Shown here one piece after another: positions 1-39,245 of a stretch of DNA of 39,245 nt. The translations under genes were made by a program, and so were the position numbers. The notes below the pieces were generated by a model, which was not told where the DNA came from, ran no database searches, and worked only from the letters and a program-made list of their open reading frames with translations. Positions within the stretch are counted from its first letter, which is position 1. Each line of letters begins with the position of its first letter. The DNA is from a virus. The stretch is from positions 1 through 39,245 of IMG/VR virus record IMGVR_UViG_3300028835_000398; one strand, given 5' to 3'.

Positions 1-144
1 TACCCTACTTTGTGAATACCTCAGGCACTACTACCGTAGCCAACCTTCTGGATGCACGAAGGATACAGTCCGACAACAAAGTTCCTGCTGCGATGAGGTA
101 TGCGGTGATGTCACCGCTCACCACAGCAGCGTTACTAGGTCTGG
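1..144. repeat. Terminal direct repeat, copy 1 (identical to 39102..39245); the contig closes into a 39,101-bp circle
   Basis: Bases 1-144 (TACCCTACTTTGTGAATACC...GTTACTAGGTCTGG) recur base for base at 39102-39245. The capsid reading frame stays continuous across the join. Confidence 0.95.
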
Positions 145-749
145 ACGCTTTCCGTGCTCTGGATAAGACAGGCACGACAAGGGGACTTCGGGAAGCCTCA
201 TTGGGCAGGATATTCCAGTATGACTTCTACGAGAACCAGAACATCAAGACCCACGCTATCGGCACAGGCTCAAGTCATATGGGAGCAGAGGTTGATGGCG
301 AGCACGCTGCAGGTGTAACCAGCGTCCTTATTGATGAGTTGACTGATGGATACATTTATTCAAAAGGCACGTTACTAACCATTACTGGCGAAGGGCAGCA
401 CGTTGTTGTCTCTCACGCCACAATTACTAGCAACGAAGCCTTATTCGTTCTCTATCCAGCCTTGAGGTCTACGGTTTCCGATGGTGACACGATTTCTATT
501 AACACAAGTGCCACGACCAGCAAGGACAACCTGATGTTCCACAAGAACGCATTTTCTCTGGTAACAGCACCGATTGAACCGCCTATGGGTGGAGCTAAGG
601 GTGAAACGGTCAGCTATAAGGGCATATCGCTGAACGTAGTTTATAGCTACGACCACGATAAGTTCCTGAATAAAATGACCATTTCCCTGCTCTGCGGTTT
701 CAAGACACTTACCCCCGAGCTTGCAGTAAGACTTCACGATGAAAGTTAA
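1..749 (+). CDS. Major capsid protein, P22/Sf6 coat-like, C-terminal part (gene starts at 38729 and wraps through the junction; 373 aa in total)
   Basis: Same frame as track ORF 12..749 and open from base 1. It continues 38729..39245 in frame through the 144-bp overlap. It lies directly after a scaffold-like gene. The C-terminus ...KMTISLLCGFKTLTPELAVRL resembles Sf6/P22 coat family ends. Confidence 0.85.
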   Translation, partial: PYFVNTSGTTTVANLLDARRIQSDNKVPAAMRYAVMSPLTTAALLGLDAFRALDKTGTTRGLREASLGRIFQYDFYENQNIKTHAIGTGSSHMGAEVDGEHAAGVTSVLIDELTDGYIYSKGTLLTITGEGQHVVVSHATITSNEALFVLYPALRSTVSDGDTISINTSATTSKDNLMFHKNAFSLVTAPIEPPMGGAKGETVSYKGISLNVVYSYDHDKFLNKMTISLLCGFKTLTPELAVRLHDES

Positions 750-765
750 AGGTTAAAGGAGTGAA

Positions 766-1206
766 ATGAAACGAACTGATTTGGCTTATGCAGCAGGTAT
801 AATTGATGGTGAAGGGTGGATAGGTATTGGAAGGAGAGGTGGGAAAAGGCACGATGCTTATTGCCGTGTAACTGTAGGGAATACTAGCGAGTGGCTTGTC
901 AAATGGCTACAATTCGCATTTGGTGGGTCAATCTCAATCTATAATAGAAATCCTGATAAGTGGAAACGGCAATACTTCTGGAATTTGAACGAGCATCAAA
1001 CCCTTGACTTCCTGAAAGCCATTTATCCATACCTGCGTATCAAAAGACCTCAAGCAGAAATAGCAATTCAGTTTATTGAAAATCGCTTTAAGAACCTCAA
1101 CCCAAAAGAACAAAGGCGTTGGAGTGTTAATGACAAGCAAAGGGCTGTTGAGGAAGCGACAAGAATAGTAATGTCAAATCTCAACAGCAAAGGCAACAAA
1201 CCCTAA
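766..1206 (+). CDS. LAGLIDADG homing endonuclease, free-standing, immediately downstream of the capsid gene
   Basis: N-terminal motif LAYAAGIIDGEGWIGI. AGGAG RBS upstream. Paralogous to 13996..14412, with shared blocks DEWL.KWL.FA.GGSI and PYLRIKRPQAEIAI. Confidence 0.85.
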   Translation: MKRTDLAYAAGIIDGEGWIGIGRRGGKRHDAYCRVTVGNTSEWLVKWLQFAFGGSISIYNRNPDKWKRQYFWNLNEHQTLDFLKAIYPYLRIKRPQAEIAIQFIENRFKNLNPKEQRRWSVNDKQRAVEEATRIVMSNLNSKGNKP

Positions 1207-1283
1207 CAAAATAAAGGTCGGAAGTTAGGAGGACTTAGCCTTCTCCTTTCTAACCAAAAAATATAAGGAGAAAGGAAAGGAAA

Positions 1284-2153
1284 TTGATTAGACTGTTACA
1301 TTTGTGGAACTCCTATATCACGACTGCGATAACCGCATCGGGCACTTCTATTGTGCTATCAAGCGTTACCGATATACCGACAGCCCCATTCCACGCCATA
1401 ATCGGAACTGGCAGTAATGAGGAGGAGGTAGTCAAGGTAACGGCTGTAACCACCGCCACTAAGACCCTTACTGTCGTCAGGGGACAGGCGGGCACTACGG
1501 GGGTAGCTCACGGTGATAATGCGTTGTTCCACCATTGCGAAATTGATGCTCGGATGATACACCTTGACGGGCTGACGGTGACTCTGGTTGGCACAGCAGG
1601 CTTGGTCGCCGTTTCGCTGACCGTCACCGATAACATTGTGGCTGCTTCTGGTCGTGGCATAGGTTTTTTCATTGACTATGTTATGAATGACACGAAAACA
1701 GGAAGCTACGGTGTGCGAACCACTCGTATAAACACGCAAATCTTGGGAGACGTTCCCAGCGTGCAGGTTGCCGACTGGTATATGCACACCATAGACGATA
1801 AGACCATCGGCTGGCTTCAAGGTCTTTCCCTATACTGGGAGGACTACGGAAATGTCGTCTCCGAGCTTGCTATGATTGACTTGGGGAAGGCTAGTGTTCA
1901 CGCTACACTTGGTAGGAACGCTTATATGCGCTTCCGTGAGCACGGCACTATTCAAGTTGGGAGCACCGTATTCTTGCTTGAAGGTTTGGGTTCAGCAGAG
2001 GACTTCCTGACGTTTGACTCGCCAGCAGCAGCCGAAAATGCGGGTGAAATCCTTGAGTCAGGGTCACACAGTGAGACTGCTGACTACCGTATCAAGTGTC
2101 GCCTGTTAGGTAATGGCGACATTGACCGCTATCTCTATCTATTCCCGATTTAA
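1284..2153 (+). CDS. Virion surface protein (head fibre/decoration or fibre-like) carrying a fibre-type N-terminal module
   Basis: 289-aa ORF with a TTG start after AAGGAG. The N-terminal ~70 aa (..PFHAIIG..EEVVKVTAV..TLTVVRGQAGTTGVAH) parallel the N-terminus of the 814-aa fibre-like protein at 3525. Confidence 0.55.
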   Translation: MIRLLHLWNSYITTAITASGTSIVLSSVTDIPTAPFHAIIGTGSNEEEVVKVTAVTTATKTLTVVRGQAGTTGVAHGDNALFHHCEIDARMIHLDGLTVTLVGTAGLVAVSLTVTDNIVAASGRGIGFFIDYVMNDTKTGSYGVRTTRINTQILGDVPSVQVADWYMHTIDDKTIGWLQGLSLYWEDYGNVVSELAMIDLGKASVHATLGRNAYMRFREHGTIQVGSTVFLLEGLGSAEDFLTFDSPAAAENAGEILESGSHSETADYRIKCRLLGNGDIDRYLYLFPI

Positions 2154-2168
2154 GAACTATAAGGCTTT

Positions 2169-2194
2169 GGGGGTGAGCCTTGAAAATCACCCCC
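2169..2194 (+). terminator. GC-rich hairpin GGGGGTGA-N10-TCACCCCC after gene 1284..2153 (possible attenuator or RNA-stabilising stem; no U tract)
   Basis: Perfect 8-bp inverted repeat at 2169-2176 and 2187-2194 in the 69-nt gap before the next gene. Confidence 0.35.
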
Positions 2195-2222
2195 ACAAAT
2201 AAACTCGGAAAGGAGTATAAAA

Positions 2223-2672
2223 ATGAAGCTGACCATACTTGAAAGGACGCAATTATTACAGGCTTTACCGCCTCAAGGGGACATATTGACGCTCAAAATA
2301 CTGCGTAAGTTACGTGAGACTCTGAGCTTTAGCGAGGAGGAGCTAAAGACGTTTGACACAAGGAAAGAATATGCTTGCCCCTTTACAGGTAATGACGCTG
2401 CTGGCAAACGTGAAATCTGCGATAACAAGGGCTTCTTTGTGTCAGAGCCTACCTGTGGCAAGCACGAGATTAAGATGATAGCTACTGGACAGATGAGCCT
2501 CTTTATACCACCAGAGTCGTTGAGCCTAGAGAAAGAGATACATCTGGGGGCAAAAGCTAGAGAGATAGCTTCTAATGCCTTAAAAAAGCTCAATGAAACC
2601 AAGCAGCTAACCGAAGCCCACGTAAGCCTCTACGAAAAGTTTTTCCCACCAGAGGAGGAGGAAAAAGAATAG
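2223..2672 (+). CDS. Hypothetical protein, late/structural module
   Basis: 149-aa ORF with ATG after AAGGAG, co-oriented and tightly packed with structural genes. No recognisable motif. Confidence 0.6.
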   Translation: MKLTILERTQLLQALPPQGDILTLKILRKLRETLSFSEEELKTFDTRKEYACPFTGNDAAGKREICDNKGFFVSEPTCGKHEIKMIATGQMSLFIPPESLSLEKEIHLGAKAREIASNALKKLNETKQLTEAHVSLYEKFFPPEEEEKE

Positions 2673-2684
2673 GGAGGTGGTATT

Positions 2685-2885
2685 ATGTGCCCAGTCAAGA
2701 TACGCAAGGTCAATGGGTATCAGGTAAGGACTGATGGTGTCAAGGCTAAAAGCACCACTAAGGCTAAAGCCGAAAGGCAGGCTAATCTTCTTCGGGCTGT
2801 AGAAAAATCTGATTGGCGACCTACAGGAGCTACAGCTAGGGACATTCGTGAGAGCAGAAAGGTAAAGAGCACAAGGCGGAGGTAG
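2685..2885 (+). CDS. Small basic hypothetical protein
   Basis: 66-aa Lys/Arg-rich ORF with GGGAGG RBS upstream. It fills the gap between flanking late genes. Confidence 0.5.
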   Translation: MCPVKIRKVNGYQVRTDGVKAKSTTKAKAERQANLLRAVEKSDWRPTGATARDIRESRKVKSTRRR

Positions 2886-2891
2886 ATAATA

Positions 2892-3509
2892 ATGGCTACT
2901 AGGTATCTGGATAGCACCCGTCAAGAGTGCATAACTATACTCAGGGACGAGACAGGAGTGGATTTCAAGCCAGATAATTTAGATGTGTATATCGGACACA
3001 TTCTGAGAGACCTGTCCAAAGCCCGTCCTTATGAAGTCAAGGAGACTGTAACACTAACTGCTGCTGGCAAAAATGAGGTCAGCATTGCCTCAATAGAGGA
3101 CTTGCTTGACATTGAGTATGCCGAATATCCCGTTGATAAAGACCCTAGAGTGCGAAGGAATGTCAGCGTGTTTGGCTCTATAGCTACCATAGACACCACG
3201 CAAAGACCAGCAGGTGACGAGAGTGCCTACCTATTCTGTAACAAGCTCCATACATTAACCGAGAGCCAAAGCACCTTAACCCCAGATATGGAAGATGTTT
3301 TGGTTACTGGTGTGGTGGCTGAGGCAGCAATAGCTCTAGCCCGAAGCCAGATAAACAAGGTCAGCGTTGGTGGGACAAAGACCCCCACTGAAATACAGAG
3401 TTGGGGTCTCAACAAAAGGCTGGAATACCGAAGCCAAAAGAGAGCTATCGCTAAGCAAAGGCGAACTCAGTTTTACCCGACAGCTACAATAGGTAGTGAT
3501 GTAATATAA
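2892..3509 (+). CDS. Putative head-tail adaptor/connector protein
   Basis: 205-aa ORF located between head genes and the fibre gene. The assignment is by position and size only. Confidence 0.35.
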   Translation: MATRYLDSTRQECITILRDETGVDFKPDNLDVYIGHILRDLSKARPYEVKETVTLTAAGKNEVSIASIEDLLDIEYAEYPVDKDPRVRRNVSVFGSIATIDTTQRPAGDESAYLFCNKLHTLTESQSTLTPDMEDVLVTGVVAEAAIALARSQINKVSVGGTKTPTEIQSWGLNKRLEYRSQKRAIAKQRRTQFYPTATIGSDVI

Positions 3510-3524
3510 CGAGGTAATATAACG

Positions 3525-5969
3525 ATGGTTACGACATTCTTAGAGCTAAAGAATGATGCTTACAGTAAGTTAGCTGCTGCTTTAACAAATGTCGGCACTA
3601 ACCTTGAAGTAACTGCTGGGGAAGGTGCTAACTTCCCGACTTCATATCCCTTCCATCTGACCTGTGAAGGTGAGATTGTTTCTGTTACTGCCTCTCCGTC
3701 AACAGATAATTTTACTATTGTCCGAGCACAACAAGGCACATCAGCAGCAGCCCACGCTATCGGAATTACGATTGACCTTAATATAACAGCAAAGTCCGTC
3801 TCCGACCTTAATACAGCCGTCAATACGATTGAGGATAGCTATATCCATAAGGACGGCTCAGTAGCTTTCACTGGCACTCAGAGCTTTAATGCTCCTGTAA
3901 TAATGACTAGCAGCCTTAGCGTAGCTGGGGCTACTGACTTTGGTGCTCCTGTAACAATGAGTAGTAGTCTTGGCGTAGCTGGTGCTGCTGCCTTCGGCGC
4001 ACCTGCTACCTTTAGTAGCAGTCTTGGCGTGGCTGGCACTACGAGTCTAAATGTTACTCTTATATATAGCTCATTGGGCGTAGCTGGTGCTGTTACTCTT
4101 GGTCAATCATTAGCTCTCCAAGACGACCAATTCATAACCTTTGGTGGTGTAGCTTCTCTAGGTTGGGAGACTGCCGATGCCGATGTCAACCTTCTTGTCC
4201 TAGCCCTACCTGATGGTGGTGCGGTTGATAGCCCGACTCTAATGATTGGCGACCAATCTGTTCTAAACTTTGACTTGGGCACTATCATAGACCTTGCTGC
4301 CCTTAACGAGCCAAATATAATCGTAGTTGACGCTGATGCCGATAGCTACCTTTCTTTCGGTTATCATTCTGACGATACGCCACATATCCATACGAATAGA
4401 ACATTCAGGCTAGAAGTTTCTGGTGATACTGACGACTACTTTAAGTTTTTGACTGATACTGGTGTCCCGACTATCTTTGCTACAGGCTCTTACCTTCGCA
4501 TAGGCGATGTTAAGTTTACCCAACATTCCCTTGATGCTGAGGATGATTTGATGGTGAGCGGTAAATTTGAAGTTAGTGGTGTTAGTTTCTTTGACGAACC
4601 TGTAACCATATCTCCCATTGCTGCTGCCGACTCCCATCTTATTATAAGCGGAACAGCAAAACTTAATACCGATAAACAGGCTCTTTATATTAACTTTCCT
4701 AGTGAGACGGTTGCTGCCAATGCTATCTGGGTTTCTCTCAAGTCAACAGTTACCAGTGGGGATTTAACTGGTATCAGGTCAAGAGTATATGCCAACGCTG
4801 CCAGTAATGGAGCTAATGTCAGGGGCGGTTACTTTGAGGCTAAGATGGGGGCAGTTTCCAAATATGCTGCTATGCTTGAAGGTGCTTTAATTCACGCTGA
4901 TTACTCTGCTGGAAGTGCGACAATATCGGGTGATGTTCGTGGTCTTACAGTTCATATAAGTCAAGGAACTGGACTTAGTGCTGCCAACCTCTATGGCATA
5001 CTACTTAGTATCCAGACGAGAGGTAACGAGAGTATAGGCACTGACGATGTGGGGCTACTGATAAGGAATGAGGCAGTTGGTGGTAATGGCAGAACAATGG
5101 GTGCTGCCATTAAAATTACTGACCTCAATATGGGTGGGGGAATTAGCGGTTTTACCTATGATATTATATTTCAAGGCGGAGCTACCCTAGTTGATGATGG
5201 GACTGAGCTAATCTTAGCTGGTTCTACATTAAAGGTTGGCGGTATAGCATCTAGCGAAAACGAGTCTTTATGGAGGAGTCTTGATAGTGGTGTTCTCATT
5301 CTTCGTGGCGGAACTGTCGCATCAGGACACGGTGCTAAGTTTTTCCTGACTGGAATTACCCACTCTCAAACGGGTGCGTTCAGAGTTTTCACACCTAATG
5401 CTGCTGGGGATGCCGATACCGTTAGGCTGATCTTTTCAGGGAAAGCAGCTACCGCTCTGGTTACTTGGTCAGCCTGCACTCATACAGGGCTAGTCCTTAG
5501 TGGTGCTTTAGATGTTGCGGGGCAATATCTCTCACTCACAGAGAGGGCTGCTCCGGGAGCAGGTGCAGCCAACACAGTCAGAGTCTATGCCTTTGAGGGT
5601 GCTGGCGATGCCTTAACTGACCTCTGTGCTGTTTTTCAGGATGGTTCAATAGATGTATTTGCTCAAGAAACCACTCCGTTAGATGCTCCTATATTTACTT
5701 ATCCCTCTAAGACTGAGGCAAAACTATTACTGCGGAAGGAACACTCTGGTCTTGTTAAGATGGTGGCAGTATTCCCAAACGGCAAGGAGTTTACCTTAAA
5801 GCACATAGAATATCACGACCCCGAAAAGATAGCAGCGAATATCGGAGCAGAAAGCCCGTTACCCGATGGGTGGTTGGTTGAAGATGCTGAACAGCGTGCT
5901 GCTAGGCTTGAGGTTGAGGAGGCGGAAAGATTGGTTAAAATAAGAGAACTTGAGGAAGTAGCACTATAA
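3525..5969 (+). CDS. Tail fibre / tailspike-like protein
   Basis: 814 aa. Fibre-type N-terminal module (NFPTSYPFHL..EIVSVTA..FTIVRAQQGTSAAAH). Four tandem 18-aa repeats (SSLGVAG..FGAP). A long Gly/Ala/Thr/Ser-rich region looks beta-helix-like. The C-terminal tail is coiled-coil (AARLEVEEAERLVKIRELEE). Confidence 0.7.
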   Translation: MVTTFLELKNDAYSKLAAALTNVGTNLEVTAGEGANFPTSYPFHLTCEGEIVSVTASPSTDNFTIVRAQQGTSAAAHAIGITIDLNITAKSVSDLNTAVNTIEDSYIHKDGSVAFTGTQSFNAPVIMTSSLSVAGATDFGAPVTMSSSLGVAGAAAFGAPATFSSSLGVAGTTSLNVTLIYSSLGVAGAVTLGQSLALQDDQFITFGGVASLGWETADADVNLLVLALPDGGAVDSPTLMIGDQSVLNFDLGTIIDLAALNEPNIIVVDADADSYLSFGYHSDDTPHIHTNRTFRLEVSGDTDDYFKFLTDTGVPTIFATGSYLRIGDVKFTQHSLDAEDDLMVSGKFEVSGVSFFDEPVTISPIAAADSHLIISGTAKLNTDKQALYINFPSETVAANAIWVSLKSTVTSGDLTGIRSRVYANAASNGANVRGGYFEAKMGAVSKYAAMLEGALIHADYSAGSATISGDVRGLTVHISQGTGLSAANLYGILLSIQTRGNESIGTDDVGLLIRNEAVGGNGRTMGAAIKITDLNMGGGISGFTYDIIFQGGATLVDDGTELILAGSTLKVGGIASSENESLWRSLDSGVLILRGGTVASGHGAKFFLTGITHSQTGAFRVFTPNAAGDADTVRLIFSGKAATALVTWSACTHTGLVLSGALDVAGQYLSLTERAAPGAGAANTVRVYAFEGAGDALTDLCAVFQDGSIDVFAQETTPLDAPIFTYPSKTEAKLLLRKEHSGLVKMVAVFPNGKEFTLKHIEYHDPEKIAANIGAESPLPDGWLVEDAEQRAARLEVEEAERLVKIRELEEVAL
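3885..4103 (+). repeat. Four tandem 54-nt (18-aa) repeats inside the fibre gene
   Basis: The units are FNAPVIMTSSLSVAGATD, FGAPVTMSSSLGVAGAAA, FGAPATFSSSLGVAGTTS and LNVTLIYSSLGVAGAVT. The DNA core AGTCTTGGCGTAGCTGG recurs. Confidence 0.85.
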
Positions 5970-5987
5970 CAGGAAGGAGCAATCAAA

Positions 5988-6425
5988 ATGTCTAAGGAAG
6001 ACGAAAGCAAAAAGGCAATAGAGGCGAAGGCTAAAAAGTTACTTGATTATCTTCCAAAGAGTGAGGATGAAAAAGGGGATGATGAACTCATTGGCAAGCT
6101 CATAGATAGAGATGGCAAAGTAAAAGTAGACCTCAAGATGCCCTCTATTTATCGGGATGAAATTATGGCGGAGCTTATGGTAGCAGCACTTACTAACTAT
6201 GAACGAGACCGACAAGCAATAAGGAGTGCCCGCAATTCTGGCGACAATCAACGTGCCGAGCTACTGTTTAAGCAAATGAGCTATAATCGCTTGCTTGTCG
6301 CTATTATTCAAGCCGAATATCCTAAAGTGAAGGCTTTGGCTGATGAAATTATGGAGGAAAAAGCCGTATTAGTTCAACGCAATCGGGCAATGGGCAGGGA
6401 ACTGGAAGGGAATAAAATTGACTAG
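5988..6425 (+). CDS. Hypothetical helical/charged protein (possible assembly factor)
   Basis: 145-aa ORF with ATG after GGAAGGAG, in the late operon. Confidence 0.55.
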   Translation: MSKEDESKKAIEAKAKKLLDYLPKSEDEKGDDELIGKLIDRDGKVKVDLKMPSIYRDEIMAELMVAALTNYERDRQAIRSARNSGDNQRAELLFKQMSYNRLLVAIIQAEYPKVKALADEIMEEKAVLVQRNRAMGRELEGNKID

Positions 6426-6624
6426 ACTTAACGAGATGCGTTTTGGTCAAAAATGGGCATTGTGGAATGGGTCTGCTGTAGCCGTCTCAGCAGGGCGGAT
6501 GCTTGAAGTTATCGCCTTCACAACTCAAAATAGGTTTATGAGAATAATAACTGCCCAGAACAAAGTGGGAAGGGTTATTACGGCAATGAACCGCAAAGTA
6601 AAGGTTTTCATTGCAGGAGGCTAA
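6418..6624 (+). CDS. Hypothetical small protein
   Basis: 68-aa ORF with a TTG start overlapping the upstream stop; an internal ATG (MRFGQKW) is an alternative start. Confidence 0.35.
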   Translation: MTRLNEMRFGQKWALWNGSAVAVSAGRMLEVIAFTTQNRFMRIITAQNKVGRVITAMNRKVKVFIAGG

Positions 6625-6626
6625 AT

Positions 6627-6926
6627 ATGACCATTGAGGTAATAACCGAATTTCTTAGGCTGGCGACAGTCAGGGTCAGGGCTTCTATTTATGATGATGA
6701 TGGGGCACTCGTTAATCCTACTACCTCAATTACTATAGATATATGGGATAGTGAAGGCACAAAACAGGAAGATGGAACAGCTATGGACTCTGTTAGCACA
6801 GGCATCTATGAGTTCTTTTATAACCTTGCTGCTGATAGCGTGGCTGGCAACTGGCGTGGTATCGTCTGGGTAGTTGACGGCACTAAAACGAGTGAGTTTA
6901 GCTTCGGTTTTAAGGTAAAGGTCTAG
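6627..6926 (+). CDS. Small beta-rich structural protein (Ig-like or beta-sandwich suspected)
   Basis: 99-aa ORF with GGAGG RBS. Its stop overlaps the next start. The composition suggests alternating beta-strands (GIYEFFYNLAADSVAGNWRGIVWVVDG). Confidence 0.5.
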   Translation: MTIEVITEFLRLATVRVRASIYDDDGALVNPTTSITIDIWDSEGTKQEDGTAMDSVSTGIYEFFYNLAADSVAGNWRGIVWVVDGTKTSEFSFGFKVKV

Positions 6927-8491
6927 TGAGGTCTCTCACCAGCACACTCCTAGCTGAGCAAAAGAAGGGGCTGCGAAACCCCTTATGGAAGATAGCCCTC
7001 AGCAACAACGGCTCTAGCTACACCTATGAGAAAGACAGGGTTAAGGTTATATACCACATAGAGAGTGAGACTAAGGGCTTAGCTCAGGTCTTACTTGATA
7101 ATACGGACAAGACCTTTACCAGCCTGAACTTGATGGGCTTTCAGGGGATTATCAGCTACGGTATGGTTACTTCTGCTGGTGATGAGTATTCCCCAACCGC
7201 TCCGCTCTGGGTGTTGACCCAGCAAACATTCTCACTTGGGTCAGGCGACCTCTATTGTCAGTTAAACTTGGGTGGATTATTGAACCTGCTCAATGCTGAC
7301 AAGGGAGAGTCCAGATACGAGCCTGATAGTAGCGACACGAATACTATCAAGGATTTAATTAGTGCCATCTGTGGTGCTACCCTAGCACCATACACCAATT
7401 ACACGGCAATCACGGTTACTTATGATAGCGAGGACTCAATAATTGATAGCTTCCAGCCCAAAGATTACTTCCGAGTAAATCTAAATGAGAGTCGCCTGAG
7501 TGCTATCAAGCGACTGCTGGGCTGGACAGGCTGCGTGATGAGGGTAGAGGATGATGGGGCATTGCATATCCTTGTCCCTAGAGTAGAAACGTCTACGGCT
7601 TGGCAGGCATCTACCCCTTATTCTCTCCGTGATGAGGTCGTTCCCACAACCGCCACTGGCTATATCTACGTCTGCACTACGGCAGGCACATCAGGGGGGT
7701 CAGAGCCCACTTGGGCTACAGGGACAGGGGACAAGATAAGCGATGGTGGGGTGGTCTGGACGGTAGCATATGATTACCAGTATGAGCTAGCCACTGACGA
7801 TGCGGGCAAGCACACTTTCTTTGATAAGAGCTATAGAGAGCGTATAGTTACACCGAACTACATAACCGTCAAATCACATTCTAGCCACGCTGAGCAATTT
7901 TCAGGCAACGCTCAAGTGAGTGGCTACGCCTCATTGCCAGCAAAACTAAAGAAACGGCAGACCTATGAACTCAGAATATCTAGTAATGCACAGGGGACAT
8001 CAATAGCCCAAGCGATAGTCTCCAAGCTAGAAATAGACGCTCAGCGAGGCTCTGGTAGAGTGCCTATGAATGTCGGGGCAGAGGTTTATGACTTTAATTA
8101 CCTGATAGATGAGCGTGAGGGCGATGCAAGGAACGGTATCGTAAAACAGATTAGTAGGCATTGCAACGCTAACCAGCGACAATTTGAAATGGATATGAGC
8201 TTCGGCTTGCTGGCTGAAAGCCCGACTACATTTATGATGCCAACCGACCTGACCACCGCCGCCGACTATACCACGATGGATTTCGGGCTTTTAGTAGACC
8301 AGATGATGCACTTGCAGGAGCAAATCAATACCCTCTGGGACGCTTGGAGTAACCAATACGAAATTTTAGTTGGCATCCTATCGTATCTGCAAACGCTGAA
8401 CCTTGATAAAGAAAGTGCTAAGATTACGGAACTAACGGTTGAGAAGCTATATGTTACCGTTGAACTTCAAATACCTTCAGAGGCAGCCTAA
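6926..8491 (+). CDS. Tail structural protein (hub/nozzle-sized) with an inserted TSGxxEPTW module
   Basis: 521-aa ORF with a GTG start overlapping the upstream stop. It contains GYIYVCTTAGTSGGSEPTWATGTGDKISDGGVVWTV, a motif I recall from phage fibre and tail proteins. Confidence 0.55.
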   Translation: MRSLTSTLLAEQKKGLRNPLWKIALSNNGSSYTYEKDRVKVIYHIESETKGLAQVLLDNTDKTFTSLNLMGFQGIISYGMVTSAGDEYSPTAPLWVLTQQTFSLGSGDLYCQLNLGGLLNLLNADKGESRYEPDSSDTNTIKDLISAICGATLAPYTNYTAITVTYDSEDSIIDSFQPKDYFRVNLNESRLSAIKRLLGWTGCVMRVEDDGALHILVPRVETSTAWQASTPYSLRDEVVPTTATGYIYVCTTAGTSGGSEPTWATGTGDKISDGGVVWTVAYDYQYELATDDAGKHTFFDKSYRERIVTPNYITVKSHSSHAEQFSGNAQVSGYASLPAKLKKRQTYELRISSNAQGTSIAQAIVSKLEIDAQRGSGRVPMNVGAEVYDFNYLIDEREGDARNGIVKQISRHCNANQRQFEMDMSFGLLAESPTTFMMPTDLTTAADYTTMDFGLLVDQMMHLQEQINTLWDAWSNQYEILVGILSYLQTLNLDKESAKITELTVEKLYVTVELQIPSEAA

Positions 8492-8838
8492 TGACAACTA
8501 GAGAAATATCTATTAAAGGTCAAAAGCTACGGATATTAACCTTTGCCGATGAATTAGAGCGATTGATTTCAGGAGCTACTACAGGTGATACTGGGACTGC
8601 TCCCATTTTCAAGGTAAAAGGAACATACATTTATTGGATTGATGATGATGGAAATGAACGGAGGGCTGAGGGGTCTGTTACTGGAAACACTGGAACTGTG
8701 GGAATAGTCAAAGTCAAAGGCGAACTTTTATATTTCAATGATGATGATGGCAATGAAAGATGGCTTAGGGCGATTTGGAGCATTGATAGCCTGAATAATG
8801 GCTATCCCTATCTGGGAGATAATCCACCCTCTTCATAA
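8491..8838 (+). CDS. Small tail-associated protein with an internal duplication
   Basis: 115 aa. KVKGTYIYWIDDDGNERR is duplicated as KVKGELLYFNDDDGNERW. The ATG overlaps the upstream TAA. Confidence 0.55.
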   Translation: MTTREISIKGQKLRILTFADELERLISGATTGDTGTAPIFKVKGTYIYWIDDDGNERRAEGSVTGNTGTVGIVKVKGELLYFNDDDGNERWLRAIWSIDSLNNGYPYLGDNPPSS

Positions 8839-8853
8839 GGTGAGGAAACCTTA

Positions 8854-9915
8854 GTGCTTATAATAATTACCAATGTAACCGAATTGCAGGCTATGGAGAA
8901 CGACCTAACTGCTGACTATGAGTTGAGCAATAACATAGATGCCTCTGCTACGTCAGGATGGAATAGTGGGGCAGGGTTTGACCCTGTTGGTAGTTCTGGT
9001 AGTGAGTTTACGGGAAGTTTTGACGGCAAGGGTTACACAATAAATAATTTATATATAAATAGACCTACAGAACGAGGTGTTGGTCTATTTGGCTATACGG
9101 ATGGTGCTGGGGAAATCAAGAATGTTGGGATTGTTAATTGTGATATAACTGGTGAGAAATATGTTGGGGCATTGGTGGGAGGGAGTGAGACTAATGATAC
9201 CAGTTTCACAAATTGTTATTCAACAGGTAGCATAACAGCAGGAAGTTCAACAACAACCACAGCTTCCGTTGGTGGTTTGTTCGGTTACGTTGGTGCACCC
9301 GTTGAAGATTGTTATTCTACTTGTAGTGTAAATGTTGCTGGTGGCTCTGGTAAGGTTCTTAATATCGGGGGGCTAATTGGGACACTACTTTCTGGTGGAG
9401 TTACACGCTCCTATGCGACTGGTGATGTAATTGTTACAGGTGATGGGGATATTGAGTCCATAGGTGGTCTTATCGGGTTAGATTTAAGTTCAAGCGGGTC
9501 AATATCAAAATGTTATTCAACTAGCGATATATCAGTTACGGCAGGAGATGAGGTATATGCTATAGGAGGATTTATTGGGGATAATTCTGTCCGCCCTTAC
9601 TCCGATTGCTATGCGAGGGGAAGTGTAACTGTTGTAGCTAGTAGCCCCGAAGCAAGTTCTGGTTTTATAGGGGGATTTATTGGCTTGAACTATCCTAGCG
9701 TGAACATTGATAATTGTTACTCTACGGGTTTATTAACTATAACTGATGGTGTGCCTTTTGTTGGTGGATTTTGCGGTGGTAATTATGGCACGATTACTAA
9801 TTGCTTCTGGAATATATCTACATCGGGAATGATTATAAGCGATGGTGGGACGGGGAAAGCAACAGCCCAGATGAAAACTCGGCAAACATTTGTTGATGCT
9901 GGTTGGAGTATTTAA
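8854..9915 (+). CDS. GLUG-motif repeat protein (beta-helical adhesin / receptor-binding candidate)
   Basis: 353 aa. Six units pair CYSTG/CYARG/SYATG with GG(L/F)(I/F)G (VGGLFGY, IGGLIGT, IGGLIGL, IGGFIGD, IGGFIGL, VGGFCGG). Confidence 0.65.
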   Translation: MLIIITNVTELQAMENDLTADYELSNNIDASATSGWNSGAGFDPVGSSGSEFTGSFDGKGYTINNLYINRPTERGVGLFGYTDGAGEIKNVGIVNCDITGEKYVGALVGGSETNDTSFTNCYSTGSITAGSSTTTTASVGGLFGYVGAPVEDCYSTCSVNVAGGSGKVLNIGGLIGTLLSGGVTRSYATGDVIVTGDGDIESIGGLIGLDLSSSGSISKCYSTSDISVTAGDEVYAIGGFIGDNSVRPYSDCYARGSVTVVASSPEASSGFIGGFIGLNYPSVNIDNCYSTGLLTITDGVPFVGGFCGGNYGTITNCFWNISTSGMIISDGGTGKATAQMKTRQTFVDAGWSI

Positions 9916-9926
9916 GGAGGTTCTGA

Positions 9927-10202
9927 GTGAAACCATACAAAAAGAACTGGATAGATAGACTTATCACGCACAATAGAGATAGTGTAGGTGACTTCGGAAT
10001 TAGGGTTGTGCTTCATATACCAGTAGGGTTTCTCATCGGGTTTCTTCTGGTGTTTTCTTCCTTAGCTGGCATAGGTCTTTTGCTTCTTTTTCTGGTCTAT
10101 GAATGGACGGAGGACTGGAGAGTCCAAGACCACGCTTGGAAGGACTTATTTGGTGGAATGGTAGGGTGTGTTGTGGGTATTATATTTGGATTGGTTCTTT
10201 AG
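9927..10202 (+). CDS. Small membrane protein with about 3 TM segments (holin candidate)
   Basis: 91 aa. Hydrophobic stretches are VVLHIPVGFLIGFLLVF, LAGIGLLLLFLVY and MVGCVVGIIFGLVL. It is the second-to-last gene of the late operon. Confidence 0.5.
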   Translation: MKPYKKNWIDRLITHNRDSVGDFGIRVVLHIPVGFLIGFLLVFSSLAGIGLLLLFLVYEWTEDWRVQDHAWKDLFGGMVGCVVGIIFGLVL

Positions 10203-10229
10203 GGGAATTTAGGTAGTAGGAGTGATATT

Positions 10230-10544
10230 ATGGCTGGCTACAAAGAGGTTATCGCTGCAATAGGTGAAGTCAAAGTAGAGATTGGTAAGAACACTCAGGC
10301 TCTTACCGACTTGAAGGACAGATTGTATGATGGTGATGGCGACATACCAGAGATTAAGGAGAGGTGCAAGGAAATAAATGGTGTGGTAAAAGAACATACC
10401 AAGAAGTTCGCTAGCTTACCTTGTCGGGTGTTATGTAAGAACAAGAAGCTCTGGGTATTGATAGTTGTAGTTCTTCTGGGTGGCGGTGGCTTTCTAAGCA
10501 AAGAAACCATTGTGAGCCTAATAAACCTTTTTAGCCAAAGCTGA
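10230..10544 (+). CDS. C-terminally membrane-anchored coiled-coil protein (lysis accessory candidate)
   Basis: 104 aa with a single TM segment (LWVLIVVVLLGGGGFL) near the C-terminus. AGGAG RBS. Last late gene. Confidence 0.45.
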   Translation: MAGYKEVIAAIGEVKVEIGKNTQALTDLKDRLYDGDGDIPEIKERCKEINGVVKEHTKKFASLPCRVLCKNKKLWVLIVVVLLGGGGFLSKETIVSLINLFSQS

Positions 10545-10556
10545 GTGCTGTTCAGA

Positions 10557-10585
10557 CCCCCTCAGAGCCAAAACTGAGGGGGTTT
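10557..10585 (+). terminator. Intrinsic terminator at the convergent late/early junction
   Basis: CCCCCTCAG-AGCCAAAA-CTGAGGGGG followed by TTT, 13 nt after the stop at 10544. Confidence 0.7.
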
Positions 10586-10663
10586 AGTATGGCGGTGGAG
10601 GGATTATACTAAAGAGCACCTAAACACAGGGCATTAGAGCACACAGAATGAGTAACAGCCGTT

Positions 10664-10861
10664 CTACCGCACTACCCTGCCAGCCTTTATATCATCGGGA
10701 GTTATCAGTCCGCTTATGCGGGGCTTAGCTGCCTCCCTCTCCTGAGCCACCAGATAATCAATGACCTTGACTATCTCCTGACATCTAGCACAAAAACCAC
10801 GCTTTGATGTGGGTATGGCGTTTCTACCGCAGGACGGAATGACGCAGGGGTTATACTTCAT
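10664..10861 (-). CDS. Small zinc-ribbon-like protein
   Basis: 65 aa with a CVIPSC...CARC cysteine pattern. The start overlaps the stop of the upstream gene. Confidence 0.55.
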   Translation of the reverse strand: MKYNPCVIPSCGRNAIPTSKRGFCARCQEIVKVIDYLVAQEREAAKPRISGLITPDDIKAGRVVR

Positions 10862-11082
10862 CGCTCAACCATATCGTAAAGTCTAGCTAAAATGCCGACA
10901 GCCTCAGCAATTTCTTGCTGAATTGTAGCACAGCCTTCATTGTGGTTTATAGCGTGGGCTACTTCACCTAATTCCTCAGTCGCAGCAATCAATAATAATT
11001 CTGGTGACTTATCTACTTCGCCCCACTTAGCTTTGCCTCTGGCTATTTCGTGATTGACGCTTTGGATTAGTTTTTGTTTCAT
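10858..11082 (-). CDS. MazG-like nucleoside triphosphate pyrophosphohydrolase (all-alpha NTP-PPase)
   Basis: Contains KAKWGE...EELGEVAHAI...EIAEAVGILARLYD, an EExxE-type metal-binding helix pair. The preferred start is ATG 11082 (MKQKL) after AGGAGA; the track ORF extends to 11199. Confidence 0.65.
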   Translation of the reverse strand: MKQKLIQSVNHEIARGKAKWGEVDKSPELLLIAATEELGEVAHAINHNEGCATIQQEIAEAVGILARLYDMVER

Positions 11083-11350
11083 ACAAACTCTCCTGTCGGG
11101 CAGTTGGCTTCCACTTATAATAAAGGAGATAATGTTCCTCAGCAACATAAATATCGCCATATCTAAACTTGTCCTTGACTGGCTTCTGCGAAATGGCATT
11201 ATACTTATGGGCTGTCAGGTGAGGAATTAACATCTGCTCCTGACCGTGAATGATTAAGATGTCCTCTTGCCTCTCCTGAGCTTGCTTGAGGTATTTATCC
11301 CTGATGGCTACCTGACCCTGCCAGATTGTGTTGACCTTTATCTTTATCAT
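11027..11350 (-). CDS. Hypothetical protein
   Basis: 107-aa ORF whose 3' end overlaps the MazG-like start by 56 nt. Confidence 0.45.
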   Translation of the reverse strand: MIKIKVNTIWQGQVAIRDKYLKQAQERQEDILIIHGQEQMLIPHLTAHKYNAISQKPVKDKFRYGDIYVAEEHYLLYYKWKPTARQESLYETKTNPKRQSRNSQRQS

Positions 11351-11723
11351 TCTCTAATTCCTTGAAGTCTACTACTATGCCATAAGGCATATTGATTGTT
11401 AGGTTCAGGCTAGCATTGCCACAGGCACAGCGATAGTGCCCCGTATATTGGCGACCTGAGCCACTTCCCATAGCCAGAAACATATACTTTCGGCACATCG
11501 GGCACTTTACTCTGATAAACTTTCTCATCAGTTCCATCTCATTGTTCGCAGTGGTGAGGATAGCTAAGCGGTGCTTGATTGAAAAGTCTATCGCTTGTTG
11601 CCTATAATCCTTCCCGCCCAATTTGTAAGGCTTGCCAAAGAAGTAGTGCTCAAGCTCCTCAGTAGTGTTTATCTCTGGGTCAGGGTTAATCGGTGCTAGC
11701 TTCCTTAACTCGCTCAGTTTCAT
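11295..11723 (-). CDS. Hypothetical protein with a Cys4 cluster
   Basis: 142 aa with CPMC...CACG. GGAGG RBS upstream. Confidence 0.55.
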   Translation of the reverse strand: MKLSELRKLAPINPDPEINTTEELEHYFFGKPYKLGGKDYRQQAIDFSIKHRLAILTTANNEMELMRKFIRVKCPMCRKYMFLAMGSGSGRQYTGHYRCACGNASLNLTINMPYGIVVDFKELENDKDKGQHNLAGSGSHQG

Positions 11724-11877
11724 TTGTTACCTCCTTATTCGGATTAGGATGGCATCTGCTACAACGCCAGCCCGAACCGTAGTTACTCACTAAGAACCAC
11801 CAATCATCAGAGCCACAAACGGAGCAAGGTCTATCTGGCTTTGTTGGTGGCAAAGGTGTATCAAGTATGCCTGCCAT
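11686..11877 (-). CDS. Small zinc-ribbon protein
   Basis: 63 aa with CSVC...CSRC. Confidence 0.55.
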   Translation of the reverse strand: MAGILDTPLPPTKPDRPCSVCGSDDWWFLVSNYGSGWRCSRCHPNPNKEVTNETERVKEASTD

Positions 11878-11904
11878 TTTAGCCTCAATCTCCTGCGATA
11901 GTTA

Positions 11905-12582
11905 CTAAGCCGTATCCCGATTGCTCTGAATGGTTATTACCCACACCCAGCAGTTAGGAATACTATGATACCGCTCAGGGTATTTGGCAGTTTTGGGGAT
12001 AGATTTGGCATCCTCTACACTCCAAGAGAATTGCCAAAACTCATATATCTTCAGCTCTCGGTTATAGACACGCTTCCATTTAGCATTGAGAAAGTTCCAA
12101 TAATCACGAAATTCCGCTATAGATTTGAAGCCTTCTTTAATGACATCTTCTGGCGGTATATCTTGTAATCTTTCTACTCTTAATCTAGTAATTTCTCTAT
12201 CTATCCGTGAAGCCCAGCGGGGCAAGAAAATTGATGGTCGCCAGTTTCCCAGCCTCACGAAATTACCGTCAGTGTATGTTTCTAGTGATGCCCTATATGC
12301 GATTTTAGTATGCTCTTTATTTAAGTATTTATATGTCTCCCTCACCCAGAGCCTATCGCCTACCTGACCGTAGGGGCATTTGATATTTAATATCCTGTCG
12401 CCATACTTAAATCTGAAGCTAAAGCGACCTAAGTTGTCAAAACCTATATGTTCCCAAGCATCAGGGTGCTTGTTAATTTCCCCCAGCCCATAAGTCCGTC
12501 TAGTCTGTGTTTTTATACTATCCAGTATCTTCTTCGGATGGTCACCACTCATTATAATTCCTGTCTCTTTAATTATCCTCAT
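11905..12582 (-). CDS. ASCH/PUA-like domain protein (tentative)
   Basis: 225 aa. KILDSIKTQTRR and GDRLWVRETY resemble ASCH-type strand motifs. An alternative start is MSGDHP at about 12552. Confidence 0.4.
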   Translation of the reverse strand: MRIIKETGIIMSGDHPKKILDSIKTQTRRTYGLGEINKHPDAWEHIGFDNLGRFSFRFKYGDRILNIKCPYGQVGDRLWVRETYKYLNKEHTKIAYRASLETYTDGNFVRLGNWRPSIFLPRWASRIDREITRLRVERLQDIPPEDVIKEGFKSIAEFRDYWNFLNAKWKRVYNRELKIYEFWQFSWSVEDAKSIPKTAKYPERYHSIPNCWVWVITIQSNRDTA

Positions 12583-12751
12583 CGGCAGCGTCCCTCACTT
12601 CCTTTATTCTTACCAATTCATAGAGCCAGCACTTAACAAGTCTAGGCTTATCGGTATTCCTACCGTGCCATAGCCAAACAAAGTCTTCATCTTGGCTTAC
12701 GAAGTAGCCAGCCTGCTTTTGCTGATGGGTAAGCAAGCCTATAAATATCAT
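12569..12751 (-). CDS. Hypothetical small protein
   Basis: 60-aa ORF in the early operon. Confidence 0.4.
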   Translation of the reverse strand: MIFIGLLTHQQKQAGYFVSQDEDFVWLWHGRNTDKPRLVKCWLYELVRIKEVRDAADEDN

Positions 12752-12775
12752 TCCAACTCACCGAACTATGTCTGC

Positions 12776-13018
12776 TCATACTGGCATCTTTAATATGAGA
12801 CGGGCATAATGAAAACAAGGGCGACCATCATTAGCAGTATGCTCGCTAACGTTTACCTTCTTATCCATCGGAGAGTCTTGACACCAACCACCCTGCCGAG
12901 TTTTCTTTTTAGTATAGAGTGGACAATCACAGCATTTTATATCAGGAACACTCGCTACGAGTTTAGCGTATTCCCTCAACTCTGGTGTCCAAAATGGCAT
13001 CGTCATTTCAATTAACAC
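12776..13018 (-). CDS. Hypothetical Cys-rich small protein
   Basis: 80 aa with CCDCP...C...C. Confidence 0.5.
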   Translation of the reverse strand: MLIEMTMPFWTPELREYAKLVASVPDIKCCDCPLYTKKKTRQGGWCQDSPMDKKVNVSEHTANDGRPCFHYARLILKMPV

Positions 13019-13208
13019 TCCCCTTCGGTGCTATGGATTTAACTGAGCCGTTATCGTAAAACTCTAGCTTATAGCCTGACTGAGTGATGGCGTGAATGTA
13101 GGCAAGGTGCAAGTTCCTTAGCTGAGTTTGGAACAAGTCTTGCTTAAAGTTCCTATCGTCAGATAGAGCTTTAAGCGTTTCTAAATCACCCATCTCAAAC
13201 CTCACCAT
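13008..13208 (-). CDS. Hypothetical small protein, tandem paralogue of 13215..13421
   Basis: LETLKALSDDRNFKQDLFQ here matches LLDTFKALADDRDFKKYQFE in the neighbour. Confidence 0.55.
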   Translation of the reverse strand: MVRFEMGDLETLKALSDDRNFKQDLFQTQLRNLHLAYIHAITQSGYKLEFYDNGSVKSIAPKGSVN

Positions 13209-13214
13209 TATTAT

Positions 13215-13421
13215 TCACCTCCAAAATAACTCAACAAAGAAGCGAGTTAGTGCCTCACCTTCAGGGCTTAACTTATAATCTATCTTAGGAAGCGTAGACT
13301 TAATAAAAGCCTCAATGTATTCTTTCTTAGCTTCTTCAAACTGATACTTCTTAAAGTCCCTGTCGTCAGCTAGTGCTTTGAAGGTATCAAGCAGGTGTTG
13401 GTATGGGTTCTGGTTCATCAA
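13215..13421 (-). CDS. Hypothetical small protein, tandem paralogue of 13008..13208
   Basis: Shares the KAL(A/S)DDR(D/N)FK block with its neighbour. TTG-ATG start. Confidence 0.55.
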   Translation of the reverse strand: MMNQNPYQHLLDTFKALADDRDFKKYQFEEAKKEYIEAFIKSTLPKIDYKLSPEGEALTRFFVELFWR

Positions 13422-13576
13422 TTATCACCCCCTCTTTTTGGATAGGCACAGTCTAGGCATAGCTGCTTACCGTCCCTGAACACAATGCAGTTATCGCATA
13501 CGTGCTTTCCGCAGTTATCGCATAAGTAGCCAGCTATAGCCTCACGCTTACATCGCTCACATTTCCAATCACTCAT
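13418..13576 (-). CDS. 52-aa protein with four CxxC pairs (below the ORF-track size cutoff)
   Basis: My translation is MSDWKCERCKREAIAGYLCDNCGKHVCDNCIVFRDGKQLCLDCAYPKRGGDN. The ATG overlaps the upstream TGA (ATGA) and the stop overlaps the next start. Confidence 0.6.
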   Translation of the reverse strand: MSDWKCERCKREAIAGYLCDNCGKHVCDNCIVFRDGKQLCLDCAYPKRGGDN

Positions 13577-13980
13577 TTCAGTATCCTCTCTATCTCCTCA
13601 ATACTCCTGATAATATGGTAACGGCAATTATGCTCCTTGACCTTAAACTCAAAAGTCTTTTGGTCTGGTTGTTGTTTTCCAGTCGTAGATTTAACTTCAA
13701 TAAAGATAACGAAACAAATAGGGTGAGGTTCGCCTTTTAATTGTCCTAAATATTGAGCTTGGACATTGCCACCTTGAAGCACAAGATAATCGGCAGTTCC
13801 TTTTGGGCTACCTTTTATTCTCCGCCTTGTGCCTCCACGAACTTCAATGAAATCCCCCGCATTAAGCCTGAAGAATATCAACCTACCTTGATTTTCAGCG
13901 TATTGCAGGTAGTCCTCCACCGCCCTCTTAATATCAGCTTCACTTATTTTGAAAGCTGTCTCACTAATTCCTTTAGACAC
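13573..13980 (-). CDS. VRR-NUC / PD-(D/E)xK nuclease (Holliday-junction-resolvase-like)
   Basis: 135 aa. GTADYLVL ... IFIEVKSTTGKQQPDQ fits the D...(D/E)xK...Q signature of VRR-NUC. Confidence 0.65.
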   Translation of the reverse strand: MSKGISETAFKISEADIKRAVEDYLQYAENQGRLIFFRLNAGDFIEVRGGTRRRIKGSPKGTADYLVLQGGNVQAQYLGQLKGEPHPICFVIFIEVKSTTGKQQPDQKTFEFKVKEHNCRYHIIRSIEEIERILK

Positions 13981-13995
13981 TTGGTATTTCCTGCC

Positions 13996-14412
13996 TTATG
14001 CTCTCTTCATTTTTTGTAGGAGTATTCTATTAGCCTCTTTTAACACCTGTTCCTCTGGTGTTCTTCTGCCTCCAACCCGTTGTCTGCTTTGGAACTCAAT
14101 GGCAATTTCTGCTTGTGGTCTTTTAATACGCAGATATGGCAAAATTGTTTTCAGAAAGTGGCACGCCTGTCTGTTTGATAATTGCCAGTTCCACGATGGT
14201 CGCCACTTAGGGTTATTCTTTTTAGCGTAGTGAATAGAACCACCCCAAGCGAAGTGTAACCACTTACAAAGCCACTCATCTGTTGACTCTACTTTAATCA
14301 TAAGCCCATATTTATGGCAACCTCTATATCTTTTGTCCCACTGCCTGCTGATATGAATACAACCCTCTCCGTCTATAATTCCTGCTGTATATGCCAAGTC
14401 AATCTTTTTCAT
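13996..14412 (-). CDS. LAGLIDADG homing endonuclease, free-standing, paralogue of 766..1206
   Basis: Contains LAYTAGIIDGEGCIHI and PYLRIKRPQAEIAI. The start overlaps the stop of the upstream Gp37/Gp68-like gene. Confidence 0.85.
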   Translation of the reverse strand: MKKIDLAYTAGIIDGEGCIHISRQWDKRYRGCHKYGLMIKVESTDEWLCKWLHFAWGGSIHYAKKNNPKWRPSWNWQLSNRQACHFLKTILPYLRIKRPQAEIAIEFQSRQRVGGRRTPEEQVLKEANRILLQKMKRA

Positions 14413-15236
14413 TTCGGTAACTCCTGTATCAATTCTCTTTTTAATAAGGGTTTGAGATTGTCCTTCTCAAATATAGCTATCCCCGCTTTTTTAGCTGAAG
14501 TTTCTATCTCCTCTACCCACTCTATCTTAGGTGGCTTGTATGGCTTGGTCTGAGCGCCATCTATAATCCAGCCAATACCAGCATCCTGTAGGTCTATTGG
14601 TGCTATTTGTATTCGTCCTAAATGTGGCTCTATGGAGAGGTATTTGACGCTTGCTTGTATCTGTTTAAGCCAGTAAAGGGCTTCATACCGCATTTTATCA
14701 GTAGTTATGGTGACACCGACATAACAATGCGGGGGGAACGGACTCCACTTGATTAGGTTCTGCGGTTGCTTGGTGAGGAGATAGAAGCGGTCAAATGGTC
14801 TACACCTTATAGCATCAAAAACATTTCTAGTCCATTCTTCGGGGATACCAATGCCGAACAAATCTGACATATCGCAGACAAATATCCCTCGGTGTGTTGC
14901 TACCTTGCGGTCTTTATTAGTAGTGAACTCCAAGACTCTATCTCCCCAGAAGCGGGGATAGAAGGGGTCAGCCAATCGTTCTTGTAATTCTTTAGGGTTA
15001 TGAGCACATTTAAGAACATCAGTATTACCAGCGATATAAGGATTAGCCAAATACCTAGACTTCAACCGCCCGCGTGCCAGCTTCCTCGCATAGCAGTATT
15101 CACAGCCGTTTAGACAACCAGTGATAGGATTATATGTCCAACCCAAATCATAGCTACTAGCTAATCTAGGGTTTAACTTAGGTGATTTCATTACGGGATT
15201 TCTTACCCACCCTGTTGCCGAACTTGCTCTATTCAT
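14409..15236 (-). CDS. Phage Gp37/Gp68 (DUF5131) family protein with a CX3CX2C cluster
   Basis: 275 aa. NPITGCLNGCEYCYARKLA matches the family's N-terminal three-Cys signature. Confidence 0.7.
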   Translation of the reverse strand: MNRASSATGWVRNPVMKSPKLNPRLASSYDLGWTYNPITGCLNGCEYCYARKLARGRLKSRYLANPYIAGNTDVLKCAHNPKELQERLADPFYPRFWGDRVLEFTTNKDRKVATHRGIFVCDMSDLFGIGIPEEWTRNVFDAIRCRPFDRFYLLTKQPQNLIKWSPFPPHCYVGVTITTDKMRYEALYWLKQIQASVKYLSIEPHLGRIQIAPIDLQDAGIGWIIDGAQTKPYKPPKIEWVEEIETSAKKAGIAIFEKDNLKPLLKRELIQELPK

Positions 15237-15475
15237 TTCAACTCCTCAACTGCTGGCTCGGAAGCTACATTTAGTGCTGGGTTGTGAACTGTTATATTTC
15301 CAGTCATACCAACTTGAATTAAAGGTGAAACTATTATTCGTATTCTGTTTGGAGCTTCTATATGGTGAAGGGTTAAAACTAGACGTGCCCCATCAATAAG
15401 CTGGACATCATCTATCACCCACCCTACGAGTTGCCTCAAGTCCTCTGGCTTATTGAATACCATTTTTTCTGCCAT
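15233..15475 (-). CDS. Hypothetical protein
   Basis: 80 aa, translationally coupled to both neighbours through overlapping start and stop codons. Confidence 0.55.
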   Translation of the reverse strand: MAEKMVFNKPEDLRQLVGWVIDDVQLIDGARLVLTLHHIEAPNRIRIIVSPLIQVGMTGNITVHNPALNVASEPAVEELK

Positions 15476-16296
15476 CAGAGTCTCCTATAGCTATCGCCAT
15501 CAATCTTGATAACCTTACCTTTAACCATTTCATATAACCTATCCCACGATGCTTCATCCCGCCCCCTAGTGCCGAAGTAATCCTGTAGCTCCTCTGGTGC
15601 TAAGTTAGCTGTGATAACAATAGGCACATCACGGTCATATCTGCCGTTGATAACCTTAAATAGTGTTCGCTGGACAAACTTGGGGTCTGTTCGCCTCTCC
15701 TTGCCAACATCATCAAGAATAAGCAGGTCTTTATAAATAAGCTCTTTTAAGATGTCGTCCTCATTGGGCAATAGCTGGCGTTCTTCATAGTTGTAGTTAT
15801 AGCTAGCCTGTATTCTCTGGTAAAGGTCAGGCTCGCTAATCCAGAGTATTCTAGGTATGACAAGCTCTGGGTCGTTCCACCTATCAAGTATCCTGTGGGC
15901 TATTGAGCAGGAAAGGTGTGTCTTGCCGACACCCCAAGAACTTTCCGAGTATATAAGCAAAGACCTGTAACCCTTTACATTTCTGCCTATAGGATATTCC
16001 TCAGCATAATTCCAGCACTCACGATAAGCCCTGTCTATTTCCTTGCCTCTACCTCTATCCCAAGAGCCTGTGCTAAAGTCTTTATTCATAAAGCGAGGCG
16101 GTATTCCCATACTAGCCCTTGCATCACGCCGTCTGGACAATACCTCAGTAGCTTTCTTAGCTACTTCCAGAGCCTCTAACTCCGCTAGTTTTTTCTGTGA
16201 ACAATCAGGGCAGCGTCCTTGCCCCCTCAAAGCTCGTATGCCTAGCACTTCCCAAAACTGAGGCTCAAATTCACCACTACAATCTATACATTTCAC
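15475..16296 (-). CDS. DnaC/IstB-like AAA+ helicase loader with an N-terminal zinc ribbon
   Basis: Walker A is WGVGKTHL and Walker B is LLILDDVG. The N-terminus has CIDC...CPDC. Confidence 0.8.
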   Translation of the reverse strand: MKCIDCSGEFEPQFWEVLGIRALRGQGRCPDCSQKKLAELEALEVAKKATEVLSRRRDARASMGIPPRFMNKDFSTGSWDRGRGKEIDRAYRECWNYAEEYPIGRNVKGYRSLLIYSESSWGVGKTHLSCSIAHRILDRWNDPELVIPRILWISEPDLYQRIQASYNYNYEERQLLPNEDDILKELIYKDLLILDDVGKERRTDPKFVQRTLFKVINGRYDRDVPIVITANLAPEELQDYFGTRGRDEASWDRLYEMVKGKVIKIDGDSYRRL

Positions 16297-16319
16297 AACT
16301 CTATATCACTCTCATTCAT

Positions 16320-16616
16320 TTAAGAATACTCTCTTATCCCACATTTCTTATAAAGCCACGTCATTCTTTGATTTAAGGCTACACTGCCACCAAATACTTT
16401 GCCCTGATGCTCATAATAGGATTTCATAATCAGAAGTAGCTTAGTAGCGTGTCCTTGCCCTTCTTGCTTGCTTTGTATAGTGTATATAGTTGCCCAATCT
16501 TTAGCTGTAGCAACGTGGGCTGAACAGGATTTATACCACCACTCATCTAATTCCATTCCCAGAACATTCACTTTTTGGGGCTCAGTATATATTATCTGAT
16601 ACTTCTTATTAGGCAT
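16320..16616 (-). CDS. Small GNAT-like acetyltransferase (tentative)
   Basis: QEGQGHATKLL fits the Q/R-x-x-G-x-G/A acetyl-CoA loop. The preferred ATG is 16616 after GAGGA; the track ORF starts at TTG 16631. Confidence 0.45.
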   Translation of the reverse strand: MPNKKYQIIYTEPQKVNVLGMELDEWWYKSCSAHVATAKDWATIYTIQSKQEGQGHATKLLLIMKSYYEHQGKVFGGSVALNQRMTWLYKKCGIREYS

Positions 16617-17361
16617 CTTCTTCCTCACCAATTACTTCAAGCCCACCCTTCCCTAGATTTCTGGGCTTGTTTTTCTCTGCTTGTTCGCTCTCCAATATAC
16701 GCTCAACATAAGCTATCGGGTTAGTAGCCTTTAGGGATTGTGGTTTATCCAGAGCATCTTTGAACTGGTTAAAGGAAAAGTGTTCCGCTATGTGTTTTAA
16801 CCTTTCGGCATCATTAGCTCCTGCCACCTTGCCGACCTTTGTTTCATAATAAGTAGCCATCTGGCTTATAGTCTCATCAGAGACTATTGGAGTTTCTAAA
16901 ATAGATATTTTCTCTTTGCTAGGGGGGCTTCGCCCCTCTTTGGCACTCTTGCCTAGCATATTAACTAACCGTTGTGGTGGTGGTGGTATCTCTGAGTAAC
17001 CATACTTCCCTTTAGCCTCATAGTCTTTTTTTAGGTGAGTTTGCTCACTTGCGAAGCCAGCACACCAGAGGCAAGACATTCCCTTTGCTTGGTATCGTTC
17101 CAGCAGACCTAGACCATCATCACGCTTAATTTCTTGTATCCTGTCTAGCATCTGGTCAACTTGTTCTACCGTCCAATCTCTCAAGGGACACACATTACCC
17201 TTGACAATAAAAGGGTCTCCAAAATATCTACCCTCAGCGTCTAGCCACGTTACAAGCAAGTCGTATAGCAACGCTTCGCTGTCCGTCAGGGCATTGAACT
17301 TCGGGTCGTATGAGCGTTTTCTACTTAATAATCTACCTCTTGGAATAGCCCACCTCCCCAT
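16609..17361 (-). CDS. Replisome organiser / DnaD-like replication initiation protein (tentative)
   Basis: 250 aa located immediately upstream of the DnaC-like loader. The N-terminal region ALTDSEALLYDLLVTWLDAEGRY is reminiscent of phage replisome-organiser N-domains. Confidence 0.45.
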   Translation of the reverse strand: MGRWAIPRGRLLSRKRSYDPKFNALTDSEALLYDLLVTWLDAEGRYFGDPFIVKGNVCPLRDWTVEQVDQMLDRIQEIKRDDGLGLLERYQAKGMSCLWCAGFASEQTHLKKDYEAKGKYGYSEIPPPPQRLVNMLGKSAKEGRSPPSKEKISILETPIVSDETISQMATYYETKVGKVAGANDAERLKHIAEHFSFNQFKDALDKPQSLKATNPIAYVERILESEQAEKNKPRNLGKGGLEVIGEEEDA

Positions 17362-17908
17362 GCACCATTAGACGGACTAATCGTATTTCAGCTTTGAGTT
17401 CCCTTATTGCTTCTGCTTGTCCATCTTGGTAGCCTTTAATATAGCCATCATTGTATCCCTTTTGATGCTCTCCAGTATGTGCTTGCTTTGTGGTAAGATA
17501 TAAGTTCTCAATCCTATTATCATCCTTAATGCCGTTTTTATGGTGAACTATCTCCCACGAATGGAGGCAACGACCTAAAGATATTGCCATCACTAACCGA
17601 TGCTCAGCTATATACCAAGCCCTTGACTTTGCATTGCCTCCTATTTTTGCCATTTCAAAATATGGACTATTTGGAGCGATTAAGAGAGCTACATAACCCT
17701 CTTTTGTCTTTGTTCGCCCACCCTTCCAATTGCAGTTTCTTCTTCCCTTTCTTGAGCAAGAAATACACAGTATACATCTTGTATTTCTATAGGCAGATAA
17801 AGATACCCATCGCTCTTTACCGCACTCAGCACAAGCTAGCCATATCATATTCTCTGTCTTACTATAGCCAAGTTCTTTAGAGTTTCGTATCTCGTTTATA
17901 TTTGGCAT
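17333..17908 (-). CDS. HNH homing endonuclease
   Basis: Contains HHKNGIKDDNRIENLYL plus CAEC...CISC zinc pairs. It follows a 153-bp intergenic region (17909..18061) and its 3' end overlaps the organiser gene start by 29 nt. Confidence 0.8.
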   Translation of the reverse strand: MPNINEIRNSKELGYSKTENMIWLACAECGKERWVSLSAYRNTRCILCISCSRKGRRNCNWKGGRTKTKEGYVALLIAPNSPYFEMAKIGGNAKSRAWYIAEHRLVMAISLGRCLHSWEIVHHKNGIKDDNRIENLYLTTKQAHTGEHQKGYNDGYIKGYQDGQAEAIRELKAEIRLVRLMVHGEVGYSKR

Positions 17909-18061
17909 AATATCATCCTATCGGGTAGCCCCACCCCTGCCAGCTAGTAGCCAATAGAACTTATCAACTCTGCTACTCTGTCTTGCCAGTGCTGGTTCAC
18001 TCGGAGTGGATACCGAGCCCTAACACACTTTATGGTAGCTAGCAAAGGCAGGACACACACC

Positions 18062-19150
18062 CTATAGTAACTTCTGCTCCCTAGCAGACTCAGGCTCAAG
18101 CCCCTTCTTGAGCTTCTCCATTATGTCCTCAAACTGCCACACTTTGAGGTCGCCTATCTTTGTGATGCCCCACTTCATATCCTTGTTACAGTAAGCCCCG
18201 AACTCTGGCATACCAAAGCCCTCTACTTTCCCCATCGCCAAAGCTAGCTCCGATGCTTGCTCCTCAGTTATGGGGTTCTCGTTTTTGGTCGCTGGCTCTG
18301 CTTCGGGTTCTGGCTCAGGCTCTTTGGCTTCCTGCACCTCCTTAAACTCTGCCTCAATAGGCTCTTTAGCCTCTTCCTGTTTTTCTATATTACCCCATAA
18401 TTCCTCTATATCCTTTTCAACTTCTGCCTCATAGACAGCCTCCAAGTCAGGCACATCTATCATTAAGGTCTTAGCTTGTTCTCTGGCTACATCAGCTAGT
18501 TGTGCCAGCGTTACATTAGTTCGTAGATTTAATACGAAGACAGTTTGTTTCTTGCCATCTTCGGGATTAGCAACTGTCACTGGCTCAAGAGTGAGTTTAA
18601 GAGGGATTAAAGATATTCTACCAAATGCTTTCTTAATTATCTTAGCACAGGAATTGATATTTAGAATGGAATTTTTTGAGCCTGTATCTATCTGCCAAAC
18701 TCCAAGTCCTGCCACTTCGGGTAAAAGAAATCGCAGGTTCATAACTTCGTGGCACTTCTTTGCCTTGTAATCAGGACAACTCTTACCCTCACAGTTAAAA
18801 TCCTTTAGGCTGACTGTTTTAGTATCCTTAGTAGGCAATTTTTCTGTCTTAATATCAACCATCCTTAAGGCATTTTCACCATCACCTTTGCATATAAGAC
18901 CGTGAGTCTGGTCGTATGCTCTGTAGTATTGAGAAGCCCATAATTCATCATCTTCTAGTGGTATTAAGATGCGAAGCTCCTTTGGCTTCTCCCCAAATAC
19001 CCTTATCAGTTCCTTATAATCAGAGTGGTCTTTGGGAAACACGAAGTAATCCGTTTTCATCGGATAACCCTTTTCGGGATGCTTGATGCCAAGATGTATT
19101 TTGCCAAGTCTAGGGAGTCTAACCGAGTCGCTTAAATCTTTGATAGGCAT
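18062..19150 (-). CDS. Early protein with a Cys cluster and an acidic Glu/Pro linker (DNA-binding or recombination-associated suspected)
   Basis: 362 aa. Contains LPRLGKIHLG, CKGDG...CEGKSCPDYKAKKC and EPEPEPEAEP. Strong AAGGAGAGG RBS. Confidence 0.6.
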   Translation of the reverse strand: MPIKDLSDSVRLPRLGKIHLGIKHPEKGYPMKTDYFVFPKDHSDYKELIRVFGEKPKELRILIPLEDDELWASQYYRAYDQTHGLICKGDGENALRMVDIKTEKLPTKDTKTVSLKDFNCEGKSCPDYKAKKCHEVMNLRFLLPEVAGLGVWQIDTGSKNSILNINSCAKIIKKAFGRISLIPLKLTLEPVTVANPEDGKKQTVFVLNLRTNVTLAQLADVAREQAKTLMIDVPDLEAVYEAEVEKDIEELWGNIEKQEEAKEPIEAEFKEVQEAKEPEPEPEAEPATKNENPITEEQASELALAMGKVEGFGMPEFGAYCNKDMKWGITKIGDLKVWQFEDIMEKLKKGLEPESAREQKLL

Positions 19151-19188
19151 TTTACCTCTCCTTTTTATTTCCTTTTAAGGCATACTAT

Positions 19189-19674
19189 CTACTCACGTGC
19201 TTCAATGACGAAACGCTTACTTTCCTTAACCTCAGAGCACTTGTCCATCTGCTCCTGCGTTACTAGACCACCTTTCAGCAATCCCTTGAGTCGGGACGCA
19301 TCCACCTGAACAAGTATCTTGTCGGCAAAGTCAGGGATATGCTTCCTGATTTTCACTGGGTCATAGGTGGTCAGTTTACGTATCTGTTGAAGGGCATAAA
19401 GCCCCTGCTCAACGTCCTGATAGCCACCAAACTCAACAATAGCCTGTTCAAGAGTAGCCCTAGCCGTAATCGCTGTTGAGAGTGTTACGTTCTTCGTTAC
19501 GGCAGATGGCAAAGCCTCAATCTCTTTCTCTAGCGTAGCCTGAGCTTCATCAGCTAATTGTTTGGCTGCCAGCCACTCATCAAAGAGTCCCTTGACCTCT
19601 GGGGGATTGACGAGCTTGACTGCACTCTCAGAGTAATCAGGGTTCTTAGCCTTTTTAACTTCTTCGGTTGTCAA
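19189..19674 (-). CDS. Hypothetical coiled-coil early protein
   Basis: 161 aa with a TTG start after GAGGAGG. Confidence 0.55.
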   Translation of the reverse strand: MTTEEVKKAKNPDYSESAVKLVNPPEVKGLFDEWLAAKQLADEAQATLEKEIEALPSAVTKNVTLSTAITARATLEQAIVEFGGYQDVEQGLYALQQIRKLTTYDPVKIRKHIPDFADKILVQVDASRLKGLLKGGLVTQEQMDKCSEVKESKRFVIEARE

Positions 19675-19731
19675 TGACTTTCCTCCTCTCTAGTATATTA
19701 TTGTTGATATATTACTATTAGTATATTCCCG

Positions 19732-19911
19732 TTAGGGTATTAGCGGTTGTTGACCGAGTGGAGTCCTGTCAATAGACCGCAGTTGCTTATGGGCTGTAGT
19801 CATTTTCTCAAGGGCTTCCCACTCGCCGTCATTTTTGGGCAGAACTTCCGTAATGAGTTTGCCAAGCTCACTTGATAGGTCATTCAGCTTTTTAACTTGG
19901 TCTGGGTTCAT
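19732..19911 (-). CDS. 59-aa hypothetical protein (below the ORF-track cutoff)
   Basis: My translation begins MNPDQVKKLNDLSSELGKLITEVLPKNDGEWEALEKM... The AGGAGG RBS lies 5 nt upstream of the ATG. Confidence 0.6.
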   Translation of the reverse strand: MNPDQVKKLNDLSSELGKLITEVLPKNDGEWEALEKMTTAHKQLRSIDRTPLGQQPLIP

Positions 19912-19962
19912 TGTTGCCTCCTTTCTATTGTTCCCAAAAGGGAACTATTTATAGGTTTTAAG

Positions 19963-20226
19963 CTAAAACTCTACTACTTCTGGCTTCCCAAAAGTATCAA
20001 AGTTCTTTACTTTATCGCAGCCTTCCCTTCTAGCATTGGTCAATCCCGCCCTAGCTCTCTCTAGTAAATCTCCCAAACCAAAGCGGTTATAGTAGCAACA
20101 CTCAAACTTACTTCCGACAACGAGAAAGATACAACAGTCTGCGCCCTGCCCTATCTTACAATGCGCTGCAATCTCCTCCTCTGTAGGAAATATCTCCGTG
20201 TAGCAATCGTGAACTATCGCTTTCAT
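19963..20226 (-). CDS. Cys-rich hypothetical protein
   Basis: 87 aa with 8 Cys (CKIGQGADCCIF...ECCYY). AAGGGGGA RBS. Confidence 0.6.
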   Translation of the reverse strand: MKAIVHDCYTEIFPTEEEIAAHCKIGQGADCCIFLVVGSKFECCYYNRFGLGDLLERARAGLTNARREGCDKVKNFDTFGKPEVVEF

Positions 20227-20255
20227 AGCTTCCCCCTTTCTCTTGAATTAGTATC

Positions 20256-20444
20256 TTATGAGGACGCAGGTGGCTTGTAGCCCCTAGCGTCCCTTATTTT
20301 TTTACGTATCTCATAGTGCTTCATACAATAAGCCTGCCCTTTAATTAACAACCCTATCACTAACTTTCTAGGAATGGAGCAATCGGGACAGACAAGAGCA
20401 CTATTAACTTGCTCGTTACCTATCCTGATTTGTTTAACCTTCAT
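20256..20444 (-). CDS. Small zinc-ribbon protein
   Basis: 62 aa with CPDC...C..H. The ATG overlaps the XRE stop (ATGA). Confidence 0.55.
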   Translation of the reverse strand: MKVKQIRIGNEQVNSALVCPDCSIPRKLVIGLLIKGQAYCMKHYEIRKKIRDARGYKPPASS

Positions 20445-20644
20445 CCTCTTTTAGCTAGCCTTGTCAGTTGACGTAGTGCTAATATACTAGGTCTCTTGTC
20501 TCCCCTTTCCCATCGGCTGACAGTAATTTTATGAACACCTAGCAGCTTAGCGAACTCCTCTTGACTTAACCGCATAGATTTCCGTAGTTTGATAATCCTT
20601 TTAGCATCATAAGTAATCATTTGCATATAGGTAATAGTATACAC
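20441..20644 (-). CDS. XRE/Cro-CI family helix-turn-helix regulator
   Basis: Contains LSQEEFAKLLGVHKITVSRWERGDKRPS. The likely true start is ATG 20626 (MQMITYD), a few nt downstream of a near-consensus promoter, which would make the mRNA leaderless. Confidence 0.8.
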   Translation of the reverse strand: MYTITYMQMITYDAKRIIKLRKSMRLSQEEFAKLLGVHKITVSRWERGDKRPSILALRQLTRLAKRG

Positions 20645-20664
20645 CTGCTTACAGAGTTTGTCAA
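20636..20664 (-). promoter_or_regulatory. Sigma70-type promoter TTGACA-N17-TATACT driving the XRE gene
   Basis: On the minus strand the sequence reads TTGACAaactctgtaagcaggtgTATACT. The -10 ends about 10 nt before ATG 20626. Confidence 0.6.
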
Positions 20665-20676
20665 GCCCCCCAGTGA

Positions 20677-20820
20677 TTATTTTCTGGGCTTCTCTTTCTT
20701 TTCCTGTCTGAGAACCAGACCCTCATTGACTATCTCGCCCATAGTTTTCTTTTCCTTGATGCTGTCAATGCGTCCTTGTTCCCAGAGCTTCTTATCCACA
20801 TTGCAAATAGTTACTTTCAT
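20677..20820 (-). CDS. 47-aa ribbon-helix-helix (Arc/CopG-like) DNA-binding protein (below the ORF-track cutoff)
   Basis: My translation is MKVTICNVDKKLWEQGRIDSIKEKKTMGEIVNEGLVLRQEKKEKPRK, which fits a beta-strand followed by two helices. GAGGAG RBS lies 6 nt upstream. Confidence 0.6.
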   Translation of the reverse strand: MKVTICNVDKKLWEQGRIDSIKEKKTMGEIVNEGLVLRQEKKEKPRK

Positions 20821-20833
20821 ATCTCACTCCTCT

Positions 20834-21046
20834 CTATGTTACTTGGACAAAATCAGTCCACGCCCTGCTTTCGTGTAGCTGGCAGTAGTGCTTCCCATTA
20901 TCAAAGTTCACATAGATACGCTGACCGAACTTGATAATCTGACCGCACTCCTCACACCTCACAGACACGTTGCGTGGGCAGACCGTCCAGCCGACCCACC
21001 TTCTTACTAGTGGGTCATACCTGAACTTTATCTCATTGCCCATCAA
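20834..21046 (-). CDS. Small zinc-finger protein
   Basis: 70 aa with CPRN..CEEC...C..H. Confidence 0.55.
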   Translation of the reverse strand: MMGNEIKFRYDPLVRRWVGWTVCPRNVSVRCEECGQIIKFGQRIYVNFDNGKHYCQLHESRAWTDFVQVT

Positions 21047-21519
21047 TATCCTCTCCTTTCTGGTAAGCCGAAATATGCCACATCCATCTTCTTCTCTAGC
21101 TTATCGCACCAATCCTCAGCATCCTGTTCTAGCTTGGCAATCTGCTCTCGCAATTTAGTTACCCTATCAAGGACAACTGCATTGGCAGGTGTAGCTTCGT
21201 AAATTCTGGAATACCGCAGGTTTTCTTTGCTGACACCCGAACCCCACCCTGTATGTTCGTTTGCAACAAAGCGAATAGATGAGTCATTCGGATTGCAGCT
21301 AGTAACCCGACCAGCCACGATAGAAGAACCTTTGCGCTCATAGGCATTGATAGGGAAGTTCCACTTGAACTTGACCAGCTTATCAATCTGCTTCTCCAAG
21401 TCCTCTTGGAGCACGGCAGAGCTGACCTCATCACCACTCTCATCCCTCGCTACGAACTTCTTGCGACTATCATCATAGCTGATATTATAGGTTTTATACT
21501 CGCCAATTTTGGTTAGCAT
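21043..21519 (-). CDS. Hypothetical protein
   Basis: 158 aa with AAGGAG RBS. The overlapping 94-aa ORF in another frame on the same strand was rejected. Confidence 0.6.
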   Translation of the reverse strand: MLTKIGEYKTYNISYDDSRKKFVARDESGDEVSSAVLQEDLEKQIDKLVKFKWNFPINAYERKGSSIVAGRVTSCNPNDSSIRFVANEHTGWGSGVSKENLRYSRIYEATPANAVVLDRVTKLREQIAKLEQDAEDWCDKLEKKMDVAYFGLPERRGY

Positions 21520-21540
21520 TGTAATCTCCTTTCTCTGTTT

Positions 21541-21762
21541 TTATTCCATCACCTTACCTGTGACACCCACTGTTACCTCAAGCCTTTGGGCTGTTCCCTT
21601 TGGGTAGTTTTCAACAATGTGGGCTATCATTTCTAACCTTAGCTCATTCTCTATATAGATATTGACATCGGATGATTGCTCTCGGTATGTCTTCTTGCCA
21701 GCGTGGAATATGATGTATCCGTTGTCTATTTTCTCCACATCAAAGGTAAAAACCTTCTTCAT
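21541..21762 (-). CDS. Hypothetical small protein
   Basis: The preferred ATG is 21762 (MKKVFTF), 8 nt after GAAAGGGG. The track start GTG 21771 abuts the RBS. Confidence 0.55.
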   Translation of the reverse strand: MKKVFTFDVEKIDNGYIIFHAGKKTYREQSSDVNIYIENELRLEMIAHIVENYPKGTAQRLEVTVGVTGKVME

Positions 21763-21834
21763 AATGCACACCCCTTTCTTTAGATTTCTGGGGGCTTGGT
21801 GTTATACCAGCCCCCGATGTAACTATGCCTCTAT

Positions 21835-22347
21835 TTAACTATTGCTATCACCCCCTTTCTTCACATATCCTATAATTATATTATGGGGAAAATCTATAAG
21901 TAGCTTACCCCCACAATTACACTTTTCCCTCTGTGCCAAGACCCATCCACTATATCTAATACCGCAGCTAGCACAGACAGCTTTGGGACAGCTCTCGCTC
22001 TGAAACTCTGCTAGCCCTGCATCGCCTGTTACTTCTGGCATCCCTTTGCCCCCCGCTTTGGCTAGGGCTTTCTTTCTGTAATCCAGCGGTAGCTTATTGG
22101 AAAGGAATAACGCATAAAGATATAGAGCCTTTCTATTTGCGTCATCAGCTTGAAAGCAAGCCTCACTGAAGTCGTTTCTAACAACAGCAGTAAGAAAATC
22201 ACCAAGGGGATAAGCCTCACGATACCATTTATAGATGTGGTGCATACACATTGCTATATGGTCTAGCTCATCTAAGGTAAATGGTATCTTGGGCATTAAG
22301 CCTTCAGCATTTTCCGCTACCCACTGTCTAATATCGGTCTGTTCCAT
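21835..22347 (-). CDS. Hypothetical protein with a C-terminal zinc ribbon
   Basis: 170 aa with CASCG...CNCGG. Confidence 0.6.
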   Translation of the reverse strand: MEQTDIRQWVAENAEGLMPKIPFTLDELDHIAMCMHHIYKWYREAYPLGDFLTAVVRNDFSEACFQADDANRKALYLYALFLSNKLPLDYRKKALAKAGGKGMPEVTGDAGLAEFQSESCPKAVCASCGIRYSGWVLAQREKCNCGGKLLIDFPHNIIIGYVKKGGDSNS

Positions 22348-22416
22348 CTCATATCTCCTTACTATTTATTCCTTAGCAACTCAATAGTGGGCAGGAGCTA
22401 TGTATTTTGCTTTGTG

Positions 22417-22812
22417 TTATGCAGTTTGGGCTAACTCAAATATCTCATCAGCGTATTTGTGCCATTTCCTTTGTAGCGGGGCAATCCGCCCTGCTAGCTT
22501 CTCTCGCTTGCCTATAAGTGTCAGGTATTTTGCTAGTTTATCGTATTGATTGAGCATATAAACCTTTACTTGGTCAGGGCTAGTCAGCACAACTCCACAG
22601 GTGTTCCCGTGTATCTCAACCCCGATGTTCCACTGGTCTATAAACTCATCCGCTTCAAGATTACCCCCAAACTTCTTGTTGTAGTTGTGGTGGCTAATAT
22701 CAAACTTAACTTTGGGAGCAAACTCAATCTCCACCAGCTTTACTAATCTCCACCTGCCAGCCCGATGCCAAGTCAAGCCATTAAGCAGGTCAATGAGTTC
22801 CTGTCTTTCCAC
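22417..22812 (-). CDS. Hypothetical protein, first gene downstream of the consensus promoter
   Basis: 131 aa with a GTG start 7 nt after AAGGAG. Confidence 0.6.
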   Translation of the reverse strand: MERQELIDLLNGLTWHRAGRWRLVKLVEIEFAPKVKFDISHHNYNKKFGGNLEADEFIDQWNIGVEIHGNTCGVVLTSPDQVKVYMLNQYDKLAKYLTLIGKREKLAGRIAPLQRKWHKYADEIFELAQTA

Positions 22813-22875
22813 TTTGCTTCTCCTTTGCCCCCGCCCACTATTCAGTTGTTAAGGTGCTATCCGACTTACCCAAAG

Positions 22876-22904
22876 ATTATACCATAGGCTGTCAAGTATG
22901 TCAA
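22876..22904 (-). promoter_or_regulatory. Consensus sigma70 promoter TTGACA-N17-TATAAT with a duplicated -35 hexamer
   Basis: On the minus strand the sequence reads TTGACAtacTTGACAgcctatggTATAAT. The distal TTGACA sits exactly 17 nt from TATAAT. The promoter is about 60 nt upstream of GTG 22812. Confidence 0.7.
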
Positions 22905-23029
22905 CTCAGGCTTGCCAGCTTAACATTTCAATACAATCTCCTGCGACTTATTTTCAGGGGAGTTTTCAGGTCGGCATAACCCAAGACATTAACCGACCTC
23001 TAACACCCACCTAGATTTTTAAGTTAGCT

Positions 23030-23296
23030 TCAATCAAACTTACCCTGCTCAAATATCACCACCGTCCCAACCAGAGACCTGCTCAGAGCAAGAGAAGCTA
23101 CCGCATTATACGGCAAGCCCAACGGCAAGCCGTCCTCGTTCACGATTACATCAGCCCAATCACCCTTATATACAGTGTTAAAGTGCTCTATGTAGCCACC
23201 GACTAGCTCTTGTAGCTCCTCTAGGCTAGGATGGTGCTTATCAGACTCAACCATTCTCTCTGAGCCATCATCCTTGATAACTCTCAGCTTATACAT
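23030..23296 (-). CDS. Hypothetical small protein
   Basis: 88 aa with AAGGAGG RBS. Confidence 0.6.
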   Translation of the reverse strand: MYKLRVIKDDGSERMVESDKHHPSLEELQELVGGYIEHFNTVYKGDWADVIVNEDGLPLGLPYNAVASLALSRSLVGTVVIFEQGKFD

Positions 23297-23322
23297 AGCG
23301 ACCTCCTTTCTGAGCAGTTAAA

Positions 23323-23727
23323 CTAGAAACCTATATGCTGAGCACGGATAGTCGTGCCGACTATCCGTAATTCTTCCTGCTCGTCAATAGGCTCACGGAG
23401 CTTGCCGTTAAAGGACTTAGCTATCTGGCAGGCTTTCTTATAAGGTATGAGCCTGCCACAGTCACCGCTTAGAGGTATATAGCCAGCCCTGCCCTCAATG
23501 GCTATGCCTATTACAGTAGCTAAGCCAGTAAAGCAGAGTTTAGCCCCCCTACGGTAGAGGTCAACAAACGCCTCAAAGTCTCCGCACTTCGGGCAGATAT
23601 AGGTATTGGTCAACCAACGAGATAGAGCATTGCGACCCTCGTGCCTATATTTAGGCTTACCGCAATATGGGCAAGGCTCACCTTCAGGACTACCCCAAAC
23701 CTCAGCCTTGATTTTGGTGTTCTCCAT
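23323..23727 (-). CDS. Hypothetical protein with a zinc ribbon
   Basis: 134 aa with CPYCG...CPKCG. AAGGAGG RBS. Confidence 0.6.
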   Translation of the reverse strand: MENTKIKAEVWGSPEGEPCPYCGKPKYRHEGRNALSRWLTNTYICPKCGDFEAFVDLYRRGAKLCFTGLATVIGIAIEGRAGYIPLSGDCGRLIPYKKACQIAKSFNGKLREPIDEQEELRIVGTTIRAQHIGF

Positions 23728-23890
23728 AGCAACCTCCTTTCAGTTATTTTTTATAGACTCCTTACTATCAGGCATAGTAAGCTCCACAAGCTCATCACTG
23801 GCTGGCTCATAGACTACCTTTGCCCAAGAGCCTATAGTGCTCAGCAATGAGCTTTGTTATGGTTTCCTCTAACACTTTCCAGTTCATAGC

Positions 23891-24094
23891 TTATCCCCTA
23901 TACAGTTTTGTCAGCGTCTTAACCGTGCCACGCTTGGTATAGCTATCAGCCTTGAAACTCCTACCGTTTAGGCTCACGGTCATTGACAGGCTCTTTATAA
24001 GTTCCTCAGTTATTCTAGCCTTACTCCTGTCAATCCACTTGTCAGGATATAGGGAGTGATACTTGCGATACCTAGCACGCTCTCTCGCTCTCAT
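23891..24094 (-). CDS. Small basic hypothetical protein
   Basis: The preferred ATG is 24094 (MRARERARYRKY), 6 nt after GAAAGGGG. The track start TTG 24100 abuts the RBS. Confidence 0.5.
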   Translation of the reverse strand: MRARERARYRKYHSLYPDKWIDRSKARITEELIKSLSMTVSLNGRSFKADSYTKRGTVKTLTKLYRG

Positions 24095-24177
24095 AGTCAA
24101 CCCCTTTCACTTACTAGAGCCTATCGGCTCAGGTCTGGGGCTATAGCCTGAGCTATCCCCAGAACTCAATAGATTAG

Positions 24178-24369
24178 CTACGCCTCTTTAATGGCTTTTA
24201 ATTCTTTGCTTGTAAGGCATATTATATAGCCTGTATCTAGCATTATATTTGTTGTTTGGCAAGGCTTCTCGGCTAATTTTATGCTAGTAATTTTGCCCTC
24301 TAAAATTGCATTTTCCTCCTCATAAGTTGTATTTCCTTCCATCAAAAGTCTTTTGTATATTACATACAT
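24178..24369 (-). CDS. Hypothetical small protein
   Basis: 63 aa with AAGGGAGG RBS. Confidence 0.55.
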   Translation of the reverse strand: MYVIYKRLLMEGNTTYEEENAILEGKITSIKLAEKPCQTTNIMLDTGYIICLTSKELKAIKEA

Positions 24370-24442
24370 CTTTCCGTGCCTCCCTTTTAGATTTACCTAT
24401 AATCTCTCGTGATTAAATTCTAGGCTGTTAAGCTGGCATACC

Positions 24443-24973
24443 CTATCTCTCAGCACTTGCCAGCGATTTTAACCCCTCATTTTTGACATTAGCTTTGCGG
24501 ACATATTTCCGTTTGAAGTGGTATTGTCTGGGGACATACGGGAAAAGCTGATAGCTTCTAAATTGGTAGTCGGTATAGCCGTCCAGAGGGTTGCCGTCTG
24601 TGGCAAAAAAGCCCTTGCTATTGCTGCCTAGAGTGTAGAAGTTGCATTGCATAGCTTTGTCGTAATGAATTTTAATGATAGTTCGTGGGCGTGTAAGCTC
24701 GTAGTCGGTAAAGCCTAGACGCTCTGGCACTCTGGTATTGAGCCTAATCTTATCGCCCAGCAGAAACTTACTTGAGGGGTGCTCAGCGAGGTTGCAGTCC
24801 CGACACAGCACACGGCAGTTATTCTCTGTGGTCTTACCACCGTTGTTGTAAGGATTGATATGAGCTATCTCTCTCCGCTCTTTGTTGCCACACTCAGCAC
24901 AAGGCTTGTCTTGGTCTACAATCCAGAGCCTATGGAGTCTAGCCCGCTCAGTGCGGTCATTGCGATAAGCCAT
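24443..24973 (-). CDS. HNH endonuclease
   Basis: Contains CAECG...EIAHINPYNNGGKTTENNCRVLCRDCNLAEH, which fits the HNH beta-beta-alpha-metal motif with two Cys pairs. Confidence 0.8.
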   Translation of the reverse strand: MAYRNDRTERARLHRLWIVDQDKPCAECGNKERREIAHINPYNNGGKTTENNCRVLCRDCNLAEHPSSKFLLGDKIRLNTRVPERLGFTDYELTRPRTIIKIHYDKAMQCNFYTLGSNSKGFFATDGNPLDGYTDYQFRSYQLFPYVPRQYHFKRKYVRKANVKNEGLKSLASAER

Positions 24974-25001
24974 TGTCTCAATCCCCTTTCATAGACTTGA
25001 G

Positions 25002-25382
25002 CTAAACTAACCTATTTCGTCTTTGCCTTCTTCTGGCATATTTCTTTGAAAAATGCCTTTGCCTAGCCACTACTTGCTTGCCGTGCTTGGGCATAACACC
25101 GCTTAGTTCCTTGAGCTTGCGGTAAAATGTAGCATTATGTCCATTGCTGAAAGGTATGAGACAATGAGCTATCTCTTCCCATAACAACAGACTTGGTAAT
25201 CCAGCGGGAGTCAAGAGTCGCTTGGCACTCCGAATACATACCCAATTACGATGCTTGTCACTAGGGTAACAATGAGCGTGTGCCTTTGCTCTGAAGCTAG
25301 AGCCATCCCCACGTTCTACACAGCCACCAACAAAGACTCTGATACCCCTGTCGTTTGCCTCTTTGACCTTTATCTCTGCCAT
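25002..25382 (-). CDS. Hypothetical early protein with a basic C-terminal tail
   Basis: The preferred ATG is 25382 (MAEIKVKE) after GAAAGGGGA. The track ORF extends to TTG 25430. Confidence 0.55.
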   Translation of the reverse strand: MAEIKVKEANDRGIRVFVGGCVERGDGSSFRAKAHAHCYPSDKHRNWVCIRSAKRLLTPAGLPSLLLWEEIAHCLIPFSNGHNATFYRKLKELSGVMPKHGKQVVARQRHFSKKYARRRQRRNRLV

Positions 25383-25464
25383 TGCCAATCCCCTTTCAAT
25401 GAATTGTGCTTGAAGGCTCAGGACTGCCAACTAGCTGAAGCTAGCCAGCAGATAGCTGAGCGTT

Positions 25465-25650
25465 CTAGCAATCGTGAGCTTTGCAATAGGCTGAGTCTGC
25501 CTCGGTCTCAAGACGCTCAAGTGGACATTCGCCCATTGGTGGGTCGCAATCCTCTCGCATCCCGTCAAGAGTAAATCTGCAATATGGACACGACATACAG
25601 ACAGGGTTTTTAGGATTGGTTGGAGAAGGCTCTAACTTTGGTTGTGTCAT
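25465..25650 (-). CDS. Small Cys-rich protein, first gene of the early operon
   Basis: 61 aa with CMSCPYC...C...C...C. GAAAGGGGA RBS. Confidence 0.6.
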   Translation of the reverse strand: MTQPKLEPSPTNPKNPVCMSCPYCRFTLDGMREDCDPPMGECPLERLETEADSAYCKAHDC

Positions 25651-25699
25651 TGTTTTATTCCCCTTTCAATCTGGCTTGCCATACTTGCCAGCTACAAAC

Positions 25700-25729
25700 A
25701 GCTTATCACGCCTACAAAAGCCTTGTCAA
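25700..25729 (-). promoter_or_regulatory. Candidate early promoter TTGACA-N18-TAAGCT with a TGn extended -10
   Basis: On the minus strand the sequence reads TTGACAaggcttttgtaggcgTGaTAAGCT, about 50 nt upstream of ATG 25650. Confidence 0.45.
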
Positions 25730-25828
25730 CCCCCCCATTTTAGCTACGAAATAGCCTCTTTTGTAGCTGAATAACTTTATGTCAATTTTGATGAAAATAG
25801 TTTGCCAGCTACGGCTCAGCTTTGACGC

Positions 25829-25857
25829 TTGACAAACTGCCCTCTTTACTTTACGCT
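25829..25857 (+). promoter_or_regulatory. Candidate rightward promoter TTGACA-N17-TACGCT, preceded by a second TTGACG hexamer
   Basis: TTTGACGCTTGACAaactgccctctttacttTACGCT on the plus strand, about 115 nt upstream of 25973. Confidence 0.35.
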
Positions 25858-25972
25858 AGAACTAGGTTGTCATTGGCTTTTTTAAGCTGGGCAATCCCCT
25901 TTCAGAGCCTAGCTGAGACTAGCGGTAATCTTGGCTAGGCTCATTTATAAACGGGGAGAAACTTGTAGCTGA

Positions 25973-26365
25973 GTGAGCCTGACGCAATGTTTATCTTGGA
26001 GGCTAATTAAAGTGGGGGGAGAAGGTTCGGGACGTAAACCCAAGACTATCAAAACAAGGCAGATACAAGAGACCTTGACCGAAGCTGGAGTCTACGGGTC
26101 TAAACTCATTCGCGATATTCTACGGGGCACAGACTCCAAGCATCGCAAGACGAAGCCCGTCTCAATGTCTAAACTCAGGGCTGCTATTGAGGCAATCAAC
26201 CACGCTATAGGTCTACCAAAAGCCAAGATAGAACTCAAAACTGATGCCTTAACGATGAAAGATATTGCTGAATTGGCAGTAAGTTTTGGTCAAGAAGCTG
26301 ATGTTTTAACCGTCCCTTTACCTAAAAAGAGTGTTGAGGAGAAGGTCAAAAGTGAGGAGAATTGA
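25973..26365 (+). CDS. Possible small terminase subunit or DNA-binding protein (first plus-strand gene)
   Basis: The GSGRKPKTIKTRQ basic N-terminus is reminiscent of P27-type small terminases. The likely start is GTG 26012, 9 nt after GGAGG. An iteron array follows the gene. Confidence 0.35.
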   Translation: MSLTQCLSWRLIKVGGEGSGRKPKTIKTRQIQETLTEAGVYGSKLIRDILRGTDSKHRKTKPVSMSKLRAAIEAINHAIGLPKAKIELKTDALTMKDIAELAVSFGQEADVLTVPLPKKSVEEKVKSEEN

Positions 26366-26374
26366 AGCTAATAT

Positions 26375-26448
26375 ACTTCTAGGTTACTTAGGAGTTACTT
26401 CGGAGTTACCTAGAAGTAACTCAGGAGTTAAAGAGAAGTTACTTCTAG
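26375..26448. repeat. Six 11-bp phased iterons (GGAGTTACTT-like), bracketed by ACTTCTAG with an inverted CTAGAAGT at the centre
   Basis: GTTAC or its complement GTAAC occurs at 26383, 26394, 26405, 26416 (inverted) and 26438, with a degenerate GTTAA at 26427. ACTTCTAG is at 26375 and 26441. CTAGAAGT is at 26410. Confidence 0.85.
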
Positions 26449-26460
26449 TTATAGTCGCGC

Positions 26461-26500
26461 TATCTCTATCTCTAAGATTATCTCTAAGATTATCTCTATC
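26461..26500. repeat. TATCTCTAAGAT 12-bp tandem repeat (two perfect copies plus partial copies on each flank)
   Basis: TATCTC starts at 26461, 26467, 26479 and 26491. The perfect 12-mers are at 26467-26478 and 26479-26490. Confidence 0.9.
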
Positions 26501-26515
26501 CCCCCCTACCCCCCC
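26501..26515. repeat. C6-TA-C7 homopolymer block, left arm of an imperfect inverted repeat with 26814..26828
   Basis: CCCCCCTACCCCCCC here is matched by GGGGGGATGGGGGGT at 26814-26828. Confidence 0.8.
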
Positions 26516-26521
26516 AATGAG

Positions 26522-26704
26522 CTATTTACTTAATTCCTTTGAGAGTCTTAGTATCTTGTCCTTGCTGGTGCATCGTAGTTGCTGTGCCATTGCGGAGGGA
26601 AAGCCGAGAGACCTTGCATACTGGTATAACTCGGTTTGCCTTGTCTTCATCTTCTTCTGCCTCTCAATGGTTGCTTTCTTTAAGTCATCAAACTCTTTAC
26701 TCAT
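26522..26704 (-). CDS. 60-aa antisense-oriented small protein (helical, possibly DNA-binding) embedded in the repeat region
   Basis: The preferred ATG is 26704 (MSKEFDDLKK...), 6 nt after GGAGG. It is the only minus-strand gene inside the plus-strand block. A candidate promoter TTGACC-N17-TAGGCT lies at 26724-26752. Confidence 0.55.
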   Translation of the reverse strand: MSKEFDDLKKATIERQKKMKTRQTELYQYARSLGFPSAMAQQLRCTSKDKILRLSKELSK

Positions 26705-26813
26705 AACATACCTCCATACCCTAAGCCTATCATACTCTAATGCAAAGGTCAAGCTTTAATGGGCTATACCCTTCCCTGTGCTGACAGTTCTATACCCCAA
26801 GCACCTCTTTTAA

Positions 26814-26850
26814 GGGGGGATGGGGGGTCGCCTTAAATGTGCAGGGGGGG
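26814..26850. repeat. G6-AT-G6 ... G7 block (right arm of the inverted repeat; G-quadruplex-prone)
   Basis: GGGGGGATGGGGGGTCGCCTTAAATGTGCAGGGGGGG. Confidence 0.8.
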
Positions 26851-26940
26851 TCTATCTAAGGAGGTCGCTCACGCAAGATGGTGTTCAAAACACAGTTCAG
26901 GCGTGGATAGGCACAGTAATTTAAAAACACAGGCAGGAGA

Positions 26941-27020
26941 GTTTACGTTAGTTTAGATTAGTTTAATGCAGTTTGACGAAGTAGAAGGTAGTATAATAAA
27001 GTTTAATAAAGTTACCCTGA
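26941..27020. repeat. Eight helically phased 10-bp units beginning GT(T)TA, containing a TATAAT hexamer
   Basis: The units are gtttacgtta, gtttagatta, gtttaatgca, gtttgacgaa, gtagaaggta, gtataataaa, gtttaataaa and gttaccctga, each starting exactly 10 bp after the previous one. TATAAT is at 26992-26997. Confidence 0.85.
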
Positions 27021-27041
27021 GAAGAAGGAGGAGGAGTAAAA

Positions 27042-27344
27042 ATGACACAGGAATTAAGCATCGCTGAGGATGTCCCCACCCAAGTTATTGGAATATGTCT
27101 GCGGGGAATGAACCTCAAAGAGTATATGAAGGGTTGTCTGGATGGAACTTATCCGTTCCCCATTGGCAGGGATGGCAAGCGGGTAGGGGGTATCCCAGAG
27201 TTGCCCCTTGTTGGAATAAATATGTTATGCGGAGAGCGGGTAATCTACAGAACCCTTGATGATTTGCCTGAGACATCCGTGCCGTGCACCTGTGGAAACC
27301 CGAACCACTGGTTTGTATTTATAGAAGAAAAGGAGAAAAGGTAA
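27042..27344 (+). CDS. Hypothetical protein
   Basis: 100 aa with a strong AGGAGGAGGAG RBS. Confidence 0.6.
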   Translation: MTQELSIAEDVPTQVIGICLRGMNLKEYMKGCLDGTYPFPIGRDGKRVGGIPELPLVGINMLCGERVIYRTLDDLPETSVPCTCGNPNHWFVFIEEKEKR

Positions 27345-27650
27345 ATGTCGGAGCAAAAGTATGACCCAAAGAAGTATGCCCTTGAGCTGGGGTTCTCTGA
27401 GGCGGATGCGGATGCTCTGGGGAAGAGTGGGGTAGATGCCACTCTCCTGAGACGGCTGGCGAAGGCAAAGAGGGCAAAGGGGCTGATACCAGAGCAAATA
27501 AAGATGCGTCAGTCTGAAGTGCCACCACCCAAGAAGGAAGCACCTGCTGAGAGTGAGGCTGCCCCGCCAGAGCCTAAGAAGCACCAGCACTCATACCGTA
27601 AGGACGGGACTTGCGCCTGCGGAATAGCTTTCACAGGAGATTATAGCTAA
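27345..27650 (+). CDS. Hypothetical protein (alternative small-terminase candidate by position)
   Basis: 101 aa, located two genes upstream of the large terminase. Helical N-terminus (KKYALELGFSEADADALGKSG), a Pro/Glu-rich linker and a Cys pair. Confidence 0.55.
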   Translation: MSEQKYDPKKYALELGFSEADADALGKSGVDATLLRRLAKAKRAKGLIPEQIKMRQSEVPPPKKEAPAESEAAPPEPKKHQHSYRKDGTCACGIAFTGDYS

Positions 27651-27674
27651 AATGCTAAACAGGGTGGGCGACCA

Positions 27675-27851
27675 ATGCACGGTAGAAAGCTCTGGGACTG
27701 TGAACTGTGCCCGAAGCCCATCTGTGTCGGTGAGCCTTATCGCTATTGGCGGGTCAAGATTGACGATACCCTTCGGCTGGTGAGGGTTCACCCTGAGTGT
27801 AAATTAAAAGCGGAGCGTGAGAGTGGTATTAGACCAGATAGAAACGATTGA
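27675..27851 (+). CDS. 58-aa zinc-ribbon-like protein (below the ORF-track cutoff)
   Basis: My translation is MHGRKLWDCELCPKPICVGEPYRYWRVKIDDTLRLVRVHPECKLKAERESGIRPDRND. The RBS is weak. It overlaps the 5' end of the terminase ORF. Confidence 0.4.
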   Translation: MHGRKLWDCELCPKPICVGEPYRYWRVKIDDTLRLVRVHPECKLKAERESGIRPDRND

Positions 27852-29283
27852 CATAACCACAGTAGAGGGAGCGAGGTTCGTTACCGAGCAGGGTAAAAAA
27901 TACCCCGACCTCTGGATAGAGAACTATCTGGGCTGCAATATGTGGTCTACCCCTAAGTTAATAGCCCGCTCCACATTCGCTCATCCCAGAACGGCGGTTG
28001 CGTCTGCATCGGCTACCTCAAAATCCCACACGGCAGCCCGCATCGCCTGTGCCTTCCTTTATCTTTTCAGCCCGTCAACGGTTATCACCACCGCCCCTAC
28101 CTTCCGTCAGGTTGAGTCAATCCTGTGGCGTGAAATCAGGGCAGCGTGGGCGGGGTCTAGGGTAAATCTGGGTGGCGACCTCAAGGCGACTGGCATCCAT
28201 ATCAGGGAGGATTGGTTCGCCATCGGTCTTTCTACCGATGAGCCTGAGCGGTTTCAGGGCTTGCATAATGAGAACGTGCTGGTGATTGGCGATGAGGCTA
28301 GCGGTCTCACGCCTAATGTCTACACCGCTATTGAAAATCCCCTGAGTTCGGGTAATGCCCACCTGCTGCTCATCGGAAACCCCACGCAACCTGTCGGCAA
28401 TTTCAGGGATTGCTTCACCGACCCGCAGACCTCAAAGCTCTACAAGACCTTCTATATCTCCTGCTTTGATACGCCCAACTTTACGCAGTTCGGGATTGAT
28501 ATGGACGACATTCGCTCTGGCGAGTGGCGGGATAAAATAGGCGATGCCGACCTTCCCAGACCATACCTCATCACTCCGCAATGGGTCTGGGAACGCTATC
28601 AGGAGTGGGGGGAGAATAATATCCTGTTCCAAGTCTACTGTCTGGGTCGCTTTCCTGACGCTGGCGTTAATACCCTCATCCCCTATCATACTATAGGCTA
28701 CGCAATGGAGACCGTTGAGAAGAAGGCTGAGGGATTGAAGGTCTGTGCCCTTGATGTTTCCAGATATGGCGATGATGAGACTGTTTTAGGCATCAGGCAG
28801 GGCGACAGGATATTCCCGTTGGAACGCTGGGGGCATCAGGATACCACCAACACGGCGGGGCGGGTCGCCAGACTCTTGAGAAAGCACGACCCCGTAGGAT
28901 GCTGGATTGACGCTGTGGGTGTTGGTGCTGGCGTTTATGACAATTTGAAAGCCAACGGCTATCCTGTCTATGAGTTCAACTCGTCTGAGGCTGCTCTGGA
29001 CAAGGAGATATTTGGCAATATCAGGGCTGAGCTATACTTCGCTCTGGGGGATAAGCTGGAAGCGGAGTCGCTGGATTTGCCGAAGGACAATCTCCTCAAA
29101 GGGCAACTCGGCGATATTAGATACCGATACAATACCAAGAACCAGCTTATGATTGAGTCTAAAGAGGAAGCAAGGTCAAGGGGGGTTCGCTCACCAGACA
29201 GGGGCGATACCTTAATGATGCTGATGAAGCCAATAGCAGCGATGATTAACAGTAAGCCTTTCGTAAGAAATACTATGGGCTAA
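27817..29283 (+). CDS. terL: Terminase large subunit
   Basis: 488 aa. Degenerate Walker A region (ASASATSKSHTAA) and Walker B VLVIGDEASG. The C-terminal nuclease-sized half contains VCALDVSRYGDDETV. It lies immediately upstream of the portal gene. Confidence 0.85.
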   Translation: MRVVLDQIETIDITTVEGARFVTEQGKKYPDLWIENYLGCNMWSTPKLIARSTFAHPRTAVASASATSKSHTAARIACAFLYLFSPSTVITTAPTFRQVESILWREIRAAWAGSRVNLGGDLKATGIHIREDWFAIGLSTDEPERFQGLHNENVLVIGDEASGLTPNVYTAIENPLSSGNAHLLLIGNPTQPVGNFRDCFTDPQTSKLYKTFYISCFDTPNFTQFGIDMDDIRSGEWRDKIGDADLPRPYLITPQWVWERYQEWGENNILFQVYCLGRFPDAGVNTLIPYHTIGYAMETVEKKAEGLKVCALDVSRYGDDETVLGIRQGDRIFPLERWGHQDTTNTAGRVARLLRKHDPVGCWIDAVGVGAGVYDNLKANGYPVYEFNSSEAALDKEIFGNIRAELYFALGDKLEAESLDLPKDNLLKGQLGDIRYRYNTKNQLMIESKEEARSRGVRSPDRGDTLMMLMKPIAAMINSKPFVRNTMG

Positions 29284-29294
29284 GGGGGTAACAA

Positions 29295-31064
29295 ATGCCA
29301 ATAGAAATAGCTGAAATAGAGCGGAAGTCAAGCGACTTCAAATCCTTGTTTGACCGACAGGACAAAGATATGGACTTGTATTTCGGCAAGAAATACGAGA
29401 TGCTTGGCTTTGATGACCGACCCATTCCCAAGATAGTGAATTTGACCCTGAACGACCCCGCCGTGTTTGCAGCACGAAGCATAGCTATACTGCAAAGTGC
29501 TGCTCCGCAGACCGTGATTGAGTTGCTGACTCCCGATGATAAGTTCACCCACCACGTTGAGGAGTTTAGCGAGGACTTATACCTCACGGCTGATGAGAAC
29601 TTGGGCTTGCGTGATTTACACGGCATATATCCCTTTGAGGTTGAGCAAAGCTGCATCAGGGGTCGTCTGGCTGCCCAATGCCTAATCAGGTGGGATAAGA
29701 AGCTAGGTAAGGTGGTGATTGATATTCGCCCTATTGACACCCGTTACTTTATCTATGCGATGGGCTATGACGGTATGAAGTGGGGAGCTTACGCTACCAT
29801 CCAGAGCAATGACTACCTGAAAGAAAAATACGGCGAAAAAGGAGACATCGGGGATGAACTCAACAAGGTCTGCTGGGACATTTACGATAGGCAGCGACAT
29901 TACTTTTATATAGGAGAGGGCACGGATGCCCTTCTGGTAGAGAACACCGTGCATCCCTTCAACGGTATAGTGCCGATAATCCACCAGAAAGTTCCCGCAG
30001 GCTCTATGCTGGCACACCCAGACGCTATCCCCCACGATGGTGAGAGCATCTTTGCACTTAACCGAGACCTTTACCCCGAACTGAACCGAATGGCTACCGT
30101 GCTCCACAACCTGACGATGGCTAGCTTCTTTGGGGCTAGGCAGTATGCCAGTGAAGCAGGTGAGCAAAAGAGAACTGAGGCTATTCCTTTCGGTCTGGGC
30201 GTGGTGGTATCGGTTGAGAAGGGCGGTGGCTACACACTGATACCAGTAAACGACATCAGGAACGCCACCAGACTTGAGTATTCAATGCTTGAGAGCCGTC
30301 AGCAGCGTGGCTCTCTGCCTAATATAGACTACGGCAACCTGACCTTCCCGCTCTCAGCCGTTGCCATTGGCAGGCTGACGGAGAGCAAAGACCAGATATT
30401 CGTGCCCCGACTTCAAGCTCTGGCTATGTTCTACCAGAAGCTAACCCGAATGGCTATTAAGCAGATAATAGCCATTGGCAAGCCAGTTGAGCTAGGGGAG
30501 GAAGGACGCAGGCGAACCTATAACCCATCTGACTTGAAGGGTGAATACGTTGTCAAGCACAAATACTTCACCACCAGCAAGGAGCAGAAGCTAGCCAATA
30601 TCACCGAAGCTCAGTCGCTAGGGGGCATTGTCTCAGATGATTACAAGAGGCGTGAAATCCTGATGCTGGCAGACCCAGACGGTGAAGTTGATAAAATCAG
30701 GGACGAGACCGCAGAGAAGATTGACCCTGCCATAGCTCTATACAGGCGTGCTCACAGTCTGGCAGACAAAGAAAAATATGTTGAAGCGGAACTGACACTG
30801 AGGACGCTTGAGATAATGCTGAGGCAGAGAATGATGCAGAAGGCTCTCAGCCTGCCAGAGCAGCCGAAGCAACTAGCGCAGGGCGAGGAGCAACCGAAGT
30901 CCCCGATGCCTTTGATAGAAGGTGGCGGTGGCGGTGGCGAAAGGCGGGAGAAAGGTGAGGAGGAGCGGATGGTGGAGGAGTCTGAGGAGGAGGAGAGAAT
31001 AGCACGGCTGGCTGAAACGGCTAGGCGTGGCAGACCGACACCAGCTTTAACAGGGGGTGAATGA
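29295..31064 (+). CDS. Portal protein
   Basis: 589 aa, located directly after the terminase gene. The C-terminus is Glu/Gly/Arg-rich (GGGGGERREKGEEERMVEESEEEE). The call rests on size and synteny. Confidence 0.75.
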   Translation: MPIEIAEIERKSSDFKSLFDRQDKDMDLYFGKKYEMLGFDDRPIPKIVNLTLNDPAVFAARSIAILQSAAPQTVIELLTPDDKFTHHVEEFSEDLYLTADENLGLRDLHGIYPFEVEQSCIRGRLAAQCLIRWDKKLGKVVIDIRPIDTRYFIYAMGYDGMKWGAYATIQSNDYLKEKYGEKGDIGDELNKVCWDIYDRQRHYFYIGEGTDALLVENTVHPFNGIVPIIHQKVPAGSMLAHPDAIPHDGESIFALNRDLYPELNRMATVLHNLTMASFFGARQYASEAGEQKRTEAIPFGLGVVVSVEKGGGYTLIPVNDIRNATRLEYSMLESRQQRGSLPNIDYGNLTFPLSAVAIGRLTESKDQIFVPRLQALAMFYQKLTRMAIKQIIAIGKPVELGEEGRRRTYNPSDLKGEYVVKHKYFTTSKEQKLANITEAQSLGGIVSDDYKRREILMLADPDGEVDKIRDETAEKIDPAIALYRRAHSLADKEKYVEAELTLRTLEIMLRQRMMQKALSLPEQPKQLAQGEEQPKSPMPLIEGGGGGGERREKGEEERMVEESEEEERIARLAETARRGRPTPALTGGE

Positions 31065-31279
31065 TGGCAAAGAGTTTAGCTGATTGCAAAAACCCAGAGG
31101 AAGCCCACAAGGTAATTGATGAGCGTGTCAAGGCTGCTTTGCAGCAACCGACAGGTGAGAAAATAGAGCGATTTCGGCAGATGATAGCTACCAGAGGTGG
31201 TCAAGTAGGGCAACCGTTCCCACCTGAAAGACCGCAGCAACCCAGAACGCAACTGCCGTCAGTGAGGGCTAACCTATGA
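31061..31279 (+). CDS. Small hypothetical protein, translationally coupled between the portal and giant ORFs
   Basis: 72 aa, with ATGA overlaps at both ends. Confidence 0.55.
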   Translation: MMAKSLADCKNPEEAHKVIDERVKAALQQPTGEKIERFRQMIATRGGQVGQPFPPERPQQPRTQLPSVRANL

Positions 31280-34200
31280 CTACCCAAAAATTACTTGAGC
31301 CGAAAGAACCACCCACATTAGAGGAACTTAGGCATAAGATGTTTGAGTTAGCTCGCAAGACTGGTATAAAGCCACTTAAAGCTGGTGAACAGATGTTCTT
31401 TAGCCCTAAGCAAGCTAAGGATTTGGGTGTGGAAATTGAAGAAGGCTGGCTGTTAAAGCTGATTGGTGCTGAGGGTGAAGCCCCGCCAGCAATCAGCTAT
31501 ATCTCTCCTGAGAAGTGGGAAGTAATAGGTGAGGATACATTTTTATCTCCAGAAGGAGAGCAATATACCAGAGACCAACTCACCCAGCTTTACGAGGAGC
31601 AACAAGCTCAGATAATGGCAGCACCGCCTGAAGCACTAGCCCCAGAGATAATCCCCCCGCCACCACCAGCACCACCGATTGAGCTACCTACAACTATCGT
31701 CAGACCAGAGATTGATAATGCCCTCAGACGGGTATACCCTGAATTGTTTGAGCCGACAAAGACAGTCGGCTTCACGGCAGAAGAAGTGCCGATGATGGTT
31801 CTTGAGCAGATATTCACAAGGGCTGAGAGTGAGCCAGAGACATTACTTGAGGAGATATATCAGAAAGGCAGGAGTCCCGACACGGAAGCCCTGCTACGCA
31901 TTTTCAATCCCGATATGACCTCTCAGGAAATGTTTACATTCTTCGCCCCACCTGACCCATACGCACCCGTCAGGTCTAGTATCCTGAACATATTCCCTGA
32001 TGGCAAGGTAGAGGACATTATGAAGTGGGCTGAGGAGAACCCTGACGCTTTCTTTGCCCAGATTAGAGACATTGGCATAAACAAGGATACGGTGAGCTTA
32101 CTGGAAACAGTTACCGATATGACTGAGATTGATATGGCTAAGTTCTTTGCCGAACCAACCAGACCTATGAGCAATGCTTTCCTGTCTGGTGTCCAGACCG
32201 TGTTTCAATATGTTGACGGCTGGTGGAAAACAGGTCTTATGGAGCTAGGTTTCAAGTATTATGACCTGATGGAGTGGGCTAGCTTCAATGACGACCATTG
32301 GCGAAGTCAGGCTGAGGTTATTCTAAATGACGCTTTCAAAAAACACGGCTGGAAGGCTATCTTTAGCTCTGATGTCAACGAGGCTTGGGACGTATATTTC
32401 AAAGAGCGTTTAGGTGAAGGTGCTCTTACTACCGCAATGGAGATAATTGCCGTGTTCACCAATCCTCTATATATCCTTCCTGCTGGCAAGGTATCAATGG
32501 TTGTAGCTAAACCGTTTCGTGGTATACCAGTATTGGGCGAGACTATGCAGGGCGTAGCAAAAGGAGTCCAGTTAAGCGAAAGGGCATTAGCCGAAGCTAC
32601 CCTGCTGCCGACTGTTGGGCGTGGTATAAAGTGGACTGTTGGCAAAATAGCTCCCAAAGCGGAGAGATACTTGATAGCCACATTACCCGAAAGGGAGTTA
32701 CTGAGGGAATGGCTATTTAAGAATGATTACTTTAGGAAAGTGGCGGAGAAAATTCCGCTTTTAGGTAAGATTGCACCAGCAGCAAAAGTCTCTGGTCGCC
32801 TGCCAGAAGTATTAGCAACCAAAGCTGAAGCTGGTGCTGCCGTCATTCAGGAGACGGCGATGAGAAATGCTATCCTTGAGGTAGGGCAGAGCACCAAAGG
32901 TCAGGCTCTAGCCTATATCCGTGAGCTTGGCTCAACAAGAGAAATCTTTGGAGTTAGGGAAGGGCTGGTCAGTTCACGTCTGGTCAAGCCTAGACAAGTT
33001 GAATACAGCCTTGCTCTGGGCGATGTGCTCCAAGCCCCTGAGCGTTATACTTTTGCTCATAAAAACGGCTTTGAATATGCCAAGCGAACCCAGAAGCTAA
33101 TGCAGGAAATGTTTGAGCTTGCCAAGAAGGAAGGTGTGGACATCAAAAAGACTGCCCTTGAGCCATTTGAGGAGTTTGTCCACTGGGTTGTTACTGGTGT
33201 CAAAAACAAAGAAGGCGTGGTTATATCAACCAGAATGGGGCGTGGTAGTGTTGTCGGTGCTCTGCCAGCTTCAATGAAGCACCGCCGATTTGAGCGGATG
33301 CTGGACGGTCTAAATCAGGGCTTCATTTATGCTGACGATGTGGAGGTCTACGTTGGAACTTATACTGACGATATGTTCAAGGCGATTGCCGACCGCCGCT
33401 ACGGTGAGGGGATAAAAGAAATCATCGGCAGGTTAGGCAAGGAACTCGGTGCTCTGCCTGTTACGCCGAAAGACAGATTGTGGGCTGTGTATCCCGAACA
33501 GGCTAAACGGTGGTGGCTCAGGCAGCCTACCGCCAGAATAGGTGAAGTGCCCACAGTCCGTGAAGCCTTGCAGGACTTGGTTTACTCAATGAATACAGTC
33601 AAGCAACTGGCAAGAGGGCAGCAGATAGCAGGAGCTACACTCAGGGCGATTGAAAACAGGACACCTGCCATAGCCGAAAGAATTAGAACCGTCAGTGTAT
33701 TCAAAGGTGATAGAGCAACTAAGGCTAAGCTGGAAGCGTTGATATGGAAGCGGATGCAGGCTGGCAAACCAATCCCTGTTACCTTGCCGAATGTCAGAAA
33801 GGGAGTAGCATTTGGAAAAGACATAGCCCCCACCATAGAAAGTGAGATAGCATCGTTGAAGAGGTTTGTGGCTGACAGGGCTGCTGAAGGAGCAGGTTTT
33901 GAGGAGTTGTATGGTATTGGTCTCAGGATACGAAGCCTGCAAGCGAAGCGAGGTTTCCTGTCCGTTGAGGATTATGTTTCTAGTTTGGGCAAGGACGATG
34001 TTACCAAGTTCTATCAGAAGTTTACCAAGTTGGAGCGTGCTGACGCTCTGGCTGCCGAACTCAGGGGTGAGTTTGATAGGATGCTACCCGACTACCTTAG
34101 TGCCCGTTTTGAGTATCAGCGTGCTATGGAGATAGTCAAGCGACCCCTAGCAAAAGAGGGTGAGGGCTATATCAGGACGGCGAGGGGTTATCCGCATCCG

Positions 34201-37200
34201 ATGTTCCAGAACCAGATTTACCCTGATTATGTCGCTGACCAAGCGACAAAACTGCTGAATGATGAAGCAAGCAAAGTGCTAGCCTTGAGTGCCAATATAA
34301 GCGGTGCTTTCCGTTTGCAACAAGCAGCTCTTGACATATCTGCTGGCTGCATACAGGTATTTGTAGGTATGTTTACTCATCCTGTAAGATGGACAAAGGC
34401 TCAGGCTTGGGCTTTGGCTGCTTTAGTAGACCCAAAGATATTTGACGCTTATTTAGTGAGGCACGCAAAGTCAATAGCGGAGCGTAACTTCTATCTGGGT
34501 TCTCAGCGACCTTTTGAGTATTTTGAGAAGATGGGTCTGCTACAGAAGTATATGGGCAAGTTGCCTTTCGGTAAGGCAATTCTGGGTCAGACTTACGGCA
34601 GAACTGAGTCTGCCTTCTCTATGATGGCTACTGTTTACAAAGACGAGTCGTGGAGAGCTATGTCGCCAATGTGGATTAAGAGGGCACAGGGTGCGGAACT
34701 AGCCAGATACCTTGACCGCTTGACAGGTATGTTGAGCTTCCGCCAACTTGGTATGCCAGCCAATGCTAGAGCCTTCGCTGCTGGTTGGGTATCATTCGCT
34801 CCTCAATATCGTATGTCTGTGCTCAGCTACTTTGCTGATGCCCTCAAGGGAGGTATGACAGGGACACAGGTAAGAACAGACATAGCCCGACTGGTGGCTG
34901 CTGGGACTGCTATGTATTATGGCTTCTGTAAGGCTACTGGCAATCCTGTGTATCTTAACCCCTACACAGACGGCAAAAAGTTTATGAGCATCAATGTAGA
35001 TGGGCATTGGATTGGCTTGGGTAGTGCCGTAGTCTCGCTAACTAGGGCATCCGTTGATATACTATCTAGTATGGTGGGTATGGGTGATAACGAGCCAATG
35101 GACTTCCTGAAAGCCGACAAGTGGAAGAACCCTATACTCAGGGCTTTGATTGGGCAATCCGCCGTCCTGCCCCAGATGATACTTGAGATAGCAACTCGCA
35201 GGGACTTTCTTGGCTACCCTCTGGGAAATCCGTTTGAGGACGGCGATGCTTGGGCTGAGTGGGGTTTGTGGGTCGGTGAGCAGTTTACTCCTATCTGGCT
35301 ACAGGATATTCTTTATGATAAAAGTGGTGTCGGTTGGAGTCCAATAGCAGCCCTAGCTGAGTTTATCGGTCTCAGGACATCGCCTCAGACCAAGTGGGAA
35401 ACGCTTGATGATAAACTCAAAGAGCGTAGAGCTTGGGAAAAGGTTGACGACCTGACCGATGAGCAGCGGGAACGCATTGAGGTTAAGGATGAGACCGTGC
35501 TAAGCGTGCTCAGCCGTTTCCAGAAAGACCAGATGTTCAACGCCAACCAAGACCTGATTGAGTTCTACGATGATGCTCAGGCGGATGCTCTAATCAGGGG
35601 TTCGGAAATGTATCAGGACTATGTGAGAGGTATAACCATCGCACAAGCCACAATGACCACAGACCTTAATGACGCAATCACCTTCGGCATCTTGAGAGAC
35701 GGCAATGACACACGATGGATGAGGGAGCGATACAATGATATTATGTCCGCCTATGGCTTGACGATGGAACTCCTGAGAGAAAACGAGGATTTAGCCCCTC
35801 TCTTTGAGGAGTGGGACAAGAGTAGGGAGAAGCGAAAGGTTGATGCGGAGACTATAGACCTTGCCTATTGGGAGTTTATTGAGAATGTTCTATCGCCAGA
35901 CCGCAGGCTGGACAACGGCGACTTTGACTTTGAGGAGTATCAGGAAGCCCTAGAGATGTGGCGTGAGAAGTGGGGCGATGAGGTCTATGGCAAGGTGCTC
36001 TATATACTGGAGAACGCCAAGAAAGCCATACCCGATTATCCTGAATGGGCTATCAAGCTCTGGCAGGATAGACGGCAGACTAACGAAACTGGTTACTGGA
36101 ACTTGCCTCCTAAGCCTATTTACCAGATGAACGAAAAGGACTTGGCTGACGGGTTTATCCCTGAGAAGTATATGACGCTCTGGGGGCAATATCAGAGCAT
36201 TAAAACCAAAGAGGAGCGTGAGCGGTTTCAGGAGAAATACCCTGATTTCGCTAAGGATTGGAGAGCGGAGCTAAGGGCTGATAACCCCACGCTGGATGCT
36301 ACGCTTGCTTTCTGGGGATACGGTGGTCAGTTGCAGAGCAAGGAAGCCTACGACTTGGTAAGCCAATGGTCTAAGGAATTAAAGATACCGCTTGAGCAAA
36401 TAGGTCTGGGGATGCCACCCGAACATCTTGTCGTCACATACTTTGAACATCTAACTATGGTGCGTGAGACTAGCGGTAATAGCCCAGAGGTCAGGCTTTT
36501 CAAGCTCAAACGCCCCGAATATCTTGAGTGGGGAGTTCTCAATCGGGGATGGGATAATCTGAAAGGCGAGATTTTTGAGGCTCTTGAGATACAGGTAGAT
36601 TATAAAGACAAGTTTGCTGAATACGCTGCCTTTGGCGATGTTGCCTCAGAGAACTACATTGAGGACGATGCCGAAAGGAAGGCAAAGCGGGAGCGATATA
36701 ATTTATTAAACCCTGATTTCAGGGATGCGGTGAGGAAGTTGGCGGTCTATAAGACAAGCGTTAAGGATTTGGCTGTGATAGAGTCCAATGTGGATTATGG
36801 TAAGCTCACAGACAAGTTTGGAGCGAATAGTGCCGAAGCCCTGCTGTTCCGCTTTGAAAATAATGCTCTGAACACTTGGGGAATGAGCAGGGATTATCAC
36901 GGCGATAATGCTTGGATGCCGTTAGAGCTTAGCAAAGTTCCGATATGGGAGATTAACCGCCAGTATCGTTTAGAGGATGAGGCTTACCAAGCCATTCTGG
37001 ATAAATATACCGATGCCATTGAGCAGCGAAAGGCTACTGAGGCTTATCTTGTTAGCCAACCCGAATACGCCAGAGCCAGACGGGTCAGGGAAGCCTACGA
37101 GTTGGGCTGGACGCAGGAGAGCCTTATCAATAAATTTGTTGAATATAGCGGTCTAACAGAAAAAGGCTTCTGGAAGGAACGCTATCTCAGGGACAATCGG

Positions 37201-37911
37201 GGTCTATATCAAGCCCTCAAAGATGCCGACAAGCTCAAGGTGGACTATGAGTTTGAAAAAATACCTGACGAGCAATACGACATCATCTACGATAAGTGGG
37301 CGGATATGTTCACCGCTTACGATGAAGTCAAAGGCACGGCTGAGGAAATGGCTGAGGCTAGGAGGCGGATGCTCATAGCCTATCCTGAGTTTGCTATAGA
37401 CAGGCTCAGGCGTATAGCTCACGGCAGGCTGATACCGAACCAGCACGTTGAGGCTTATGCTGAATACTACACGCTACTATTTGATGGTAAGCCAGCCTTT
37501 GTTGAAACGTGGTATGACGATGATTGGTTCTTGATGGAGCACAAGGACTTCTACAACACGATGGTCTCTATGGAGCTATGGAAGCCAAAAGACTTTAGCA
37601 AAATCCCGACCAGAGAGGTATTTAAGCTCTGGCAAGTCTATCTCACCTTGCCGAGAGGTAGCCCCCGCATCGGCTACAGGGCTGCTAATAAAGAGCTTGA
37701 TGATTGGCTATTCTTGACAGGCAAGGTAAGCCAGACCATACCTGAGAAAGAACGCCAGAAAGAGATAGGCAAGTGGGGGGTCTGGGCTGAGAAATATAGG
37801 GAATACCTTACCAAGATTGAGGAGGTTGCTGTTAAACGAGAGAAGCAAGCCATTCAGGAAACCGAAAGACTAAAAAAGAGGTTGGAGGAGCTTATGAAGA
37901 AAAAGGAGTAG
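31276..37911 (+). CDS. Giant 2,211-aa virion-module protein (putative internal/ejection or minor-capsid fusion protein)
   Basis: A single uninterrupted ORF covering 17 percent of the genome, in the portal-to-scaffold slot. It has a Pro-rich N-terminal segment, a hydrophobic central region, a C-terminal array of NP(D/E)(F/Y) repeats and a coiled-coil tail. I recognised no catalytic motif. Confidence 0.85.
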   Translation: MTTQKLLEPKEPPTLEELRHKMFELARKTGIKPLKAGEQMFFSPKQAKDLGVEIEEGWLLKLIGAEGEAPPAISYISPEKWEVIGEDTFLSPEGEQYTRDQLTQLYEEQQAQIMAAPPEALAPEIIPPPPPAPPIELPTTIVRPEIDNALRRVYPELFEPTKTVGFTAEEVPMMVLEQIFTRAESEPETLLEEIYQKGRSPDTEALLRIFNPDMTSQEMFTFFAPPDPYAPVRSSILNIFPDGKVEDIMKWAEENPDAFFAQIRDIGINKDTVSLLETVTDMTEIDMAKFFAEPTRPMSNAFLSGVQTVFQYVDGWWKTGLMELGFKYYDLMEWASFNDDHWRSQAEVILNDAFKKHGWKAIFSSDVNEAWDVYFKERLGEGALTTAMEIIAVFTNPLYILPAGKVSMVVAKPFRGIPVLGETMQGVAKGVQLSERALAEATLLPTVGRGIKWTVGKIAPKAERYLIATLPERELLREWLFKNDYFRKVAEKIPLLGKIAPAAKVSGRLPEVLATKAEAGAAVIQETAMRNAILEVGQSTKGQALAYIRELGSTREIFGVREGLVSSRLVKPRQVEYSLALGDVLQAPERYTFAHKNGFEYAKRTQKLMQEMFELAKKEGVDIKKTALEPFEEFVHWVVTGVKNKEGVVISTRMGRGSVVGALPASMKHRRFERMLDGLNQGFIYADDVEVYVGTYTDDMFKAIADRRYGEGIKEIIGRLGKELGALPVTPKDRLWAVYPEQAKRWWLRQPTARIGEVPTVREALQDLVYSMNTVKQLARGQQIAGATLRAIENRTPAIAERIRTVSVFKGDRATKAKLEALIWKRMQAGKPIPVTLPNVRKGVAFGKDIAPTIESEIASLKRFVADRAAEGAGFEELYGIGLRIRSLQAKRGFLSVEDYVSSLGKDDVTKFYQKFTKLERADALAAELRGEFDRMLPDYLSARFEYQRAMEIVKRPLAKEGEGYIRTARGYPHPMFQNQIYPDYVADQATKLLNDEASKVLALSANISGAFRLQQAALDISAGCIQVFVGMFTHPVRWTKAQAWALAALVDPKIFDAYLVRHAKSIAERNFYLGSQRPFEYFEKMGLLQKYMGKLPFGKAILGQTYGRTESAFSMMATVYKDESWRAMSPMWIKRAQGAELARYLDRLTGMLSFRQLGMPANARAFAAGWVSFAPQYRMSVLSYFADALKGGMTGTQVRTDIARLVAAGTAMYYGFCKATGNPVYLNPYTDGKKFMSINVDGHWIGLGSAVVSLTRASVDILSSMVGMGDNEPMDFLKADKWKNPILRALIGQSAVLPQMILEIATRRDFLGYPLGNPFEDGDAWAEWGLWVGEQFTPIWLQDILYDKSGVGWSPIAALAEFIGLRTSPQTKWETLDDKLKERRAWEKVDDLTDEQRERIEVKDETVLSVLSRFQKDQMFNANQDLIEFYDDAQADALIRGSEMYQDYVRGITIAQATMTTDLNDAITFGILRDGNDTRWMRERYNDIMSAYGLTMELLRENEDLAPLFEEWDKSREKRKVDAETIDLAYWEFIENVLSPDRRLDNGDFDFEEYQEALEMWREKWGDEVYGKVLYILENAKKAIPDYPEWAIKLWQDRRQTNETGYWNLPPKPIYQMNEKDLADGFIPEKYMTLWGQYQSIKTKEERERFQEKYPDFAKDWRAELRADNPTLDATLAFWGYGGQLQSKEAYDLVSQWSKELKIPLEQIGLGMPPEHLVVTYFEHLTMVRETSGNSPEVRLFKLKRPEYLEWGVLNRGWDNLKGEIFEALEIQVDYKDKFAEYAAFGDVASENYIEDDAERKAKRERYNLLNPDFRDAVRKLAVYKTSVKDLAVIESNVDYGKLTDKFGANSAEALLFRFENNALNTWGMSRDYHGDNAWMPLELSKVPIWEINRQYRLEDEAYQAILDKYTDAIEQRKATEAYLVSQPEYARARRVREAYELGWTQESLINKFVEYSGLTEKGFWKERYLRDNRGLYQALKDADKLKVDYEFEKIPDEQYDIIYDKWADMFTAYDEVKGTAEEMAEARRRMLIAYPEFAIDRLRRIAHGRLIPNQHVEAYAEYYTLLFDGKPAFVETWYDDDWFLMEHKDFYNTMVSMELWKPKDFSKIPTREVFKLWQVYLTLPRGSPRIGYRAANKELDDWLFLTGKVSQTIPEKERQKEIGKWGVWAEKYREYLTKIEEVAVKREKQAIQETERLKKRLEELMKKKE

Positions 37912-37964
37912 CTATTTACTATCAGGCTTGACAAAAATAAAAAGTAAGGAGATAATTAAATCAA

Positions 37965-38711
37965 ATGCAGGACGAAAGTGGGAAACATCAGGACAATTCT
38001 TCAGAGGAGTTAGGGTCTGGACAACCTTCTGGTAGTAAGCCTGCGACTACTTCTGAACCAAAGGGGCAAAAGAAAATCACCATTACCGAAGCAGACCGAC
38101 AGAAGATAATCTCGGATGCGAAGGCAGGGGAAGGTCGCAAGTGGAAGGCAGTTGAAGTGGAACGAGACCAACTCAAAACTGAGGTTGGTAATCTGACCAA
38201 TAGGCTGTCGGAAATTGAGCAGAACCTTACAGCCAGAGCTTATGAGGAGGCGAGAACCGACCCTACTTCTCTCCAACAATTCAACAAGGAACAGGCGTTT
38301 AAGGAGCGGGAGCGAAAGGTGCAGGAACGGGAGACTAATCAAACCAGAGGAGAGGCACAGCTTAAAGCAGACAAGGAAGCGTTTGAGGCTGATACAGGCT
38401 CAACCATAGTATCTGTCATTGCTGCCAAGCACGGTCTTGAGGTCTCTGACTTAGAGGACTTGGGCATTAAGGACAGGGAAGCCCTTGACAAAGTTGCTGC
38501 CCGAATTAAGGCTGGAAAGCCTGCTGTCGCACCTACTGAGACTGACGAAGAAAAGGCTACTAGAGAAGCCAAAGAGAGAGAAGAAGGCGAATTTACGCCA
38601 GCAAGTGAACTGTCCTCTGCTGCTAAAGCGGTAGGCGAGCTTACTGTTGAGGAGACTGAAAAGTCCACAATGGAAGCTCTTGAAGCAAAGGTTGCCCCGC
38701 CTATTAAATAA
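37965..38711 (+). CDS. Scaffolding protein
   Basis: 248 aa, highly charged, with helical or coiled-coil composition. It lies immediately upstream of the coat gene. Confidence 0.7.
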   Translation: MQDESGKHQDNSSEELGSGQPSGSKPATTSEPKGQKKITITEADRQKIISDAKAGEGRKWKAVEVERDQLKTEVGNLTNRLSEIEQNLTARAYEEARTDPTSLQQFNKEQAFKERERKVQERETNQTRGEAQLKADKEAFEADTGSTIVSVIAAKHGLEVSDLEDLGIKDREALDKVAARIKAGKPAVAPTETDEEKATREAKEREEGEFTPASELSSAAKAVGELTVEETEKSTMEALEAKVAPPIK

Positions 38712-38728
38712 GAAAGGAGGACAATCTC

Positions 38729-39245
38729 TTGGCGACTTATATTACCCCACAAGTAGTAGCCAAACTCGGTATCATTGCCCTCTTGAATAATTGGGTATTC
38801 GCTGGACTCGTCCATCGTGATTACTCAAAAGAGTTCAAGAAAGTGGGCGATACCGTAATCATAAAGAAGCCTAACACGTTCACCGCTATAGAGTTTGACG
38901 GAGACCTGTCAGGGCAATGGCAAGAACCAGCAGAGGAAAGCACTACTGTCGTAATGGATAAGCTCCTAACCGTGCCTATCCAGATTACACAGACCGACCT
39001 CACGCTGAAAATCAGCCAGTTCTATGAGCGTATCATAGAACCAGCCCTGCAAGCTCTGGCTCAGGAAGTGGACTCACGGTTGGCTGGTCTTTATGTGGAT
39101 ATACCCTACTTTGTGAATACCTCAGGCACTACTACCGTAGCCAACCTTCTGGATGCACGAAGGATACAGTCCGACAACAAAGTTCCTGCTGCGATGAGGT
39201 ATGCGGTGATGTCACCGCTCACCACAGCAGCGTTACTAGGTCTGG
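38729..39245 (+). CDS. Major capsid protein, P22/Sf6 coat-like, N-terminal part (continues at base 145 of the circle and ends at 749)
   Basis: TTG start at 38729, 8 nt after AAGGAGG, with an in-frame TAA at 38705. My translation begins LATYITPQVVAKLGIIALLNNWVFAGLVHRDYSKEFKKVGDTVIIKKPNTF..., which resembles the Sf6 gp5 N-terminus. The frame is open to the window end, so it is absent from the ORF track. Confidence 0.85.
   Translation, partial: MATYITPQVVAKLGIIALLNNWVFAGLVHRDYSKEFKKVGDTVIIKKPNTFTAIEFDGDLSGQWQEPAEESTTVVMDKLLTVPIQITQTDLTLKISQFYERIIEPALQALAQEVDSRLAGLYVDIPYFVNTSGTTTVANLLDARRIQSDNKVPAAMRYAVMSPLTTAALLGL
39102..39245. repeat. Terminal direct repeat, copy 2 (identical to 1..144)
   Basis: Exact 144-bp match to the window start. 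Confidence 0.95.

Follow-up and report, generated by a model that had tools for sequence, protein, structure and literature searches.

A conserved, helically phased 11-bp repeat array beside a small-terminase-like gene as a candidate packaging recognition site in a tailed-phage genome and its relatives

An array of six 11-bp repeat units (array 1; Table 1) lies immediately downstream of a gene for a small-terminase-like protein, pA, in the 39,245-bp stretch of phage DNA analysed here (the window), and its most plausible role, judged from its anatomy and setting, is that of a packaging signal. In the form that we favour, array 1 would be a small-terminase recognition array of the pac/cosB type, acting in concert with a G-rich element that is conserved and with another phased array (array 2); we put the probability of this reading at roughly 45%. 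From its anatomy and conservation, it is very likely that array 1 is a protein-binding site.

The window is a circular assembly with an exact terminal overlap of 144 bp, and an identical permuted contig is present in another record. It represents a tailed-phage genome, in which the gene for the major head protein runs off the window start and tail-fibre genes are present. No DNA similarity between the window and known phages was found. The early operon runs leftward, from 25650 to 10858, and contains an initiator-like gene, a DnaC/IstB-like loader, a VRR-NUC nuclease gene, a DUF5131 gene and several homing-endonuclease-like genes. The late operon runs rightward from 26012, with pA as its first gene, and also holds the gene for the large terminase subunit (TerL). 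Array 1 begins 9 nt past the pA stop codon (26363-26365), within a 156-bp gap between the convergent genes pA (+) and pB (-). It is followed on its 3' side by a hexamer-phase repeat run, C7TAC7, pB, the G-rich element, array 2, pC, pD, pE and TerL, in that order.

Table 1. Features of the packaging region of the window
Feature	Position	Strand	Description
HNH endonuclease gene	24443..24973	-	Pfam HNH 2.9e-9; adjoins packaging module, also in relatives
pA	26012..26365	+	117 aa; likely start GTG 26012 after GGAGG; ORF list starts at GTG 25973
Array 1	26375..26448	.	six 11-bp units, 26380-26445, consensus GGAGTTACTTC
Hexamer-phase repeat run	26460..26501	.	CTATCT CTATCT CTAAGA TTATCT CTAAGA TTATCT CTATCC; TATCTCTAAGAT x2.7
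ATCCCCCCCTACCCCCCC	26498..26515	.	inverted copy of GGGGGGGTAG, the start of the G-rich element; C7TAC7 at 26500-26515
pB	26522..26704	-	60 aa; ATG 26704 after GGAGG; convergent on pA
Conserved noncoding G-rich element	26811..26852	.	GGGGGGATGGGGGGTCGCCTTAAATGTGCAGGGGGGGTC; conserved block on to about 26935
Array 2	26940..27019	.	eight 10-bp-phased AGTTTAnnnn units, the last AGTTAC; directly 5' of ORF 27042
pC	27042..27344	+	100 aa, function unassigned; partial homologue fused to pD in L002
pD	27345..27650	+	101 aa; N-terminal three-helix domain (YALELGFSE...), linker, C-terminal HxHxYRKDGTCxCG motif
TerL	27817..29283	+	large terminase subunit, from family matches and homologues

All of the positions given for the array in a first-pass annotation of this DNA proved correct when rechecked. 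The core GTTAC occurs at 26383, 26394, 26405 and 26438, the fourth core is inverted (GTAAC at 26416) and the fifth is degenerate (GTTAA at 26427); copies of ACTTCTAG at 26375 and 26441 bracket the array, with CTAGAAGT at its centre (26410). Read in 11-bp register from 26380 to 26445, the units are TAGGTTACTTA, GGAGTTACTTC, GGAGTTACCTA, GAAGTAACTCA, GGAGTTAAAGA and GAAGTTACTTC. Unit positions 4, 5 and 7 (G, T and A) are invariant as written in all six. On the opposite strand unit 4 reads TGAGTTACTTC, matching the consensus at 10 of 11 positions, and the centre of its core stays in phase; once this unit is taken from that strand, GTTA (positions 4-7) is invariant and the edges (positions 1-3 and 8-11) are variable. 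The unit is itself a near-palindrome (GAAGT-T-ACTTC), which accounts for the ACTTCTAG and CTAGAAGT brackets, for the 'inverted' look of the fourth unit and for the inverted repeats, which are long but imperfect.

Array 1 is far beyond chance expectation. Its lag-11 self-match (38 of 55 positions) is the best of any 55-bp stretch in the whole window, compared with a mean of 26.8 (sd 1.2, maximum 31) in 300 dinucleotide-preserving shuffles, and Tandem Repeats Finder reported its repeats at period 11 (4.4 copies) and period 22 (2.9 copies). GT[AT]AC occurs five times within 80 bp at array 1, against 0.17 expected, and at most twice in every other 80-bp window of the genome. The array is unique in the genome, its motif being found nowhere else in the 39 kb.

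The long inverted repeats raise the question of whether array 1 works instead as a hairpin of RNA or DNA, perhaps as a cruciform or as a terminator that serves the convergent genes pA and pB in both directions. The imperfect palindromes have 22-nt arms that are 82% complementary and 15-nt arms that are 93% complementary, and the minimum-free-energy fold over 26374-26418 has a perfect 11-bp outer stem followed by two 4-bp helices after single-base bulges; the site in a convergent gap also suits a terminator. However, the fold energy is ordinary (plus strand z = -1.06, minus strand z = 0.05), a U-tract is lacking and terminator calling gave nothing in 26366-26521. Furthermore, in relatives the flanking genes are co-directional and it is the 11-bp period that is conserved there, not the pairing, making a hairpin scarcely credible as the function of the array.

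Relatives of the locus, designated here by L numbers, were fetched from several collections, and 14 close loci were tested for lag-11 periodicity against shuffles. Lag 11 was the best period, and significant, in 11 of the 14, in each case in an array that follows a pA homologue. Of the others, L089 was marginal, L005 showed no 11-bp periodicity and L088 failed the lag-11 test, its sequence showing 21-bp double units. The order pA stop, 11-bp repeats, hexamer run, Shine-Dalgarno sequence and ATG, G-rich element is kept in all loci with a close pA homologue except L005. The gene after the hexamer run is pD in most relatives and a tiny membrane peptide in some lineages.

The repeat units themselves differ between lineages. 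The unit is GGAGTTACTTC in the window, GAGTTAATCC in L007, nCGTAAT / CGGTAGC in L003, L006, L095 and L096, ACTATAT in L088 and L090, and TATAGACA / TGTCTAT in L094, L086 and L002. A conserved core of 5-7 bp plus a variable spacer is nevertheless common to the arrays of all lineages; examples of such cores are TGTAAC in L015 (six copies), TAACTC in L010, ACTATA in L090 and TATAGACA in L094. A profile HMM of pA also recovered homologues in distant loci, with TerL proteins 50-56% identical to that of the window, which again carry arrays. L010 (TerL identity 56%) has six 11-bp units with the core GTAACTC, the reverse complement of GAGTTAC in the window, and L015 (TerL identity also 56%) has six TGTAAC units at 12 bp. 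Four copies of GTAAC lie between pA and TerL in L011, three copies of GTTAGACC immediately past the pA stop in L014, and about nine copies of GGTGACC, in both orientations, in L009. In six of 11 loci (the window, L002, L003, L007, L010 and L015) the most periodic DNA of the entire locus, the array, falls between pA and TerL; in L011 it falls in or beside pA.

These comparisons bear on whether the array has any binding function at all, as it could be a selectively neutral minisatellite, produced by replication slippage beside a true microsatellite. The adjoining hexamer run, which corresponds to (AAGTCT)n or (TAAGTN)n runs in relatives, clearly expands and contracts, its copy number ranging from 6 to 16 in relatives, and units are perfectly duplicated in some arrays, such as the three copies of GGTAGCTATTC in L006. 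Against slippage, a period of 11-12 bp recurs in lineages whose unit sequences differ, cores are invariant where spacers drift, and the GAGTTAC core is common to the window and L010, and GTAAC to L015, despite TerL identities of only 56%. A period that is kept as the sequence changes, and cores that are kept as spacers drift, indicate a selected, helically phased binding array, and we consider a neutral minisatellite very unlikely. The anatomy of a protein-binding iteron array, as claimed in the first-pass annotation, is therefore borne out: the core is invariant, the spacer variable, the helical period fixed and the array unique in the genome, and both its position and its period are kept in relatives.

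Contig ends could not serve as a stand-in for packaging termini, being inconsistent, and several contigs simply break within the hexamer run. A link to a Dehalococcoidia host was also discarded, as the nearest genome match, a contig of a Dehalococcoidia MAG, is nothing other than the L015 phage contig.

The packaging reading takes pA to be the small terminase, which we consider that it probably is. It is the best candidate on several grounds: synteny, with a pA homologue directly upstream of TerL in L011 and L012; its position as the first gene of the late operon; and profile similarity to the small terminase of the cos phage PaP3. The JGI gene call agrees on a protein of 117 aa. Its N-terminus consists of a basic arm (GSGRKPK) followed by helices, and family alignments show that an arm of the form G-R-(K/R)-P-(K/R)-(T/S) is conserved throughout the family, distant members included. 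The family is small, with 38 clusters at 50% identity. The PaP3 small terminase (7joq) was the top PDB match of both pA profiles (E 0.87 for the narrow and 0.13 for the broader profile), the broader profile aligning pA residues 9-98 to residues 57-143 of 7joq. When pA was compared by hhalign with an alignment of seven PaP3-type small terminases, the probability was 50% and E 1.6e-4 (for this single comparison) over 72 columns, with pA 9-84 aligned to small-terminase residues 56-129, including the motif RLKAA..ILDR.G...KQK.EL. As the alignment begins at small-terminase residue 56-57, the match is to the oligomerisation core and not to the N-terminal helix-turn-helix domain.

Accordingly, the helix-turn-helix of the PaP3 protein (residues 1 to about 55) is missing from pA, and no helix-turn-helix or other recognisable DNA-binding domain was found in pA. 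PaP3 differs further in that its TerL and that of the window are unrelated at BLAST level and that, in the model for PaP3, cos is a site of about 20 bp rather than an array. The AF2 model of pA (pLDDT 71) has a disordered basic N-terminus and helices at 13-38, 52-66 and 82-93; Foldseek of this model gave no significant match, the G20c small terminase appearing only at E > 1. Pfam and PHROGs gave no assignment and no small-terminase match for pA, tblastn against a phage database found nothing and similarity to the HK97 small terminase was not detectable in profile searches. The proposal in the first-pass annotation of a small-terminase array, made alongside that of an initiator-protein array, holds for the repeat anatomy, and for the adjoining gene as the best small-terminase candidate, but the assignment of that gene is of moderate strength and its product has no recognisable DNA-binding domain. 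This moderate assignment counts against the packaging reading.

The other genes of the region add context. Some 2,000 homologues of TerL are found in metagenomes, and the contigs that carry them are 37-44 kb long. The TerL of the window is weakly similar to the nuclease domain of Sf6 gp2 and to 8dkr, and has 33-40% identity to proteins of uncharacterised or Arthrobacter phages, matches that are not decisive for the type of packaging; no small terminase is named in the annotated neighbourhoods of the TerL-matching phages. Homologues of the HNH gene are present in L002, L003, L006 and L007. Searches of Pfam and PHROGs with pB, pC, pD and pE gave nothing useful. The N-terminal three-helix domain of pD was confidently modelled, with no significant fold match (Foldseek of the AF2 model) or family match. 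The possibility that pD is a detached small-terminase helix-turn-helix found no support, as hhalign aligned only ALELGFsE to AGFS, with a probability of 0.8%.

Array 1 is one part of a larger conserved noncoding module, which also comprises the hexamer-phase run, the G-rich element and array 2. Neither this wider module nor the placement of array 1 between convergent genes had been remarked on in the first-pass annotation. The G-rich element can be aligned across eight loci and is kept at the nucleotide level among phages whose TerL proteins share just 63-72% identity. RNAalifold gave six pairs with zero covariation for this element, which had no Rfam match, and a scan of 25300-27900 against Rfam matched nothing. 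Conservation of the nucleotides with no RNA covariation or Rfam match makes a cut site at the DNA level plausible, and the G-rich element is thus a candidate terminase cut site or another cis site. Array 2 has a lag-10 self-match of 33/50 (shuffle maximum 29) and was also reported by Tandem Repeats Finder; clusters of AGTT[TA][AC] are found in the genome only at arrays 1 and 2. A second, related mini-array in a shorter form lies past the G-rich element in L003, L006, L007, L095 and L096, and in L095 an identical 22-mer is common to both arrays.

The location of array 1 is that of a pac/cosB-type site, as it adjoins the small-terminase-like gene at the head of the packaging operon, and likewise in relatives. 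Helically phased repeated sub-sites, as in small-terminase recognition sites of this type, and tandem 11-bp iterons, as in centromeres of the ParR/parC type, are both present in it. We propose that array 1 offers a row of binding sites to an oligomeric protein of the phage, which is most likely pA in the form of a ring. With one GTTAC (GTNAC) core per helical turn, successive pA subunits would each touch one unit, perhaps through the conserved N-terminal GR(K/R)P(K/R) arm, a contact suggested because pA has no helix-turn-helix domain. The ring would hold or wrap about 65 bp of array DNA. Array 1, the G-rich element about 370-430 bp downstream and array 2 would then mark concatemeric phage DNA for terminase, forming a pac/cosB-like recognition region next to a cut site.

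This proposal is consistent with what is known of solved small-terminase rings. Neighbouring DNA-binding elements in them are spaced by about one B-DNA turn, from which the wrapping model derives (PMC4737164), and a ring built in this way would need a series of cores like these six to eight, set 11 bp apart. The HK97 small terminase likewise has no separate DNA-binding domain and reads DNA partly by an arginine (Arg7) of its N-terminal arm (PMC11331095). Cleavage of HK97 cos is stimulated by an HNH protein (gp74), whose gene, like that in the window, is tied to the packaging module (PMC11331095, PMC3592412), and HNH genes commonly adjoin cos and terminase genes (PMC3592412). The HNH gene beside the module is therefore consistent with cos cleavage in the manner of HK97. 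HK97 differs in that its small terminase recognises a single 15-bp site located 15 bp from the cut, with DNA threaded through the ring and no iteron array.

The packaging reading has to accommodate several observations that count against it. The array core does not vary in any simple way with pA or pD: no simple relation was found when residues of pA or pD were examined for covariation with the iteron core, L003 and L006 have one common core despite pA proteins that are only 66% identical, and L088 and L093 have nearly the same pA N-terminal arm with different cores. In L093 an HNH gene separates pA from the array, and in most relatives the array lies directly 5' of a gene start. In addition, six to eight tandem 11-bp units are, to our knowledge, not usual among characterised pac and cos sites.

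The position before gene starts suggests that array 1 might instead be an operator or activator array for late-operon expression, bound by pA (as an autoregulator), by pD or by an early protein, and controlling genes from pD to TerL and beyond, with the hexamer run as a leader, or spacer, that can vary. Most relatives have 10-25 nt between the end of array 1 plus hexamer run and the Shine-Dalgarno sequence and start codon (ATG) of the gene that follows, second arrays are also directly 5' of gene starts, and the region lies at the switch between the early and late operons. Nevertheless, sigma-70-like promoters in or beside the arrays of the window, L003 and L094 were not above shuffle expectation, and scans of these three loci for promoters and terminators gave nothing array-specific. 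Array and gene start are separated by distances that vary by 36-96 bp in 6-bp steps, so that helical phasing relative to a promoter downstream is not preserved. In the window, array 1 precedes no plus-strand gene, since pB converges on it, yet it is intact and among the more regular arrays, which argues against a purely promoter-proximal role. An operator would also have to act from a motif that is absent elsewhere in the genome, and we regard this explanation as unlikely.

A replication origin is a further alternative, in line with the initiator-protein array also suggested in the first-pass annotation, though it is not favoured. Here the iterons would be bound by a phage initiator (candidate at 16609-17361) beside a meltable A+T-rich run, and a DnaC-like loader (15475-16296) would recruit the helicase of the host. 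The iterons do adjoin a repeat run that is 75% A+T (26460-26500), and the phage encodes an initiator-like protein (phrog_1408, a weak match) and an IstB/DnaC-like ATPase, with no iterons near their genes. The cumulative GC-skew minimum also falls at about 25.5-26 kb, but this is not independent evidence because the switch of transcription strand coincides with it. The candidate initiator and loader genes are about 9-10 kb from array 1, and in relatives with other early genes alongside, the array still accompanies the pA-TerL packaging module. Lambdoid origins lie inside the initiator gene, unlike array 1, and iterons for initiators are usually 17-22 bp. A search for relatives of the candidate initiator, aimed at co-variation of the replication module with the array, found none. 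On this evidence an origin appears quite unlikely.

Comparison with known systems shows which parts of the packaging reading have precedents. In function array 1 resembles small-terminase recognition regions such as SPP1 pac and lambda cosB, whereas its architecture resembles the iterons of R1 parC. The SPP1/SF6 pac region, bound by the G1P ring, also has sets of short direct repeats in and beside the small-terminase gene, with small-terminase-bound regions (pacL and pacR) on both sides of the cut (pacC), a place that the G-rich element may occupy here. The DNA-binding elements of the G1P ring are about one helical turn apart, suggesting wrapping (PMC4737164). By contrast, the SPP1 repeats are few and form no tandem array, the SPP1 site overlaps promoters and the 5' end of terS rather than lying 3' of the gene as array 1 does, and G1P has an N-terminal helix-turn-helix domain that pA does not.

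Lambda cosB contains the sites R3, R2 and R1 for gpNu1 and an IHF site, beside cosN. The three R elements are 16 bp long, irregularly spaced and upstream of Nu1, and gpNu1 has a winged helix-turn-helix. The likeness to array 1 lies in several small-terminase elements of mixed orientation next to a cleavage site at the head of the packaging operon, an arrangement in lambda to which PMC7672466 alludes; the difference is that array 1 has six strictly tandem 11-bp units downstream of the small-terminase-like gene. Taken as a whole, array 1, the G-rich element and array 2 are laid out in a way that recalls pacL-pacC-pacR in SPP1, or the pairing of cosB with cosN in lambda.

In architecture array 1 resembles loci of plasmids. 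In parC/ParR of plasmid R1 and the 'bind' locus of pMV158 RepB, 11-bp tandem iterons, one per turn, are bound cooperatively by a small oligomerising protein encoded alongside. These loci function in partition or in rolling-circle replication and are accompanied by ParM or Rep genes, and a scan of 50 ORFs of the window found no ParM or Rep genes, nor any member of the ParA, ParM or ParB-type partition families. Short repeated hexamers within a packaging site are known from P1 pac, where TGATCA/G hexamers, dispersed in two clusters, flank the cut and are regulated by Dam methylation; the hexamers of the window differ in forming a strictly tandem microsatellite of variable length.

A search of the full-text literature for strictly tandem arrays of six to eight helically phased units beside a minimal small-terminase-like gene lacking a helix-turn-helix found none described as a packaging signal, and we know of no packaging signal of that form. 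Here the array is kept across the clade with lineage-specific cores, next to just such a protein. How small-terminase rings select viral DNA is debated, the DNA being either wrapped around the ring or threaded through its channel (PMC11331095, PMC4737164). Most characterised pac and cos sites offer little sequence logic for a ring, and an array with one core per turn provides a testable substrate. If a ring with no helix-turn-helix does bind it, array 1 would be a 'wrap-around' packaging signal that is explicit in the sequence. Even as an origin or operator, array 1 would be a cis element with clear limits, useful for annotating an uncharacterised phage group and for predicting the specificity of packaging or replication in phage genomes from metagenomes.

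In its most specific form the proposal combines several features: a ring with no helix-turn-helix reading an array with an 11-bp turn, one GTNAC unit per subunit, through AT-hook-like GRKPK arms; two arrays, one on each side of a conserved G-rich cut site; and, separating the array from the gene that follows, a hypervariable microsatellite of hexanucleotides, all in a widespread clade of uncultured phages of about 39 kb. That every one of these would apply is improbable. Even more speculative is the idea that the three-helix domain of pD supplies the missing DNA-binding domain in trans, as a split small terminase.

The organisation of the window also departs from that of most relatives at pB, which is an insertion or inversion relative to them. 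This minus-strand gene is bracketed by an inverted pair, ATCCCCCCCTACCCCCCC and 26811-26829. A gene-caller prediction on the plus strand (26331-26759) overlaps both pB and array 1 and is probably spurious, since it has no homologue outside the identical contig. A homologue of pB itself (38% identity) is present in L010, where it is again antisense to TerL.

The iteron array, six 11-bp phased units directly downstream of the small-terminase-like gene pA (26012-26365, plus strand), is always followed by a hexamer-phase repeat run. In related phages this run takes the form of a genuine microsatellite whose unit, AAGTCT or TAAGTN, is present in 6 to about 16 copies, and the next start codon lies 10 to 25 nt past its end. 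As contigs L089 and L090 both break within the run, its length is suggested to be heterogeneous within populations. The run could act as a spacer, as an element for DNA unwinding, or as a leader or standby site. In one relative (L093) an additional HNH-like gene (1017-1355) sits precisely between pA and the array. A plus-strand gene call in the JGI record (26352-26759) that runs across the array is probably spurious.

Beyond the hexamer run, the minus-strand gene pB, encoding 60 amino acids, is flanked by inverted copies of GGGGGGGTAG(G). Since most relatives have no gene of this orientation at this position, the pB segment looks as if it had been inserted or inverted between the two G/C runs.

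Past pB lies a conserved noncoding block, which is retained at the nucleotide level across phages whose large terminase subunits (TerL) share 63 to 72% identity. Neither RNA covariation nor a match in Rfam was found for it, and it is a candidate for the cos or pac cleavage site or for another cis element.

A second phased array stands immediately upstream of ORF 27042. No other site in the genome is as strongly 10-periodic: its self-match is 33/50, and no shuffle exceeded 29. L003, L006, L007, L095 and L096 have shorter versions of this array, 5' of TerL or of the gene preceding TerL.

Features of the phage genome and their counterparts in related phages (L-numbers; each locus has its own coordinates)
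Feature	Window position	Position in relatives	Description
Homing-endonuclease-like genes	766-1206, 13996-14412, 17333-17908, 24443-24973		four: three HNH type, one LAGLIDADG
Inverted repeat	25905-25942		17 bp, 82% complementary, 4-nt spacer; upstream of pA, divergent region between early and late operons
Hexamer-phase repeat run	26460-26501	L002 4127-4172; L003 5140-5190; L006 1179-1218; L090 3253-3298; L096 1515-1610	
Inverted copies flanking pB (26522-26704, minus strand)	26498-26515, 26811-26829		GGGGGGGTAG(G)
Conserved G-rich noncoding block	26811-26935	L002 4312-4440; L003 5500-5640; L088 1320-1450	GGGGGGTAGSCKTAAATGTGC(A)GGGGGGG and the next 80 nt or so
Second phased array	26940-27019		eight 10-bp units AGTTTAnnnn, the eighth AGTTAC
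2211-aa ORF	31276-37911		after portal-sized gene

The inverted repeat upstream of pA is possibly an operator or a regulatory hairpin.

The C-terminus of the 101-amino-acid protein pD (27585-27632) carries a conserved motif, HxHxYRKDGTCxCG, which resembles the 'Glycoprotein' chain of PDB 8p4t (PHRLRKNGTCACG; E 0.0028 with a 4-sequence profile and 1.5 with a 10-sequence profile). This match hints at a small zinc-binding motif, and the likeness may reflect convergence.

Positions 1-144 are identical to 39102-39245; this exact 144-bp terminal overlap shows that the contig was assembled as a circle of about 39.1 kb. The window start cuts through the gene for the major head protein, and 12-749 aligns with the C-terminal portion of that family's profile. 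The 2211-aa ORF has no match in PHROG; its counterpart in L003 contains LPD38, a large polyvalent protein-associated domain. Within the 814-aa tail-fibre-like gene (3525-5969), a 54-bp tandem repeat is present in 2.7 copies (80% match, 3890-4036).

What the first reader, a model, noticed from the sequence alone, without database searches (positions are those of the whole stretch)
26501..26850. Inverted C6TAC7 / G6ATG6 blocks flank a lone antisense gene, with an extra G7 run
CCCCCCTACCCCCCC (26501-26515) and GGGGGGATGGGGGGT (26814-26828) are near reverse complements. They bracket about 300 bp holding the only minus-strand gene in the late block (26522..26704, 60 aa, with its own RBS and a TTGACC-N17-TAGGCT promoter). 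A further G7 run lies at 26844-26850. The layout could be the terminal inverted repeats of a tiny inserted cassette (moron or MITE-like). It could also be a recombination or inversion substrate, G-quadruplex-forming boundaries on each strand, or G/C-rich cohesive-end sequences. Long homopolymers are also slippage-prone.
Basis: partly seen in the sequence, partly recalled or inferred. Interest (0 to 1): 0.65.

Follow-up and report, generated by a model that had tools for sequence, protein, structure and literature searches.

The report
Conserved G/C-run site with inserted gene
The C-rich and G-rich blocks are real, but they are conserved landmarks of a non-coding control region in front of the DNA-packaging genes of a family of uncultured sediment phages, and the small backwards gene between them is an optional add-on, not a jumping element bounded by the blocks.

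Summary
G6ATG6 (26814-27), G7 (26844-50) and the 60-aa minus-strand ORF are as stated. Five G/C runs of 6 or more within 400 bp was never reached in 300 simulations.

The blocks are not the ends of a cassette. About 27 non-redundant relatives (TerL 50-75% identical) carry the same layout upstream of TerL:
- phage-specific repeats;
- 5-7-bp simple repeats;
- often a C6-7 T(T)A C6-7 block;
- a variable slot;
- a C-rich box;
- a conserved G-run/A·T-rich core.

Blocks occur without the gene (L012, L019, L002). The gene occurs without the distal block (L343, L232).

The gene is real. It has 14 homologues and a position-conserved promoter. It lies opposite to TerL in all seven contexts seen. Its C-terminal 34 residues match the N-domain of a conserved plus-strand protein.

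I found no RNA family, no covariation and no recombinase.

Best reading, at moderate confidence: a DNA-level recognition region at the head of the packaging operon, probably a cos/pac-type site, with an accessory gene in its spacer. A late-transcription control region is the main rival. Genome termini are unmapped.

The parts
24443..24973 (-). HNH endonuclease gene, kept at this position next to the region in relatives
   Evidence: Pfam HNH, E 2.9e-9. tblastn identity is 50-73% in L088, L003, L002, L005, L015, L007 and L218, always just left of the region; L020 has a weak 32% match.
25973..26365 (+). p130, first gene of the rightward operon. Candidate small terminase, with weak evidence only.
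   Evidence: Conserved in relatives. The only PDB profile hit is a small terminase, 7joq, at E 0.86. The top Foldseek hits are the small terminases of G20c and P74-26, at E about 1-3 and TM about 0.3. None of these is significant.
26374..26445 (.). Phage-specific 11-bp repeats (GTTACTTAGGA, about 4 copies), arranged partly as a 22-nt near-palindrome
   Evidence: Every relative has its own repeat sequence at the same place.
26460..26498 (.). Simple 6/12-bp repeats (CTATCT; TATCTCTAAGAT x2.7)
   Evidence: Counterparts in relatives include (AAGTCT)8 in L003, GATAAG-type in L019 and L012, and TATAAG-type in L002 and L218.
26500..26515 (+). Distal double C-run block, C7TAC7. The minus strand reads G7TAG7, a canonical G4 motif.
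   Evidence: The same block follows the simple repeats in L012 (C6TTAC6), L019 (C6TAC6) and L346 (C7TTAC6). A G-strand version occurs in L011 and L266.
26522..26704 (-). Accessory 60-aa gene: one long helix followed by two short helices
   Evidence: 14 homologues at 53-62% identity. AlphaFold2 pLDDT 93.7. hhalign to the ELGF family gives 87% probability, E 4e-6. Absent from L218 and L002.
26711..26752 (-). RBS (26715-26711) and promoter of the accessory gene (-10 TAGGCT at 26729-26724; -35 TTGACC at 26752-26747)
   Evidence: Read. The -35, the 17-nt spacing and the TGn plus TAnnCT are position-conserved in L343 and L346. The form matches the phage's own promoter TTGACA-N17-TACGCT at about 25830-25865.
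26795..26807 (+). Proximal C-rich box (CCCCAAGCACCTC), 6 nt upstream of the G block
   Evidence: Nearly all relatives have a C-rich box 5-25 nt upstream of the G run. It is closest to L088 (ATACCCCAACCCCTCATTTTGGGGG).
26814..26916 (+). Conserved non-coding core: G6ATG6, then TCGCCTTAAATGTGCA, then G7, then ... AGGCGTGGATAGGCACAG
   Evidence: Aligned with L218 and L002. nhmmer hits in window, L218, L002/L214, L087 and L088. A related G-run plus GCTTAWWRTMAC core occurs in about 20 more distant relatives. It is a single copy in the window. Indels that are not multiples of 3 rule out coding.
26940..27019 (+). Eight 10-bp phased repeats, each starting AGT(TTA), between the core and the next gene
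   Evidence: Relatives also have short direct repeats downstream of the core, for example L012 TTACCATTGATTTAA x3 and L087 GTACGGA-type x4.
27345..27650 (+). ELGF protein (101 aa), conserved in relatives. Its N-domain is homologous to the C-terminal half of the accessory protein.
27817..29283 (+). Large terminase, used as the anchor for finding relatives

Best explanation
The C and G blocks are DNA-level landmarks of a long non-coding region (about 26366-27041). That region heads the packaging and structural operon in a whole clade of roughly 40-kb uncultured phages.

The conserved order is:
1. phage-specific repeats;
2. simple 5-7-bp repeats;
3. a double C-run block (in some members);
4. a variable slot;
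5. a C-rich box;
6. a G-run, A/T-rich core, G-run or C-run element;
7. further short repeats;
8. small genes, then TerL.

Shown: the 60-aa minus-strand gene is an optional accessory gene with its own promoter. It occupies the variable slot, where relatives carry a 25-38-aa membrane-peptide ORF or nothing. It is not bounded by the blocks in any transposon-like sense.

Inferred: the region is the terminase recognition and cleavage region (cos/pac type). On this reading the variable repeats are binding sites for a phage-specific protein, with p130 as the candidate small terminase. The sequence-conserved G-run/A·T core would be the part handled by the conserved TerL, possibly with the neighbouring HNH nuclease.

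More speculative: the accessory protein shares a helix-loop-helix domain with the conserved ELGF protein and always sits beside the repeat arrays. It probably binds the same DNA or partner and modulates the region. Its transcription also runs head-on into the rightward operon.

Confidence in the anatomy is about 0.9. Confidence in the packaging function is about 0.35-0.4.
For: Anatomy.
- The layout is conserved in close relatives (L218, L002, L087, L088, L003, L005, L007).
- It is also conserved in distant relatives (L012, L015, L017, L019, L020, L022, L023, L224, L225, L229, L233, L234, L238, L240, L241, L249, L232, L343, L011).
- Double-run blocks occur at 1.5 per 100 kb in relatives, against 0.19 in unrelated control loci.
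- Gene presence or absence is independent of the blocks.

DNA-level rather than RNA-level.
- No Rfam hit at E of 10 or less.
- RNAalifold on 15 elements gives -0.79 kcal/mol with 0 covarying pairs.
- Fold z-scores are +0.25 and +0.39.
- The bases that interrupt the C and G runs are not complementary (TA versus AT; A versus A).

Packaging reading.
- The element always lies 0.26-2.2 kb upstream of TerL, at the junction of the leftward and rightward gene blocks.
- The G-run/GCTTA core is found in TerL-family members, and no GCTTA-type core is seen in L346, which has a different terminase.
- Repeat arrays lie on both sides of a unique conserved core.
- An HNH nuclease gene is conserved beside the region, and L020 has a p130-like ORF and a weak HNH match (32% over 53 aa) upstream of its repeats and core on the same strand.
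- HNH proteins promote cos cleavage in HK97-type phages (PMC9410871; PMC11331095; PMC12967558).
- The only structural hints for p130 point to small terminases.

Accessory gene.
Against: - No termini were mapped. The window and L001 are circular or internal assemblies.
- Contig ends of relatives scatter across the region rather than piling up at one base, as expected if repeats or homopolymers break assemblies.
- The small-terminase hints for p130 are not significant (E 0.86; Foldseek E about 1; model pLDDT 67).
- L346 has an unrelated terminase (Terminase_2 TerS, Terminase_3-like TerL). It still carries the left half of the layout: promoter, GTTATAC repeats, simple repeats and C7TTAC6, 71% identical to the L019 leader. 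At least the repeats and the distal C block are therefore not tied to the terminase type.
- The window holds other nuclease genes that look like homing endonucleases: HNH_3 (17333-17908) and a weak LAGLIDADG hit (13996-14412). The HNH argument is only contextual.
- In the window-type subgroup, RNAalifold proposes a stem between GCUUAAAU and a box about 60 nt downstream, with several G·U-compatible changes. An RNA role is not fully excluded.
Confidence: 0.4

Rival explanations
1. The region is a late-operon transcription control region. The variable repeats are operators for a phage-specific regulator. The conserved G-run/A·T core plus the downstream ACAATTT..AATTT box and TAGTCT-like hexamer form an activator-dependent promoter. 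The small divergent or antisense protein is its regulator.
For: - The region lies directly downstream of the divergent promoters.
- In distant relatives the core sits 60-90 nt before the first RBS of the rightward operon.
- The left half travels independently of terminase type.
- The small gene always lies beside the repeat arrays and opposite to the operon, like a repressor-operator pair. In L017 and L228 it is the first leftward gene.
- The phage's promoters are of the form TTGACA-N17-TAnnCT, and one has a G run abutting the -35 (C7 at 25730-25736).
Against: - No acceptable -35/-10 pair with correct spacing could be placed on the conserved boxes by inspection.
- The generic scan finds only one weak site, at 26973-27002.
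- The small protein is absent from most relatives, so it cannot be the essential regulator.
- No fold or family match assigns it a DNA-binding role: Foldseek E above 3, and GapR_DNA-bd matched by only 3 of 15 members with best E 0.013.
Confidence: 0.3
2. The region is an iteron-type replication origin: iterons, an A/T-rich repeat tract that acts as an unwinding element, and a G/C-rich block, placed between divergent transcription units.
For: - The layout of direct repeats, A/T-rich simple repeats and a G/C block resembles iteron origins (general knowledge, not tested).
- The cumulative GC skew has its minimum at about 26 kb.
- The left half is independent of terminase type.
Against: - The GC-skew switch coincides with the switch in gene orientation, so it is confounded.
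- The candidate initiator and helicase-loader genes lie 9-10 kb away (15475-17361), with other repeats near the replication genes (19691-19727).
- The core tracks the TerL family.
Confidence: 0.1
3. The blocks pair in the late mRNA, or as a DNA cruciform, to form a long-range stem or alternative hairpins that regulate the enclosed small ORF or downstream genes.
For: - The minimum-free-energy fold of 26480-26870 pairs the C runs with the G runs.
- In L012 the G7 pairs with a downstream C6.
- The five-sequence alifold gives -18.6 kcal/mol with some one-sided G·U-compatible changes.
Against: - Folds are no more stable than shuffled sequences (z +0.25 and +0.39).
- There are 0 compensatory pairs in the 15-sequence set, and the covariation term is unfavourable in the 5-sequence set.
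- The position of the C-run partner changes between subgroups (upstream or downstream), and the interrupting bases do not pair.
- No Rfam family matches.
Confidence: 0.08
4. The blocks are terminal inverted repeats of a small mobile cassette (MITE or moron with TIRs), or recombination sites of an invertible switch.
For: - The near-complementary blocks flank a self-promoted gene that is missing from the closest relatives.
- In L346 the same gene again abuts a C7TTAC6 block.
Against: - Blocks occur without the gene (L012, L019, L002) and the gene occurs without the distal block (L343, L232). In L017 and L228 the gene lies outside the slot.
- The core is a single copy in the window, with no duplications flanking the blocks.
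- The gene has the same orientation in 7 of 7 contexts.
- No recombinase or transposase was found among the 30 window ORFs scanned against Pfam.
Confidence: 0.03

Closest known systems
cos regions of lambda-like and HK97-like phages (cosQ-cosN-cosB; HNH-assisted cleavage)
   Same: - A unique site just upstream of the terminase genes.
- A sequence-conserved core flanked by phage-specific protein-binding repeats and bent or A/T-rich DNA.
- An HNH nuclease gene next to it (PMC9410871, PMC11331095, PMC12967558, PMC4669245).
   Different: - Termini are not mapped here.
- Long G and C homopolymer runs are not a feature of those cos sites as far as I know (own knowledge).
- The HNH gene is on the opposite strand in the window.
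- The candidate small terminase lies upstream of the site.
- Part of the layout also occurs with a different terminase type (L346).
Herpesvirus pac1 packaging signal
   Same: [quoted passage not shown] Here G6ATG6, TCGCCTTAAATGTGCA and G7 have the same form, and they lie upstream of a terminase of the same enzyme superfamily.
   Different: - No sequence homology and no terminal repeats detected.
- In many relatives the second G run is replaced by a C run or is absent.
- Function is untested.
Phage morons (self-contained accessory genes inserted between genes of an operon)
   Same: - The 60-aa gene has its own conserved promoter and RBS.
- It is absent from the nearest relatives.
- It recurs in otherwise different phages.
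   Different: - No intrinsic terminator was found.
- It is always at one kind of place (beside the repeat arrays) and always opposite to the operon, which suggests a function tied to the site rather than a host-directed cargo.
- It is related to a resident phage protein.
Iteron-type replication origins
   Same: Direct repeats, an A/T-rich tract and a G/C-rich block between divergent transcription units (own knowledge of the class).
   Different: - The replication genes are about 9-10 kb away.
- The conserved core tracks the terminase family.
- No initiator binding data exist.

Membership tests
TIR-bounded mobile cassette / MITE | The inverted repeats and the cargo move together: present together, absent together | tested here: not met
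   Blocks occur without the gene in L012, L019 and L002. The gene occurs without the distal block in L343-345 and L232.
TIR-bounded mobile cassette / MITE | Multiple copies and target-site duplications | tested here: not met
   The core and the gene are single copy in the window. No direct duplication flanks 26500-26827.
Moron | Own promoter; absent from close relatives at the same site | tested here: met
   The promoter is position-conserved in three loci. L218 and L002 lack the gene.
Moron | Own transcription terminator | tested here: not met
   No terminator-like site lies downstream of the gene on the minus strand. Only G7TAG7 and the repeat palindrome follow it.
Invertible DNA switch | Both orientations observed | tested here: not met
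   7 of 7 contexts are opposite to TerL. Read-level data were not available.
Invertible DNA switch | A site-specific recombinase encoded nearby | tested here: not met
   No recombinase was found among the 30 window ORFs scanned against Pfam. The only related hit is a Gp3-like RDF-family protein at 18062-19150. Small ORFs were not all scanned.
cos / pac packaging site | Coincides with the physical genome termini or the start of the packaging series | not testable with these tools
   Only assemblies are available and the window is circularly closed. Contig ends of relatives are uninformative.
cos / pac packaging site | Unique site next to the terminase genes, conserved with the terminase lineage | tested here: inconclusive
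   The site is unique and always upstream of TerL. The core tracks the TerL family. The left half also occurs with an unrelated terminase.
cos / pac packaging site | A small terminase that binds adjacent repeats | tested here: inconclusive
   p130 has only non-significant small-terminase hints.
Canonical G-quadruplex motif (G3+ N1-7, four tracts) | Sequence pattern present | tested here: met
   The minus strand at 26515-26500 reads GGG-G-GGG-TA-GGG-G-GGG. The G4Hunter extremes of the genome lie here. Actual folding was not tested.
Any Rfam RNA family | Covariance-model match | tested here: not met
   Only three chance-level hits (E 4-8, far below gathering scores) in 25400-27900.
GapR-like / HeH-type small DNA-binding proteins (for the 60-aa protein) | Significant profile or fold match | tested here: not met
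   PF10073 is matched by 3 of 15 members, best E 0.013. No PDB sequence or fold match was found. The topology of one long helix plus two short helices is only reminiscent (own knowledge of GapR).

The most novel reading that the evidence does not exclude
The G-run, A/T core, G-run element, together with the distal G4-capable double-run block, is a packaging signal based on non-B DNA. It would be read by a terminase plus HNH machine in a clade of sediment phages, making it a bacterial-virus counterpart of the herpesvirus pac1 signal. The optional 60-aa protein would be a truncated paralogue of a resident DNA-binding protein that tunes access to the signal.
Probability: 0.15. Interest if true: 0.7.

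Novelty: new variant of a known kind. Interest (0 to 1): 0.45.

Why it matters
The value here lies in a conserved layout seen across dozens of uncultured phage genomes from marine sediment, groundwater and similar sites, not in one odd locus. Some of these phages are binned with Dehalococcoidia MAGs.

- It marks where the control or packaging region of this family lies.
- It supplies a short conserved DNA motif for finding genome boundaries and relatives.
- It identifies a variable slot where small genes are exchanged.

If the core is the terminase site, these phages would show a G/C-homopolymer-flanked packaging signal, which I do not know from cultured phages. If it is a promoter region, it defines the family's late-gene switch.

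The small protein family and its relation to the ELGF proteins give a testable pair of candidate site-binding proteins.

Tried and rejected
- INPHARED phage DNA search of 25900-27900: no match.
- IMG/VR searches with single proteins (TerL, 60-aa): nothing. The 60-aa family profile in IMG/VR: nothing.
- A loose DNA pattern scan of IMG/VR (G5 N1-5 GC N0-1 KTAAATGT) returned 120 loci. None encodes a TerL relative, so all are chance matches. I reused them only as a control set.
- Contig-end analysis as a proxy for genome termini: the ends fall at various places in the repeats or the core, and are not informative.
- tRNA/tmRNA scan: none.
- Rfam: nothing.
- Foldseek of the 60-aa model against the PDB: no match with E below 3. 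PDB sequence profile: nothing meaningful.
- The nearest cultured TerL relatives (Arthrobacter and Streptomyces phages, 30-33% identity; a Methanosarcinales virus, 40%) are too distant to infer the packaging mode.
- The motif TTGARSCTA looked like a recurring intergenic signal (7 matches against 1.9 expected). It largely reflects stop-codon and gene-junction contexts, so I dropped it.
- Placing a sigma-70 -35/-10 pair on the conserved boxes by eye gave no consistent spacing.

Full report
**1. What is in the sequence**

Reading 26200-27200 shows C7-TA-C7 at 26500-26515. G6-AT-G6 lies at 26814-26827 and G7 at 26844-26850.

The runs of the two blocks are complementary, but the central dinucleotides are not: the reverse complement of the left block is G7TAG7, not G6ATG6.

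The minus-strand ORF 26522..26704 (60 aa) is present. It has GGAGG six bases upstream of the ATG. Its promoter is TTGACC, 17 nt, TAGGCT at 26752-26724.

The clustering is not chance. Five G/C runs of 6 or more lie within 400 bp. The maximum in 300 Markov-1 simulations was 4, with a mean of 1.8. The genome-wide G4Hunter maximum and minimum both fall here (run list).

**2. Genome context**

The window is a circularly assembled phage genome of about 39.1 kb. It has a 144-bp identical terminal overlap, and the window start cuts the major capsid gene.

Genes run rightward at 1-10544, leftward at 10858-25650, and rightward again from 25973.

The rightward block starts with a 130-aa ORF, here called p130. 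A 676-bp non-coding stretch (26366-27041) follows and contains the finding. Then come three small ORFs, TerL (27817-29283), a portal-like gene and a 2211-aa protein.

The leftward block begins with two small ORFs and an HNH nuclease gene (24443-24973). It also holds a DnaC-like loader, a candidate initiator and a Gp3-like protein.

None of the 30 ORFs scanned against Pfam is an integrase, invertase or transposase.

The non-coding stretch itself is packed with repeats:
- an 11-bp repeat array that is also a near-palindrome (26374-26445);
- 6/12-bp simple repeats (26460-26498);
- the C block;
- the antisense gene;
- a C-rich box (26795-26807);
- the G blocks;
- eight 10-bp phased AGT(TTA) repeats (26940-27019).

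**3. Relatives**

Nothing similar exists among cultured phage genomes at the DNA level. The nearest cultured TerL is 30-40% identical.

A Logan contig from SRR5211005 is 100% identical over 5.5 kb.

TerL has about 2,000 homologues in metagenomes. I fetched their loci through.

Many come from marine-sediment and groundwater assemblies. The SDBU01 accession series is cited in deep-sea sediment papers. Several relatives are binned in Dehalococcoidia MAGs.

**4. The blocks are conserved landmarks, not cassette ends**

In the closest relatives, L218 (TerL 75%) and L002 (70%), about 100 nt of non-coding DNA aligns with window 26814-26916. This segment runs G-run, (N)GCTTAAATGTGC(A), G7-8, ... GGAGG ... 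AGTTTAGGCGTGGATAGGCACAG.

The indels in this alignment are not multiples of three, so the segment is not coding.

These two relatives have no antisense gene. Between their simple repeats and the core they carry a 25-39-aa single-helix membrane-peptide ORF instead.

More distant members (TerL 50-56%) show the same order of parts. After the divergent promoter come:
- phage-specific repeats;
- simple GATAAG/AAGTCT-type repeats;
- in L012 and L019, a double C-run block (C6TTAC6, C6TAC6) directly after the simple repeats, exactly as in the window;
- 110-130 nt, often with the membrane-peptide ORF;
- a C-rich box;
- G7-8 NN GCTTAWWRTMAC;
- an ACAATTT..AATTT box and the first RBS.

nhmmer with two seed alignments recovers the core in about 27 non-redundant relatives.

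Double-run blocks are eight-fold more frequent in the relatives than in 1.1 Mb of unrelated control loci.

**5. The gene is real, optional, and tied to this place**

The 60-aa protein has 14 homologues (53-62% identity, 58-65 aa), with 21 invariant positions. AlphaFold2 gives a confident model of one long helix followed by two short ones (pLDDT 93.7).

Contexts recovered by look-up and tblastn:
- L343-345: the gene sits inside the simple repeats, followed by the membrane-peptide ORF and a G7ATGCTTATTATCAC core. There is no distal C block.
- L232: simple repeats, then the gene, then C6...G10 core. There is no distal C block.
- L346: simple repeats, C7TTAC6, the gene, a C-rich box, then G6.
- L011: a G-rich block lies beside the gene.
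- L017 and L228: more divergent homologues (38-44%) sit to the left of the repeat arrays, as the first leftward gene.

In all seven contexts the gene is on the strand opposite to TerL.

Its promoter is position-conserved in window, L343 and L346: TTGAC(C/T), a 17-nt spacer ending in TGn, then TAnnCT. It has the same form as the phage's own divergent promoters.

The 'optional inserted gene' part stands.

**6. Relation to a resident protein**

A conserved plus-strand protein of about 95 aa carries the motif Y-A-x-E-L-G-F-(S/T)-E-A-(D/E)-A and a C-terminal HxH...CxC (window 27345-27650). I call it ELGF here.

Profile-profile comparison of the two families gives 87% probability, E 4e-6, over 34 columns. 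Residues 25-58 of the small protein align with residues 7-45 of ELGF.

No family or fold could be assigned. Three of 15 members touch the GapR DNA-binding profile at E of 0.013 or higher, which is a lead only.

**7. RNA or DNA?**

- Rfam gives nothing.
- RNAalifold on 15 distant-clade elements finds only a 4-bp C:G stem, -0.79 kcal/mol, and no compensatory change.
- Single-sequence folds are no more stable than shuffles.
- The partner C run lies upstream in some subgroups and downstream in others. The interrupting bases (TA/AT, A/A) do not pair.
- In the five window-type sequences, alifold proposes a stem between GCUUAAAU and a downstream box, with some G·U-compatible one-sided changes but an unfavourable covariation term.

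I conclude that the conserved features are mainly primary-sequence, DNA-level motifs. An RNA role is not excluded for the window subgroup.

**8. What the region does (inference)**

The case for a packaging site rests on several points:
- The site is unique and lies upstream of TerL at the junction of the two gene arms.
- Repeat arrays flank a conserved core on both sides.
- The core tracks the TerL family, and no GCTTA-type core is seen in L346, whose terminase is unrelated.
- A position-conserved HNH gene lies beside the region, and L020 has a p130-like ORF and a weak HNH match followed by the site on one strand.
- The literature shows that HNH proteins promote cos cleavage by HK97-type terminases (PMC9410871; PMC11331095; PMC12967558).
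- The only structural hints for p130 are small terminases, though they are not significant.
- Herpesvirus pac1 is described as a T-rich element flanked by G-rich, G4-capable sequence (PMC13595911). The resemblance is formal only.

Points against:
- No termini are available.
- Contig ends are uninformative.
- The left half of the layout in L346 is 71% identical to that of L019 although the terminases differ. The repeats and the distal C block therefore belong to a module that is independent of terminase type.

That last fact favours the main rival, a transcription-control region whose operators lie next to the divergent promoters. The small opposite-strand protein would then be an optional regulator. 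An origin of replication is a weaker third reading, because the GC-skew minimum at about 26 kb is confounded with gene orientation.

**9. Verdict**

- The cassette, MITE and inversion readings are not supported.
- The G4 and cohesive-end readings remain open.
- The anatomy (conserved landmarks plus an optional gene in a variable slot) is well supported.
- The function (packaging recognition versus late-transcription control) is not settled.

Read-start mapping of the source run would decide most of this.

Noticed in passing
L002 4194-4271; L218 1514-1618; L087 687-776; L012 2402-2476; L020 2914-2991; L023/L248 ~70-147; L343 (rc) ~493-380: A tiny ORF (25-38 aa) recurs in the leader of many relatives, between the simple repeats and the G-run core. 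It encodes one hydrophobic helix followed by basic residues (for example MSQFIIAVLAIVTILIAGSVLLRRQ). The window lacks it, and the antisense gene occupies that slot.
   Followed up: partly
window 26940-27019: Eight consecutive 10-bp units, each starting AGT(TTA), lie between the conserved core and the gene at 27042. This is one helical turn apart. A TATAAT lies at 26992-26997 and a TTGACG at 26973-26978, but their spacing is 13 nt.
   Followed up: partly
window 26374-26418: The 11-bp repeats directly after the p130 stop codon form a 22-nt near-palindrome (82% complementary, 1 nt between the arms). This could be a binding site for a symmetric oligomer, or a hairpin at the end of the p130 message.
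   Followed up: no
window 25720-25736 and 25830-25865; relatives L003, L005, L007, L088, L218: The divergent promoters have the form TTGACA-N17-TAnnCT. The leftward one has a G5-7 run abutting the -35 (C7 at 25730-25736 on the plus strand). This G-run plus TTGACA arrangement is conserved in relatives.
   Followed up: partly
window 22875-22905 (minus strand): A near-perfect sigma-70 promoter, TTGACA-N17-(TGg)TATAAT, sits in an intergenic gap of the leftward block. This suggests a host with canonical promoter recognition.
   Followed up: no
window 27042-27650; L002 4951-5544: The window's 100-aa and 101-aa (ELGF) ORFs correspond to a single fused 197-aa protein in L002. The ELGF proteins end in a conserved H-x-H-x-Y-R-K-D-G-T-C-x-C-G motif, possibly a metal site.
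   Followed up: partly
window 1-144 and 39102-39245: A 144-bp identical terminal overlap, with the window start inside the major capsid gene. This is a circular assembly cut at an arbitrary point.
   Followed up: yes
window 13996-14412, 17333-17908, 24443-24973: Three nuclease genes of homing-endonuclease types in a 39-kb genome: LAGLIDADG (weak hit), HNH_3 and HNH. Only the last is position-conserved in relatives.
   Followed up: partly
window 31276-37911; L003, L005: A 2211-aa protein follows the portal gene and has no Pfam hit. The orthologous giant proteins in L003 and L005 carry PF18857 (LPD38). A 54-bp tandem repeat (x2.7) lies in the tail-fibre-like gene at 3890-4036.
   Followed up: no
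L292, L293 and L294-L326 (genome contigs): Relatives of the TerL are binned in, or integrated in, Dehalococcoidia/Chloroflexota MAGs, including complete chromosomes (33-37% identity). This is a lead to the host range of the wider family.
   Followed up: no
L023, L240, L249 (core region): Three close relatives differ by one base in homopolymer length (C6/G8, C5/G8, C6/G7). The exact run length is apparently not critical, or the runs slip.
   Followed up: no
L346 (rc) 5-131 versus L019 1536-1648: The upstream leader (promoter, GTTATAC repeats, simple repeats, double C block) is shared at 71% identity between phages with unrelated terminases. This is a mosaic joint somewhere between the C block and the core.
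   Followed up: partly

Follow-up and report, generated by a model that had tools for sequence, protein, structure and literature searches.

The window analysed here is the whole 39,245-nucleotide stretch of viral DNA, and its head gene region is dominated by a single giant gene. The first 144 bases of the window are identical to its last 144 and fall inside the coat gene; this exact 144-bp direct repeat at the window ends indicates a circular assembly, in which 39,101 bases are unique. The earlier note had described a 2,211-aa ORF taking up about 17 percent of the genome. We re-found this ORF on the plus strand (Table 1), and it accounts for 16.97% (~17.0%) of the 39,101-bp circular genome. 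Full-length homologues (P0002-P0004) share 56-63% identity with the giant protein, and 20 further relatives were found. These homologues, together with the wide recruitment of proteins by its central core described below, demonstrate that the giant ORF is a real gene.

The giant gene is translationally coupled to the genes in front of it. Its ATG at 31276 overlaps the TGA stop (31277-31279) of a 72-aa ORF as ATGA, and the ATG of the 72-aa ORF at 31061 overlaps the TGA stop (31062-31064) of the portal candidate in the same way. A GAGG-type Shine-Dalgarno-like sequence lies upstream of both the 72-aa ORF start and the giant ORF start. The coupling to the portal gene through the 72-aa ORF, as the earlier note had claimed, is thus present at both overlaps, the portal itself being a candidate.

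Table 1. Features of the giant gene and its surroundings in the window.
Feature	Position	Strand	Description
Large terminase candidate, 488 aa	27817..29283	+	phrog_5902 (function unknown) E 8e-27, and motif reading
Portal candidate, 589 aa	29295..31064	+	Called by position and size only
72-aa basic ORF, pI 9.9	31061..31279	+	ATGA-coupled at both ends
Giant ORF	31276..37911	+	ATG start, 2,211 aa, 253.9 kDa, pI 5.4
Small N-terminal beta-rich domain, aa 30-115	31363..31620	+	AF2 pLDDT ~85, strands E39-98
N-terminal helical domain, aa 140-295	31693..32160	+	AF2 pLDDT 83-90; HMM matches 59/174 relatives
Core module M1, aa 340-806	32293..33693	+	HMM matches 151/174 relatives
Variable junction (insertion hot spot), aa 807-960	33694..34155	+	M1-M2 spacing among relatives
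Core module M2, aa 961-1369	34156..35382	+	HMM matches 163/174 relatives
Helical module Mid3, aa 1370-1609	35383..36102	+	AF2 all helix, pLDDT ~65-88; HMM matches 111/174 relatives
C-terminal helical repeat region, aa 1610-2170	36103..37785	+	AF2 all helix, pLDDT 80-92; HMM matches 67/174 relatives
Charged coiled-coil-like tail, aa 2171-2211, and stop	37786..37911	+	Sequence reading; outside the structure models
Sigma-70-like promoter site	37928..37956	+	TTGACA-17-GATAAT, 11/12 positions
Scaffold-like protein, 248 aa, pI 5.0	37965..38711	+	Position and E/K/A/Q-rich composition
Coat gene, N-terminal part	38729..39245	+	Runs on across the circular junction; 373-aa ORF when circularised
Coat gene, C-terminal part	12..749	+	PF11651 P22_CoatProtein E 4e-22, phrog_283 E 4e-43

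The genes on either side of the giant gene could be named with different degrees of confidence. The 373-aa product spanning the window junction is confirmed by its family matches as the coat protein, and P22_CoatProtein was recorded for the window's coat gene in L001. The 488-aa product is a terminase candidate from motif reading: it contains a deviant Walker A ('ASASATSKS'), a Walker B ('VLVIGDEAS') and the nuclease-type stretches 'ALDVSRYGDDET', 'WIDAVGVGAGV' and 'SPDRGD'. Weak PDB matches (E 0.29-0.67) to two large terminases, 8dkr and 5c10, lend slight further support. The 589-aa product gave no significant match in Pfam, PHROGs, NCBIfam, the PDB (queried by the sequence alone and by a profile of 4 sequences) or tblastn against isolate phages, the best trace being phrog_64, portal, at E 0.26 in a PHROGs search at E <= 1; it is a portal candidate by position and size. 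The 248-aa scaffold-like product had no family match in Pfam, PHROGs or NCBIfam. Of the terminase-portal-scaffold-coat order read in the earlier note, the coat stands and the terminase is backed by motifs, but the portal and the scaffold are without a significant family match.

Two products of the genome have N-terminal domains matching tail-fibre PHROGs, suggesting a short-tailed phage, and no tail tube, tail chaperone or sheath gene was recognised in the genome. It had also been claimed that separate ejection-protein genes and a tape measure are missing. None was recognised, but such an absence is not assertable, as most ORFs downstream of the coat gene are unannotated.

The 53-nt gap between the giant gene and the scaffold-like gene holds the best sigma-70-like site of the region, although such sites are no more numerous in the region as a whole than expected by chance. 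TTGAC(A/G) boxes followed after 17 nt by a -10-like box also occur directly 3' of the giant gene in three related contexts (L003, L006 and L011), and the gap after the giant gene holds promoter-like boxes or terminator-like hairpins in L003, L005, L006 and L011. The coupling on one side and the gap signals on the other fit a low-copy unit of the giant gene with the portal, set apart from a high-copy unit of scaffold and coat.

The giant protein of the window (the query) is modular. Two AF2 models, covering aa 1-920 and aa 960-2159, were almost wholly helical; exceptions were the small beta domain at the N terminus and short strands within M1. Their pTM values were low (0.37 and 0.42), so the relative placement of the modules is not confidently predicted. 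The beta-rich domain, whose HMM matches 48/174 relatives, is followed by a proline-rich linker (aa 116-139, AF2 pLDDT below 50; 16 prolines in aa 101-200) and the N-terminal helical domain. The two domains make up an N-terminal region conserved among the giant relatives, with BLAST matches to P0012-P0016 and P0019-P0021. M1 contains a confident alpha/beta subdomain at aa 520-720, with pLDDT 88-96 at aa 540-620. Conserved Gly, Pro and Arg residues abound in M2, which was modelled with low confidence (pLDDT ~45-60); two of its helices, aa 1008-1032 and aa 1203-1221, are conserved and mildly hydrophobic. The query lacks a strong transmembrane helix: its highest-scoring 19-residue Kyte-Doolittle window reaches 1.43. 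The length between M1 and M2 is 150 aa in the query and ranges from 0 to 1,208 aa among 150 relatives, which marks the junction as an insertion hot spot.

The all-helical C-terminal region is ~800 aa overall, and its aa 1610-2170 part carries degenerate repeats of the type ...ER..YL..NP(E/D)(F/Y)...RR...AY..G.P..LI..YV.YY.LP..G...ERYL. These repeats were seen only through offset BLAST matches to relatives and self diagonal scoring; self-BLAST of the giant protein did not detect internal repeats. The repeat region closes with the conserved motif DFSK(V/I)PTREV..L...Y..LP.G..R...R...P.LD.WL.

Searches with the query gave no significant match in Pfam, PHROGs or NCBIfam (none in Pfam even at E <= 1) and no match to PDB sequences. 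The earlier note had reported no Walker, methyltransferase, polymerase, lysozyme or protease motifs, and our family scans and regular expressions likewise found none. It had also proposed AlphaFold and Foldseek analysis. When both AF2 models were compared by Foldseek with the PDB, and the first of them (aa 1-920) also with BFVD, nothing fell below E 0.06 and no enzyme fold was recognised; the best BFVD rows, non-significant, were named 'Large polyvalent protein associated domain-containing protein'. Clear homology of the whole protein to a known non-structural enzyme, one of the two results that the earlier note had said would overturn its reading, was not found in Pfam, PHROGs, NCBIfam, the PDB or Foldseek.

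These searches bear on the idea that the giant protein is a late non-virion protein, for example an unrecognised enzyme, a factor for replication or transcription, or a protein for anti-defence or superinfection exclusion that acts in the producing cell. The confidently folded subdomain of M1, with its conserved residues R670 and Y685, would suit such a role. So would one relative, P0193, whose gene is carried by a small element integrated in a bacterial contig; the element also encodes a tyrosine integrase, MerR, an AAA_25 protein and a serine recombinase, and capsid genes are absent from the vicinity. However, neither a catalytic motif nor an enzyme fold appeared in any of the searches (Pfam, PHROGs, NCBIfam, PDB sequences, Foldseek), the conserved positions are predominantly Gly, Pro and Arg, only one Asp being invariant (D1020, in M2), and the query gene is embedded and translationally coupled within a head module. 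We regard a non-virion role as distinctly improbable.

The query is not an orphan. From 1.84 billion proteins, at least 9,347 cluster representatives (50% identity) were recruited with its central core (aa 340-1400), which places the giant protein in a very large phage protein family that has no name yet. The earlier note had suggested examining how homologues are distributed in metagenomic phages. Among isolates, tblastn against 50,697 phage genomes found no homologue of the query, P0021 or P0101. Member proteins of the core family span ~500-3,300 aa, and core-only relatives measure ~1,200-1,400 aa, close to T7 gp16 in length.

Relatives with the same N- and C-terminal modules as the query carry different middles. 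A ParB-like DGxHR motif is present in P0005, P0018 and P0021, and an HExxH motif in P0010 and P0029; in P0005, P0010 and P0029 the motif sits at the M1-M2 junction. LPD38 was found in P0013 (E 1.8e-48), whose aa 786-1678 match Pelagibacter phage Lederberg_8 (gp16 slot) and Bacillus phage Page_20. Residues 1233-1745 of P0014 match BPP-1 Bbp10, Pseudomonas phage AF gp16 and Cobetia phage Carin1 gp32, and residues 235-555 of P0018 match Klebsiella LASTA gp01, annotated as DarB-like. Bbp10, AF gp16, LASTA gp01 and the pelagiphage protein are giants occupying the internal-virion-protein (IVP) slot of isolated podophages. A PDB sequence search revealed no known domain in P0053, P0062 and P0048, which have inserts of 870-1,200 aa. 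The sharing of domains with these relatives may point, by guilt of association, to a packaged role for the query.

One relative weakly matches phrog_2206, 'virion RNA polymerase' (E 2.7e-5). This match and the size of the protein raise the question of a virion-packaged RNA polymerase of the N4 gp50 or crAss-like type, and the N4 protein also has non-polymerase regions in common with polyvalent proteins. However, DxDGD is absent from 26/26 relatives checked, there is no RNA polymerase match in Pfam and no Foldseek match to polymerases, and the sigma-70-like promoters of the late region point to the host polymerase. Because both the motifs and a matching fold are absent, we reject this reading, which we hold to be extremely improbable.

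The position of the gene is conserved. In 6 of the 9 contexts examined (the window, L003, L005, L006, L011 and L013), a family member is flanked by a portal-sized gene on one side and by the scaffold and coat genes on the other, the shared order being terminase, portal-sized gene, small ORF(s), family member, scaffold-sized gene and capsid. The coat families vary across these contexts (P22_CoatProtein, GP7/Bbp16 and Phage_capsid_4). An ORF of 72-87 aa lies between the portal and the giant gene also in L003, L006, L011 and L013, and these small ORFs have no detectable sequence similarity to one another. The 469-aa and 669-aa ORFs found upstream in L013 and L011 were considered as separate counterparts of a fused N-terminal extension, and homology tests of this were negative.

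The slot argues against a tail component encoded out of place, such as a tape measure-, central fibre- or hub-like protein. Two M2-bearing relatives, P0022 and P0025, close a structural or tail-fibre block away from the portal; M2 is Gly/Pro-rich, mildly hydrophobic and poorly predicted, as is often the case in tape measures; and BFVD gave marginal matches to tape measure proteins (E ~1-2). These matches are not significant, however, and in the six contexts above the gene occupies the slot from the portal-sized to the scaffold-sized gene, upstream of the capsid gene. A tape measure gene is placed between the tail chaperone and the distal tail genes of a long-tailed phage, whereas the query gene belongs to the head module of a genome in which tail tube, chaperone and sheath genes went unrecognised and tail-fibre domains suggest a short tail. 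A tail component is in our judgement a poor candidate.

The portal candidate of the window has homologues of 553-570 aa upstream of the giant gene in L003, L005 and L006 (E 1e-38 to 1e-79). The giants of L005 and L006 have only the N- and C-terminal modules in common with the query, so that these modules travel with this portal family. This co-inheritance, the conserved slot, and the coupled position directly 3' of the portal candidate and 5' of the scaffold would also be expected of a non-ejected head-assembly factor: a minor head protein associated with the portal and functioning like SPP1 gp7 or Mu F, an internal core or an accessory scaffold. Such a factor would arrange the portal vertex or the packaged DNA, and would either stay in the capsid or be removed at maturation. 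We consider this unlikely, though less so than the tail and non-virion readings. The Phage_Mu_F domain is missing, as detailed below, and 254 kDa is very large for an assembly factor. Moreover, the domains of the relatives that work on DNA or protein within the host cell (ParB-like, HExxH, LPD38) and their IVP-D-like segments make sense only if delivered.

Taken together, these data suggest that the giant protein is probably a low-copy pilot or cargo protein inside the capsid, built in at the portal vertex and ejected at infection. The protein would be produced together with the portal and would enter the procapsid at or near the portal vertex; at infection it would leave through the portal and the tail channel, and as a long chain made up mostly of helices it would assist passage of the DNA through the cell envelope. 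In M2, the two conserved helices of mild hydrophobicity are candidates for contact with the membrane. An alternative or additional role may be the escort and protection of the incoming DNA. The N-terminal (~300 aa) and C-terminal (~550 aa) modules would form a packaging and ejection chassis, and the middle would be exchangeable: here it is the widespread M1-M2 core, and in relatives ParB-like, LPD38, HExxH or IVP-D-like segments appear to replace or extend this core. The earlier note had proposed an internal virion or ejectosome protein, possibly with effector domains. This class fits best, but the modules of the query show no detectable homology to gp15/gp16, Bbp10, the pelagiphage protein or MuF. 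The settings of P0193, P0022 and P0025 and the lack of a strong transmembrane helix also speak against it.

If this is true, a large group of uncultured ~40 kb phages devotes about one sixth of the genome to one packaged protein, and a giant internal protein can be encoded away from the tail genes, which matters for rule-based annotation of podophages. The M1-M2 family is invisible to Pfam, PHROGs and NCBIfam. Naming it would annotate thousands of giant virome genes now called 'hypothetical', and would flag the place next to the portal as a conserved slot for proteins that are ejected or carried as cargo. The M1-M2 junction, varying by up to 1,200 aa, would be a natural place for new injected anti-defence or host-takeover domains.

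The role proposed for the query is that of T7 gp14, gp15 and gp16, which the virion keeps inside the capsid at the portal and ejects so that they span the envelope, and both the T7 core proteins and the query are extensively helical. The T7 core, however, is made from three separate genes placed after the tail tube genes, whereas the query is one gene in the slot between portal candidate and scaffold, and T7 gp16 is annotated with an endolysin domain that the query lacks. The earlier note had likened the length of the query to that of the T7 core proteins combined. The sum is correct (196 + 747 + 1,318 = 2,261 aa), but the match is coincidental, because the family members span such a wide range of lengths. 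IVP-C and IVP-D candidates are extensively alpha-helical and very hard to detect by sequence (Hardies et al., PMC4819975). The query shares the helical character with them, but not the sequence homology or the location after tail tube genes: hhalign of profiles A2, A3 and A4 against T7 gp15, gp16, Bbp10, the IVP-D-region profile A6 and Lederberg_8 never exceeded a probability of 4%, a negative result that is weak because IVP-C/D proteins diverge beyond detection.

BPP-1 Bbp10 (2,052 aa in a 42.5-kb genome), listed as an IVP-D (T7 gp16) homologue by Hardies et al. (PMC4819975, Table 2), and Pseudomonas phage AF gp16 (2,213 aa, 42.7 kb) are of comparable size, so that the size of the query alone is not unusual. 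Like the query, Bbp10, AF gp16 and Carin1 gp32, from epsilon15/BPP-1-like podophages, are encoded in the structural cassette of genomes of ~40 kb, and a segment of these Bbp10-type proteins is homologous to the middles of P0012, P0014 and P0020, which share the N- and C-terminal modules of the query. The Bbp10-type genes, however, follow the tail genes and adjoin a transglycosylase-bearing internal protein, whereas the query gene lies beside the portal candidate.

Phage-type polyvalent proteins are very large, multidomain, tied to portal-terminase packaging and predicted to be injected (Iyer et al. 2017); examples are P1 DarB, the DarB-like gp01 of Klebsiella phage LASTA and N4 gp50. Their hallmarks (the DdrB-type ParB motif, LPD38 and HExxH) occur in relatives of the query, singly in some. 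The query gene likewise lies among virion genes of a portal-terminase phage, from the terminase and portal candidates to scaffold and coat. A polyvalent protein has at least two catalogued domains per polypeptide (MPTase, DdrB-ParB, methylase-helicase, ArdC-N, LPD1-40 and others), whereas the query itself has none; its conserved modules are missing from Pfam, which includes at least the LPD38 and ArdcN models.

The gene for MuF or SPP1 gp7 lies immediately 3' of the portal gene, just as the query gene follows its portal candidate. MuF-type proteins are regarded as packaged, associated with the portal and carriers of fused effector domains. The query is about five to seven times larger, and the Phage_Mu_F domain (PF04233) is absent from it, from its 21 closest relatives and from 8 core-type relatives. 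Finally, beside the T7 IVP set and P22 gp7/gp20/gp16, the M1-M2 family might conceivably stand as a third, independent solution for DNA delivery in short-tailed phages, with a portal-side gene, a portal-specific N- and C-terminal chassis and an effector slot at the junction, a possibility that we put forward only tentatively.

The giant ORF runs uninterrupted on the + strand from an ATG start (31276-37911) and encodes a protein of 2,211 aa with a computed mass of 253.9 kDa and pI of 5.4. Both ATGA couplings proposed in the earlier note were read in the sequence: the stop codon of the 589-aa ORF, our portal candidate (TGA, 31062-31064), overlaps the ATG of the 72-aa ORF (31061), which itself ends in a TGA (31277-31279) that shares bases with the giant ORF's start codon. 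The window ends carry an exact direct repeat of 144 bp (1-144 and 39102-39245), and the record is therefore a circular assembly whose unique sequence amounts to 39,101 bases. The giant gene takes up 16.97% of these, in agreement with the share of about 17% estimated before. The phage has a bacterial host: a DnaC/IstB-type helicase loader is among its genes, and sigma-70-like promoter sites occur in its late region.

No match to the giant protein was obtained with Pfam (E ≤ 1), PHROGs (below E 0.05) or NCBIfam, and neither the PDB sequences nor the genomes of 50,697 isolate phages yielded one. A large protein collection contained full-length homologues with 56-63% identity and about 20 more distant relatives of 1,450-2,537 aa, all metagenomic. 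When 1.84 billion proteins were searched exhaustively with a profile of the central part (aa 340-1400), the number of cluster representatives recovered was 9,347 at E ≤ 1e-3, 6,717 at E ≤ 1e-10 and 1,434 at E ≤ 1e-30, the matched proteins spanning about 500 to 3,300 aa. Eight relatives found in this way were without any Pfam domain, and one profile-found relative, P0101, had no isolate homologue. The giant gene is thus real, conserved and unnamed.

BLAST maps and sub-HMMs, together with a pair of AlphaFold2 models (mean pLDDT 67.8 and 73.1; pTM 0.37 and 0.42), gave the layout of the protein (see the table). Foldseek returned no significant match in the PDB for either model, or in BFVD for the first. 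Core module M2 was poorly predicted; its conserved positions are mainly Gly, Pro and Arg, with a single invariant Asp (D1020), and it contains two conserved, mildly hydrophobic helices (aa 1008-1032 and 1203-1221). That the protein is a virion RNA polymerase seems to us extremely improbable. Among 174 relatives, 89 consist of the core only (M1-M2 with or without the helical module Mid3, about 1,100-1,500 aa) and 33 show the complete giant architecture (median length 2,235 aa). Across 150 relatives, the length of the M1-M2 junction runs from 0 to 1,208 aa; in the query it is 150 aa. The earlier note had likened the length of the giant protein to that of T7 gp14-16 combined; the sum is indeed close (2,261 aa), but because lengths in the family are widely spread the match is a coincidence.

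Positions of features in the window, in the giant protein (aa) and in contigs carrying relatives (L-numbers)
Feature	Position	Strand	Remark
Fibre/spike-like product, 289 aa	1284-2153	+	tail-fibre PHROGs
Fibre/spike-like product, 814 aa	3525-5969	+	tail-fibre PHROGs
521-aa product	6926-8491	+	60-aa segment matches 'head decoration' PHROG, E 2e-14
353-aa product	8854-9915	+	GLUG motif, PF07581 at E 1e-14
Early/replication-arm products	18062-19150, 15475-16296, 14409-15236	-	
Small beta-rich domain	aa 30-115		
Proline-rich linker	aa 116-139		
Helical domain	aa 140-295		
Core module M1	aa 340-806		confident alpha/beta subdomain aa 520-720
Variable junction	aa 807-960		
Core module M2	aa 961-1369		
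Confidently predicted helices, ~800 aa	aa 1370-2170		last 550 aa are degenerate repeats
Charged tail	aa 2171-2211		
Sigma-70-like box after giant gene	L003 ~15655-15685		
Sigma-70-like box after giant gene	L006 ~15610-15640		
Sigma-70-like box after giant gene	L011 ~11950-11980		

Relatives that share the N- and C-terminal modules differ in their middles. A ParB-type DGxHR motif occurs in P0005, P0018 and P0021, in P0005 exactly at the M1-M2 junction; HExxH lies within the junction inserts of P0010 and P0029, and P0013 carries LPD38 (E 1.8e-48). Iyer et al. assign the hub of the polyvalent-protein domain network to a zincin-like peptidase. For three relatives, the middle has homologues among the proteins of isolated podophages. 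Residues 786-1678 of P0013 match a protein of 1,254 aa that occupies the gp16 slot in the T7-like Pelagibacter phage Lederberg, as well as Bacillus phage Page_20; residues 1233-1745 of P0014 match Bbp10 of BPP-1 (2,052 aa), gp16 of Pseudomonas phage AF (2,213 aa) and gp32 of Cobetia phage Carin1; and residues 235-555 of P0018 match the DarB-like gp01 of Klebsiella phage LASTA (> 4,000 aa). Bbp10 is listed as the IVP-D (T7 gp16) homologue of BPP-1 (Hardies et al., PMC4819975). For the query's own modules, comparisons with T7 gp15 and gp16, with Bbp10, with a profile of the IVP-D region, with the pelagiphage protein and with MuF all came out without a signal.

The coat gene (373 aa), which crosses the window junction, is clearly of the P22 type (PF11651 at E 4e-22, phrog_283 at 4e-43). 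The remaining neighbours are identified with less certainty. The 248-aa product encoded between the giant and coat genes is acidic and rich in E, K, A and Q; it had no family match, and by position and composition it looks like a scaffold. The 488-aa terminase candidate (27817-29283) has ATPase and nuclease motifs of the terminase type, read by eye, and weak PDB matches to large terminases. The 589-aa product had no significant match in any library searched, and its identity as the portal rests on size and position. In the two fibre/spike-like products, tail-fibre PHROGs match an N-terminal segment (about 70-100 aa) that both possess; they look like distinct fibres or spikes that attach through one shared domain, as is the case in short-tailed phages. 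The stretch that holds the 521-aa and 353-aa products is unannotated and could conceal separate internal or tail proteins. Three HNH endonuclease genes lie in the 39-kb genome (766-1206, +; 17333-17908, -; 24443-24973, -); one, wedged right behind the coat gene, matches phrog_5046 at E 3.5e-23, and the other two match Pfam HNH_3 and HNH. Products of the early/replication arm include a Gp3-like protein (PF18897, E 1e-48), a DUF5131 protein and the AAA+ loader. The ten products scanned included neither a DNA polymerase nor an integrase, and no tRNA genes were found.

Of nine gene contexts examined, six have the same order, namely a terminase-sized gene, a portal-sized gene, at least one small ORF, the family member, a scaffold-sized gene and a capsid gene. 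They are the window (together with L001 and L002), L003, L005, L006, L011 and L013. Coat families differ among these contexts (P22_CoatProtein, GP7/Bbp16, Phage_capsid_4). Homology links the portal candidates found in the window, L003, L005 and L006 (E 1e-38 to 1e-79); it does not extend to all of the terminases of these contigs, and the window terminase candidate had no BLAST similarity to the others. As the portals are homologous and the L005 and L006 giants have only the N and C modules in common with the query, these modules travel with the portal family, and it seems that portal and giant gene are passed on together among mosaic head modules. The region's best sigma-70-like site (TTGACA-17-GATAAT, 37928-37956) lies between the giant stop codon and the scaffold-like gene, and four relatives have comparable boxes or terminator-like hairpins in the same gap; the L011 box is a perfect TTGACA-17-TATAAT preceded by TG, and L005 and L006 have the hairpins ahead of the scaffold-sized gene. 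This suggests a transcription-unit boundary in the gap, so that the portal gene, the small ORF and the giant gene appear to form a unit of their own, apart from the high-copy scaffold and coat.

The reading with the best support is that the giant product is probably a low-copy, capsid-internal protein. It would be made alongside the portal, incorporated into the procapsid and expelled on infection, with the N and C modules as a packaging/ejection chassis around an exchangeable middle; from packaging onward, we infer every step. A head-assembly protein that is not ejected is an unlikely alternative.

The conserved gene order has exceptions. Two M2-bearing relatives stand at the end of a structural/tail-fibre block; that the giant is a tail component encoded out of place strikes us as improbable. 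P0193, a 1,346-aa core-type relative (L014 10001-14041; JGI 3300037673, a 209-kb contig), is encoded by a small element integrated into a bacterial contig. Also on the element are a tyrosine integrase, a serine recombinase, MerR and an AAA_25 protein, and there are no capsid genes nearby; the element could be a decayed prophage, or the family could be used outside phages. We give similarly little credence to a non-virion protein made late in infection. On the short contig of P0013 (L004), neither side shows a portal or capsid gene.

BPP-1 and Pseudomonas phage AF likewise encode one giant structural-cassette protein that takes up a similar fraction of a similar-sized genome, so giant size alone is unremarkable. 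The capsid-internal protein proposed here differs from these known cases in having no detectable similarity to known IVP, MuF or polyvalent-protein domains, in the position of its gene adjoining the portal gene, in belonging to a large unnamed family, and in its conserved insertion slot.
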